Shown here in pieces: positions 1-64,000 of a stretch of DNA of 64,000 bases (within the stretch, counting starts at the first letter, position 1; every line of letters starts with the position of its first letter). The notes below the pieces were generated by a model, which saw nothing but the letters and a program-made list of their open reading frames with translations, was not told where the DNA came from and made no database searches. The position numbers and the translations under genes were made by a program. Source of the stretch: Lepidodermella squamata. Taxonomy: Eukaryota > Animalia > Gastrotricha. The stretch covers positions 744,001 to 808,000 of the forward strand of contig JBLDXI010000024.1 of NCBI GenBank assembly GCA_047495785.1, read 5' to 3'.

Positions 1-99
1 AACATCTTGGACCGCTTGAGTTTTCGCAAACATAATCCAAGAGCAAGTGCTGATTAAAATTAATCCATTGAGATTCGTTGTCTTGCTGACATGAAGCAT
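1..99 (-). CDS. Possible first coding exon of a secreted protein running off the window start
   Basis: ATG at 99 (minus) with an in-frame stop upstream; reads MLHVSKTTNLNGLILISTCSWIMFAKTQAVQDV, resembling a signal peptide. No homology recognised. Confidence 0.25.
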   Translation of the reverse strand, partial: MLHVSKTTNLNGLILISTCSWIMFAKTQAVQDV

Positions 100-637
100 T
101 GCTTTGCTGTTAGCGTCGGCTCTCGACAGTGCCCGTCTCGCAACAGTGAACACTGAACTAGAAGATTTTCATCAAAACGTGTCGCTGTAGGTGTTCGTCA
201 AGTCGCGCGGCTGAGAATCGTATAGATGTCAGATAAGCAGAAAAACACCATCGTATGCAATTATTAGTTAGCGAATTACTTTATTACTGCCAGGAAAGTT
301 CACTAACCCTTGCGGCAATTTGCTATTAAAACAAACAACTCTTATTGTTCACAGCCAAAGGTGACAGGTTACAAAACAGCATTAGCATGTTACTGGCTGT
401 CTTCATCGCGATTCTCATTATTTGCAGCGTGGAAAATAAAGCCGCTAAATAGACATCCGAAATACGTACGCGTTTTAAACGGAACGCTCCAGATTTATCC
501 AGCCGATGATATCAGCTGATGCTGCTTTTTGTGTACATACAATTTCACCATCGATTCAACGCATAAATTTCACGCAGCAGCTACTCGAAAAATTGTTGCG
601 TACAAAATTTTACTTCATCTAAATTTGAAAAAGTCCT

Positions 638-1337
638 CTAAAATAATACTATCGATATTAAAAGCATGAGCAATGAGGAAATGAATGAGAATCTCGGGAT
701 AGAACTGGCGTTGCACTGATTTTTGCAGCAGTAACAGTCTTGGTAACCGCTTTCTGGAAAGCCTGGAACAGCAGTTTTCGATGAGCAGCCATAAGTACAA
801 TAGTCTACGATGTCACAAATTTTAACCAGAAGCATACTCAAGAAAAAAATAAGTGCATACTTGGACAATTGGTACACGACGCTCCGTAAACACATGCACG
901 CACGGTCGTTATGTCACCTGTTTAAGAAATGACTAGGATGGAGACAATTGGCATCGGAAAATTGTGAAATGTAAATACCTGAGACCCAATAGTAGACTCT
1001 TTTCTGGAATAGAAATGATCCTGTTAGCAAAATAGTCAGAATTATCCAGCAAACTTACCAAACAAGCGATACAATTTTGCTGAACCTGCGCGGCAGTCGC
1101 TGTTGAGTAGACGGCCCAGCAACTGTATGTCCCAGGTCCATCCGATAAGACTGAAGTCCTGTTTACTAATTCACCATATAAGCAAGGTAACATGCTTATT
1201 TTTCATTAACAAAATTATTTACAAGGCAATATTGACGATGATCGATTCGCTTTCACAACCATGGCGTAGACCGATTGTTCGCTTAGCGCCATCACAAAGA
1301 GCGCAACTGATAGACTCCACCGATGACCTGTCTTCAT
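638..1337 (-). CDS. Ly6/uPAR (three-finger, quiver/sleepless-like) GPI-anchored protein, 5 exons
   Basis: Hand-spliced through four GT-AG introns of ~55-60 nt: signal peptide MKTGHRWSLSVALFVMALSEQSVYA, Cys-rich core (YSCW...NCIACLKR...VRACVYGASCTNCPNYCTYGC...DCYCCKNQCN), then hydrophobic tail RFSFISSLLMLLISIVLF. CC-x-CN plus a hydrophobic C-terminus is the LU-domain/GPI signature. Confidence 0.7.
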
Positions 1338-2048
1338 TATTATTTCTGAAGTGATGAAAATGACATTCGTGTTTTCCCGGCAGTTGCATCTTTGTTGTTG
1401 ATAATAACTCTTGTTGGGCATGTGAGGTATATATTATATTTAGTTCACGCGACAAATATTTGCAATTTGTCTCTGAGGTCAAAAGCACCGAGCAATTTGT
1501 CAGACTGTGGTCACGTTCAAAGCAACGCAGTCACAAACAAATACTGCAAAACAATTAAAGATGATGGACGCCGTCAATTTAATACCTGGCTTTTTTGTAA
1601 ATGAATGTTGCTAGAAGAAATACCATGTGTTTTCGATTGAAAATTAAGAATAAATTCTCAAATTTTCATCCCATGTTATTTCTGATCTCTACTCATAGCA
1701 GTTTCAAGTCAAAATTGAATAGCTTATGAATAATCGTGAATAAAAGTGAAATGCCAGTTATCATTTATAATACAAATTTCCACGATAAGTGCAGTTGAAT
1801 TTTGACTCTGGACCAATAGGCATAACAAAACCAGTCGCGGAAACTAAATCACAGAATTTAATTCAGCAGAACCTAGATTTCAATTGAATCTGGATCTAAT
1901 AAAATTCTAGTCAAACATAATCCACAATCCAAAACTCAAGGTTTTCTAGTGTTAAATAATTAAAGTATAAAATTGGCCGTTCTTCAAACGACTGCAACGC
2001 ATCTGCAAAAATGAAATACTTAGTATTAGGCATTAGGCATTAAATCAA

Positions 2049-2133
2049 ATCTGATTAGTCGGAAGGTTTGAAATCTGATTGGTTCACTCAAACAGCGCGC
2101 GACACGCACCATTTTATTAGTTTTCCACGATCA
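2049..2133 (+). repeat. Degenerate solo copy of the inverted-repeat sequence flanking the tRNA array
   Basis: atctgattagtcggaaggtttgaaatctgattggttcactcaaacagcgcgcgacacgcaccatttt aligns to 9027-9085 and to the reverse complement of ~9998-10098. Confidence 0.8.
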
Positions 2134-2380
2134 CACTTTTCAAGAGATGATTCTCATAAAGTTTCTAGATAAAAGTTCTTGGAGGATGATGAATGATGCG
2201 TGCATTTTAGTCTGTCTGTTGTGATTTGTGATTCGTCATGGAGGCATCTCACGCTCGGCTTCACACTTAAAATTCATATATAATCAGATAAGGCAAAGTA
2301 AAACAACCCTGAAGATGATTAGACCGACTTTTCGATATAACTAAACGGCTGCGGACTGTTATTTGGGTGTTGATCTCGGA

Positions 2381-2400
2381 AGATGGATGGATGGATGGAT
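2381..2400. repeat. (GATG)n microsatellite
   Basis: gatggatggatggatggat. Confidence 0.85.
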
Positions 2401-4194
2401 CATTAAGCCCAATCGCCAGTCACCCGACGATATGCTTGGGCTTCAGTTTGAGAGTTTAGAACCCGAGTAGCCGTTGTGGCGATGTTTTACATGGGCCAAG
2501 TGGGACAAAGGATTAGAAAAATAGATTAAGGATATAATAAAATAATGTTTTCGAGTTGTTCTGTAGCGAATTCGACCATGTAGGCAGCTGGACGCATGCT
2601 ATTTGCTATTTGCTATTTGCCGGGGTTTATGTAAGACCTCGATAACGATTTCAAAAAACGCGCCAAAAAGACGCGTTGCCATAACAACAGAACTATCTCA
2701 GTTATTCTTTATTCAGACTTTTAATCAATTTTTTGAAAATATATAATTAATTAGGTCAAGATTGCGCGCGCTCATCAGTCTCTTTTTTTAGGGGCAAATG
2801 TTTGGTTTTGGCGCTTCACGCCGTATTCACGGGGACTATGCGTGAACAAACTGCACGAAGCGTGCTGTGTGTAAGGCTGCCTTTATAACCCTAGCAGCAG
2901 AAGGCGTGGAACGGCTTGAAAAATGCTCTTTTGCGTGATCAGTGATATTTAAGTTAGCTATTCGTCCTGTTTAGCGTTGAATCAGATCCCTTCTTAATTC
3001 TTAATTTGTCATTTGGCAGTACTAACCCATAGGCTAACCCTCGACACTCTCAACGCTCAGAAGCGCATGCACTCCTAGTTCTAACATGGAATTAAATGGT
3101 AATGCCTCGTTTCAAATTGAAAATAGGCACCTCAGGTCTCGCGATGTCACACATGCATCCTATGTCACTCTGTTTGACTCCTATTTTTGTATTTATGAAC
3201 CCAGGTAACTTAGACTCAGTGACTCCGTGCTCTGGGATTTAAAATTTGCTTTATTACCCTTGCGCGCCCACCGTAGTGGGATGAAAGGTATTAATGCCTG
3301 CTGGCGTATCCGACTACCGGGTATGCTGTGTTTTCTGTTCAGCTTTCCCTTTGGATGATTTTGCCATTTCTGCCAATTCCGCTTTATCGCTTAAATATTG
3401 CAAAATTTGAAGCTATTTTGGTAGAACTAACCAAATAGGTTCTAGTTTCTCCACCTAGATCCTAGATGAACCTGAATCGTTCCTTTGAATCGCTTCTATG
3501 ACTCACCGCTTTTGCCTTATTTGGCATATTATTTGGTCACTTCGAAAATTCATATTATTTTTTTGCAATAAGCTATCTCAGGCTATCCTTGGCACTACGC
3601 ATATTCCTGTTAATACCTGAAAGCGGGTTCAATGCCCGATAATCGCAGGAATATCCGCAATAATTGCAGTTCGTGGATTATTTTTTGCGTGGTGCTACTT
3701 TGATTGTGTCAAATGCAATTTTCTGGTGGAAGGGTATTTTCCACGCCTCGAATACTAAATCATGGTCTTTATAAGCATTAAAAAATTGGGTGAAGACCTT
3801 AGGCTGCGTGCCAAAAAGTATGCTAACGAGTGGTTAGGACTTCACGTGTCAGATGGTGTGGCATTTGAAAGGCCAGTACATTTATGTGAGAAGTGCGTTG
3901 CGCTCTCATTTTTTACTTGGTCTGCGTGCACGTGTATTTGTTAACCGCGCTGCGCAAAAAAACTAGCTCATTATGCAGAGCCGCATAGCGCATCGGTACT
4001 GCTCTAATATGTTACAGAGAATAATCGGCTAAAGCAAAGCCACACAAACGAATAACAGTAGGAAGTGTAGGTCTGCCATAATATCAAATTATTACTCGTG
4101 CTTCAAAATAATCAACCAGCCAATCCTTTGCCCTTATCGGTGGTCATCACTTTAATCGATGTTGTTTGCGTTATATTCAGATATATTATTTGAA

Positions 4195-5435
4195 ATGAGT
4201 CAACAAGCCTGTCATAACGGCTCAACACCCGATCCTTATCTAGCTGTCAACGATAGCGACGTGCAAAATTTATTGGTGTTGATCAGAAGTAACAACAATT
4301 ATTTGGCGTCAGGTGAGACTAAGAGGCTTTCTAATTCAATAATTCACCGTTGATGATTTTAGCTCCTCATAAAGACGCGATTCCTTTCTACGCTGGGGGT
4401 AAACTTGTAGGATTGATAAAAGAGGCCTTCGTATCCTTTTTTACTCAATTTCCGGATGTCTTTCAAATCGAAAAATCAAAGGCATACAACGGTTATCCTG
4501 AGCGAGTAACGCGAATATCCTTGTTGGACAAATTCGACACATGCGAGTCACGAACTGCTGCGCTTCGAATCGTAGTCAACGAATTGCGTCAACACAGCAG
4601 TATTCTTGTCGCCCTAAAAGGCTGGCGAGATGAGGTGAGATTGATTAATCTGAAATGTCTGCGGTTTAAATTTGAACTATTGCAGGATTATTCAGCTTAT
4701 CATCACTTCCACGAAGGTCCTATCTTCCAGATGGAACGCGCTGCGACATGTATTTTCGGTATTCGGAGATACGGCGTTCACATCAACGGGTTCATGCGCA
4801 ATGAAACAACGGGCGCTATCGATCGAATGTGGGTTGCTCAACGCGCAATGAACAAACCTACCTATCCCGGCCTTCTCGATAACATGGCTGCTGGCGGCCT
4901 TACCAGCGGCTACAAAATCATCGATGTCGCGAAGAAAGAACTTCAAGAAGAAGCATCAGTGGATGAGCAGTTATCCGAAAGATTGAAGTCGGCTGGAGTT
5001 CTAAGGTTAAATTTTCCTCTTCATTTATTGAATTTTTCTGGAAAAATTGAAATATATAGCTACTGCTACGAAGATGAACGTGGGATCTGTCCGGAGGTGC
5101 TTTTCGCTTACGATTTGGAGTTGCCTTCTACTTTCCGGCCGGCGAATTCAGATGGCGAAGTGCAAGGCTTTGTCCTCAAGACTATTCCAGAGGTATTTAA
5201 GTTGATTCAGCAACCGAACTTCAAACCCAATTCGGCCCTCGTAATCCTCGACTTTCTCATTCGGCACGGATTTTTCACCCCAGAAAACAGTAAGTTGATT
5301 TTGATGTGACTTGGACCAAATTCTGATTATTTGTTTGTGTACACAGCTAGTTACTACGGCTACTTGGTTCAAAATATGCACGTTGATCCTTTTGCCCACT
5401 TTGCTCCTCTCCTGCAATCGCCGTTGATTGTTTAG
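4195..5435 (+). CDS. Nudix hydrolase of the yeast YJR142W / plant NUDT20-like family, 5 exons
   Basis: Motifs KGWRDE, MERAATCIFGIRRYGVHING, WVAQRA..KPTYPGLLDNMAAGG, Nudix box KELQEEAS, YDLELP..F.P.NSDGEV, FKPN. Four short GT-AG introns (e.g. 4313-4362, 4635-4685) restore the frame. Confidence 0.85.
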
Positions 5436-7354
5436 CCCGAGTGAGTCATCCTAGATTTTACTCATAATTTCAATATAAATGATGACCAAAGGCGAATTCA
5501 ATAGCTGTCTCGATTTTTAATCGATTGAAAGCAATGTGAACACATCTATAACTGATTTTTCAATCCAAAATTGATCTATAATTGATATAACGTTGTCAAT
5601 AGTGATCTAATTTTTTGTTTTTTTTTTCTCCAGGAATTTCAAATCTACCTGATGGTCTCCGTTATCAGCCATACTTTCATAAATGACATTGAAAATACGC
5701 TATATTAAAGAGATTGTTGTTCTTTTACTATGAATAATTATATGGAAACGCTTCCTCCGTCAGATTGTTTTGCTGGTCTGGTCTACTCTGTAAATAAAAT
5801 AACCGAGAATTGATTGAAATTATTGTAAAAATTGTATTTTGATGCTGATTTCTACTGAATGAGAGAAGCTCTCGGTGAATCTTCATACGTTATGACCAGC
5901 AGAATTAATCGCACTTCGACACGTATTGACTCGGAATTGTATTTAGTATAGCGAAGTCCTTGATTCAAAATAGCCTAAAAGGCATGTAGGTATTATTTTT
6001 GTCGGACCATATGTAAGCAGTTTATTCAAAATTATCACTGCATACCAGCTCATCTCACCACTTCTGTGAATCGAATATCTTTTAGAATGTAAACAAGATC
6101 TTATACTCCCAATTTGCGAAATTTGATTGAACCAAATCTTGAATGATTTTTGTACATTAAAAAGTTGGATTGGCATTGCCAGCCACTACTTTCATGATCG
6201 TTACTTATGAATATTATACTAAACTTGAATAGCATATCACGCTGTGTATTTTTTGTTTGATGAAAATTATGCGAGGATGATTTATGCCACGTGAAGTGCC
6301 TGTTTGCAATTATTCTGTCAAATTTATGTATAATTTTGCGATTCCATTTTACTTTTGAGTAATAATAATGATGGCTATTCTTGTTTGATGGCAGCGCATT
6401 TTCATTTGTGACGAGGAACAACGGTTGAATCCGTACCTTTCTTGTTATGATTATACAACGGTGTCAATATTTTGCTTCATGAGAGAAAGGAAAATAAAAA
6501 TACCCACCGAAAAAATATCGTTGGTTTTCAGGGTTAATTTCTGTTTCATGAAAATATAATTCCCCGAGGCACCAACAAGTCCCTTTTACAAAACGGGTAC
6601 CTTGTTAAACAAGAGATAAGATAACTTATCCGCATTGCGATAATGAAACTGGGTCGGTGCATGATAACAAACTTACCCGAGTTTTTAACGGAAAGGCCCT
6701 GAGTACCAGTCTCTGAGAAAAAGACGGAAACATAGTGTACTTAATTGCTGCTGGCGAGCGCGTTCCAACTAGATAACTCGAGCCTAATGTTTAACGGTGA
6801 CGTTATCTACCTTTCGTCGTCAATTCTAAATTCTAATAAGTAAAGACAAAAACTTTGAATTTAGACAAGCTTTCAATCAATTCCGAGCTGCAGGGAACAC
6901 TGGTGTAAAATATTCGCTCCTTTTAATACATTTAAGCACATGGCTTACTTATCGCAAAAATTCACAAGCCGGGCTTTGGGTCGAATATTCTATGGGCCTA
7001 TCAAATAGAGATGACTGAGATTTGAGATTGACCGTTGAGTCTTGAGTCTGCAGAGCGTCATTAATTACCTACTGGGTTGTGTTTTTTATTGCGAGATCGC
7101 AATTTTCAACCATTGTGTTGAAAATTTCTCAGTTTTTCGAATTTGTGAACGACGGCGCCCGTATGATTCGAGATCACTCTTTCCATCGTTTCAATTTTCT
7201 GAATTTTTCAGTGCAAACAACCCGCCTTATTTTGGACACATTTTTGGTTCAACCACGTTCAACGTCCTTTCGTAGGAAAAATTCTCAAAAATCAGCTTTA
7301 TAGGTATTTCAACAGCATTGAAACCACTGGAAAGCCCTTCATCACAGTTTAATA

Positions 7355-8049
7355 CAGTGTGATTCAGAAAGGCCGCCCTAACCACGATTAGCATTTTTTC
7401 CCTCTTGTTTTTTCCCCAAAAAATTTTTCTAAGTCCGCGCGTGCCGACTCGGAAAAAAATTTCGCGAAAAAATAATAATAGCCAAGAATTAAAATAATAA
7501 ATCTAAAACAGATAAGACTATGATAAAATGGCGACTGACAAGAATAGATGGGCAGGATGAAGAAAAATCTGAACAGGGAACAGTTTAGCTTTTGACAGGA
7601 GAAGCAAAACTACCATTTCGCATTTTGAAATTCCGAAAAACTACCATGAGGAATTGATAATTAAATGCGGACTATAACTCCGAAAAGCTGAAACTGTCGT
7701 TTAACAAATAAGTGAAATGCATGGGAGCGGCGCTTGCTGTTCTTAAAAGCACTGAAAAAGTTGTGGAAAAACCTGAAAACTGCCTCTAATAGGACCGAAA
7801 TTTGATTGATTACTGCAAGCTTTTTTGCTATCTGACGTGATTGGCGTGATCGAGTTGATGCTCATGATCGGCGTGATCGGCATGATTTGTGTGATCGTCA
7901 TGAAAAAACGCCAAATGAAAGATAATAACACGCGTTCATTCATCACACAAACTGGAAAAAACTGATGAATCCGATCCAATTTTTTCTACGGCCGTGTCAA
8001 ACACGTGCCTGTTTATGATGCGCTCGGGCGCCCTTTCTGAATCACACTG
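7355..8049. mobile_element. Non-autonomous Tc1/mariner-type DNA transposon (695 bp)
   Basis: 24-bp TIRs CAGTGTGATTCAGAAAGG(C/G)CGCCC with one mismatch, flanked by TA at 7353-7354 and 8050-8051; internal ~9-bp degenerate tandem repeat (tgatcggcg-like) at ~7838-7902. Confidence 0.85.
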
Positions 8050-9147
8050 TAGAGCCGTAAAGAATATTTCGAAATTTGTCAAAGGCTTCCGATAATTTCA
8101 AGATGCATAAATATAAAGGTAAAATATTGCCATTGCACAGCTGGCAGCGTGCATTTTTAACTAACCGCCTAGAATTGAAGCAAGTACGCGATCACATATT
8201 TCAACGGGCAAACTGGATGGATCCAGGATCCACAGTAGTTGGACTGGCGATGCGGGCTTTTTCGGACCTGAGGACGGGTGATGTGTGTCTGAGAATTAAA
8301 TGCCCCCATTTCGATATGTTCGATGTATAGAGAATAGAATGATATCAATCTCTGCGCTATGGTTCGATGCTAACGAAATTATATCTCTCAATTTCACTCA
8401 GACGCGACATCAACTTGAATGAAATTAGCACCGGCCGGTTGCCTCGTTTACCGTGAAAATTCGGTCCAAGTTCAGCAGACAATCTGAGTCGCATGTCATC
8501 TCCGGGTGGATTTGAAGTTGTGACAAAATATTATCGCCCTTCACTTCTCGCTCCTGCCCAAGTGAAGGTACTTCAAATCTTAAGTATTTGCTTTTGATCG
8601 GCGCGTTGAGAAATACACCTTGGCGTTGACACAGCCAGGTGATGACCACCTACATCATTGGATAGATGATCATCTCGAAAGGAGTATACGAAGTAAGTTT
8701 TGGGGCATATTCGGTTTTTACATTATATTGCAGCAATAATAATAAAATAGCTGCACCTTTCTAACGTAAGGCAACAACATACTCGAAATCATCAACAGGA
8801 CTCGAATGTCCAAAGGGTCACGGTTTAGGGACACTTCAATAAGTACATCACCTCATCAAAGCATATCAAAGAACTATCATCGAGTCCAACCTATTGAGAT
8901 TGATGTTAATGATCGACTGAAATACATATTTCTTTGGTTTGGGGTAAAAACCCGCCCACAACGAAGCGAAAATGCACGCTGAGCATAGAATTAGTGGAAC
9001 CAGTGAATCCACAGTTATCTGATTGGTCGGATGGTTTAAAGTCTGTGATTGGTTGATTCAAAGACCACGCGACACGCACCATTTAATGTTTTTCTGCGAT
9101 TATGAAATATGAAATGTAACGGAAAGTGACTACCTTTCTGCCATCAA

Positions 9148-9220
9148 GCCGAGATAGCTCAGTTGGGAGAGCGTTAGACTGAAGATCTAAAGGTCCCTGG
9201 TTCGATCCCGGGTCTCGGCG
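9148..9220 (+). tRNA. tRNA-Phe(GAA), apparently intact
   Basis: GCCGAGATAGCTCAGTTGGGAGAGCGTTAGACTGAAGATCTAAAGGTCCCTGGTTCGATCCCGGGTCTCGGCG; perfect acceptor stem, A/B boxes, TTTTT terminator just downstream. Confidence 0.95.
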
Positions 9221-9289
9221 TACCTTTTTGCGCTGTCATTGGCCTATCCTAATTGCCATGTTAGAAGCCCACGGGGATTTTCTATCGCA

Positions 9290-9361
9290 GGCCCGTTGGT
9301 CTAGGGGTATATTTCTCGCTTCGGGTGCGAGAGGTCTCGGGTTCAATTCCCGAACAGGCCC
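9290..9361 (+). tRNA. tRNA-Pro(CGG), slightly damaged (C5:A68 mismatch, altered D stem)
   Basis: GGCCCGTTGGTCTAGGGGTATATTTCTCGCTTCGGGTGCGAGAGGTCTCGGGTTCAATTCCCGAACAGGCCC matches the metazoan Pro consensus; TTTTT downstream. Confidence 0.85.
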
Positions 9362-9436
9362 ACTAGGTTTTTCTTCATTGAATTTCAACAAGCTATTGAA
9401 AATGCATCACATAATCCTGGCATTTAATTTCATATC

Positions 9437-9507
9437 TCCCTGATGGTCTAGTGGTTAGGATTCCGCGCTTTCACCTCGGCGGCCCGGGTTCGACTCGGGT
9501 CAGGGAA
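9437..9507 (+). pseudogene. tRNA-Glu(TTC), probably a pseudogene
   Basis: TCCCTGATGGTCTAGTGGTTAGGATTCCGCGCTTTCACCTCGGCGGCCCGGGTTCGACTCGGGTCAGGGAA; anticodon-stem mismatch and a 1-nt deletion in the T arm. Confidence 0.8.
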
Positions 9508-9609
9508 AGTTTTGCTCCGAAATGAGGTTTCTGCAAACATCACTGCTTATCGCAAAAAATCGATCCTCAACTATAAGGTAAAACTTGCAGTAATTTTTTG
9601 GAAAGCTGG

Positions 9610-9650
9610 CGCCCTTCGGGAGACTCGAACCCCAGAAATTGCGATTAACG
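9610..9650 (-). pseudogene. 3' half of a tRNA-Asn(GTT)-like gene
   Basis: Reverse complement cGTTaatcgcaatttctggggTTCGAGTctcccgaagggcg resembles the anticodon loop, T arm and acceptor of invertebrate tRNA-Asn. Confidence 0.55.
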
Positions 9651-9660
9651 ATTAACTGCT

Positions 9661-9695
9661 CACGGGAGACCAGGGTTCGAATCCCTGCCAAGGAG
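9661..9695 (+). pseudogene. 3' half of a tRNA-Asp-like gene
   Basis: cacgggagaccagggTTCGAatccctgccaaggag matches the tRNA-Asp variable loop/T arm/acceptor (GGGAGACCGGGGTTCGATTCCCCGACGGGGAG); TTTTT follows. Confidence 0.65.
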
Positions 9696-9752
9696 CTAGC
9701 TTTTTCCCCAATTTTAAAGCTAAACTATGCGTAATGGCCAAAAATGTACAAC

Positions 9753-9825
9753 CGCCCGATGTGGGGCTCGAACCCACGACCCTGGGATTAAGAGTCCCAT
9801 GCTCTACCGACTGAGCTAACCGGGC
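9753..9825 (-). tRNA. tRNA-Lys(CTT), apparently intact
   Basis: Reverse complement GCCCGGTTAGCTCAGTCGGTAGAGCATGGGACTCTTAATCCCAGGGTCGTGGGTTCGAGCCCCACATCGGGCG; TTTTT terminator on the minus strand. Confidence 0.95.
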
Positions 9826-9894
9826 TGAGACTGAGTAGTGTACTGCTAAATTTTATATTTCCTTGCTGGTATTACTTCTGGATTAAAAATATTT

Positions 9895-9967
9895 CGAAGC
9901 TGCCAAGAGTCGAACCTGGAATCTTCTGATACTTGATCAGATGTTACGTCTACTGAGCCACAGTCCT
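9895..9967 (-). pseudogene. Degenerate tRNA-Arg(ACG)-derived sequence
   Basis: Reverse complement retains TCTGA-loop-TCAGAAGATTCCAGGTTCGACTC, typical of tRNA-Arg(ACG); D arm, acceptor stem and anticodon loop (TCAAGTA) are mutated. Confidence 0.7.
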
Positions 9968-12098
9968 GCCTTCTTAGTCGAATACACTCTACTGGATATC
10001 ATGGAAAAACTAATCGCAGAAAGAAAAATTAAAATGTGCGTATCGCGTGCTCTTTGAACCAACCAATCACAGACTTTAAACCGCCCGACCAATCAGATAA
10101 TTGTGGATTCACTGGTTCCACTAAGGAGAATAGAGACTGTCAATTCTTTGTTTTCCTTTTAGCCGCTGTGATTGCTTCTAAATCGAGGGCCGTTGAGCAT
10201 TGGAATCCTATTGAGGGCTTTGAAACCACGATTTTCTTACGAATCGGCCGAACAGATCATGGCTATAATGGCTAGACCTTTTCTGCACGCAAGTTTAGGA
10301 TAAGCTACGATTTAAAGCCCATGTTCTGTGGTCTTGTGGGATCTTGAGGCATTTTTCTTGAGGCATGCTTGAGCCTTTCATAACTGACACATTGACTTCT
10401 TGGCTCATCTCATTCTTTCAGACGAATTTCACGCTCGGATGAATAATGGTACCAATATTATCCAGTAATATATTGATTTAATTCCCATTATAGTACGTGC
10501 CGACTGGCGCCAGTCTGTCTCCGGCCTAAAAAACGGTGGGGGTCATGGTCGTTCCGAACTTCGAAAGTCTTTCACTCATTGGAATCCGACAGAGGTAATA
10601 CAGCGCAATGTAGCGCAATAAGGAATAGTGGGCAGGTACCGGGACTGCTGTTAGGCGGAAGCCGACCCCCCGTTTTTCTCTGTTTGTCTTTGGACGCCCG
10701 CGGCAATTACTGGAATTAATATTTTTTGAAATTTTCAAACTTTTCATCTCAAATCTTAAGATTTCTTCTTGAGATTCTTGAGATTCTTGAGACACTACTA
10801 CTTCATTTGATTCGCTAGTGAATTTCTTTAAATTTCTTTAAAGAAGTAACTAAATCCGGTTATAGTTAGAGTGTTGATTGGATTATTACAGGTGGCCGAT
10901 GTGATTTTATTACGTAAATGTCAGCGGTCGTAATCATGAAGTAATAAATTCAATTCAGCGTACACCTGTCTAGTCAAAACTAAGAAATATTCTACCTTGA
11001 CGGCGCTGAGAAACTATACCTCGAACCAATAAACTGGATAAAGAATTCCAATATGAGAAGCTTCGCTAGATACCTAACTGATATCAACAAATGAAGCATG
11101 CTTTTAAGTTTAAGCTGCATATAATTTTTAAATGTTATTGTTCAAGTGCATTTATTCGAGGGTAGTCAATCCAAATGCGGCATGTCTCAAATACGCCTCG
11201 GCTTGTCAGCTTGAGCCATGCACCTTGCAGCATCTTCAATCTTAAAGTTGCTATTAGCCGAAAATCCGATTCGGACTTCAGCAAATTGATCTCGGATAAT
11301 ACAAAGAAACATGCCAAGATACCAAAAATCTTACGTCCGTCTGAGACAGGGCATCACACAGGACATACCCGCTGGAGTTGTAGGAACGGCGGATAGACCG
11401 CGCCAATACTCGCTAGTGTCACACAGTTAATCACATAAAAAACTCATCGTCACGCTGATTGCATGCCCTGAAAGTCGAGCTGGCCTGAATGTATGGCAGG
11501 GTAACTTGCTCAATGCCACAAACACTTGACCGCTTCTGCACCCGAAGTCATGAGTCAGGTGAGAAATTTTTGAGGTCTACTAAATTCCAAGCTGGCTGAT
11601 TAGTTGCCTCTCCAAGCGAGCCAGGCGAAAAGAGTGAAGACGGCAGTCCGTCAAATATCTGAAATTTAGACGAAAGAATGAAAACCTGGTATCCAAATCT
11701 AACACGCCGCGATGATCTGTGAGATTGTTAGCCTCAATTTCCCCTCTGTTATCCAATTTATCAAACTAGGGACCTGCCCATTACGCCACGCTGCAATTGC
11801 AGCCACGCAATTACGCCACGCAGCGTAAGACAATAATTCCAGCGATGAGGAACTTAGATTGCAATCAGATGTGAACCGGCTGGAATCAGAGCGGGAACTC
11901 GTGGTTTGAAAATTGCCACGGTCGACTTGGCAGCCAAAAGTGTATGGCACATTTTTTCCTTAGTCACGTTATTATTATTGGAATTATCATTAAATTATTA
12001 TTTAATTACTGATTTTTGCATGAAATTTATTGACCTTGACGCAACTGTTTACGCGGTATTAATGTAAAGTTGGAAGACCTCTCGTCTGAGTTTTGGAA

Positions 12099-15044
12099 CT
12101 CGGCTACCAGTCAAATTCAAGTTTTAGAAAAAATAACTAGTTTACATGACACTTATTCATCGACTTATGACGTTCCTTTGTTAGTCGGAGACTTCAACAT
12201 AAGAATAGGCAATCAGTCGGAAACCTTAACTGATGACGAAGCTTTCTACCCACTAGCGCCTCGCAGATCCAAGGACACTAGTGTATCCACCTCTAGCGTG
12301 GTCAAACATTTTTTCTCTATGTGTAATCATATGTCCTGTTATGTCGCGAATGGTCGCTGCAGTGGCGACCGTCAAGGCGAATTCACCTTTGTTGGCCACA
12401 ACGGTCAATCCGTGATCGATTACTGTCTCCTTCCTCCAGATTTGCTGGCGAGCAAATTCTCAACTTTTTCTGTTCGCCAGGATATCATTAACTCTGACCA
12501 CTTTCCCATAGCATACTATTTGAAATCAGATGAGATCACATTTAAGCAGACTAGCGCTTCCACGTCTTATACTAAGGTGCACTTCGATTCAGGTGCGTTC
12601 CATAATCACCTTTTAAATACTGACATCGACTCATTTGCGGATAACTTACCTCAAATGCCTAACGATGCTTTGCGCTCTACGCTAGATCTTATCAGTAATT
12701 TTGCCACTAGAGGCCACATCCCTTATGATACTAAAATTATCGAGGCCGACTCGACCCGCCCGGATGTCGGGGATCATGTGAATTTTTGTTTATACAGAAA
12801 ACAAGCTAACGCCTCGCGCAAAATGCGCCGCATATTAAATCGTAACAAGGAAATATCAGTAATCAACAGCGATAAAACTAAACGTTCTCTCTGGGTGGCT
12901 TTCAAAACAGCGCCTCTTTCTCCCCAAAATCAACCGCAGATGCACGAATGGGTCGAATTTTTCGGGGAGCTCTACCGAAATCGGAATGTTGTCTCACCCC
13001 CACTCGAACTCACAACATCAGACCCAATACTGGATGCTCCTTTGACTATTGACGAAGTCAAAATGGCCATAGAACTTCAAAAAGCAGGTAAGGCGCCCGG
13101 CCCGGATGGTATTACAGCTGAATTCATGCAACACAGTGACCTGAATGTTTCTTTTTTCAGCAAGACGCTCTTTAAAATTTTTGAACCGTGTTTCCTTAGC
13201 TACACCCTGCCATCGGGACTAAATTTGTCTCTGTTTTGCACCTTGTTCAAAAAAGGTGACTCCTCTAAGCCGGACAACTACCGGCCATTATCTCTTTTAT
13301 CCGTAATATACAAAACTTATTCTACTATACTGAAATTGAGACTGGAAAAGTGGTGTAGAATTCACTCGATCATACCTGAAGAGCAGTTTGGTTTCGAAAA
13401 AGGATTATCGCGCTTACACGCGGCTTTCGTCCTTCAGTCGTTGGCGACGTACCAAATCCACGTTCGCGGTAGAATGCTCTTTATATGTTTAATCGACTTT
13501 ACTAAAGCTTTCGACTGCGTTCCTCACAACCGTCTTATATGGAAATGCCAGCGATTAGGTATCTCATCTTCCTTTGCCAAGAGATTGAACTCTCTCTATT
13601 CCGACGCTAAAGCCAAAGTGCGAGTTGGCAGCAAACTGTCTATTGCAGACATCGCCATTGAACGCGGTGTTAGACAGGGTGACGTCTTAGGTCCCCTAAT
13701 GTACAATCTGTATACCGCCGATTTGCCTCTTCATCTGGCTGAGAATGCCAAAAATCTATCAGACATTCCTAAGTTACTTTCTACCAAGGTACTTTGCGTA
13801 TTATATGCGGACGACTCCACACCCACTGCAACTAACGCGGTGGATTTGCAAATACAGATTGATGCTATGTCGCCGTATTCTACTAGAGAAGGGCTCAGCC
13901 CTAACCCCGGTAAAACGAAAGTTATCATTTTTTCCCAAGCTCCTGTTTCACCTGACCGTTACTCCTTTAATATGAACGGCGTACCTCTCAAAGTTGTAAA
14001 ATCTGATTTCTACCTAGGCGTACCGATATCCAGCGACTTGAGCTGGTTTGAAGCTATTGAAAATGCGCTTACACGTGGCAATAGCTGTTACAACGCTCTT
14101 TCCTCTCATAGGATCAAATTGAGTATGATAGAACGCAATAACTTGGATACACTATTTTGTAGCAAAATTGAAGCGGCGATGCTTGCAGGCTCCGAACTCT
14201 GGGGCCTCTTCGCCCCTAGCCGTGTTGCTAAATTGGACAGCGTCTGTTATAAGTATTATAAAAGAGCGCGCGACATTCCGTACAATGCGTCTAGTTTATC
14301 AACTGGTTTTGTTATGGGACTTATTCCCCCTAGCCTAAAGGCGAAACTCAATGCAGTCAAGTTTACATGTGAGCTGACGAAATGTGCCAACCCCTTAGTG
14401 AATGATGCTTTTTCTTTTTACTTCCATTCTCGTCCGAAGATGGGTGTCTTAAATCCCATCCACGCAACTCGTAAATTTCTATTATCCTACAATCTGCCTC
14501 CCGACTTCTGGTTTATGCGTGACCCGGCAGTCATGGAGCAATTTTTCAACCTAGTCAAAGACTGCTATGTTTCTGAACTATCTGTCAAATTTCATAATAA
14601 ATATAATGCCAGCTACCTATTAGCCAGGGACGGTTACTTTGGCATTAGTAAGATATTCGAAAATTATCCACCTGACCTTAGAAATACTGCTCTGCGAGTC
14701 GTCACGAACACCGTCTTTCGCCGTATCGAACATTTTATTTTCAGAATTGATGATGTTACATGTATGTTCTGTGGTAACGTTACTCCTCTGAGCCAGTTAG
14801 CCTACCATATTTCTTACGACTGTTTATCTGTTGCTGGCCACGACCCTGCAAGGCTGCTTAGTGCTGACAATAGAATTGTAAAAAATACCTTAATTTTCTT
14901 CAAACGTCTGGAGAAAATAGTTAGCACAGCCATTCAAACTACTGTCTGAGGATTGGCAAATTACCTTTGACAATAGGGCTTTCCTCTGCCCAATGATCTA
15001 ATTTGCTTTCTAGGGATCCTGAGGTTCCCTAGTTATGAGGGCAG
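12099..15044 (+). mobile_element. 5'-truncated non-LTR retrotransposon (APE endonuclease C-half, RT, C-terminal CCHC finger), RTE-X/CR1-group-like
   Basis: Uninterrupted ORF to 14949 with GDFN, IDY, SDH (APE); KAPGPDG, NYRPLSLL, QFGF, DFTKAFD, GVRQGD, YADD (RT); CMFC..H...DC. 11-bp direct repeat GAGTTTTGGAA at 12088-12098 and 15045-15055 is the TSD. Clade assignment tentative. Confidence 0.92.
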
Positions 15045-15340
15045 GAGTTTTGGAAGTGTTGTAGTACTTTCGGCATTCGGTTCGGCACACGTACGGCCGC
15101 ACAAGTCTTGAGACTTATGTTCTTGGTGTGAGTTTCTTACGCTATACCAGCGGGTAGGTACCTTTTTCCTGGCTTCGCATTGAACCCATGACGATAGAAT
15201 TTGTTGCTCTTTGCTCTTTGCTCAAAACTTAACACTCAGTATTTACCTTTTACCCCTACCTACCACGAGTGCCACGCTTTGCAGCTGTGCGAGGGAACTC
15301 TGCTGTGTGCATTATCCTCAAATGATTATTTTTGTCTAGT

Positions 15341-16795
15341 ATGAATTTCCTAAGACGTTTGATTGATGGTGCCGATGAAGAAAGCGAAGAGGACGAGCGC
15401 TCATCAGAAGGTTCGTAGCTGTACGCTTTCAAATCGCCTATTGAAACATGCCTTTCTCTGTACAGCCGAGTCTGATGCTGAATCGTCATCCGAAGCAAAG
15501 AGACCCAGGGCAACGTTTGATCCGACGGTGCCAGAGACGCATGCAGTAAGAGTCAGAGGTTCAATTAATGGCTACATCGTCATTCAGTAGTATTTTCTAG
15601 TACTTGGGGGAGTTAGAAGAGGTTGCCGGTACCACAATATTGGAGACCAATGCGTTTACCACAATTCCGCTTATTATTCGCGAGAATCTAATCGTACTTC
15701 CTGGACAAATGATTCCTCTTCATATATACGAACCAGCTCAAGTGAGAGTGATGCAGCAGCTTTTGCAAGGAGATAAAATATTCGGAGTTATGTGCGCAAG
15801 GTTAGCTACTTTCTATCTATTCCTGATATCAATACGGCATCTCTTTAAATTTTAGGCATGAGAGCTCTATACCCTCTGTTGGTACGACTGCTGAAATAAT
15901 TAACGTAAAGCAGGAACATGACGAGCTAATAGGTATGACAATGATGTCTGTGAAAGCTGTCGGGAGGCAGCGTTTTGTACTCAGAAATCGCCATGGCAGT
16001 GAAAATGGGTAACTTCGTTTACGGTTGACCATATAATGATTAATGATTTATTCCTGGCCAGTGTACTGCTGGGGGACGTTGAAATTATCGAGGATATATA
16101 CACGCCAAATCCCGCTAAAACATATACTCGCCACAAAGATTCTGTAAGCTGAAATTTTTTTATCGTATTTAATAAATATGTTTTTACTACTCTAGTGGGC
16201 ACTGAGCTCGACACCTCGTTTCCTTCTCAATGCTTATGACTGCAATCATCTATTTCATGCGGTGAAAAGCCGGCTTTCACCATGGTCAATTGATACGAAG
16301 CTAATTCCTTCTGATCCTACCGAATTCTCATTTTGGGTCACTGGAAATTTGCCGCTAGGCGATGACATAAAATTGCAGTTAATTGGTCTTCAATCAGCTG
16401 TGCAACGACTTCGAATGATTTATCATCTGCTTGAAAAATGCTCAACTCTGCGCTGCGTTACTTGCAGCGCCGAAATCAGCGAGACTTCATCAATTTTCAC
16501 TATGTCAGTTCGAGGCCCCATGGGCACATTCGTTAATCCTCATGGCTGGGTGCACCAAATGTTCACCGTTTCTGCTTCGAGGGGTTTCGTCTTACGAGGC
16601 CGCCGAACCGAGCAGGATTCTTGGTTCCCCGGCTACGCGTGGACTATAATGGAGTGCACAACTTGCCATTCACACTTGGGGTGGCAGTTTACCTCAGTCA
16701 AACACAAACTAGAACCTCTGCGTTTTTTTGGACTATGTAGACGTTCTGTTCAACCTTCAATAAGCCCGGAAGAAAAGAAAGCATTACCTTTCTAA
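15341..16795 (+). CDS. CRBN: Cereblon, multi-exon
   Basis: FDPTVPETHAYLGELEE, LON-like domain (LPGQMIPL, VGTTAEI, KAVGRQRF), FSFWVTGNLPL, CULT domain CVTC...FVNPHGWVH...SWFPGYAWT..CTTC..HLGWQF; short GT-AG introns join the frames. Confidence 0.93.
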
Positions 16796-16849
16796 TTTTT
16801 TACTAAAAGTGAATATGAGATAAGTATCAATAGCTTTGTTCTGTTTAGA

Positions 16850-18516
16850 ATGATTTGGATAATTATTTACGTGGCTATTTTCATCATTTCGCTATGGATG
16901 TTATACAACACTGTGGTGGAGAAAGGACCTCGAAAATTCGCGGCCAAGAAGGATCTGGTCCCGGATTTTAATTTCATCGATCATCCTGAGGTCGCTCAAC
17001 GCCTTGCAAAGGCAATAACGTTTAAAACCATCTCTCATGCCACTGATGATATTAATACAGACGAAACACGAAAATTGCTAGCCTATCTCGAGGAAGAATT
17101 TCCTTTGATGCATGGGAAGCACAAATTGGTCACTTACGAAGTTGTGAATGAATTTTCTCGGCTTTACACAATACAAGGCTCAGATCCGGATGCAAAAGCC
17201 TTCTTGATGAATGCTCACACAGATGTCGTCCCGACTGATAACCAAGCGTGGACCTCGGATCCATTTAATACTGGGGTTACAGCGGATGGTTGGATTTTCG
17301 GGCGTGGCGCTATCGACGATAAGGGCTCCGTACTGGTAAGCTAGCTTTGATACCGCTGTTATCGCAGGCCAACTTATCTCCCGCTTCAACAGGCTATTAT
17401 GGAGTCACTCAGTTACCTATTGCGCAACGGTTTCAAACCGAAACGGACTATTTACGTGGCGTTGTGCCACGATGAGGAAGTATCTGGTGTAGCCGGGGCT
17501 AAGGCTATTACCGACATGCTGGTATCACGAAATGTGAAAGTGGAATTTGTTCACGACGAAGGAATGATGGTTTTACACCAATTGATTCCAGGGCTGAAGA
17601 AAGATGTCGCAGTGTAAGCAGAAATGACTAATTAGTGATTTGTAATATCGGCGTTTAATCTAGAATTGGAGTGACGGAAAAAGGCTACGTAGATGTGGAG
17701 ATTTCGTTGAATAACTCATCGGCTGCGGGTCACAGTTCAGCCGCGATTCCCGGCGTTGGCGTTTTGGGAAAATTGGGCGCGGTTGCCCACGAAGCTGAGA
17801 AGCGGCAAATGACCATGTACCTCAATGCTCCTACGATTGAAATGATGAGGTCGATTGCTACGGATATGTCTTTCCCTATCAAATTCGTCCTTCGTAACTG
17901 CCAAATTTTCTGGCCGTTGATCCGTTACGCCGTCTCAAAGACCGCAATTTGTAAGAATTTTGATCCAACTTGAAGATATTTCTATTTTATTCTTTATTCA
18001 GCAAACTTATTCCGAACAACTTCGAATGTGACCATGTTCAACGGTGGAGTAAAAGTAAATGTAATACCCTCTGAAGGGAAGTTGGTCATCAATCACAGGG
18101 TTCACCCTGAGGACTCAGTGGCCACGGTCCTTGCACGTGATCAATCGCTGTTATTCGACGAACATATGCAGTTAACAGCGGTACGGCCGACAGAACCGCA
18201 CCCCACTGCTCCGTTCGATTGGACAGCGGTGGGCTACCACAGCATAAAAGCCGCCATTGAACAAGCTTTCGGCCCTGATAAGGTCACAGTTGTCCCTGGA
18301 CTGATGATTGCCGCATCGGACAGCCGCCATTACCTTCGTCTGACGACGGCTTGCTACCGATTCTTGCCGACTCGAATTCGCATGAGCGAGGCGCATCGCT
18401 ATCACGGCCATGACGAAAAAATTTCGGTGGAAAATTACGAGCAGACAATCAATTTCTACATAAACATGATTCAAAATGCTGATTCATTTCAAGTAGATGA
18501 AATCTACTCTAAATAA
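16850..18516 (+). CDS. PM20D1: M20 metallopeptidase, N-fatty-acyl-amino acid synthase/hydrolase PM20D1-like, 4 exons
   Basis: N-terminal hydrophobic segment; AHTDVVP, GRGAIDDK, HDEE, HDEG, GHSS, GGVKVNVIP, SDSRHY, YHGHDEKIS. Confidence 0.85.
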
Positions 18517-18632
18517 CTGCTATTTTTCCATTAATTCTTCCATTTTCAAATCAAGTCTAATCATTCGATATGCCGCTAAATTCAACGCAAATTTTTTATA
18601 TCATGTTTTCACGACATTTTAGATGAATTAAA

Positions 18633-21600
18633 ATGACTTATAACACGGCTTATCTCGATGAATTAGTGGCCGAGTATTTGACGTATCGCGGATTTTTCGG
18701 GACGTTGAAGGCGTTTAAACAGGACCAGAAACAGGACAAATCGAAGGCGTTTAACATTGATCGGATTGTTGAATTTTTGTTGCAATTGACGTCGTCCGGC
18801 GATTTGCCGCTTCTGCGAGCAACATGGGCCCATTTGACATCGACAGTTTTTTCGCGACTGCCGGACACAATTCACGCAGCCGCCGCTCAGCGCATTGAAA
18901 TCGCTCTGTATAAGCTGTATTTGGTCTACGCGTTTCAGAGCGGGAAAAAGGACAAAATTGCGGAATTTTTTCAAACAATGAGTTCGGTTTTAATCAGTAA
19001 CTCAGACAGCTCAGCGTGGAAAGACTGGTTAGCGTTTCCATACGTGAGCCAGCCTAACAATCAGGCGCCTTTCGCACTATGTTTCACGCGACCTTGGCAA
19101 GATTCAGTCACCATATCACTGACAAATCTACTAATGGTTGCGTTTAATTTACTACCGAAACCTAGACTGGTTCTGCTGATGGAACATATAAGCAAATTAG
19201 AGTCGGATTTAACCCGAGTCCGGGATGGAAATTTCAATAACGGCGCGTTGAAGGATCCGAGCGAAGACCGGGGTAACGGCAGTCGACATTCGGTCGTGCT
19301 TGTCGAGCCAAGTGATTCGATGCCATCGCGGCCATCGCGTCGCTTGCTTTCATTTTTCCTGTCGAATAAACATTCATCATCCACGGCATCGGCCAATACA
19401 TCGCCGCAGACAAATGGGCAGGATTTCAGGCGGTCGAAATCGCAGTCGTCGTTCGCGCGCCCTAATTTGGTTGGAACGCCGGAAAATCCGAGCGAGCTCG
19501 ACCGGTTAGGCGTTGAGTCTGAAACGGATGATACTGTGGTGATATCGCGCGAAGTGCCTGATAACAACCGCAATTCTCGCGGTAAAATCATGCATTTAGA
19601 CACGTCTGAGACTAGTGATGCAAGCGCGGCGGAAGATGCGTTCGATAATCATGAAAACGATGAAAATAACGACAACAGCAGCGAGGAGCGGCGGAGTGAT
19701 GAGGCGAAATTCGATGATGACGAGAATACCGCGACGCCGAAGGGAGACTCGATTTCGGCGACTGCGTCGATTTCGCATTCGTTACCAGCTCAAAGTTTTA
19801 TGGAAAAGGTGTTGGATTCGTTTGGATCGATGACGCCTGCTGGGAAGAATGGTGGCGGCGGTGAAAAGCGTGCGCCGCAGATGGCTGTTCGAAAGCAGGC
19901 GTCGACTACGAAATTCACGTGCCTTGATACCGAACGGGCTGAAGTGCCTGGCTGCCATGGCAACGCGCTGGTTCGTTATTCCGCCGATGGCCGCTTCCTG
20001 GGCGTCTTGAGCCAATCAGCTCAGGTGAGATTTTTATTAATACCTATACCTTTTGACGGATAACTAACTGCTCAGTGGCATTTTTTTTTATCTATGAGCC
20101 ATTCATCAACGATCCAGGTTTAGTGAAGTTAAAGGCTCAGCTGTAAAAAAATTAGGTTTAGATAGATTTTGATGAAACACACACTTCGGCTATTAGCAAC
20201 GAAACGGATGGCCTTCATATGCCTATTCGGAGGGTCCTTGTTGTGTATGCGAAGTAGTATGCTTCGGGGACGATTACGTCAACAACCTCGCGGTCGAGTC
20301 CGCGGAAATTTTGGAAGTCACGGTGGACGGTAGAAATGTGGTGAAATCCTATACTTCTGCCAGTTCCCAACAAATCAATTGTGCTCGATAGCACGGCTGG
20401 TTTCTAACATAAAACCGACTGCTTAACTCCTTCGCAGGACGCGACCCGTCGCTAGTTCGTCTCTCCACTGAACTATCTCAGAGATGTTTCGAATAAATGA
20501 CCAGCCATCTTGTAAACTCGGCACGAACACTTCTTCACAAATCCAAATTTTGAAGGAAATCCTTCGGACATGTAGTAAATGGAACATTTGATTCCACAAC
20601 GCCGTTGTAACTACGCTTACGAAGAGCCTTCTTCGCCAAGCGCAAGCTGTGTACTGATCGACCAGGGAATCGTAAAACGTATCGTACGTATCGAAAAATT
20701 GTCATTCAAACGGCTGACACTTCGATCAATTTCGGCATCAACCAACAAGGCTATTTCGTTGAAATTCATGATGATAGATCGTTGAATAATGATTTCAAAT
20801 AGATAAAAAAAAAAATTATGTATCCAGCTTATTTTTTAAGATTACGGTTTTTATTGGTTCTTTTTTTGCGAGCACGCGTTGCTATTTCCCATTAAAACCT
20901 AACAACACCACGACATTGGCCAGGTCGAATTGGGCTATAAATATTTAAAACCTCATTTTTTCAAAAAACACTGGTTGTGCATTTTAACGATGTAGACGAG
21001 ACTTGAGCCTAAAACGTTTAATTTTCATTATTTCCGTCCAAATGAAAAATCGTAGCGATCAGGAATTCAAAACGAGCCGCAGAAATGGGACAACATTATA
21101 GACTACTATAAGAAATTATTCATGATTGTTGTAAACTCGTTGATATCAAGTTGTCTGATTCGTTTTCGAAGCATATTTTTTATTGGCAAAAATTGGTCTG
21201 GTTTCATGCGCTTGTAACTTTGGCGATTTTCAGAGACCTTGTGGATCCTTAATGCATGATAACCGTCTTGGAGAACCTGCATAGGCATAGGGTTGTTAAC
21301 TTGCAATGAATAGCGCTCAGGGTGCAAGCGACCAACTATAATTTGATTAATTGGACGCTTGCGACCTTTAAAAGCAGTGGCTAAGAAGCGACAACCCAGC
21401 AGCATAGTCTGCTCGTCAAGGGTCACAATCGGTTTGCTCGACTTCGATTTCTTGAACAATGTTTCGGCGGAGTCGAAAGGTAGAGTAGGGGGAGGGAAAT
21501 TTATTTTCCCGTATACATCTGTCTTTGACAGATTTTCGTATGCGAATAACATTGAAGCAGCTACGTGGGCGCATTTATACTGACCTACTTGACAGGAGCA

Positions 21601-23206
21601 GGAATACTTGGTGAAGCCTTCAGAGTTGAAAGAGAATGACACAGTGTGAGCTGAAGTCGTGGAGTAGGAGCGAAGAACTTTTGTCTTAACAGTACCGTTA
21701 AGGCACTCAAACTCGTTGACAAAATCAAAGGGAAAATGCCCATATCATGGCATTTCATTGCAAAACACGCTGGCTGGAGTCAATGGCAATTGCATAAAAT
21801 GTAAATCATCAACGGATAATCATAAGAGAGCATTCTGCTAAGCTGATGCGCCTTTAAAAAACAAACTAGGACATCTGAAAGCGCAGTCTAACCGTAACAA
21901 ACTGCTGCCTCACGAGCCTTCTTCCTTGCGCAACCATCTAGATCATTTCGCGGACTAAGTGAATTGGCGTCCCTGAAATGTATAACAATTAAATTACAAA
22001 ATTTATTTATAATTTAATTCAATTTTGCAATATTCTGATCGGCCGAAACCCGAGTTACAAGCGCATGGGTAATAATAATAATTTGTATAATTTATTAGGC
22101 TGTGTTCATTTTCTCCGCCGATGCGATATCATCCCGAGGCGTTGTCACCTCAGCGCTAGTCTCCTCGCCGCCGTCGTGCTTCTGCATCGGCTCATCATCT
22201 CGGTCATCGGGCGTCGACGACCTCACGCAACTGCTAGTCGCTGTTGGCTCAAGCACCTCCGGCAAAATCTACGTCTTCTGCCACACCGACTCGACAGTTC
22301 GCACTTCGAAAATGACCATGTCTTCCAGCCAACTGCTCTTGGTACCCTTGGAACCAGGTAACAAAATAAGAGCACATCAAATTGTTTTAAACCTATCATT
22401 TCGATCAAGGAGCTATGTCGAAACAGCACAGTGTTGTGAGTGTTGATGCAGTGCCAAGCCAACTCGACGTGGCTGTAGCTATTGTCGCGTCGACGGACAA
22501 CAGCAATCAACCGGTGAAAGTCAGCTTCCCGTCGTCGCAGATCTACGTCGTCTCGCTCGTCGACCTCGTCGTCATGCGGCGCATCGAGCCCAACTTCACC
22601 ACCCCGCTATCGTGCCTCGTCTGCCTAGCCTCGCCTCCCAGCTCGTCGCCGCACAGCAGCCCGCGGCAACCCTCGTCATGGCTGATGGTTTGCGGCGACG
22701 CGGCTGGGTCACTATTCGGTACTTCATTCGCGGCTAGCCACTCGCAACAAGTCATCACGTGGAACAGCTTGAGGATCAACTCGTTCTCGAAAATCACGAA
22801 TTTACAACCGTTGCCTGATAACCGGCTGTTAGCCGCTGACTCAACTGGCCGATTCGCCGTCTGCCGCGTTGATTCAACGTCTGATGGCTCGTTGAATTTG
22901 ACCGCGTCCAGTGACAGCGATGCGTTCTGCAGCGCTGAAGTATCAACGTGGCCATCGGCGTCGCCCGACGGCCAGTACGCCGCTGTGCTATTCGACCGCG
23001 GCGCTTCGTTGTTCCTCGTCAACATCACTGCGCCGGATTTTGGCGATATTGTCGCCGTTCTGCCGGATTCTGAGCGCGAGACGGCGGGTAAAGATGGCGA
23101 TTTTGCGTGTGTCGCGTGGACGCCCTCTGTTTTGCAAACCGCTTTCACCTACATAGCAGCTCTGACTAAATCGGGCGATTTGCTTGTCTATAGATTGCTA
23201 ACTTGA
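18633..23206 (+). CDS. WDR91: WD repeat-containing protein 91 (divergent C-terminal propeller), 3 exons with a ~2.07 kb first intron
   Basis: N-terminus DELVAEYLTYRGF..TLKAF..D.K.DK.KAFNIDRIV and WKDWLAFPY...FTRPWQDS...SLTN match WDR91; donor at 20024, acceptor at ~22098, second intron ~22358-22408. Confidence 0.8.
20133..21853. mobile_element. Decayed DNA transposon in the WDR91 intron, Kolobok-like, with a SWIM zinc-finger ORF (21106-21642, minus)
   Basis: SWIM motif CSCQVGQYKCAH followed by LS.TD; candidate ends TTAA|AGGCTCAGCT (20129-) and AGCTGATGCGCCT|TTAA (-21857); frameshifted FHN...YA...LID relics on the plus strand near 20570-20680. Confidence 0.5.
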
Positions 23207-24855
23207 AGGAAAAAAACAACTTGTTAAATCAATTTCGCAAATTTTTGGCTGTGAGGTGTAAAAGCTGATAGAAAAACGTTAATGCTGAAGTATTCGGAGA
23301 TGAAAAAATGTGATAATTAAAAAGGTGCTATTTTTGAAAAAAACAATGCGAAGTATATTTTAGCGCCAAATTTAGAATTTTTCCTGGATTTTCGGTAAAA
23401 ACGAAACAATTCACGTCCAATTAAATTTCAAAATGTATTAGTAATTTTTTAAGGTAGATTTTTACGATTTCTGCAAATTTTTGTCTCCGAATATTTTTTC
23501 TCCGAGTGGTTGCGGCTGCTTGAAAATGAAACGGTATGCTTGGAATTTTGGTGCTATATGGACGTGAGGTTTCTTCGATATAAATTATCATTGCCGAAAT
23601 GATTTCTTCGCGATGTGACTTTGTTATTACTCTAATATTTTTATTGCTATATATGTATAAACTGCTGCATCATCGCCCGATCAACATTCCTTGAAGCTTC
23701 TTTTTTTCTCTCATGTCGCGTGCAATCTGCGTGAACGCAAAAAGCTTTGATTTTAAGTCATACCTACTTATTTGTTGATTAAATCTTTTCTGTGAAAAAA
23801 TGAAAAATGTATTAATATTGTATGGGAATTTTATGCGTTGAATAAACTTGACGACGAGAAATCTGACTCATTTGACATGTCGACTAACTGAGATTTCCAG
23901 CAAAGATTTCGCCACACCGAGTACAAAGAAGAATTTAATAACAAGGACTCAATTCTTAGGTTGACACAATCGTATTTGAAAAAGAATCAATCGCCCGGGA
24001 GGCCGTCAGGTGGGAAGCTGTGAGGAATTCACTGCATTTTTCATTCAACGAACATCGACGAACGATGAAATTCACTGTCTATAAGCTGAATCGCGTGTCG
24101 CGGCCTCGCAATTCAACTGTTCGCGTGCTGCGATTTCAACGCTCGACCAAGTCGAACCGCTGCTGGTTTTCAAGCCTCGAAACTCGGCCATTCGATGCCG
24201 TTCCATCGCGTCCCATGTCGCGAATTGACGCCCCGCCGCCGACCATCGACTCGTATCTTTCCGCGAAGAAACCGCAGTCGGCGTCGAATCCTGTCGATAA
24301 TTTCACTGGCTCACCTCGAGCACTACACCAACATTTACAATTCGGGAAATTTCGAATTCGATTCCGTCGAATTCGAAACGCAATTATGAAATTAAAAAAA
24401 GCAACAACAAAAGCTCAAATTTCGTCGTTTTATTTCGCTAATTTTCCACCAAAACCACCCGAACAGAAAACATGCAGACACCTAATCATAGAATAGTTAC
24501 AATAACGTATATCTCAGATGCTCATCACACTTCGGTATGTTTCATACTTATATACCATCATACCGTACACAACCAGCAGCGTCGAAAAACCTCACTACAA
24601 TATAAACGAAATGACGACAAGAAAAGATTGAACAGCAGTAGCCGAACCGGAACTGCCAGCAGCAAGTTTTTGAAACGAACCGAAAAAATTGAATTTAATA
24701 TATCATCACAACGGCAGCTTAGTTCACAACGATATAATAGTTGCATTATTACACAGTTTTACGTCATTATGACTTGCACGTCTTTTGGCTATGTTAATGA
24801 TAAGGTTATAGCGGGATTAAAGCTTCGAGGCTTCGTTTTATTCGTCGAAGTCGAA

Positions 24856-26798
24856 TTAGGCGAAGATGGCAGCAACGTTGTCGAAACGAGAGACGATTTC
24901 GCGCATCTGACTGCGAAGATCATCCTCCTCGGTGGTGAAACGTCCCTTGTCAGTCTTGCCCTGGACGAATTTCTCGACTGACCCAGCTTGCTTGTTGAGC
25001 AAATCGCGAATTTGACCATCGATCTTGATCAACTCAGCGACTTTGTCAGCCGTGTCAATGCTCTCCGACTTCATAGTCTCGCGAATAGCCTGCAGTTCAT
25101 CGGCAGCCTCTTTCCACGCGCTTTGAAGCTTTGTGCGAGCGTTCGTGAAGGCAGCGACGTCTTTCGTTGTCTTGTATTTGTTCAAGGCGTCGGTGAATTT
25201 GTCGTAGTCTTCGTGCAGAGTTTTCACCTGGCGGTAGACAGCCTCAGAATGGCTGCTCGCCTTCATTTTAGCCTCAGCAGCTTCGTCACGGGTAATAGCG
25301 AAATCCATACGGACTAGGACGATCATGGTCAAGAAGAGAGTAAAGAAAGCTGTGGTGAACAGCAGAGGTTGGCGGAACAAGTAGATCGAACGGAAATTGA
25401 ACTCCAAAGTGAAGTCCTGGATATGCTGTTCGACCAAGTTCTTCGAGTGAGCGACGAAAATCGGACGAGCAATCGAGTCAGTGAAGTCGAAATAAACGTT
25501 GCGAGCCTCATTCGGGCGACGTTCAACCGGGTAGGGCGGGAAAAATTTCAGAATCCTGAGCAAACACAAATTGAATAAATCCAACAAACGCTTAGTTATA
25601 TTAAACTTACTCAGCGCTTTCCGGCAGAATGACCTTGATGGTGAAATCTTCAATGTGCTGATCATCATAAACGTGGTCGACTAGAGGCATCTTGAGAGCG
25701 AAATGGCCAGCGGTGCGATACAAGAACTGATGAGCAGGAACGTTGTAGCCAATATAGTAAACAGTCTTCCATCCACCGAAGAGCGGGAAACGCGGGCGGA
25801 TTTCGACTTCAACACCATCGCCGAGTTCACGGACGTTTGAGGTCGAGATATTGCCGATTTCGTCGCGGTAGTAGATATCGCGGGCAGCGGCAGGCAAAAC
25901 GGTCTTGAAAGATTTGATTGACGAAATGCCATCTTGGTGGATTTGGTAATCGTAGCGACTGAATGCACCAATGAGCTCAGCGCCGGAGTGATGGATTTCG
26001 TAGTGTTCCTCAATGGCAATGTTCGAGCCCCAGAGCGAGACGTCGACAATGCGGGTCATCTTGCGAACAGCCAGGAATGGTTTGTTATTTTCGAAGTGAA
26101 CCGATACTTCGAGCTCGGTGAACGGCTGGACATTTTCATAAGGTCCATAGGTGATGACGTTTTCAGACACCGAAACAGGCTTAGTCTTGGTGTAAGATTC
26201 AATCTGAGGAGAAGCCAGGTTGATTTTAACAGTCTCCGTCTTAATAGTGTAAGGTGACAGCAAGTGAACATTGCCAGTGAACAAGATCTTCTGGCGCTCA
26301 GATTGCTTGATCTTCTTAGGATAAGGTTGAATGGCACCGACGAAGACAACGTGAACCAATACGTTGGCACGTTCGTTGTTGCCAAGAGGCTGTGACAGTT
26401 TGATTTTCCAGACTTTGCGACCACTAATGAAGAAATTTATTAACTGATGAATGATTCAATTAAAAAATCGCACTTTTCTTTCTCTTTCTTTTCGGTAACT
26501 GTGAGTCGTTCTCGCTTGTCACCGGCCTTGGCCTGTTATGGAAGTATGAGAACGGATGATCGATAGCAACAAAAGTTATCCAACTTACAGATGCATCGAT
26601 GTAGACAACTTTGTCACCAAGAGTGCCATCTAGAGCATAGTCAACTTCAGATGTGCTCGATCCATCTCCGACAAATAGAAGTTTCTCCTCGATCTTCAAC
26701 AGATGACCGGTCAGGTCAAATTCACGATCCGCCTTCTCGATAGTAACGGCCGATGATAAGGCGATGGATCCGAGCAATACGAGTAATAAATACGACAT
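24856..26798 (-). CDS. RPN1: Ribophorin I (oligosaccharyltransferase subunit 1), 4 exons
   Basis: Signal peptide; PYPKKI.QSERQ, ITYGPYEN, FSRYDYQ, IYYRDEIGNISTS, RPRFPLFGGWK; single TM followed by a coiled cytosolic tail. Confidence 0.95.
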
Positions 26799-28004
26799 TC
26801 TGGGGAACACTATGAACCTATATGAAAATTAAGAAGGCAATATCAAATTACTGTTATTGAGCAAAGACACATTCAGCATTTAGCAACGCGCAAACGCAGC
26901 CAACTTGAATTTCCGACCGGAAGCTGCCGAAGCTGTGGTCAGAAAAACGCGAATTTCGGACTTCAGGAGTTGGGGGTAAGAATAAGGAAAGGTGGGGTAA
27001 TAAAGTAAAGGCATGTCGAGCATTTACGAGCCCAACTATACTGCGCTCCAAGTCACAGTCGAAAGTCGGAAGGTGAAAGCGACGTAGCATTTCGCGCTGA
27101 CAGGAAACTTGAAAAAAGCCGGCATCAGCTAAAATTTTGCGATGATCTTGTCGTTTATTTTCTCATAAATCTACTGTGAGGTAACTTTTTGTATACATTT
27201 AACAAAATTTTGAATATGTTGCCCAAGGTTTTTCGAAAACTTCGGCTGAAGTCACGTGGGCTAATGCAGCCTTCGTGGGCTTGATTGGCCGTCCAAGGTT
27301 CTGGTTGCGTTTCTTGTTTTTGGCACTTCGTGTCTTGTGTGTCGCACGTTATGTTTTCTTGTCCCTCTCATTTCGCTTGTTACATTTTTCTCTAGGGCCA
27401 TATAACGCATGTCAAACTTTGAAACACTTGATTTAAGCGTTTTACGCGTTTATTTTGTTACTTTTGAACCTGATGAGAACCACTCGTGAGTTTTCAAATG
27501 AACACAAGGAATGGAGATCTACCAGCTTCGAATTAGATGTTCACTGTTAACTGTACATTTTATGTGCGTTGAGAAAAATGCCCGCGTATGGCGAAACGAG
27601 TGATAAGAGCTGCCCTTTATGAATGAGCGTATTTAGTTTCTCATCAGTCAGGTTTCTGTTCAGTTGGATGTCATCCCTCACTGATTTTGCTGATGAATGT
27701 CCATGCAACATCCGACACCATTGTCGCAATTTAGTCTGTACATTCTTGAGCTAGGTACAATGATTGATAGCTAATGAGATGTGGGATAATATGGGAAGTG
27801 TAATGATATCATTTATATATTTAATTGCTGGTAAGGTTTCACCAAAACCTTTTTGGTCACTGCCTTTACCTGAAAAATTTGGAAGGAAACTGCTGTATAT
27901 TCTGTATATTCTGAATTTTCTTATCTATTCTCCCTCGGTCACCCTATTTGTATTCAGTACAAATTTACACTTATTTTTTCATTAGTTCCGTTATTTGATC
28001 AATT

Positions 28005-30569
28005 ATGGTTAAGAAAACCCGTGATAGGCGCGATCAGTATTCCAAGCTTGCTCGGGAAAGTGGATACAGATCTCGTGCCGCTTTCAAGCTACTCCAGCTC
28101 GACAGTAAGCTCAAATTTTTGGAACAAGCTCGATGCTGCGTAGATCTTTGTGCTGCTCCTGGTGGCTGGCTTCAGGCTGCAAAAGAACGCATGCCTGGTG
28201 GTACTATGATCATCGGTGTCGATTTAGTCCCAATTCGCCCTCTTCACGGAGTAATTACTTTGCAAGGTGATATTACTACGCAAGAGTGTCGCGCAGCTAT
28301 AATGCGGGAAATGACAAGTTGGCTCGCAGATGTCGTTCTTCATGACGGTTCGCCTAACATCGGCGGTAACTGGCCGCGTGAAGCTTTCGATCAAAACTGT
28401 CTCGTGTTATCTGCTCTTAAATTAGCCGCAGGCATTCTCAAGAAAGGCGGTGCTTTCGTCACTAAAGTTTTCCGTTCCCAAGATTACACTGCTTTACTGG
28501 GGTTATTCCGTCAACTTTTTACAAAAGTTCAGGCCACCAAGCCAGCTGCATCCCGTTCCGAATCTGCCGAAATTTTCGTCGTGTGCCAGGGTTATCAACC
28601 CGTGAAAGGCGAGGCTGCTGCTGAACTATTTGACGTTCAAAAGGTTTTTGCAGTCACTTCAGCTCCTACTCCAAACACGATGGCTCCAACGAGGAGTGGC
28701 GAAGCTGCTGCAGCTGCAGTTCTGCGCGAGCGAAAACGCCTTCATAAGAACCGCGAAGGTTATGAAGATAATACCGCCGGTAATCTGTCCTACGGCGCCC
28801 TTAGTGCTATGAAGTTCGTCATGTGCAACGACGGAACTCATGCTAAATTGATCGCAGAGTCGGGTTCGATCAAGCTGGACGATCCGCGTCTTGCCGATCA
28901 CCCGCTGACGACTGCTGAAATCAGGGAATGCTGCCGTGATGTTCGTGTCATTGGTCGTCGTGAATTACGACTTTTGCTTGCGTGGCGTCGCAAAATGAGC
29001 CGAATGCTGATGCGTGAGGAGAAAAAGAAGGAACAGAAAGAAGCACCGGCTGAGGAGGCCGAAAAAGTAGAAGTTGACGAGGTTGCGGAGGAGGAAGCTC
29101 GGACTAACGCTCAGATTGCTGCTTTGAAAGAAGCGGAGGAAAAGAAGCGAAAGAAAACGCTGAAGAAGCAACGCGAGTCTAAATTAGCAGCGAAGAAGCG
29201 AATGACTGCAGCTCCTGAAGCCGCGAAATTTAAAAGTGTCCATGATCTGCTGCTGGAAGAAGATGGTGGACAAAACGAGTTGTTTTCTCTTCGGCAGCTT
29301 AGATCATCTCAAGATTTGAATGCTGCTCTAGACGACGGAGATGCTGCTCAATTAGCTTCGTCGGAAGAGGAGGAAGACGAAGACGATGATACCTGGGCTT
29401 TGAAGCCACGTCGCAAGACTGTTGCTTACCAACGTGATGAGGATCGCGAATACGCCGACGAAGAACTAGCTCCACCAAAGGCGAGTGAAGAGGAAGATTC
29501 AAAGAAGCAGCGCAAAAAGGAGAAAAAATCGAAGAAGGAGAAGAGGTCGCAAGAAGGAAACGAGGAAGAGGAAGAAGCCGATGATCAACCGGTTGGCGAT
29601 TGTCCCCTTACTGTTTCGATGGAAATGCCGAACGAACGTGATAAGCGTTGCATCAAACAGTGGGAGAGCGCTGTTTCAGATATTGTTAAAGGCAAAAAGG
29701 ATGGTAAAGGTCGTAAGAGACACGAGTCCTCAAGTTCAGACGACGACTCTGACTCGAGTGATGACGATGATGAAGCCGGCTTGGGCGACGAGCTCGAAGA
29801 TTGGGAGCTGGAAGCGATGGCTCGTATCAAGGGCAAGGAGCCTGCCGAAGAAAAACCTGAAAAGCTCGAACCAAAAGTGAAAAAACAGAAAAAGATCAAG
29901 GACGATCTTGAAGACGATGACAGCTCAGATGAGGAAGCAAGCGGAGGTAAGCAGTCGAAAAAGTCGAAGAAATCGGGTAACAATAACCCCGATCTTGACC
30001 CGGTTTCTCTCGCCCTTGGTGCTAAACTGGTGAATAGTCGCAAAACTCGACGTGAAATAATCGAAGCTGGCTACAATCGCTACGCTTTCGGCCCTCATGA
30101 GAATCTACCCGGGTGGTTTATCAACAGCGAAAAAGATCATTATCAACCGAATTTACCTGTTACGCAACAGGAAATTCAAACGTATAAAGATCGTCTGAAG
30201 GCCCTGGATGCCCGGCCTATTAAACGTGTTGCTGAGGCTCGTGCTCGTAAAAAGAGGAAGATGATGGGCAAGATCGACGCTGCTCGCAAAGAGGCTGAGA
30301 AGTTGGCTGATAACGAGCAGATGACTGATGCCGAGAAACAAGCCGCCTTAAAACGGGTCTATCGCGCTGCTCGATCTGCGACTCGTAAGGACAATAAAGT
30401 CACCGTTGTTGTTGCTCGGGGTAAGTCGACGGGTAAACGGACGGTGCGGCCGCCGGGAGTGAAGGGCCGGTACAAGGTTGTCGATACTCGTATGAAGAAG
30501 GACATGCGTGCTGAGAAACGGGCTGCTGCTGGCGGGAAAGGTCGGAAAAAGGGAAAGGGTCGTCGTTAG
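28005..30569 (+). CDS. FTSJ3: pre-rRNA 2'-O-methyltransferase FTSJ3/SPB1, single exon
   Basis: GYRSRAAFKL, DLCAAPGGWLQ, DVVLHDGSPN, FVTKVFRS, SRSESAEIF (K-D-K-E tetrad) and Spb1 C-terminus ARPIKRVAEARARKK, RPPGVKGRYKVVD. Confidence 0.96.
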   Translation: MVKKTRDRRDQYSKLARESGYRSRAAFKLLQLDSKLKFLEQARCCVDLCAAPGGWLQAAKERMPGGTMIIGVDLVPIRPLHGVITLQGDITTQECRAAIMREMTSWLADVVLHDGSPNIGGNWPREAFDQNCLVLSALKLAAGILKKGGAFVTKVFRSQDYTALLGLFRQLFTKVQATKPAASRSESAEIFVVCQGYQPVKGEAAAELFDVQKVFAVTSAPTPNTMAPTRSGEAAAAAVLRERKRLHKNREGYEDNTAGNLSYGALSAMKFVMCNDGTHAKLIAESGSIKLDDPRLADHPLTTAEIRECCRDVRVIGRRELRLLLAWRRKMSRMLMREEKKKEQKEAPAEEAEKVEVDEVAEEEARTNAQIAALKEAEEKKRKKTLKKQRESKLAAKKRMTAAPEAAKFKSVHDLLLEEDGGQNELFSLRQLRSSQDLNAALDDGDAAQLASSEEEEDEDDDTWALKPRRKTVAYQRDEDREYADEELAPPKASEEEDSKKQRKKEKKSKKEKRSQEGNEEEEEADDQPVGDCPLTVSMEMPNERDKRCIKQWESAVSDIVKGKKDGKGRKRHESSSSDDDSDSSDDDDEAGLGDELEDWELEAMARIKGKEPAEEKPEKLEPKVKKQKKIKDDLEDDDSSDEEASGGKQSKKSKKSGNNNPDLDPVSLALGAKLVNSRKTRREIIEAGYNRYAFGPHENLPGWFINSEKDHYQPNLPVTQQEIQTYKDRLKALDARPIKRVAEARARKKRKMMGKIDAARKEAEKLADNEQMTDAEKQAALKRVYRAARSATRKDNKVTVVVARGKSTGKRTVRPPGVKGRYKVVDTRMKKDMRAEKRAAAGGKGRKKGKGRR

Positions 30570-30710
30570 CTCAAATAATAAATTGTGCACTTGTTTCGTG
30601 AATCGCCATTGATTCACGTTTTATTTACTAAATAAAAAGTGTCTTCCAAAGTTGATTTTATCGCTCTATTATCTTTATTTTTCTACCTTGTAGAGATTTT
30701 AAAGATACAA

Positions 30711-33700
30711 ATGTCAGGTGGGCTGTTGGAGGACCTCAACTTCGATCGAGCCGATGAAGACTCGATGGAGCTGGTCGGCAAGATCCAGCTTAAAAAATAC
30801 GGCCAGTTTCTCACGGAATTCGCGCTGAGTTTTCAAGTCGCTCGCGAAGAATTGGTCGATCGAGCACCTCGTCAGACCCTAAATTTACCTATGCGAGTCC
30901 TCGATGTGATTCAATACGAAAGCATATCGTTACTGGAACTAGTATCGAGTGAAAATCGACTGTTTCGAAAAATCATGTTGTCTCTAACTTCGCTATGCTT
31001 CGAAATTCAACAGCTGAAATCAGAGGCTGATATTTTGTTGAATTCTTTCATTTTCTACGGAGAAGCTAAGACCACCCATGAAGAAGCGCTGAAATCAGGC
31101 GAAGCCCAGCAACAAGTCGGCCGAATGTTGGCAGCTTTTCAGCAGCTATCCTCCTTTGTCAATCGAGCTGGCGAAGTGATTCGAGCTGTCATCCAACAAA
31201 TTTCGGCGTTACATGGCGGTCTGAGAAGCCCGCCGAACAATGTGCCGTTCATTGATTCAAATGACCTGCATTTGCTGACTGTTTACGAGCATTTGCTAGA
31301 CTTGCTTGGTTCGCTTGTTTCATTCGACTGCGTTTTGTCGAATCACGCTGTTCTCGAGGAGCAGTGGCAATCTTATCGACGAACCCTAGCTTCTGCCATG
31401 CAAAACCCTGGTAAAGTTGGCGTTGAGGTTGACAGGTACGTTTTGCATTCATTTCACAAATTTCTATAAAAGTAAACGTTTACTATAGACTGCGACCGTT
31501 CGATCGTTATCTGATGCGTTTGAAGGGCCAGCTACTCGATGGCGTTATCCTACAAGTCTGTATCGAACAGGAATACGAAAATGCCGAAGTTTTCGTTAAC
31601 AAGAACCAAAAATTGGCAAAAGAGCTGAAATTCGTCATTCATCGATTGGCTGAACTGCTAATGGAAAGAATTGGCGAGCCGGGCGAAACTGATCACCGCA
31701 ACAAATTCATCGGTCTTTGCGGGCTGATCCTCCTCGATTTTCACCTGTATCGATCGCCTGATAAGAAAACGATGAAGTTCATCTGGAATGTTCACAAGAA
31801 ACTGCCTTTGATTTGCGTTGGCGGCATGTATTTCTTCCAGCCTACTAAATTTCTAGCCACAAAAATTCAAGGCTTGAACAAATTACTGTCGAACAGCGAG
31901 TTGCAAGCTGGCGGAGATGCGGCGCTAACTGCTTGGCTAGTATCGAAAGAGCAGAATTTAGACAAAACAGTGACGTATTGTGAGGCACAGACTGTTAACT
32001 GGCTAGTCCAAGCCGCTCGTGAGTTCGATACCTACTCCATGGAAAAGCAACGCGCCGGCGGGGTTGAGGCTCAACTGGCCCATCGCGCTGAGTTGCTGAT
32101 AGCTGGACTACTCCACGCCTCAGGAATGACCCACTTCATCCGAACACTGCTAACTGCATATGTCGCGGCTAATCGACGTGCTGGAAAAGCGTTGATTCTT
32201 CAACTCTGCCGACTTGTCGAATGTGTGAAGGCCATCGAGAGGATGTATGCAGAAAAAACACTGCAAATTGCGCGTGTTTTGCCCTACATCGTCGAATTTC
32301 TGTCTTATCAGCTTGCTGTTACGCTTCGCACTGTTCGGCGAGAATTTGGTAAGTTTTCCATAAATCGACAAATTTTCAAATAAATGAGTCTGTTTCAGCT
32401 GGTTCTAAAGGCACTGTTGACTTGAAGAAAGCCGATGGCATTGCCGCCTTGCAGTTAGCTGAAGACATGGCAGCTGGACCATTGACACCACAGCGCTTGG
32501 TTGTCATCAAAACTAGCCTCGATTTCGCCTTCAAATTCGTGAGCATTTTTCAAAAATTCCTCCTTAAAATTTTTTAAAATCTTGAATTTTTCAGAATTGT
32601 TTTAATGATGAGCAATTGAAAGCTGTGTATGCACTGGTTCAAAAGCTGTCATCAATTGTTCCGTTATTCAGTGGAATTCGAACTGCTGCTAATCTGGACC
32701 TGCTCTACTGGCACAGGCATGCTTTGTTGACGGTTTTTCTGCGCCACGCCTACGAAAACGGCGAGGATATTCGTCGTCTACCGTTTTTGATCGATGCGCT
32801 TCAAGACGGCTACGTGCCAATTGCAGCGTGTCGTCATCTTGAATCGCCGAATCAGCTGGCTGAATTTTACTTTGACGACGTTTTCGACGTTATCAACGGC
32901 GAGTTGTTGTCCCATTTGTGTACCGACATTGAAAACGACCTGCGAATTTCAACGCATACGCATTTGAAGTTGGACGATCGAAATCCGTTGAAAATGGGCA
33001 TGAAGGACTTGAAGCAATGTATCCGACTGCCGCCTCTGGTTTTCTACAACCGAGTTATCAACGTTAAATCGCACGTCGAACGCCATTTGGATCGAATTTT
33101 CTACAATTTGACGACAGTTGCCCTGCATGATTGGATGACTTACGGCAAAATGAGGTTGCTAGCCAGCTATCGTTACGGCCTTGACCTCGTCGATTCGCAT
33201 CTACCGAGTCAAACGCTGGAACAAGGCATGGATGCGTTGATAATCATGCGTGAAATCGACGCATTTACCGAAAGTTATTTCTACAACTTGAACAATCAAG
33301 TTTTCATTGAAAAGCGGTCGAAAAACAGCTTTTTCAACGTCGTCAACATTCGGCATGTTTCGAACTCGATTCGAACGCACGGCACTGGTATCATGAATAC
33401 CATGGTCAATTATTGCTATCAATTCTTGCGAAACCGGCTGAATGCTTTCGCGCTATTTTTGGCTGATGAGAACATCAAATCGCGATTGATGAAGGATATT
33501 CGGTATTTCCGTGAAAATCACTGGAACAAAGACCAGCGGTACCCCCATGACAGGGCTGACAAGTTCAACAAAGGTAGGAATTTCGCCAGAAATATCCTTC
33601 TTAATTTTTCTAATATTTTTCTTATCAGGTATTCGAAAACTGGGCGTTGAAAACGGGCTGAGTTTTCTCGATAAATTTCGCATGCTGATCACGCATATCG

Positions 33701-34892
33701 GCAATGCTCTCGGTTTCGTGCGAATGATTCGTTCCGGCGGTATGCACTGCATTTCCGAAGCCGTTCGCTTCATCCCCGACCCGGGCGATCTACCCGACTT
33801 CCGGGCCCTGGCCGAACAGGACGGGTTCATGGGTACCGTCCTTGAATCAGCCGGAAATTTGACTGATTTGCTCGACAGTCAGACGAAATCGTTCAGCTCT
33901 TGCGTCGACTACTTCAAACTGCTGATCAATGTTTTCGCGAATGAAATGCGCGACCCGAAGCGCATTCATCTCAAAAATTTCTACGTCATCGTACCGCCCT
34001 TGGTAATTCATCTTTTTCTAATAAATTTGGCTATAATTAAGGGTGTGCCAACTGGAAATCTGAACTCATGCTTCCAGTTCTAAGAAATTATTCCGCGTAT
34101 TTCTTTTATGAGCGGTCCGTTTACGAGTTATACTTCAGCTTCCAGAGCCGATATCGATTCCACTTATCGATTTTACAAATTAGTGATTTTTCCGATATCA
34201 TCTTGAAAGCAACTTCAAAAATGAAACAAATGGCTAAAAATGACAAAATCCCCGGTTCATGGGGTCACCCCTCTCGACCGAGAAAAGGAAAGGCAAAGAA
34301 TCTCAAATAATCAATATAATTTAGTGCTGGAGCCTCAATTTTTATTTGTGCAAATATTTGGACCCTTAACATAATTTGAAATTAATTTAAATTTAAATTT
34401 TGTAAATAAAAATGGTAAAAAATGGCATCCCATTTTAATATTTTTGTCAATTTTCAGACTGTGAATTTTGTCGAGTATATTATGGCGAGCAAAGAGAGGA
34501 TCAATCGTAAAAACGTCGAAGGTTCAGCTTTTACTGATGACGGTTTTGCCATGGGAGTCGCATATCTTCTGACCATGCTCGACCAATGGGAGGATTTCGA
34601 CTCTTTGCACTGGTTCCAGTCGGTGAAAGCTAAGCATATGAACGAGCAGAAAGGCGCGCAAGTTCAACTTCAGTCGAACAACGGCACCACGGACGACAAG
34701 TTGCGGCAAACTCTGCAGTTGACCCTATCGAGATTGACCAGTTACCAACGCGAGTTCGACTTGGTATCGTTCTCTCTGACCTCGGCTCGAATTTTCTTCA
34801 GAAATGACAGCTCGAGTGATCAGGAGACGAAACCGTCCAGTCAGGCCCAGACTCAACCGCCACCAGCCGAATCGAGCGCTGGTGCTCAATGA
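30711..34892 (+). CDS. WASHC4: WASH complex subunit 4 (SWIP/KIAA1033), multi-exon
   Basis: QLKKYGQFL, IENDLR, FYNLTTVALHDW.TY, HLPSQTLEQG, YNLNNQVFIEK, IRHVSNSIRTHGTGIMNT, FTDDGFAMGVAY, FDSLHWFQSV, SARIFF. Confidence 0.95.
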
Positions 34893-36869
34893 AATTTCCC
34901 GGATTAATTATTATTTATAAATTGGTGCCGATTTTTTCGTTCAATTTTTCGATTGCGTTTCGGTGCTATTATATAATGCGTAGAATTACGACTATTTATA
35001 CCTTGCCTACAATTTTACTGCTTTTCAACAAGTGACGAATCGAATGAGGCGCGATTGGTATTTGTATTTGCACAATCTATCGGAAAATTCATGTTATGTT
35101 GTGAATCGACGGCAGAAATTATTGTGATCCGAAATGACGATATTATTATTCTTGCAATAAAGCGTGAAAATTGGTTTAGTCCATTTTCGAGTTATCGAGG
35201 TTTAACAGCATCCCTGAATCATCGGTGTCCGGCTGCAGTAGAGATGAGTTGATGAAACAAGTTTGGTTCGGAGGTCGAAAAATAATACGAGTTTTCGGGA
35301 ATCCTTCGATAAAAACAATTTTAAGCATTCGATTCCGGGTGATTGTCAACATCGAATTCTTGGTATGAAGCCGTTGCAACGGTCTTCGAAATCGAACTTC
35401 AAGATAACAAAATTTGACATTGAAAGGTTACAGCTAATTAAAAAAAATCGTGCCGATTGTGAAAAAATCAGTCTTGAAATCTGACTTGGTAGGATTATTT
35501 CATTCGACGATTTGGGTTGACATACGGAGAATTTCGTGGCCAAGTAGGACCTCTGTCAATGGTATGAAAATGACTTCGCTGTCGGTTTATAGAAAATCTC
35601 CCTCAATAGTAGTAAATTGCCTCGAAATTCTAGTCAATTAGCCATTACTTGGAGGCCCCGCTGCCGCCAGCAAGGTCGAAGCCCCACCGCAGCATCAAGC
35701 TATCGCGGTTCCGACTCCTGTCGCGATCACTGTCGACCGCATGAAATCAACAGCTTGAAATTTCAAGCCAAAAAAATAGCCACTCTTCATTGTATTATAA
35801 AAACGGTGATATAAATTTTCAATAAACATTATTATTGCAATTGAACGTCTTTTGGAGAGTAACTTCGATATTAGCCATGCGCATTTACTATGGACTCATT
35901 ATCGATCTGTGTGGGAAAATCGTATGCAAATGTTATAATTCTATCCGAGGTGTCGAGGTCCGAGACAAAATCAATTTATATATAATAAAGTCAAAAACGA
36001 GAGTACCACTCATTTAGCAAGCATTCGCAAGCCTTGGGCGCAGTATTTACGCCCCTTTTCTTCGCGCTTTATACTGTAGAATCGGATTTATTCACACCTA
36101 GAATATAATGGTAAATACGGAAGGCAGTATAGTTCCAGATCTCATTTTCAGTTTCCGAGTAATCAACTATTATTAGAGATTACAGCCGGCGATACCTATA
36201 GCTTCAGAGCCATACACAAAACAGTTAACACAAAGCAGTTTCTTAACAGCCATTGATTTGTTTACCCCAAGTGAGTATTTCGCGTTGGGACATAGAGATG
36301 ATAGCCTCGTCTATGATGCATTAGCTACTATTTTTTGGCCTTATTTTCCCATCGCTTTTTCCGAACCTGCTGCAGGCACAGGCTAGCATAGGGTGCGAGA
36401 TACTTTAATACGGCGTCGATCTGAATATCGATTGAAAAGCCTCTCGATACTAAGTTGTAGTACGTCGCGAGGGATGAATTGTTTTGATATTATGCAAAAA
36501 TGTGTCACAAAACAATACGCTTCGCCTTGTTTTCTTCATATATAAGGATGCTCAACAGCAATATAAATAAGTGGGTCACAATAACGATAAGTATTTCCCC
36601 TATACTTTCGTAGGCCTTTACGCCTATCCTATATATACCGTACGACGCTAAAATCGAATATCCATCCTCCTACACCAGTTAACTTATTTTAGTTCGCCCA
36701 GAGCCAAACTGTAGTCCGTGCTTTTAAAATGTTTAAAAATAATAAAACAAAACAGCTTCTCTCTATACTTTTTAGGCTCAAATTGGCTGTAAATGGGTAT
36801 CATCAAACATTTCTCAGCAGCACTGGCTTATCAGTTTGAGATCCTATAACAAAGAGCCGTTGTTCCGAA

Positions 36870-38264
36870 ATGATTGCTCGCTGGAATTTCTCAAAAGGTA
36901 GAACATTTTTGGAGATTAACTTTTCGTTAATGTTGATTTTTACTAAAGGCTCCGGTTTTTTGGCTGTTCTGGCTATTTCAGCAATCGGAATAGTCTTGCT
37001 CAGCTTCTCAATCTACACCAAAGACAATGCTGACCAAATAGCTGTCGATGAAGTGGCTCCTACGGCTGAAGATAACAATCCTATTCCGATGAAAACTAGT
37101 CATCTACCAATTTATCCGATAATTGACAAGAGCCATCTCAAGAGCAGAAGAATTTCACCGAAATTGACAAGTCATAAAATTCCGACGATTTTATTTTGGA
37201 ATGATATCTACCCGCGCAACAGCGATAGAGCTCTCCCGGTGTCTTTCAGCTCGCAAAAATTGAACTGCTCCTCGGCATATCTCAGACCTGATCAAAAGTG
37301 CTTCTTCACTAGCGACCACAGCTATCTGAAAGACGCTCAAGTTGTCTCGATACAGTATCGCCGTTGGCACCCGAACCAGCCGCCTCCTAAAGTTGACCGG
37401 CCTCCTGGTCAAGTTTGGATGTTTCATATTTGGGAGAGCCCTGATCATGTGTATGACTGGAATTGGAGGGTAAGCAGACAATCGCCAAAATTACTTGAGC
37501 AATGGGCAAATTTTTTCAACTGGACCATGACTTATCGACTCGACTCTACAGTACCTTATGTTTATGGCCAGTTTTTACCTCGGGCCGAGCCTGATTTCAG
37601 TCGAAATTACAACCGACTAGGGAAAAAGAAGAGATCAGCTGTTTGGATGTCTGGCAATTGCGATACATCCTCGCATCGGGAAAATTACCTGAAAGAACTC
37701 GAAAAATCTGGCATCGACGTTGAGATTATTGGCCAGTGTCAAGGAACGCCGAGTATTCTCGTAAAAAACGGCGAGAAAATTTGTCAGCGAACGAGTTTGT
37801 TCAGCACTGAAGAGGAGTGCCATCGCCGCATCGCCTCAACTTACAAATTTTACCTAGCCTTCGAAAATTCCCTCTGCCGAGATTACGTGACTGAAAAGTT
37901 CTACCGGGCTGCTATGCTTGACTTGATACCAGTTGTGTTCAATGGTGCCAATATGTCGCTATTCGCGCCGCCGAATTCCTATATTGACGCGAAGGATTTC
38001 AAGTCACCAAAGGCGTTGGCTGGGTTTTTGAAAAAAGTGGGCTCTGATCCGAAGCTGTACAACTCCTATTTCGCTTGGAAACCCTACTACGACGTCGAGC
38101 ACACCTGGGAAGGCATGACTTACACCAAAAACCTATGTAAATTATGTTCTATGGCTCATGCTGCTGATCGTAAAGGTGTGACAGAAACTACTTCATATTC
38201 CAACCTTGAAGAATGGTGGGTAAAAGGCAAATGCGTTGAAGGACAGTCGACATGGCCTTCTTGA
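36870..38264 (+). CDS. Alpha-1,3-fucosyltransferase (GT10), tandem copy 1
   Basis: Type II TM anchor; WESP, FNWTMTYRLDS, YKFYLAFENSLCRDYVTEK, APPNSYID; one short in-frame intron after the first ~9 codons. Confidence 0.92.
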   Translation: MIARWNFSKGRTFLEINFSLMLIFTKGSGFLAVLAISAIGIVLLSFSIYTKDNADQIAVDEVAPTAEDNNPIPMKTSHLPIYPIIDKSHLKSRRISPKLTSHKIPTILFWNDIYPRNSDRALPVSFSSQKLNCSSAYLRPDQKCFFTSDHSYLKDAQVVSIQYRRWHPNQPPPKVDRPPGQVWMFHIWESPDHVYDWNWRVSRQSPKLLEQWANFFNWTMTYRLDSTVPYVYGQFLPRAEPDFSRNYNRLGKKKRSAVWMSGNCDTSSHRENYLKELEKSGIDVEIIGQCQGTPSILVKNGEKICQRTSLFSTEEECHRRIASTYKFYLAFENSLCRDYVTEKFYRAAMLDLIPVVFNGANMSLFAPPNSYIDAKDFKSPKALAGFLKKVGSDPKLYNSYFAWKPYYDVEHTWEGMTYTKNLCKLCSMAHAADRKGVTETTSYSNLEEWWVKGKCVEGQSTWPS

Positions 38265-38550
38265 TAGAAAGGCTATTTTATTTTATTTTGATTTGCCAAA
38301 TTGTGATATACCTAATTTTTGAAAGAATAAAAGATTCTCCACGAAACTTATTAAGGAATATTTCTTTTCACTCCGTCATTCATTCATGCATTCATTCAGC
38401 TGAAAGCGCTGTCGAATAAAATATTTCTATTTCAAGTCGAAAGAATCCAGGGAAAATAAAGCCATCGGATAATCTGAAAGTATATATCATACATAATTAT
38501 TTATATAAAATGCGCGATTTTGCCAACCAATTTTTATATGGCGTGAGAAT

Positions 38551-39932
38551 ATGGAGCCAAGGTTAACCAAGTACAAAGGTAATAAAACTGCCAATATTCT
38601 GTAATTTTTCCGATATAACCAATTAATTTTCTAGCAACTTTAGCCGCTATTTGCATTTTCACGCTTATTGCAGCGACTTTTCAGCCACCAAAATTTCATG
38701 GCGTAACTGAGTTCGAATCAATAGATACGAATGAGACGTTATTGAATGGCTTCGTAAGCAATAAATCCAATGAGGAACATCGACCAAGTTACCCGGTAAT
38801 ACCGAGCAAAGTTCGCTCTGGATCTGACCAGGCGAAAAGGAAACCGGCAAATCAGACACCCGTCATCCTATTTTGGTCTGATATTCGTCCCGTTTCGCTG
38901 GACCGTTCCCTGCCTCGATCCTACTCATCGCAATTCTTGAATTGCTCTGCGAACTACCTTTCGCCCGATCGCCAGTGTTATTTCACGAATAACAAGAGTT
39001 ATCTAGCGCAAGCTCATGTTGTTTCGCTGCACTATCGCAATTGGAAAATCGACAAACCTCCGCCAAAGGTTGACCGCCCGCCCGGCCAGGTTTGGGTGTT
39101 CAACATTTGGGAAAGTCCTGATCACGTTTACAATTTCGACTGGAAAGCGAGTCGCAAGTACGACAGACTGCTGAAACAATGGTCGGATTTTTTCAACTGG
39201 ACAATGACTTATCGACTCGACTCAACTGTGCCATATGTTTACGGGCGATTCTGGCCTCGAAAGGCGCCGGATTACTCGCGAAATTACGACCGGTTGAAAA
39301 ATAAAACTAAAACAGCTGTTTGGATGTCAGGAAACTGCGATACAGCGTCTCATCGAGAGAAGTACATTCGAAAGATGGAAGAGGCGGGGATTTCTGTCGA
39401 CATAATCGGGCCGTGCAATTACAAAACGTTCTGGTCTGATTCCGAAAGAGCCATTTGCGAAAGGACGGACATTTTCAGCACGACGAATGAATGTCACGAT
39501 TTTATTAGTGAAAATTACAAATTCTATTTAGCCTTCGAGAATTCACTTTGCCGAGATTACGTCACTGAAAAGTTCTACAGAGCCGCCATGCTCGATGTCA
39601 TTCCCGTCGTCTATAATGGCGCCAATATGTCACTATTCGCGCCCCCTCATTCCTATATAGACGCAAAAGATTTCTTTCAACCAGGTGATTTGGCCAATTT
39701 TTTAAAAGACGTCGCGGCCGATCGCGACTTATATAATTCCTACTTCGCCTGGAAGCCCTACTACGACGTCGAACACACTTGGGAAGGCATGACTTATACC
39801 AAAAATCTATGCAAATTATGCTCGATAACTCATGACTACCTGTTGAATGAATTTGTGGACGATAAAAATTATACTGATATAGAAAATTGGTGGATGAACG
39901 AGGGCAAGTGCCATGATGGATTCAGCTCCTGA
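38551..39932 (+). CDS. Alpha-1,3-fucosyltransferase (GT10), tandem copy 2
   Basis: Exon 1 MEPRLTKYK spliced into a TM exon continuing into ORF 38742-39932; same GT10 motifs. Confidence 0.92.
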
Positions 39933-40049
39933 TTATTTTTTTCCAATAAAAGTATCGATTTTGGCACGCGTTTTCAAAGAAAAAATGAATTAAGGATCTT
40001 ACGGTCGTTAAATTGATTGAAAAATAATAGTCTAATATTTTTTACTCCG

Positions 40050-41589
40050 ATGCATCTGCAGAGCTTTAAAGGTAAAATTTCAGGCTGGCGTATTTCCCGA
40101 AAAATGTCCCGATTTTTCAGGTCCATTATTTGCGCTATTTATTCTTGTCGTATTCGTTTGCTCGGCCTTCATCGGCGTCATAGAATATGACATATTTTCC
40201 ATTAGGAAAGGAATTTACAAAGTCAGCGGCTTCCTCGAATTCAACCCACAGATCCACCTTAATGAAACGATCAGCTGTAACCAGACAGATCATGGATTTA
40301 ACAATACATGGCAATTTGTTGTCGATTTGCCGAATTATCCGATAATTGAAAGCGAGCAACGGTCATCTGGCGGAAATTTCACTCAGCTAGACCGAGTTCC
40401 TACAATTTTCTTTCAAAATTATTTCTATATGCCCGGGACACCTAAAGCCCTGCCTCGCAAGTTCTACACGGATGAATTGCAGTGCAGCCCTCATTACTTG
40501 AACCCTGGGGAGAAGTGCTTTTTTACCCACCAAGATAGTGCCATGGAAACGGCTGACGCTGTCATCTTACATTTTCGTCGAAAATGGAGGTATCATAATT
40601 CCCTTTAATAATGGATGTTTTGATTTCCCATTGTTTCCAGGTTTAAAATGCCGCCAAAATTTAATAGGAATCCTAACCAGCTATGGATTTTTCTCCTGTG
40701 GGAAAGTCCTGCGCATACATACCACTACAAATGGTGGTTGAACGGCAAAATGCCCCATCTCCTTCGAAAATGGCGCGATTTTTTCAATTGGACTATGACC
40801 TACCGCCTGGATTCCGACGTGTCCTATGCTTACGGGCGCTTCTGGCGCCGATCTGAGCCGGATTTCACTCGGCTCTACGACCGGCTTGGCAATAAAACCA
40901 AAGGCGCCATTTGGATTGCAAGTAATTTATTCTGATTTATCTTTGAGTTGAGCCTAATTTATTTGTTAGATCACTGCAATACCTCGTCTCATCGTGAAAC
41001 TTATATAAGAGCAATGCGAATGGCTGGTTTCGACGTGGAGGTGATCGGAAAATGCAAGGCCACGAAAAGCATTCTGGCTGATAAGTCCTACGGACGGCCC
41101 TGCCGCAGAAATCATTACCTCAGCACGGACGACAAATGCTACAAATTACTCAGCTCAACGTATAAGTTTTACCTGGCTTTCGAAAACTCGCTCTGCCGAG
41201 ATTATGTGACGGAGAAATTTTTCCAACCCGCCATGCTTGACCTGATACCAGTTGTCTTCAACGGAGCTAATATGTCGTTGATCGCGCCGCCTCGGTCCTA
41301 CATAGATGCGAGAGACTTCGCAAGCCCGAATGACCTTGCAGCCTACCTGACTAGAGTAGGATCCGATCCTAAGCTGTACAATTCTTATTTCGATTGGAAA
41401 CCTTACTACGACGTAGAGTTCACCTCGGAAGCTATGACTTTTACCCGTAATTTATGTAAACTTTGTTCGAGGTTGCACGAACACCTCCGAGAAAAAGACC
41501 CAGCTAAACGGCAAAAAATTTATCATAGTATGGAAGACTGGTGGATGTTTCAGGGCAAGTGTGAAGAAGGAAAAGTTGAATGGCCTTGA
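40050..41589 (+). CDS. Alpha-1,3-fucosyltransferase (GT10), tandem copy 3, 4 exons
   Basis: Exon 1 MHLQSFK, TM exon, WESP, FNWTMTYRLDS, YKFYLAFENSLCRDYVTEK; introns at ~40590-40640 and ~40922-40969. Confidence 0.9.
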
Positions 41590-41782
41590 AAATTTACCGT
41601 GTGTCCTTTCGACAAAAATAAAATAAAATACGAAGATGAACATCCGGTGACTTTTTTGTGTCGAGCTATGAGGTACTTAAGTAACACGTTTCCAACACCT
41701 GATACCAAGTTTGTTTCTTTACCTTTGAATTGTTGGCTCTCTCCACTGGAAATCTTGAATGAATTGAACCTTTCACTCGAAA

Positions 41783-44177
41783 ATGAAATTCATCCTGGCG
41801 ATATTATCAATCCTTAGCTGGAATTTCGGTAGGATTTTAGGTCAATTTAATTTATTTTCAAGATTTTTCGATATCTTATTGTAGGCTTGACATTGCCCCA
41901 ATGTCGAACAGCTCGGCTCGTGGTTGATTTGTTAGGAGAAAATTCTGGGTCGGTATCGAACGACAAAGACGATAGCGGCAATTACCTCCCGAACGAAAAT
42001 TGCCTTTGGGTGTTTTCGATCGGCGACTATGAAGAGTTGGTGCTTTGGTTTTCGAAGTTTGACATCGAAACCTCAAGTAATCTTAACGAATCATTCGTAC
42101 ATTTACTTTGTAATATTAACAACTCTGGCAGGTGGATGTTGGAAGGACTTTGTAGAAATTATCGAAAATTTGAACCAAACCAATTCTTTGACTCGGCGGC
42201 TTTGTTCGAATGAAACAGCACTTGGCAGAAATTTTACGACCTCTCAGAACGATGTTTCAGTTATTTTTAAAACAAACGACCGTATTCAGGGGAAAGGTTT
42301 CAAACTGAACTGGAGTCGGACAATAAGGCAAACAAATTCAACAACTCTTCAGCCACCAGGTAAGTTCGCCTTTCTCGAACGAAAATAAAATAAAAATTGT
42401 AATTTTCAGCTTTAGACGATGATATCGAGAATGCAGCTGAAAGTGAATCGCCACCATGTCGAGAAACCAGGAAGCTTTTAATTGGTCGCAATGAGGGAGA
42501 ACAGAGTGGGTTCATTCAAAGTGAACACTTCGAAACCGGACATTACCTTGAAAATCAAAAGTGTGGTTGGCTTCTGACCGCTCCTTTTGGCTATCGCATC
42601 GCTTTACAGGTTCTCGACGTTGATTTGGAACGAGTTTGCAATGGTTTGGTTTGGTTATCTGATTTGGTTTTCTAAATTTTTAGCTTATCTTTAAAGACTG
42701 GGTCGTTATTCACGATGGTGAATTCGAAACTTCGCCACTGCTTTCGAAAGTTTGTAACGATTCATCGAAAAATCTCGTTTTCGAAACAACTGGAAATGTT
42801 GCATTGATACTGTTTGTTACCGATTCTTCGATCAACGGTCGCGGTTTTAAGATTGCTTGGAAGCTTATCGCAGCCACTACACCAGCCGCGCCAACCAGGC
42901 GACACAGGAGACCACATCGGCAAACAACTACTCCTTCCAATCAATTTTATTCAAAGAAATCAACAACTGTATCACTGAAGTCGTATTATTTAACCACTAG
43001 ACCGCCGACTACCACCGAATTTTTCGTGCCGAATTTTGGGTTCAATGACGTATGGAACTCGCCGACGACTACGCCATCAGGATATGAAGAATTTCAAAAG
43101 AGCCTGCAAAATTTGTTCGACACATTGAACAACTGGCGATGCGCAACAAGTCGTCTGATTAATGCCGATCTAACAATTCACGAGGGCTTGATTGAAAACG
43201 ATAAGGACACGGATGGAAATTACTACAACAACGATAACTGCACTTGGCTAATTTCCATCCCACCCGGCCATATCGCGAGGTAATATTTTCAAAAAACCTT
43301 GACCTTTTTTACTTGTTTATTTGCGAGTTTTAGGTTCAATTTTCAGCAGGTTGCGACGAGCAGCTGCTCAGGTGTGGTAGAACTTGATATCGCTTGATCC
43401 CTTATTCGAAATGATTAATTTTAGACTATGTGGCTATTCATGATGGCCCGTCAATATCTGACCCCCTGTTGACAAAACAGTGCATGATTAGTGGTCCGAG
43501 CTCACAAGACTACAACACGAGCCCTCACACTCGTTATGCCTTGGTTCATTTTCACACCGACTCTACGATTCAGAATCTTGGTTTTAAATTACGTTGGGAA
43601 CTGGAGCCAGCAGAGCCATCTGAAGATGTCAGCGCGGGTAATTGCCTTGCAAAAATAGACAAAAAATAGCTAAAATCACTGGTTTTTTCGCAGATCGAAG
43701 CGAAGATTCAAACAAATGCCGCGAAACGGAACATGTCACGGCCGATGGTTACATAGTCAACAGCGGTTCCATCGAGAGCGAGGACAAGTACGGCAATGGG
43801 CAGTACGCCAGCAATGAGAATTCATGCTGGCTAATAACCGGCCCGCATCGCTCTACAATTCAGTTTTTCTTCAAAGAAATTCAGCTGGAAAATAGCGGTA
43901 AAATTGTGGCTAAAATTCGAAAAAATTCGAAAATGTTACATCTTTATTAGACGATTGCCGCAATGATTACGTTGTAATTTACGATGGCCCAACTGTTGAA
44001 AGTCCAGTTCTCACCCGGCAATGCAACGCCGCCGGGTTTTGGTCTACGTTTTACACCACTGGTAACATAGCCCTGGTTCAATTCCGATCTGACGGCTCGA
44101 ACGAAGCGAGCGGCTTCAAAGTCGAATGGCAGGTTCATCTTCAGCCTCAAATGCATCCTTGGATGATTGGAAAATGA
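41783..44177 (+). CDS. Secreted protein with four CUB domains and a Thr-rich linker
   Basis: Signal peptide MKFILAILSILSWNFG; four repeats of Y..NENC.W / D.V.I.DG / F.TD...GF...W across ~9 exons; no TM segment before the TGA at 44175-44177. Confidence 0.85.
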
Positions 44178-44278
44178 TAATTTTGTTGTTGACTCGAAAA
44201 TAAAACTTGACACATCTCGAAATTCATGTTTTATTTTATAACCATAACGCCATTAGTCATCAACAAAAATATAATTTT

Positions 44279-46048
44279 CTAAATGAATAACAAGGCAGAA
44301 CGTTTAAGGAGGTAAACTACTGGATTCAGTCCTCCGTGATGAATAGTGAAAGAACGATAAGGTTTGATCCAGTAACTAGGGTACTGTTTCTTTTCGACGT
44401 TTTCTTCCGATTCTTCCGGTTTCGAATCTTCCGTGTCTGGAATCGGATCATTCTCCTGGGTCTTGACTCGCTGCCAAATTGCGTTTTTCATGTTTTTCAA
44501 ATCGCCTGAGAGCAGACAAGCTCGGCCTGTTGATGGAGATAGGACGCGAGCGAATTCCTTGAGAACTGCCGGGTACAGCCATTTATTCACCTGCTTGTTA
44601 CCGCATCGCTTCCCGAACGGCATGTCAGCTATTATCACATCAACGCTGCCAGTTCTGAACGGCAACTTACAGCAGTTGAGGGCCAGGCCGTCGCCGCCGA
44701 GTACCGCCCGGCTCGATAGCGCGGCTTTTTCGATGCTAGGCTTGGCTTTCGATTGCACGACAATTTCGCTCAAATCCGCTGCGATGTGAAAAGCGACGGG
44801 GCCGAATTCGGATAGCATTGATTCCACTACGACCGCCCCAGATCCGCACATAGGGTCGAGGACTACGTCACCAAGTTGCACACCACAAAGCCTGAAAATG
44901 AAAAAAACGGGCAAATTATGACAATTTTATAAAAGATTATAATTTTGAGTACCCTAAAATTTCCCGATTTTTTCAAATTTCGAATTTTCCCTAAATTTTA
45001 AATTTTAAATCAATTTAAAATTTAATTTAAATAATTAATTAATTTAATTAATATTTTAATTTTAATTTGAAATTTTCAAAGAAGCAATTTTTTTGCTCGA
45101 TTGAAATTTTCATTTAGCTACCGGTTTTGGGAAATTTATTGCTGGAACCCTAGATTTAGGGACACAACCAAGTATTAAGGTGGATTATTCATTTTACCTG
45201 AGCATATTATACGAGATCGTCGATCGTAGTGACATATTGCCAAGTTTTTGAATATCATTACGCCGATGCATGCTTTTCGAGGTGAGTGATAGGCAGTACG
45301 ACACCATGTTATCGCGAACAATTATAAAAACTTCCATATCGAAGTTGGTCAAATTAACGTTCCAACCGAAACCGTCGTGAATCAGCCCGCCGACCTCCAT
45401 AGCGACCTCACGAGACGTGAATGAATGACAGTCGCCAGCGCGGATGCTTGTGGCTCGGAAGGAAAACGGTACATCAGCACTTCTAGGTTTCCGCTTCGAT
45501 TTCTGAGGCGTGGGGACTTCGATATTTTCGCCATTATTTGCGGCTTTTTTCTCCTTTTCAAGTCTGTCTTTCAACATCAAGTCGTCCAAGCTTTGCAGCA
45601 AAATGTCCCAAGATGATAACAGCTGTTTGCCTTGCACGTCGCGTAAACAATCGCCGCTAAACCCGGTAAATTCGCGCCAAAATTCAATTCCAGACTGCCA
45701 GTTAACATCAACCATGCCTTCTAAAATCGGCAACAAGCCTGATTTCATGTCTTTCTTAGCGGCAAAGTCAACATCGATTGTTCCGAAAACAACGTACAAG
45801 TTGTCCACGGATCTGAGAGATTTCAGCTAAAAATACAAACTCGTTTATATCTGAATCTGAATGCAAATTTTTGAACGAACCAAGTTGATTTGTTCTGAGC
45901 TAGGCAAACCATTGGGGAGATGAAACCTAATATGGCCACGGGTCGACGATGTGTCTGTGATGCCGGGAATCTTTTCAGCAATTTCCTCGAGAGAAGTCCG
46001 TTCAAAACCACTCGGTACAGTAGCTTCAATCACAGTTGCTTTAGCCAT
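44279..46048 (-). CDS. THUMPD3: tRNA m2G methyltransferase THUMPD3-like, 3 exons
   Basis: ATVPSGFE, LRSVDNLYV, FRATSIRAG..HSFTS.E, FGWNVNL.NFDMEV, LDPMCGSG, VDVIIADMPFGKR. Confidence 0.9.
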
Positions 46049-46151
46049 AATTATCTAAAAAAATAATTTTCGCACTGATGAAATACGCGCTTTATTTTTT
46101 ATGTCATTTCTCAATCAAAACAAGTCGATTTTAAAAGACTAAATAAGATGG

Positions 46152-47428
46152 TTATTTTCTTCTTGGTTTCTTATGACGCTTCGACGACTTCGACTTGGAC
46201 GATTTTTGCTTCCGCTTCATTTTCTTCTGTTGCTTTTTCATTCGTTTCCCACCAAATCCTACCGTCGGCATTTCAGAACCATCGTTAGTCGCATACACCC
46301 GTAAATCGTCATCATCGGCGTCATCACGCCCGTATAATAGCATTTTATCAACAGTTCCGGATGTTGGAAGACTTCTCTTGGCTTTTGCAGTAGGAAGGCG
46401 AATAAAATTGTCTTCCTCGAATCTAAAAGTAATATCCAAAAATCGATTGTAAAAAATCCTTCTTAACAATTTATCGAACCTTTGTCTGTGTCGATCTTCG
46501 GCTTGAGTACGTCTCTTTTCCGCAGCAGTTAGGAAACCCATGCCTTCCTCCTTGATTCGAAATGAAATTTTAGAAAAGAAAACAAATTATTTTGATGCTC
46601 TAATACCTCATTGGTGATTTCTTCTGGTTCATCGCCATCGGCCCTTGCCAATAATTCCCGCATCATTAAACGATGCTCCGCTGAAGTTTTGGTCTTGTCA
46701 CGACGATTCGCACCCGCAGCTGATTGTTCCCAATTCGGGTCGTAATAAGCTGCAGAAAGTTGAGGTGGTTTGTATTTCCTAACTTTGCCCTCCTCTTTCT
46801 CAGCGCCTTCCTCCTCACTTCCATCCTGCTGATCTGCGTCATCTCCAGCCTCGGCATCCTCGTCATCATCGTCCAATACCATGTTTTCCGGCCGGGCACG
46901 TAGAGATGAGCTACTTTCGCCATTTCCTTTGAATTGGAAGTTCTTCTCCTGCGCGGCTTGGCGAACTAACCGATCGACAAAGCTCTTTAATTTAGCTTCG
47001 ATCGGTCGAATCCGCTCCAGAATCACTCGGAGCTCGACCAGACGTTCAATCACGCTCTCTGAACTTTTATCAATTTTTTCTTGTGGCTTGGACGATACGA
47101 AAGGTGCGAGCTTATTTTTCACTATCACCATCATATTTTTCAAATAATCAGCCATTAAAAGATTTTTCAGGCCAAGTAAGGTCATCCCTCCAGCTGGGAC
47201 ATCAGTTTCCAGTCCATCGATAATTGACTCAGACGAATCCAGAAGAGCAGCCCTGATGCTTTTGAAAAGCTCAAGTAAATTCTCCTCGCTCATCTCCTCT
47301 TGAGCAATGTTATTACTTTCAGTCGTTTCGGTTTCATTCAGCAGCCTGGATTCCCCGTCATTTGTTGATTCATCTCTTTTAGATTTTTCAACAATCTTTG
47401 TACCACGGAATAGCTCCAAGCCATCCAT
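46152..47428 (-). CDS. NGDN: Neuroguidin / Lcp5 (SSU processome), 3 exons
   Basis: GMTLLGLKNLLMADYL, RLVELRVILERIRPIE.KL, ARPEN, KYKPP.L, PEEI, FEEDNFIRLP, basic C-terminus. Confidence 0.9.
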
Positions 47429-47477
47429 TTTAAAAAATACAATAATAACTCTAGAATATAACCAAAGTTTCATTTTC

Positions 47478-48258
47478 TCATTGTTGAAGACCGTCAAGAA
47501 AAGATTTCAAAACTGATCCTCCTGCTTTTGCCTGCAACTCTTGTTGCAGCTTATTTCGACGCTTTTCAGCGGATTTTTGCAACAAGGAAGGACCGCTTAC
47601 ACTTTTCAATGGAGGTGTGACATTTTTTGCTTGCTTTTGTTTAGCGTCAGTGATATTCACTTTCTTTGGAGTCGGTTTAGCCCTCATCACTGACCGCTTA
47701 TCGACATTTGATTTCTGCAACGGAAATTGCGCAGCTGCTTTCGATCCGCAATTGGCACAGGGAATGTTCTAGGGTGACAAATAATTAAGAAATGATATTT
47801 TCGATGTTTTAAGCTTACCAGCGAGGCAGCGCTCTTTTTGAATAATTTCAAACGCCTTCTTTCGGGTCGCGACAGCCGTTGACCTCTATTCAAGCGCGTT
47901 AAAAGCCTATTTATATCTGATGATTGGCGATAGCGACGGCGTATTCGGGCGTTCAGGATACTGGCTGAGGAACGCTTTTCAAAGCATGTCTTGCAGAAGT
48001 GAATCCCAAGTAGCTCGAATTTTTCAGCCGAATCAGAGGGAAGATCTGCATTTTTATGAACCAGGGCTTGTCTAAAAAGTCGCAAACATGAACATAAATT
48101 TAATTAATGGCTGGATGATCGACTTACTCAAATATTGCGGCTGTAAGTGCGTCTTGTTGCTCGATAGCTTTGGCCAAAGCCGCTTTGTGAAACGCTTCAA
48201 TTGACAGTATAGGCTTATGTGGCATGTCATTGCCAAGGTTCACAGACCTGTGCTCCAT
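47478..48258 (-). CDS. C18orf21: C18orf21/RMP24-like Rpr2/Rpp21/SNM1-family zinc-ribbon protein (RNase MRP subunit), 3 exons
   Basis: Spliced product FCKTCF...ARIRRR.R....INRLL.R......LS..E....KLFKKS.ASLNIPCANCG with C-terminal LKSFLDGL parallels, from memory, human C18orf21 (CPYCF..RVRLK..IQKLL..LSFKE..KFKDS..LLITCKTC; FRNFLSSL). Confidence 0.7.
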
Positions 48259-48678
48259 TTATAAATAATATCTGAAAATTATTACAATTATTCATATTAT
48301 TATTCCTGGTGATAACGTTAAACTGCTAGCATAAGCGGTTAAAATTCGCCCAGAGGTCCCATGCACACATCACAAGCGATACAATCACGAAAGACATCGC
48401 TGATTGATGATCGGCAGTAGTGAGGACGAGTACACATTATTGCGGACGTACCATATTTGATGGATAAATGCACTTTCGAATATCCAATACATTGAAGTAC
48501 TGCATAAGCTTGAACATGACAGGAGGTGAGAGGATGTTAGAGAACGATCGTTTCTGTCACCATGAATGGCGTATCACTGAAAATAGTCAAGTCAGATTTT
48601 TACTTGGGCATGCCACTTTCTCACGATCTTAGTTGGTTCGAAGCAATTGATAAAGCTCTCACTCGTGGTAATAATTTT

Positions 48679-49187
48679 CATAGATAAATAAAAAAGAGAT
48701 CTGACACGCTAGTACATTTGTGTGTGCCGAAATGATTCATCAAGAGTTTTTGCTTTTTAGGTCGCGTGACCTGTAAATCACTTGTCGACATCACTATAAA
48801 AAATACGGCAAAATCTACGCAAGTGACAAGTGATTTCGGGTGGCTACTCAATCTCGTGGTATTCCCTAAATGTGGAACTCAATTTATCTCAAAACACACC
48901 CCCTTCGATTTTCTCGAGAAAAATAGAGCATGTAGATCTCACCTTCAACTCAACGCTTGTCAAACCGTAATTTCCGGTCAGGGAACGGTTTTGGCTAGAA
49001 AAATTCTGAAAGAAGCGCGTTTCCACACAGTGATTGTTATTGCTTTTTAGAGCTTTGTGCAAAAAATCGCCTGATGAATCACGGTGTCATCTGCAATAAT
49101 TATGATTCACGCCACCAAAAAAACTAGCAATCAGCCCCGTAGATTTTGCGGTAAGCGTGTCAGATCTCTCTTTTTTATTTATCTATG
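48679..49187. mobile_element. Non-autonomous TIR element, P-element-like ends, inserted in the LINE relic
   Basis: TIR CATAGATAAATAAAAAAGAGA(GA)TCTGACACGCT at both ends; imperfect 7-bp TSD TAATTTT/CAATTCT; removing it restores the LINE frame RGNN(S/F)YNA. Confidence 0.8.
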
Positions 49188-49917
49188 CAATTCTTACAAT
49201 GCACTATCTTTTCATAGAATCAAGCTTAGTGTCATCGATCGTAACAAATTGGACACTTTATTCTACGGTAAAATCGAAGCAGTCATGCTCGCCGGGTCGG
49301 AGCTCTGGGGACTCTTTGCGCCCTCACGGGTCGCCAAACTCGATGGTGTGGGCTATAAATACTACAATAGAGCTCGTAATATCCCTTTCACCGCCTCGAA
49401 CCTGTCAACAGGTTTCACGTTAGGCATCATCCCGACAAGTCTGAAGGCCAAGCTAAATGCGGCCAAATTCGTCTATGAATTAACCAAGTGTGAAAACCAG
49501 CTAATACAGGATGCTTTTTCTTTTTAATGGCATTCTCGCCTAAACTTGGCGTACTTAATCCGATCTTGGCAACAAAAAAACTTCCTCATCTCCTACAACA
49601 TAGAACCTGACTTCTGCTTTCTTCGAGACTCGGCCATATTTGCTAAAGTAGAACAACACATACAAGACTGCTTTAAAACTGATTTATCTATTAAATGTTA
49701 TTCTAGGTACGATAATATATATCCATTAGCGACTGCATCTGAGTTTGGTATTGCTAAACGCTTCGAGGCTCTACCTTGTGATCTCCGATCAACAGCTATG
49801 CAACTTCTTACAAATAGTTTTGTTCTTAACCTAGAACATTTCATCTTCAATGTGAAAGACACAGTATGTAAATTATGTAAGGAAACGGTTATTTTTCGCC
49901 TCATGGCAAACCACCTA

Positions 49918-50097
49918 CAGGGTGGCCAAAAAATTCCGCAGAAAACGAATTCGATGCTCATCAATTTAATGAGGAGTTTCAAGAAATTGAGGAGTTCCAT
50001 TGGCAAAAGAATGCTTGAAATTTTTTAACTTCTTACAACTCCTCATTAAATTGATGCGCACCGAATTCGCCTTCTGCGGAATTTTTTGGCCACCCTG
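49918..50097. mobile_element. 180-bp Tc1/mariner-type MITE inserted in the LINE relic
   Basis: ~60-bp TIRs starting CAGGGTGGCCAAAAAATTCCGCAGAA; TA on the left, CA (mutated TA) on the right; excision restores the LINE frame ANHLYHFC. Confidence 0.88.
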
Positions 50098-50986
50098 CAT
50101 ATCATTTTTGCATAGGTGTCACTAGTCATGACCCTGTCAGCATTTTTAGTAATAATCAGAGCACTTTCAAAAATACCCTTATTTTTTTAAACGCCTAGCC
50201 TTACATGTATCTAGAGCCACAACTATTGTCTAAGGATAGGCAAATTGCCTTCGACACTAGGGCTTTTCTCTGCCCAATGATTGAATTTGCTTCCCTGGGG
50301 ACCCAGTATGAGGGCAGGCAGAGAGGATGTTAGAGATGAATGACATGAGGAGGATGTTAGAAGATCGTCATCTTTTTATCTTTAGGGAAGAGAGAAAGGA
50401 CGGAACACGGGCCCTTACAGCATCCCCTTTGCAAGTATCTATTTTGAAGGCTCGAGATCACTAAATCATGCATGCATTCTGAAGTCTCGGCAAGATGGGG
50501 ACATAGTTTGAAAACCAGCCAACAGAAGAATCGAGCACGTGCTCTTCCTAACTTTTCAAATTTTATTAGCGCCAAGTTTTCACGTAATTAAGGCGAAACT
50601 GATAATAATCGTGATGTAAAACAATTAAAGTTCTAATACATAAAATTGATTTTTGAATTTTTGAATTTTTAGCGCGCATCGCAGCGTGGAGCGTACCTGG
50701 TTACATTCGGTGCTTTCCATCCGGTGACAGCTGAGTACACGCACTGGTAATGGAGGATGGCGTTTGGACCTGGCGGATCCAATACGTGTCGTAAACATAT
50801 GCAATTCTTTCGCTTTTTAAGATTTTTTGAGCTTTTAATAGATGAAATTGCTTTGTAACCTTTTACAGACGATCCTTATTTCTCTGCCCATCTCTTTGAT
50901 CAAACTCCGATCAAATCGATTGACTTTCATTCCATTTATTAGAAATAAAGTTTATAGTACACTCTACATTTATTCATAAACTTTAT

Positions 50987-53900
50987 ATGCGTGAGGTATG
51001 GGAATTTAGTATTATAAGGAATTTTATTTTAAAACTTGTTTCATTTTCCAGGTGGCTCGTAGGCCAGTATCAGAGCTTGATCCCCATGCTGACTCTCGCT
51101 CTTCAAATCTGACAGATTTCCGTCTTGTACTTTCTGAAGTCGTCGGGTCTCAAAGATCTGAGCGCTTTAACATCTTGAAGTCCTATTTTGGCCCTGATCC
51201 TGTTAGCCGATTATGTCTTTCGCTTCAATCATCTCCTGCTTCAGGTTTGAGCAAACTGACAGCTATATTATTTTTGATAAGTTTTATATTCATTAGGTCT
51301 CTCAGTTTCCAATGATCAAATCCTCGCAAGGCGCCTAAGGTTCGGCAAGAATGAGCTGCCTGGCAGCGGGAAAGCTCTTACGTTACCTTTCCTAATTTTC
51401 AATTCGATTCGAGACCCCCTTCTCTTGGTTCTGTTCATCACTTCGCTTTCATCTTTGATTCTGACAATATTGTTTGGAGATGGGAGAAAGTCTAATGATG
51501 GTGATGTCAGAAATGTTTTAATTTTGCGTAACCCTGACCATTTAATTTCTAGATTTAGAGGCGGGTGCTAGTTGGATTGAAGCTGCTGCAGTGATGATTG
51601 TTCTTACCACCTCAATAGTCATATCAGCGTTGATTAACTATCAAAAGGATCAGCAATTTGTTCAACTTCAAAGTCGCCTTGATTCTAATCTACGCTGTGC
51701 AGTCCTGCGACACTCTTCAGTCTTTTTCTTACCTGTCAAGGACATAGTTGTAGGGGATATCTGCCTCTTACAGTGCGGTCAGTGCTAAATCAATTAAACT
51801 CAGCGGTGCAATCATTAATTTCGTCATTTTTTCACATGGCTAGGTGATGTTATTCCTGCTGATGGCCTTGTTACCTACAGCAACGACCTGAAATGCGATG
51901 AAAGTGTTCTGACCGGCGAACCTGAAGTGGCGCTAAAATCGATAAAAGCCGATCCTCTATTGCTGGCCGGTTTGTTTATTTACAGTTTTAGCACAGCTAT
52001 AATGGGCAAGCACATACGCGCGCTCTGCCTACTGCGTTGCGCGGTCTATTTTATTGATTTCAAAAAAATTTGCTGAGCGGAATCTGCAATTGTAAACAAG
52101 TGCCCTCAACACCTTGCTAAAGCAAACTTTTAATTAGGTAGCTTGTCCTTGAATGTCCTCACTTGATAAAAACAAACTAATCTTTTCGTGAGAATAATGC
52201 TGTTATAGAATGCAATTGATTTAATATATAAATTCAGGCACTCAAGTTGTAAGTGGCAGCGGGCGAATGTTAGTGATAGCTGTCGGTGCGAATTCGAGGA
52301 GCGGCCAGATTTTCAAATTATTGCAAAGGATTGTTACTACATCAAATCCCCGAAGGCAGGTGTTGCATAGCATAACCGCTTCCTTTCAACCGGCATGCTG
52401 CTGCAAAGCTGAAGAAAAAGACGATTCTGTGGGCAAAATACCTGCTATTTTTATTGAGGATGTTGAGGATGGAAAATCTGAACCGGTTCAAAGTAACGAA
52501 AAGGAAAATTCGTTATTCCAAGAGCTTGACTCGAGCAGTATTCCGTGGAAATTGGGCCAGATTCACTCGCCGTTACAAGTTCGACTGATGAAGCTTGCCA
52601 TTCGAAATGGCTATATTGGTACTTAGAATAATTATCATGCGACACGTGGAAAATATTTGTCTTTAGGTGCTATCGCAGCTATCGTTACGATTTTGATCCT
52701 TGTGGCGCGGTTTTGTCTTGAGATTTTCGGAACCGAGAACCAACCGTGGTTAATGGGCTATGTACAAATTTTCTTCCGGTTCATCATATTGGGCCTCAGT
52801 TTACTTGTCATATCAGTCCCTGACGGTCTTCCATCAGCTGTAATGCTGACGGTTGCGCATTCAGCGCGGGTAAAGTTGAACATGGCTACGAAATTGCTTA
52901 TTGTAACATTTTTTAAACAGCGAATGGCGCGTGACAAGATTTTGGTGAAAGATATTGAAGCTATTGAAACGTTGGGAAACGTCACAACTATTTGCTGCAC
53001 GAAAACAGGGCTGCTAACTGCTAGCAAAAATATGGCCGTGGTTCAGGTTTTCGTTGCTGGCCATCGATTCAAGCAGGTGGAATTTACAAACATGAAACAA
53101 CTTTGGAGTGAGCGCGGTTTGCCGAAAGTGGCCATCGATCTGATCATTGAAGCTATATGCTTCACAACTAGCCGAACTTCTGTTGTGATACCGGTAAAAT
53201 CTGAAATCGCAATGTGACTTGGTATTTTTTAACCTCATGTATCCTAAGGTATTCAACCAAGCTCAGCCGGAAAAGACCGGAAATCAAACAGATTGCGCGC
53301 TGTTGAGCTTCATTCTTCACTTACTCCCGAGACCCCGGCTGACTGTTCATCGCCAGAGGATGGATAACCCCATTGATATTGTTCGAAATCGCTACTCGGA
53401 GGATTCGATTATCAAACTGTGGCCATTTTGTTCAACCCGCAAGATGGCTGGTATCGCTATCCGGCTATCTGACGGTGCTATTCGTATTTTCGTCTCAGGA
53501 GCTTTTGAATTTGTCTTGGAAAAGTTGGTTTTTCTTTGACTTATCCATTCTAATGATGCATTTATTGGTTTACTAGATGCCGTACGGTTTTGAACAGTGA
53601 TGACGTGCACGAAGAGCCCGATGGCTTCTTGCAAAGGTGTCTAAATGAAGCTGAGCTGATGAGCCGCAACGGGCTGAGAACGATCGGCGTCGCATTTCGA
53701 GACTTTTCACCTGAAAGGTACTTTTGAATTCAAATTTGCACGCATTTAAATTTTTGATTTCAGTGAAATTGACTGGTCAGACGATGATAAAGTGATGTTG
53801 GATTTAACTTGTCTCGGAATTTTCGGCATCAGCGATCCGGTTCGTGATGAAGTCCAGAATGCGGTCAAAACTTGCCGAAAAGCTGGGATTGACATTCGAC

Positions 53901-55120
53901 TAGTGACTGGTGAAAGTCTTGAAACCGCTCGAATCGCCGCAAGTTTGAGCGGCATTATTTCGCCAAAAGATTCAGAGCTACTTGTGCTTAATGGGAAGCA
54001 ACTTGATAAGAGAATAAGAAACCCATCTTCGGGGAAGTACGATCAAAAGCGGTTTGACGAAACTTGGCCAAGATTGCGAATTTTGGCCCGGGCAACACCA
54101 GAAAATCGCCGTTTACTCGTGAAAGGCATCGTAGACTCTGAAATCAACAAAAGCGGCGAAATCGTGGCTGTCGTTGGAAAAAGTCCGGACGATATGTCAG
54201 CCCTAATCGAGTCTAACATCGGCTTTTCAATGGGTCAAATCAGTTCGGAAATTGTCAAAGAAACGTCGGATTTTATACTCGTTGATAACAGTTTGCCAAC
54301 TTTGGTGCGAAGTCTTATTTGGGGCCGCAATATGTATGCAACGATCTCGAAAATTGTGCAATTTCAGTTGACGGCTAACGTTGTTGCGGCTCTTTTTACC
54401 GTTATTGTTGCGGCGATTGTTGAAGATGCCGTCATTACAGCGGTGCAATTGTTGTTTTTAAATTTTATCGTTGACATTTTGGCTTCGTTGGCGCTGTCGA
54501 GCGAAGCTCCATCGACCGATTTTCTCGCCAGTCAGCCGCCATTCGGCTATAAACGCCCACTTGTTACAGCAGTGATGGCGAAAAATATCCTCCTTAACAT
54601 TTTCTATCAACTGAGCGTGCTAATTTTTCTGACTTTTTACGGTGAAAATTTGTTCTTAGTCGAGTCAGGCCGACGGATCCATCTTATTTCGCGGGTTGCC
54701 TACGGCATGCCAACTCAGCATTTCACGGCTGTTTTTAACGTTTTCGCCCTCATGACCTTGCTAAATCTGCTCTGCGCAAGGTGCCTCGAAAATCAGCGCA
54801 ATATTTTCGCAGAAATTCACAGAAACAAAATTTTCATCTGCCTGTGGTTCGGAACGTTGATCAGCGTAGTTTTGGTCGTTCAATTCGGCTCGGTGGTTTT
54901 CAGAACCGCCCCACTCAGCCTCATTACGTGGCTGTGGTGCCTGCCATTCGTAGCTGGGCAATTAGTTTGGCATCAGATTATTGCGACTCTCCCTCTAGAA
55001 CGGAGCTACACTTTCAAACGCTGGTTTTGTTCGATTAGTGATGAATCATCACAGGTAAAAAATGACCAGCAGCCGAATAACGAGGCTAAAAACAGAAAAA
55101 TATATCTCATCGATTGTTGA
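50987..55120 (+). CDS. PMCA (P2B Ca2+-ATPase)-like protein with degenerate catalytic motifs, ~11 exons
   Basis: PMCA landmarks FGKNELP, WIEAAA, DIVVGDIC, GDVIPADG, GNQTDCALL, GLRTI, DPVRDEV..AVKTC.KAGI, WPRLRILAR, WGRNMY..I.K..QFQLT.NV, PTQHFT.VFN.F. All exons join in frame through GT-AG introns. DKTGT reads TKTGL. Confidence 0.9.
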
Positions 55121-55262
55121 CATTTCCTGATATCTACCTCTTTCAGTATTGTTCTGACTAATATTTTCGGAAAAAGTTGTGAATCACTGGCAATATTATT
55201 TTCTAATGAAATAAAGCGATTATTTTGTTCGAAAAATTGCAAAATTGTTTATTTGTTGAAAA

Positions 55263-55739
55263 TTATTCGTCGCATGTGTGACATTTTTCAGGAGGTATGC
55301 CCATAAAATAAGTTGGAATAATATGAACTAGGGTCACAGTAGATAAGGCGACGCAGTTGAGTACGACCTGAGCCAGCTTAATGTGCGAATAGTCCTGCGT
55401 TACCTCGTAGATGGCGAGTGCTACAACGGCGATGTTGAGTAGAAGCACGAAAAGGCTGGCGACGAACTTGAATCGAGCAACAGACGACTTTCGAAGATCG
55501 TTTCTTGTTGCTTTCATCGCTTGAGAGAAATTTGAGGCTAGTGTTAACACTCCGGTTTGAACGCCGTGGGTGACACCGCCAACACCGCCAATTATAGCAG
55601 ATCCTGACTTTCCAATAACATCGCCGACGCCGCCGATTATCGCGGTCCCGGATTTTCCTATAACACCGCCCACTGTCATAATAGCTGCCGCAGCTATGTT
55701 AGGTTGATGCTGATTTTGACTTGACGTCGAAGCAGCCAT
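55263..55739 (-). CDS. Unknown 158-aa membrane protein with a Gly-rich 15-aa tandem repeat and two C-terminal TM helices
   Basis: Single ORF from ATG; G(G/D)VIGKSG(T/S)AIIGGV x2; hydrophobic segments FVASLFVLLLNIAVVALAIY and VVLNCVALSTVTLVHIIPTYF. Confidence 0.6.
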   Translation of the reverse strand: MAASTSSQNQHQPNIAAAAIMTVGGVIGKSGTAIIGGVGDVIGKSGSAIIGGVGGVTHGVQTGVLTLASNFSQAMKATRNDLRKSSVARFKFVASLFVLLLNIAVVALAIYEVTQDYSHIKLAQVVLNCVALSTVTLVHIIPTYFMGIPPEKCHTCDE

Positions 55740-58478
55740 TCAGGCGGCAAAATTGAAAGAAGACTTAACTGCGCGAAAAATGAATATCACCTCATGGTAT
55801 GATGCATAGCTGCTATTTGTGTGCAGGTAAGACGATGAATGTAGCGTTTTTTTCATGCGTGTTTTTTCTCTCGACTAATAGTACTACAAATGACGTTGGC
55901 CAGTACTATGTATCATGTACTCAAGTGTATGAATAAGCGTTTTGTGCGGTGAATACAAAAAGTACGCGCTTATGTAAAGCCTGGCTTGGCGAATACTTTC
56001 ACAACGTAACATACAGGGTGTTACGTTTTGTGAAATTTTGATGATTCCTTGAAGTTCAATTTTTTATTGAAAATGGCAGCGCTTATCGTCTCTCGAATTG
56101 TGTAACTTTCGGAAAAATAAAATATTCAGGGAGCAGCAATGAACTCCCCACTGGATTGACAAAAGCGTTACATTGATGACCCATCAGGGAAAAAATCGCA
56201 CAGTTGAGCAGAAATATTACCTGAGATTAGGCAAATTTGTTCGGTAACTGTGTCATAACTTTTCGGAATGAAAATAGTGGGTGAAAGATCCTGCTGCGTT
56301 CCATTGTTCACAATCCCTTATTGTACGTTTTTTACCTCATTAATAAGCGGTAATCTTCGTGTAAAGCAAGGTTCTAGTTGCTTAACCCGAAAGAAAATTC
56401 CTCCGGGTGGTTTCGCTATTAATTTGAAATATCCCAAAACTCCATGAGCAATCTCGGTGAAAAACCCTGAAAAATGCATAAAAATCCCTGAACTTTGACC
56501 TCGGAAGCCTCTGAAATTTTTAGAGATTTCTGGCAATTTTCAGGGATTTTTACCGACGTTGTTCAGGGTTATTTTAGGATATTTCAAATTATTAGCGAAA
56601 ACATCTGGAGGAATTCATGTTCGGGAATTCCGGATCTTTCGTCTTCGTTCTGTTATATCTTCGAAAGGAAAATCTATCGCTCCAAGCTAGTAGAGAAAGC
56701 GGGTTTTTAGATTGATATACGTGGTAAATTCAAGCGTCACGATCTTGGAGATTGCTGCTGTAGTAACTCGGCCAAGTTTTACCTAGCTGAACATTTACTG
56801 CTTACAATGCATTTTTGGCAACAAAATAAAAGTCAAAATGGAACAGTTGTCGCCTTTATCAAAGAAATTTAATAAATCAATTGAAATTGTTTCAAGAGTT
56901 CTCCAAATGAGAATCCGATGGTAACGGTTAACGAGCACCACTCGTTGAGACTTGTCGTAGTCCACGATTCCTTGGGGTATCTTTCGTCACAGCACCATTA
57001 GCCGAACAAGTTTGCCTTTTCCGCTTTCGAGGGCAACAGGAAGATACCATTATCGCCATTATCGTAAAGAAACACATAGAAAATATTCACTTCCCTAACG
57101 AATTTATGATGGCACAAATTTCCCATGAAGGCTTTATCTTTTTATGGGCAATGTTTGATCAGCTTGGCCTATACGTGAATATGATTCATAAGTGAACTCA
57201 GCTCCCTCAATTCTTTTTAATTGGATTTTCTAATTATTCATTTGGAGTGAATTCGAAAGTTCTCAACCTGATGGCTGATGCCGGATTATCAAGTATTTCT
57301 TGAAAGTTCAACTGAACAGTGGCAAATACTGAATAAATTCCACGTTTTTCTGTTTCTTTGCGAGGCTTTTTTTGAGGAAATAACGTTTGAAAGCACGGAC
57401 ACTTAATTTCAGGTGAAAACTGTTTTACAATAATATTGCATATGCAACCAAAACAAACAAGACTTTTTACATTTGGGCACACCTCGCCAGTATAGCCCAC
57501 CCGCTATTTTATTGTTAGACAAACAAACAAGCAAACCGGCGTTGAAACACTCGTCGACGAAGACGATCTTGAACTCGAGTGGTCACACTTTGCAAGTCGT
57601 TTCTGAATTATACATAACTTCCGCGTTTTTACACGACCGTATCGTCATCATCATTTTTGGCTCGCGCGCTTTGTTATTTTAACCCGTATATGTAAATACT
57701 TGGTGGGTTTTCAAATGGGCTGCGATAGCCAGCCGTTCTGCGCTACGTCATTGCTCCCCTGCGTCGTTGCTGTTGTTTTTGCGCGTTGTATTTTTCCCTA
57801 ATATATTGCCACGCGAATTCAGGAAATTCTAATATACATGTCGTAAAAATTGCGACAGGCGACACGGAAAAGCTGCACTGTTTTTCGCGCGCGCAACAAA
57901 ATGTGCACTCCATCACACACACCGCGCCGCCTCATTGAGGTTGATATTTACCTATATTGTTATAATAAAGCCGAATTATTTATTTTTATAACTCACGGGT
58001 GACTAAAATATATCTATGCACGTGCTGCGTTTCAGCCATTAAATGCCGGACACGTATATTTTTCTGAAAATAATACAAAAATATTACCGTAAAAAAGTAG
58101 AGCAACAATAAACTGTTTCGCGGCAACATCAAAACGTCACCTGGGCTTTAGTGAAATGCGCTCTTGGCACGTACCAGGATATTTTTTGAACATTAAATAT
58201 TCACAAATAAACGCATCAGGAATGTATAGCATGGTGGCGATTTAATTACACCGATAACTGCAGTTGTATTAATATTTTTAGGCGAAAAAAGACCGCGTCG
58301 CGCGAGTTCATTATCACTTTTAAGATAAATTATGAGAAGCTATGGTGGTGTGCGCAGATTAATTTATACACACCCTAGCGCATGTTTCACGTGCACGCGC
58401 TGATATGCGCCATGGCGCCGCCGTCATCATCGACTTCGTCATCATCATCACCGCTGTTCATCCAACAACGACGACGCT

Positions 58479-61071
58479 ATGACTTGTCGCCGTGAACGTC
58501 AAAAACGAAGCCGACATTGGCTCTACGTCGCGCCCAGACATCACTTTTCATTCACCGCCTTCGTTTTCCTCCTTATCGCAAAATCAGTTTTCGCCTATAA
58601 TGCAACGGTAATGAAACCTCCACCTTAATTCCATAGAAGATTCGATAAACTTCGCTTTTAATATTAGTGCCAAGTGCCGATTGCGTTTTTTGGCGCAATT
58701 GTGATAGATAGCACCGTTTTCATCGAAACGCCTACCGATTACTTCCCCATCAACACTACGATTAAACTTACGTGTTTGAACGAATTTGTTGTACGAGGCG
58801 CTGATAGCAGCACTTGCACCCAAGATGGCTGGCGGCCCCGACTTGGCATATGCATACAACGTGAATTTTCGATTTTTTTATTCCCATTTGACTAATTTTC
58901 GAATATTATTTTCCAGCTCTGCGCACAACTACAACCCCAGCTTACGATCTATCAGGTGAGGCTAATTTTACGTCTTATCGAAGCCTCAATTGAATCTATT
59001 TAGTTCTTGATTATGCCGTGGCAACTAATGACGAGGAGTTGGTCAAAAATTTATTGGACCGAGGCGCCGATGTGAATCAGCGTGTTCCGATTCGCGTTCC
59101 TCAGCCGAATAACCGACAGTGGGACATTCTTTCAAACGGCACGCTGCTTATGTTAGCTGCATCGTCGCGCTTCCACCAATCAATGCTTTCATTACTGATC
59201 GAACGCGGGGCAAATGTGAATGCCAGAAATCGCTTCGGCTGGTCAGGTAAAGACTAAGCAAAATCGTTAAGTCAATGTTCGATAATGGAATCCTGGAAAT
59301 GTTTATCAAGTGCTTAGAAATAGGATCCGATCGTTTCTAAATTATTACCAAGTGCCAATCGTAATTTCCGGACAAATGGAGCAATCTTAACGATTTTTTC
59401 CTGTTTTTCAATTATTTTTTCATGATTTTTTTTAATTAGGCCTGATGTGGGCGGCATCGAATGGTTACATTGGCAACATGAAACTGCTTATTGACAAAGG
59501 CGCGGATGTGAACGCTCGAAACCGGCACGGTTATACGCCGCTGATGTACGCGGCGCAGAGCGGCTTCGTCACCGCGTGCCGCATGCTGGTCGAGGCCGGC
59601 GCTCAGTTGGACGCGCGCAACGACCGCAACTCCACGGCGCTGCTGCTCGCGGTGAAGAACGGCCATGCGGCTGTCGTCGATTTACTGCTGCACGTCGGCG
59701 CCGATATGAACCAGGCGGCTGATGACTGGACCGCCTTGATGCACGCAGCTTCCCATGGCTTCACCGCAACTGCGAATCGATTACTCGGTAAAAAATAACT
59801 AAATAAATTTATTTCGGAAAATTTGGGGGCAAATGTAGTGAAAGTTGTCTAAACGGAACGTTCTCGGGTGGCCCGATCCAGAAGTGTGGACTTTGACAGT
59901 ATAATTTTGCTGTCTAAAGTTCAACACGGACTTTCTAGATTTTCTAAACCGGACGGATTTTGGGGTCCGAGTCCGGTTTAGGCATGAAAAGAGTATAGAG
60001 AAAACTGCAGGCACCTGCCTGGCATGAGACAACTCGACGAATTTGAAACTTTTCTATCATTCCGGATCTAGCATCTAGGGTCTATGTTGATCAATTATTT
60101 TTATGGAAAGGTATGAAATGAATGAAGTTTGTAAAATGTGCAAAATCCTAATTTTCCTAACTATTAATATTCCTAACTAAAATATTTCCTAACTCACTCT
60201 GGTATGAAATAATCTGGACTTCGTCTAAATCGGACCTATTTGTCTGGCGCGACCCGAGTCCGGTTTAGACAATTTTCACTGTACAGCCGAAAGCGTGGAT
60301 GGCTTTGAACAAAAAAAATAGCCCACACGAGCTTGTCCTATTTTCGCCCAAAGTTGGGGACAGGTTGGAGATCAAAGCAACCAAAAATAGAAAGTGTAGC
60401 AGACAGACTGGAAATTTAAAAATAGATTGGTGTTTATGAGATGATTTTTACTGTTCTCATTAAATTAAACTAGAAAAAACATGCTGGTAAAAATTAGGCC
60501 AAAATTGCTGATAACCTTGACCTGAGCTAATTATTTCTGAGAGTGTCCCATTTTTCAGACCACATAAATATTATAATATAATCCTATTTTTCCTTCCACT
60601 TTGAGGATAGCCTAAATTTTGTAATTTTCGCATGTGATAGAACACGGAGCCGACCCGAATAAGCGCTGCGATTACGAAAATTTAACCGCGCTAATCATCG
60701 CAGCGATGAACGGTCAGACCGATGTCGCGTCCTTGCTTATCGATAACGGTGCCAATATCGATGCACGGGACGCCTATGGCACAACGCCGCTCATCTATGC
60801 CGTGCGAAATGGCTGGATAGACACGGCTGAGTTGCTTCTTCAGCGCGGCGCCGATGTTAACATTCGCGACTCATCGGGTCGAACTGCACTCGACAACGCG
60901 CTCGAGTCTTTCGCTGCATCGCCTTTTCAAAGGGAAATCGTTGACTTGCTGGAGAGGCGAGGAATGGCTGCCTCAACTCAACGACCGCCAATCACGCTCG
61001 CCAGTAAAAAATCATCAGTAAAAGGCTGTCAAGGCTTCAGCTGTGTTTTGAAGTTCAAAGTCGTTCAGTGA
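58479..61071 (+). CDS. Signal peptide + sushi/CCP domain + ankyrin repeats, 6 exons
   Basis: Exon 1 ends FSFTAFVFLLIAKSVFAYNAT; exon 2 CQVP...IKLTCLNEFVVRGADSSTCTQDGWRPRLGIC (sushi); exon 3 PLRTTTTPAYDLS; exons 4-6 ankyrin repeats (GADVN, GYTPLMYAA, GTTPLIYAV, GRTALD). Splice phases consistent. Confidence 0.78.
59836..60281. mobile_element. Pogo/Tigger-like MITE in the ankyrin gene intron
   Basis: Left TAGTGAAAGTTGTCTAAACGGAAC versus right (reverse complement) CAGTGAAAATTGTCTAAACCGGAC followed by TA; internal TCTAAACCGGAC/GTCCGGTTTAG subterminal repeats. Confidence 0.7.
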
Positions 61072-61524
61072 ATTTCGAGAAAATTCCATAATTTATTTAT
61101 ATTTAATATTTATAAAATATATATTGCTAAACAAAATAACTGTCTATTTTGTAGAGAGAGTGAGACATTAAATTCTTCAAAGGTTTTGATAAATAAAACA
61201 CGATGACTTGGAAAGCGCAGAAGACCTTTCGAAACATGACGTTGGTCTCGTTTTCAGTTCAAACAGACCTTGATGGCCGAGCACGTGCCGAACGTGACGT
61301 CCGCCCAGTAAAAACTGCAACAACAGCTCTGTTTTGACTCCAGACGGAAAAATAAGTCATAAACAAGTTGTTTTTATTCGTAAACAAACCATATTCTTGG
61401 GCCTATTCCATTGGCAGTACAAATGACACTGATTTTCCGTGCTAGTAATAAGAATATTACCACTACCGTTCAGCCTCCAAAATCATAAGCTTCGTTGTTG
61501 AATTCATCAGAACTGAATGATAAA

Positions 61525-61890
61525 ATGGAAGAATGCCTCTTCCGATTTGCTGTTTGTACGATGTGTATGGCGATCCTCACGTTACTTGGTGCTGTTGTTG
61601 GCTACCTGATTTTCCCCGGCGATTCGATGATTTGCATGATCGGCATGTTCAGCGGCCTCTTTATCGGTCTTTTTCTCGGCTGTGCCATTTTTCACGCGCT
61701 ACGGCTAGAAGATTTCGACATATGGTGAGTCAACCTAAATAAATGATAAAATCCACCTTAAATTACAAATTATCTTATTAGGGTTTTGACTCGTATGACC
61801 AAACGATTATCAGCCGCGGCGACAAAAGCGGCAAGCAGTCGCGACAAGCACATGTTCAGCTCGAACAGCGACGTGGTTATTCATATATAA
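61525..61890 (+). CDS. Small two-TM glycine-zipper protein, 2 exons
   Basis: MEECLF...LLGAVVGYLIF...MIGMFSGLFIGLFLGCAIF; GTGAGT donor at ~61725 and TTAG acceptor at ~61781 extend the frame to TAA 61888-61890. Confidence 0.6.
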
Positions 61891-62160
61891 TAGAAAATAA
61901 TTTAACTAAAATGTATAATAATATAGAAAAATATTTACATCTGTTGAGAAATAATCTAAAAATATCGCTTTTCATACTGCTAATTTTTCTTATAATGGCA
62001 ATAAAATATTGAAATTATTACGATGGCTTGTGTGTTAAGGTGATTATCATGCCATTTTCTTGATCTTTTACGCAAACAATGCCAAAATGTGCCCATCGTT
62101 CACGTGAAAAATTCACGATATAACAAGCAACCTCGAGAAAGTAGATCTATAGAAGCTCAG

Positions 62161-62433
62161 ATGTCGTTTCGAATGAATTTCCTCATTAACGGAATTGCGA
62201 TAACTTGTCTCGGCGGCAGTTTGGGAGCGCTGATTGGCTATGTATCGGTCAGTGCCGCTTGTCGCGACGAGTGCGACGTATTTGTTGGGACGATCGGCTG
62301 CACAGGCGGCTTCGTTATCGGCGCGTGCCTCGGCTTGTCAATACTTCTCATTCACTCGTTTTTCCATCATTTGCGGCAGCCAAATGTTGATGACCTACAT
62401 TCGAGCGACCAGTCGTCATTGCAATCAGCCTGA
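62161..62433 (+). CDS. Small two-TM glycine-zipper protein, probable paralog of the preceding gene
   Basis: MSFRMNFLI...SLGALIGYVSV...TIGCTGGFVIGACLGLSILL; same Gly spacing as the neighbour. Confidence 0.6.
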   Translation: MSFRMNFLINGIAITCLGGSLGALIGYVSVSAACRDECDVFVGTIGCTGGFVIGACLGLSILLIHSFFHHLRQPNVDDLHSSDQSSLQSA

Positions 62434-62774
62434 CCTGCTAGAAACAATAATGTCGACAAACCTTGACCTATTTTCAATGCGCCGTGTGCTTTCAAAATAT
62501 TTCCTCCACCTTAATTAAATTGAATTAATAAATTGTTATTCATCGATAAATATGTTTTATGCTTTTTCGTCATCAAAATGAGGAGGCGTAATGACACTTG
62601 AGTTCAACCTGAAAAATTACATGACGTTGATCAGAAGGTGTCGAAAATGCAATAAAAAATCAAACTTAATTTGAAAGTAGGTTGGTTAAACACTTCAAGA
62701 ATAATGACGCAGTGTTTACTGTTCAGAAGGGATCATAAAACGTTGACACCTTCCTACCTAGAGCTCAGCCAAGG

Positions 62775-62784
62775 CTATATAAAA
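62775..62784 (+). promoter_or_regulatory. Candidate TATA box of the DD3-3-like gene
   Basis: CTATATAAAA ~45 nt upstream of the ATG at 62822. Confidence 0.4.
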
Positions 62785-62821
62785 CGCCCTTGAATTGGAT
62801 TTTAGACCTAATTTTTTGGAA

Positions 62822-64000
62822 ATGTCAGTAATTTCAAGAGCTTTTATTCTTATTCTAGCGTCGACATCAGCTCGATGCGATGTTTATATGCATAACCCAC
62901 GTGGTTCAAACGACCGGCTGAATGCTGAAGACGCGCAGCGACAAAATGCGAACCGGCTGTTCGACTCGCAGAACAACGCGAAGGGCGGGTATAACGTCGG
63001 CGAAACTACGTCACAGCGAGCGGCAACCGAGGCTGAATTCTACCGCATGTTGTACTTCCAAAGCGGGGCAAATGCGAACGAAGAGACGTACCTGCCCATC
63101 GAATGGACGAATCAGCACGGCTGCGCGACGGAAAATACCGAGCTGACGTGTAATCTCGTTGTTCAAATGCTGTGCCAGCCCGATGTCAAGGTAACGCCGC
63201 CTGAATGGGAGATTCGCGACGGCCAAACCGAGCAGACAGTTCGATTTTCGAACCCGCAAAGCAACGAAGATCTGCAACGTCAAAACCAGCGTCGAGCGAA
63301 CGATTTGAACAACGCGAATGAGGGTGTCAACGAGCCGTGGGAATGGTATAACGAGTGCTACCAACGTGAAAGAAATGTCAATCTGTTCACTGCTGAGCGG
63401 AAATTGAATACGATCAACCTGAATAACGCTCAGTATTCTTCAGCGATTTTTACGCGGCAGAATAACAACGGGAATCGACATGGCTACGAATGCCCTGAGG
63501 AAAGGGACTACTATCCGTATTTCGGCCCATCGCCCTGGAAAGATATCGCTATTTTGACGGATTCGCAGGGCGGCAGGTGCAGCTATTTCAAGTCTAACAG
63601 CTTTTCTGGGACTCGAAGCCGAGGTGTCTGTGCAGCGGCTGACGGAACCCGGCAGCCGAGCCAATATCGGTACAACAACGCAACATCCTGCGCCGCTGCT
63701 GGTTTTGCCTGGTTTCAGGTGTTCAATTTTCTCGAAAAAGCCACTCGTAAGTATAGCAAATAAATAAATAAAAAATTATTAATTTTATTGTAAACAGAAT
63801 TCACCTCGGAATCGTCTTGTACCGGAGCTTCAACCAATAAAATTAACTACATTTGGGCTGTCCCATGGGATGCCAAGAACGTCAAGACCCCGGAGTGCCT
63901 AGTTCAGATGCCTGATCCAGACTGCTCCGAGGGTCCATGGACGCGCTCGAACCATCTTGGAAACACGAAAAGTGGCGATGCACCCCGATACACATGGACG
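62822..64000 (+). CDS. Protein DD3-3-like secreted protein, 3' part outside the window
   Basis: Signal peptide, then DVYMHNPRGSN.RLN, NANRLFDSQNN.KGGYNVG, IEWTNQHGC, TRQNNNGNR.GYECPEERDYYPY..PSPWKDIA, WTRSNHLGN; intron at ~63748-63798. Confidence 0.85.

What the first reader, a model, noticed from the sequence alone, without database searches (positions are those of the whole stretch)
50987..55120. Intact but catalytically dead PMCA-type P-type ATPase (pseudo-pump)
Seen: ~11 exons splice in frame with no stop or frameshift, yet the phosphoacceptor motif ICSDKTGTLT reads ICCTKTGLLT (Thr codon ACG at 52999-53001, more than one substitution from any Asp codon). Other catalytic motifs have decayed in parallel: KGASE to SGAFE, MVTGDN to LVTGES, SPTDK to TPENR, TGDGTND to VGKSPDD, TGES to TGEP, and M4 PEGL to PDGL. 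The membrane domain is well kept (M5 QFQLTANV, M6 QLLFLNFIVDILASLAL with its Asn/Asp ion ligands), and the chain ends soon after M10 without a recognisable calmodulin-binding tail. Established: the DKTGT Asp is obligatory for P-type pumping. Inference: a pseudoenzyme retained for another role, such as scaffold, regulator of active PMCA, ion sensor or passive conduit.
Basis: partly seen in the sequence, partly recalled or inferred. Interest (0 to 1): 0.85.

Follow-up and report, generated by a model that had tools for sequence, protein, structure and literature searches.

The report
Dead PMCA-like calcium pump gene
An unidentified small invertebrate keeps, under strong natural selection, an intact gene for a plasma-membrane calcium pump look-alike that has lost the residues needed to burn ATP. 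It therefore almost certainly does something other than pump.

Summary
Window 50987-55120 (+) splices through 11 GT-AG exons into an uninterrupted 1128-aa protein. Its best solved relatives are human PMCA2 and PMCA1 (E 1e-112 for the last exon).

The phospho-acceptor Asp is Thr474 (ACG, 52999-53001). The Asp of TGDN, the first Asp of GDGxND, the DK Lys and the KGAxE Lys are also replaced. The calmodulin tail is absent. No other DKTG-coding stretch exists in the 64 kb.

It is not a decaying pseudogene. Two haplotypes in a DNA run differ by 21 synonymous changes, 3 conservative replacements, 15 intron changes and 4 indels, all of them intronic. That gives pN/pS about 0.05 (P = 1.7e-8). Both haplotypes carry the Thr codon.

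An intact 1099-aa relative lies on a metagenome scaffold. All six of its introns sit at the same position and phase, and the two genes form a long-stemmed clade. That relative has lost a different subset of catalytic and ion-site residues, so catalysis was probably already dispensable in their common ancestor.

I found no usable RNA evidence, and the function is untested. Dead P4-ATPase modules are published. I found no paper describing a free-standing dead PMCA. Public databases hold other degenerate PMCA-likes (whitefly, sea anemone, feather star).

The parts
50987..50995 (+). Exon 1, a 9-nt mini-exon (Met-Arg-Glu). This is an inferred start.
   Evidence: Exon 2 has no in-frame ATG. The donor GAG|GTATGG is good. 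Not supported by RNA.
51052..51244 (+). Exon 2, the N-terminal segment.
   Evidence: GT-AG borders, and aligns to the PMCA N-terminus. The intron after it sits at the same column and phase as in L001g.
51297..51500 (+). Exon 3: Cation_ATPase_N and M1.
   Evidence: Pfam PF00690, E 2.7e-6.
51553..51777 (+). Exon 4: M2 and the start of the A domain.
   Evidence: Alignment to PMCAs.
51844..51969 (+). Exon 5: A domain with TGEP (51912-51923) in place of TGES. The Glu is kept.
   Evidence: Pfam PF00122; alignment; coordinates.
52238..52618 (+). Exon 6: rest of the A domain, the divergent linker and the pre-M3 helix RLMKLAIR (52582-52605). Basic residues are kept at two positions of the PMCA PtdIns(4,5)P2 pocket (Lys to Arg368; Lys371), and the pocket Gln is Arg375.
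   Evidence: Alignment to the canonical PMCA P0001. Pocket residues K344/K347/Q351 come from PMC12488499. The mapping is inferred from an ungapped extension of the alignment.
52667..52869 (+). Exon 7: M3-M4 with PDGL (52819-52830). Asp432 stands on the Ca2+-ligand Glu.
   Evidence: Aligned to hPMCA1 381-447, E 2.4e-10. E433 of hPMCA1 is named as the ligand in PMC6127144.
52921..53193 (+). Exon 8: phosphorylation loop ICCTKTGLLT (52990-53019). Thr474 is ACG at 52999-53001.
   Evidence: Aligned on ICSDKTGTLT of PMCA2 and PMCA1. The codon is the same in both haplotypes of run X1.
53249..53523 (+). Exon 9: N domain. The adenine-stacking Phe motif FCSTRK is kept. SGAFE (53495-53509) stands in place of KGAxE.
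   Evidence: Pfam PF13246, E 1.6e-8; alignment.
53577..53717 (+). Exon 10: end of the N domain (GLRT kept, 53671-53682).
   Evidence: Alignment. The intron before it sits at the same column and phase as in L001g.
53764..55120 (+). Exon 11: the C-terminal half of the P domain with LVTGES (53900-53917), TPENR (54095-54109) and VGKSPDD (54173-54193). It also holds M5 QFQLTANV (54359-54382), M6 LNFIVDILAS (54458-54487), M7-M10, a 38-aa tail and the TGA stop.
   Evidence: E 1.1e-112 to PMCA2 and 3.5e-111 to PMCA1. Pfam PF00689, E 2.3e-25.
55210..55215 (+). AATAAA poly(A) signal, 90 nt after the stop.
   Evidence: Pattern scan. This is sequence only.

Best explanation
This is a real, selectively maintained gene for a full-length protein derived from a plasma-membrane Ca2+-ATPase (P2B). 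The protein can no longer form the aspartyl-phosphate intermediate, so it cannot pump.

It belongs to an old, fast-evolving side branch of animal PMCAs. That branch had probably already dispensed with catalysis in the common ancestor of this gene and its one known relative. Both lack the Asp of TGDN, an intact GDGxNDxP loop and the calmodulin tail. Each has since lost a different further set of catalytic residues.

Shown: the fold-level homology, the substitutions, purifying selection that includes the 'dead' cytoplasmic headpiece, and the existence of the family.

Inferred: the protein works non-catalytically, through binding rather than turnover. My best guess is a regulatory or scaffolding membrane subunit. 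In this species it can probably still bind Ca2+ at the single PMCA membrane site (Asp432, Asn910 and Asp914, with Gln878, Asn882 and Ser918 also kept). It may still sit in PtdIns(4,5)P2-containing membrane.

I put about 0.85 on 'selected, non-pumping PMCA derivative'. I put about 0.4 on the specific binding/scaffold mode of action. The single confidence figure given (0.6) is a compromise between the two.
For: - Intact 11-exon ORF.
- Best solved relatives are PMCA2 and PMCA1, with Thr on the catalytic Asp and Glu, Lys and Arg on other essential residues.
- No second DKTG-coding stretch in any frame of the 64 kb.
- Two haplotypes in DNA run X1 differ by 21 synonymous, 3 conservative non-synonymous and 15 intron substitutions, and all 4 indels are in introns. 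Under neutrality 16.3 of the 24 coding changes would be non-synonymous; P(3 or fewer) = 1.7e-8. pN/pS is 0.05, and pS (0.12) is close to the intron divergence (0.09).
- Most of these sites lie in exons 7-9, that is M3-M4, the phosphorylation loop and the N domain, so the dead headpiece is itself constrained.
- L001 carries an intact 1099-aa relative. All 6 of its introns are at the same alignment column and phase.
- The two genes form a clade with SH-aLRT 99 and a stem of 0.59 substitutions per site.
- At 170 columns that are at least 90% conserved in 29 canonical PMCAs, 39 are changed in both genes (about 20 expected if the changes were independent). These are concentrated in the P-domain loops and M4.
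- All 14 canonical-invariant A-domain columns are kept, against 56% in the C-terminal P domain.
Against: - There is no evidence of transcription or splicing. The only possibly-RNA run (X2) gives short low-depth fold-back contigs, and one runs 4 nt into intron 8, so it may be amplified DNA.
- The selection test rests on the 40 of 74 differences that the tool listed, and mostly on exons 7-9.
- The relative L001g has lost both acidic Ca2+ ligands (PNGL in M4; Asp to Ala in M6). Ca2+ binding therefore cannot be the family's common function.
- L001g keeps the catalytic Asp, so 'dead in the ancestor' is an inference from other lost residues.
- With only two members, orthology cannot be told from old paralogy.
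- Nothing here bears directly on binding partners.
Confidence: 0.6

Rival explanations
1. It is a passive or secondary ion pathway. The membrane domain keeps the Ca2+/H+ site and counter-ion pathway residues, and works as an ATP-independent Ca2+ or H+ conduit or exchanger.
For: Asp432, Gln878, Asn882, Asn910, Asp914 and Ser918 match PMCA2 E412 (as Asp), Q837, N841, N869, D873 and S877. The paper names these as the Ca2+ site, the PtdIns(4,5)P2 latch and the proton pathway. M5-M10 is the longest well-kept region, at 47-48% identity.
Against: P-type pumps have alternating access with no open through-path unless both gates fail, and nothing here shows that. The family relative lacks both acidic ligands. 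Selection is just as strong on the cytoplasmic exons, which a bare conduit would not need.
Confidence: 0.12
2. It is a young pseudogene or a decaying duplicate that has not yet acquired a stop codon.
For: Many catalytic motifs have decayed at once, and the branch is long.
Against: pN/pS is 0.05 between haplotypes at silent divergence of about 0.12, and all indels are intronic. The 3.4-kb ORF is intact. An intact relative exists at more than 1 substitution per site.
Confidence: 0.03
3. It is still an ATP-driven pump. Either the model misses an exon or an edit that restores Asp, or Thr474 serves in some unconventional chemistry.
For: The A-domain TGE Glu and all 14 invariant A-domain columns are kept. 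The N-domain Phe and Arg are kept.
Against: No other DKTG or KTGxLT stretch exists in six frames of 64 kb. ACG is three changes from an Asp codon. The Mg2+-binding Asp of GDGxND is Lys, the Asp of TGD is Glu and the KGAxE Lys is Ser. By established P-type and HAD chemistry, a Thr cannot form the acyl-phosphate.
Confidence: 0.03
4. It is an assembly or sequencing artefact at the active-site codon.
For: None found.
Against: Contigs of run X1 cover the site in two haplotypes. They differ at 52989 and 52992 but not at 52999-53001.
Confidence: 0.01

Closest known systems
Plasma-membrane Ca2+-ATPases (PMCA, ATP2B, P2B-type P-type ATPases), e.g. human PMCA1 (6A69) and PMCA2 (9GSD)
   Same: The domain order is the same: N-terminus, M1-M2, A, M3-M4, P/N, M5-M10. 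Identity is 45% over the last 451 residues. It has the single site-II-type Ca2+ site, with Ala at the SERCA E771 position as in PMCAs. The M5 Gln/Asn latch residues and the M6 Asn/Asp/Ser are kept.
   Different: Thr stands in place of the phosphorylated Asp. TGDN is TGES. GDGTND is GKSPDD. The DK Lys is Arg. The KGAxE Lys is Ser. PEGL is PDGL. There is no calmodulin-binding tail. The branch is very long: 1.13 against 0.17 for a canonical insect PMCA.
L001g, an unannotated gene on ENA metagenome scaffold ERZ23486787 scaffold_2056 (fragment P0002)
   Same: It is the sister in the tree (99). All 6 of its introns match in position and phase. It shares the derived changes VTGES, CC-x-KTG, FGISD, RA-x-PE, EDAVI, QLL-x-LNF, WHQ and the short tail.
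   Different: It keeps the catalytic Asp, the KGAPE Lys, the DK Lys and the first Asp of GDGxND. It has lost the TGES Glu (TGRS), the M4 Glu (PNGL) and the M6 Asp (Ala). Identity to the window protein is only 30-42%.
P4-ATPase module of the alveolate/stramenopile guanylate cyclases (P4GC)
   Same: This is a published case of a P-type ATPase module whose DKTGT Asp and A-domain Glu are replaced in some lineages while the fold is kept (PMC13466520).
   Different: It is a different subfamily (P4 flippase). It is fused to a cyclase rather than free-standing, and it occurs in protists rather than animals.
Other degenerate PMCA-like proteins in public databases: Bemisia tabaci XP_018902399, Nematostella vectensis EDO44517, Anneissia japonica XP_033104420
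   Same: They are PMCA-length proteins auto-named as PMCA-like, with a broken GDGxND loop. In two of them Asn stands in place of the catalytic Asp.
   Different: They do not group with the window gene and share only 1-3 of its 12 family-specific substitutions. They look like separate losses. I did not study them further.

Membership tests
P-type ATPase superfamily (as an enzyme) | DKTGT motif with the phosphorylated Asp | tested here: not met
   The motif reads CCTKTGLLT. Thr474 aligns on D454 of PMCA2 and D475 of PMCA1.
P-type ATPase superfamily (as an enzyme) | TGDN and GDGxNDxP loops of the P domain (Mg2+/phosphate binding) | tested here: not met
   VTGES stands for VTGDN, and VGKSPDDMS stands for TGDGTNDGP.
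P-type ATPase superfamily (as an enzyme) | A-domain TGES dephosphorylation motif | tested here: inconclusive
   The motif is TGEP. The Glu is kept and Ser is replaced by Pro.
P-type ATPase superfamily (as an enzyme) | N-domain nucleotide-binding residues (Phe, the KGAxE Lys, Arg) | tested here: inconclusive
   The Phe (FCSTRK) and the Arg (GLRT) are kept. The Lys is Ser621. The roles of these residues come from established SERCA knowledge.
P-type ATPase superfamily (by descent and fold) | Homology over the A, P, N and 10-TM domains | tested here: met
   Pfam hits PF00690, PF00122, PF13246 and PF00689 across the exons. PDB E-values are 1e-112, 1.7e-7 and 2.4e-10.
PMCA / P2B subfamily | Groups with animal PMCAs rather than SERCA, SPCA or Na,K-ATPases | tested here: met
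   PMCA2 and PMCA1 score 380 and 375 bits. That compares with 223 for plant ACA8, 122 for SPCA and 91 for SERCA. It falls inside the starred metazoan PMCA set in the tree.
PMCA / P2B subfamily | A single Ca2+ site (M4 Glu, M6 Asn and Asp) with site I abolished | tested here: met
   Asp432 (a conservative change for Glu), Asn910 and Asp914 are present. Ala885 is at the SERCA E771 position and Val913 is at the T799/M872 position.
PMCA / P2B subfamily | C-terminal calmodulin-binding autoinhibitory domain | tested here: not met
   There is no PF12424 hit. The chain ends 38 residues after M10 and has no counterpart of the ILWIRGLTRLQTQ segment of canonical P0001.
PMCA / P2B subfamily | Obligatory neuroplastin/basigin-type subunit | not testable with these tools
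   This needs the genome's Ig-domain proteins and biochemistry. The subunit is described in PMC6127144.
Pseudoenzyme (selected, non-catalytic relative of an enzyme) | Loss of catalytic residues together with purifying selection | tested here: met
   pN/pS is 0.05 (P = 1.7e-8), and all indels are in introns.
Pseudoenzyme (selected, non-catalytic relative of an enzyme) | Expression of the protein | tested here: inconclusive
   No run on record as RNA holds the gene. The X2 contigs are ambiguous.

The most novel reading that the evidence does not exclude
The protein is a new kind of Ca2+-handling device built from a pump chassis. Its intact membrane Ca2+/H+ site and PtdIns(4,5)P2 pocket would then work without ATP, as a Ca2+/H+ carrier or as a membrane Ca2+ sensor. 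The still-constrained A, N and P domains would relay occupancy to partners. They might be switched by kinase phosphorylation of Thr474 or Thr476 in place of autophosphorylation. If so, the recurrent dead PMCA-likes in whitefly, sea anemone and feather star would mark an overlooked functional class.
Probability: 0.12. Interest if true: 0.85.

Novelty: new variant of a known kind. Interest (0 to 1): 0.58.

Why it matters
P-type ATPases are textbook obligate enzymes. Seven literature searches found no described free-standing animal pump that has lost its phosphorylation site yet is kept by selection. The nearest precedent is the degenerate flippase module of protist guanylate cyclases.

This gene and its relative are a natural experiment. 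They show which parts of a PMCA matter when pumping is gone: the A domain, the headpiece fold, M5-M10 and, in this species, the Ca2+ site.

They also give a concrete handle on the long-discussed pump-independent (scaffolding or signalling) roles of PMCAs and Na,K-ATPases. Similar degenerate PMCA-likes sit unremarked in annotated genomes, which suggests the phenomenon is wider than this one animal.

Tried and rejected
- RNA evidence. Two run searches found no run on record as RNA. Laying X1-X3 gave only DNA-like contigs for X1. For X2 it gave short fold-back contigs that could be amplified DNA. X3 gave nothing. No splice joint was seen, so expression stays open.
- Closer orthologues. An exhaustive HMMER search of 1.84 billion representatives with exon 11 found nothing above 45% identity.
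- Word-indexed searches with exon 11 and with the exon 11 + P0002 profile found only canonical PMCA fragments and P0002. That tool's length filter (0.55-1.75 times the query) means full-length kin of about 1100 aa could not be seen. The spliced protein has no reference, so it could not be submitted whole.
- Two JGI metagenome scans found no relative.
- ESM Atlas gave only generic Ca2+-ATPase clusters.
- Synteny between L001 and the window: none beyond the gene itself.
- A conserved element in the shared long intron: none, with an alignment score no better than shuffles.
- An alternative DKTG exon: none.
- Organism identity. Rfam found only tRNAs and Atlas was uninformative. For Spb1/FTSJ3 the best hit is an unnamed metagenome protein at 61% identity. 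The best named hits are molluscs and a brachiopod at 40-49%. No rotifer appears among the 120 listed, so the 'rotifer' guess in earlier notes is not supported here.
- Structure prediction was not run. Only exon-sized pieces can be submitted, and the outcome (a PMCA fold) would not discriminate between the explanations.
Full report
**Anatomy.** I read window 50500-55600 and translated it in three frames. The reading frames join through ten introns, all GT..AG. Nine are 46-66 nt long and one is 268 nt. The result is a 3387-nt coding sequence: 1128 codons plus TGA, with no internal stop. The exon coordinates are listed under parts.

Exon 1 is a 9-nt ATG mini-exon. It is inferred only because exon 2 has no in-frame ATG and the donor site is good. 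An AATAAA lies 90 nt after the stop. tblastn of the model against the window finds this single copy only.

**What it resembles.**
- Pfam finds Cation_ATPase_N, E1-E2_ATPase, Cation_ATPase and Cation_ATPase_C along the exons. It does not find the PMCA C-terminal calmodulin-binding domain.
- Against all PDB chains, the last exon (451 aa) scores E 1.1e-112 with human PMCA2 (9GSD and others) and 3.5e-111 with PMCA1 (6A69). This is far above plant ACA8, SPCA, SERCA and the Na,K-ATPases.
- Exon 8 aligns Thr474 on the phosphorylated Asp of both PMCAs.
- Exon 7 aligns PDGL on PEGL.

| Canonical motif | In this gene | Note |
|---|---|---|
| ICSDKTGTLT | ICCTKTGLLT | ACG at 52999-53001, three changes from an Asp codon |
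| KGAxE | SGAFE | |
| MVTGDN | LVTGES | |
| SSPTDK | ATPENR | |
| TGDGTND | VGKSPDD | |
| TGES | TGEP | |
| PEGL | PDGL | |

In the membrane domain, the residues that the PMCA structure papers name are kept, apart from Glu to Asp in M4. For PMCA1 these are E433, N891 and D895. For PMCA2 they are E412, N869 and D873, plus Q837, N841 and S877 of the latch and proton path. The model has Asp432, Gln878, Asn882, Asn910, Asp914 and Ser918. Site I is absent, as in PMCAs (Ala885).

No other stretch coding DKTG or KTGxLT exists in any frame of the 64 kb. An alternative or mutually exclusive exon that restores Asp is therefore excluded within the window.

**Is it a pseudogene?** No run on record as RNA holds the gene. 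I laid three runs on 50700-55400.

- Run X1 is DNA-like. It covers everything at about 108x where the contigs are collapsed and about 50x + 60x where two haplotypes separate.
- The listed differences between haplotypes, or between X1 and the window, are 39 substitutions and 4 indels.
- Against my exon model, 21 substitutions are synonymous, 3 are conservative replacements (Val468Ile, Ala486Thr, Val492Ile) and 15 are intronic.
- All four indels (52205, 52908, 53246, 53562) lie in predicted introns.
- I placed the same base changes at random on the covered exons. That gives 16.3 expected non-synonymous changes out of 24, and P(3 or fewer) = 1.7e-8.
- For exons 7-9, pS is 0.124, pN is 0.0065 and the ratio is 0.05. 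The introns differ by 0.09.
- Neither haplotype differs at 52999-53001, although they differ at 52989 and 52992.

So the gene has been under strong purifying selection since the haplotypes split, and this includes the phosphorylation loop and the N domain. The pattern also supports the exon borders independently.

Two caveats apply. The tool showed 40 of 74 differences, and most of them fall in exons 7-9.

Run X2 is only guessed to be RNA. It gives 83-160-nt contigs at depth 1-8 with fold-back joints, and one piece enters intron 8 by 4 nt. I treat it as uninformative.

**Relatives.** An exhaustive HMMER search of 1.84 billion cluster representatives with exon 11 found nothing above 45% identity. 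The best hit is a canonical insect PMCA. I screened the 150 best hits at the motif columns.

One hit, P0002, is a 553-aa fragment from an ENA metagenome, and it shares VTGES. Its scaffold (L001) holds a complete gene. I assembled it from seven GT-AG exons into 1099 aa with no stop. I call it L001g.

- All six L001g introns sit at the same alignment column and phase as introns of the window gene. This includes the one long intron (210 against 268 nt).
- In a PMSF maximum-likelihood tree of 36 PMCAs, the two genes are sisters (SH-aLRT 99) on a stem of 0.59. Their terminal branches are 1.13 and 1.36, against 0.17 for the insect PMCA.
- They share derived substitutions at 12 columns that are at least 90% conserved in 29 canonical PMCAs. 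They differ from the consensus at 39 such columns in all, where about 20 would be expected by chance. These columns are concentrated in the P-domain loops and M4.

L001g has lost a different set of residues from the window gene:

| Feature | Window gene | L001g |
|---|---|---|
| Catalytic Asp | lost (Thr474) | kept (CCDKTG) |
| KGAxE Lys | lost (Ser621) | kept (KGAPE) |
| DK Lys | lost (Arg792) | kept |
| First Asp of GDGxND | lost (Lys816) | kept |
| TGES Glu | kept (TGEP) | lost (TGRS) |
| M4 Glu | Asp432 | lost (PNGL) |
| M6 Asp | kept (Asp914) | lost (Ala) |

Two lineages discarding different essential residues, on top of shared losses, is what one expects if catalysis was already dispensable in their ancestor. 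It also shows that the intact Ca2+ site is a feature of this species' protein, not of the family.

By domain, the window protein keeps all 14 canonical-invariant A-domain columns. It keeps 85% in the N domain, 70% in M5-M10 and only 56% in the C-terminal P domain.

Further searches found no third member. The length filter of the word-indexed search means full-length annotated kin could have been missed.

**Organism.** It remains unidentified. The window also holds Spb1/FTSJ3, a WASH-complex subunit, two GT10 fucosyltransferases, a reverse-transcriptase ORF and four tRNAs. For Spb1 the best hit is an unnamed metagenome protein at 61% identity, with the same Spb1-WASH neighbourhood (L002). The best named hits are bivalves and a brachiopod at 40-49%. 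This is a protostome from a poorly sampled group.

**Mechanism.**

Established knowledge:
- P-type ATPases pump through an aspartyl-phosphate on the DKTGT Asp.
- The GDGxND and TGD Asp residues hold Mg2+ and phosphate.
- The TGES Glu drives dephosphorylation.

Shown here:
- Those residues are gone.
- The gene is nonetheless constrained, its cytoplasmic domains included.

Inferred:
- The protein acts by binding, not turnover.
- I favour a regulatory or scaffold role in the plasma membrane.
- Ca2+ binding at the membrane site is retained in this species, and PtdIns(4,5)P2 binding may be. Arg368 and Lys371 keep basic residues at two pocket positions, and Arg375 replaces the pocket Gln. This mapping is inferred.

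A passive conduit is less likely. Selection on the headpiece is as strong as elsewhere, and the relative lacks the ion ligands.

**Comparison with the literature.** Seven full-text searches found no paper on a free-standing P-type ATPase pseudoenzyme or a dead PMCA. The nearest precedent is the P4-ATPase module of the alveolate/stramenopile guanylate cyclases. Its DKTGT Asp and LDGET Glu are replaced in several lineages (PMC13466520).

Public databases already hold other degenerate PMCA-like proteins, all auto-named as PMCAs: Bemisia tabaci XP_018902399, Nematostella vectensis EDO44517 and Anneissia japonica XP_033104420. They do not share the family's derived residues and look like separate losses.

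**Verdict.** This is a new variant of a known kind: a selected, non-pumping PMCA derivative that defines a small divergent family. Expression and function remain untested.

Noticed in passing
P0008, P0034, P0099 (database proteins): Three annotated animals carry PMCA-length proteins with broken catalytic motifs, all auto-named as PMCA-like. Bemisia tabaci XP_018902399 has CCDKTGVLT and IGRETRD. Nematostella vectensis EDO44517 has CCNKTGVLT, VTGAS and VASGVHD. Anneissia japonica XP_033104420 has LTNKTGVIT and TGRYIGD, with PSFL in M4. They look like independent losses.
   Followed up: partly
window 52625-53383 and 54415-54499 (run X1): Silent-site divergence between the two haplotypes is very high: about 0.12 at synonymous sites and 0.09 in introns, plus intron indels. 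This is useful for selection tests on any gene of this genome.
   Followed up: partly
window 51970-52237; L001 4034-4243: The only long intron of the gene (268 nt, against about 50 nt for the others) is at the same position and phase in the distant relative (210 nt). No sequence conservation between the two was detectable.
   Followed up: yes
window 28005-33650; L002 4101-8326: A single-exon Spb1/FTSJ3 gene is followed by a WASH-complex subunit gene. The same neighbourhood occurs on an ENA metagenome contig (ERZ27332993) whose Spb1 is 61% identical. That contig probably comes from the nearest sampled relative of this animal.
   Followed up: partly
window 12070-14949: A 959-aa uninterrupted ORF with a reverse-transcriptase domain (RVT_1, E 1.8e-26). 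It is probably a retroelement.
   Followed up: no
window 9148-9825: A cluster of four tRNA genes within 700 nt, three on the + strand and one on the - strand.
   Followed up: no
window 36870-39932: Two tandem GT10 fucosyltransferase genes, each a single long ORF.
   Followed up: no
window 53134-54856 (run X2): Every X2 contig on this gene is a fold-back (opposite-strand joint about 100 nt apart) at depth 1-8, while the neighbouring gene at 55305-55400 has depth 53. This looks like amplified DNA or a hairpin-primed library rather than ordinary RNA-seq. Its label as RNA should not be trusted.
   Followed up: partly
L001 14887-16994: The metagenome scaffold that carries the relative also holds ABC-transporter ORFs (ABC_tran, ABC2_membrane) on the minus strand. 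It shows no synteny with the window.
   Followed up: no
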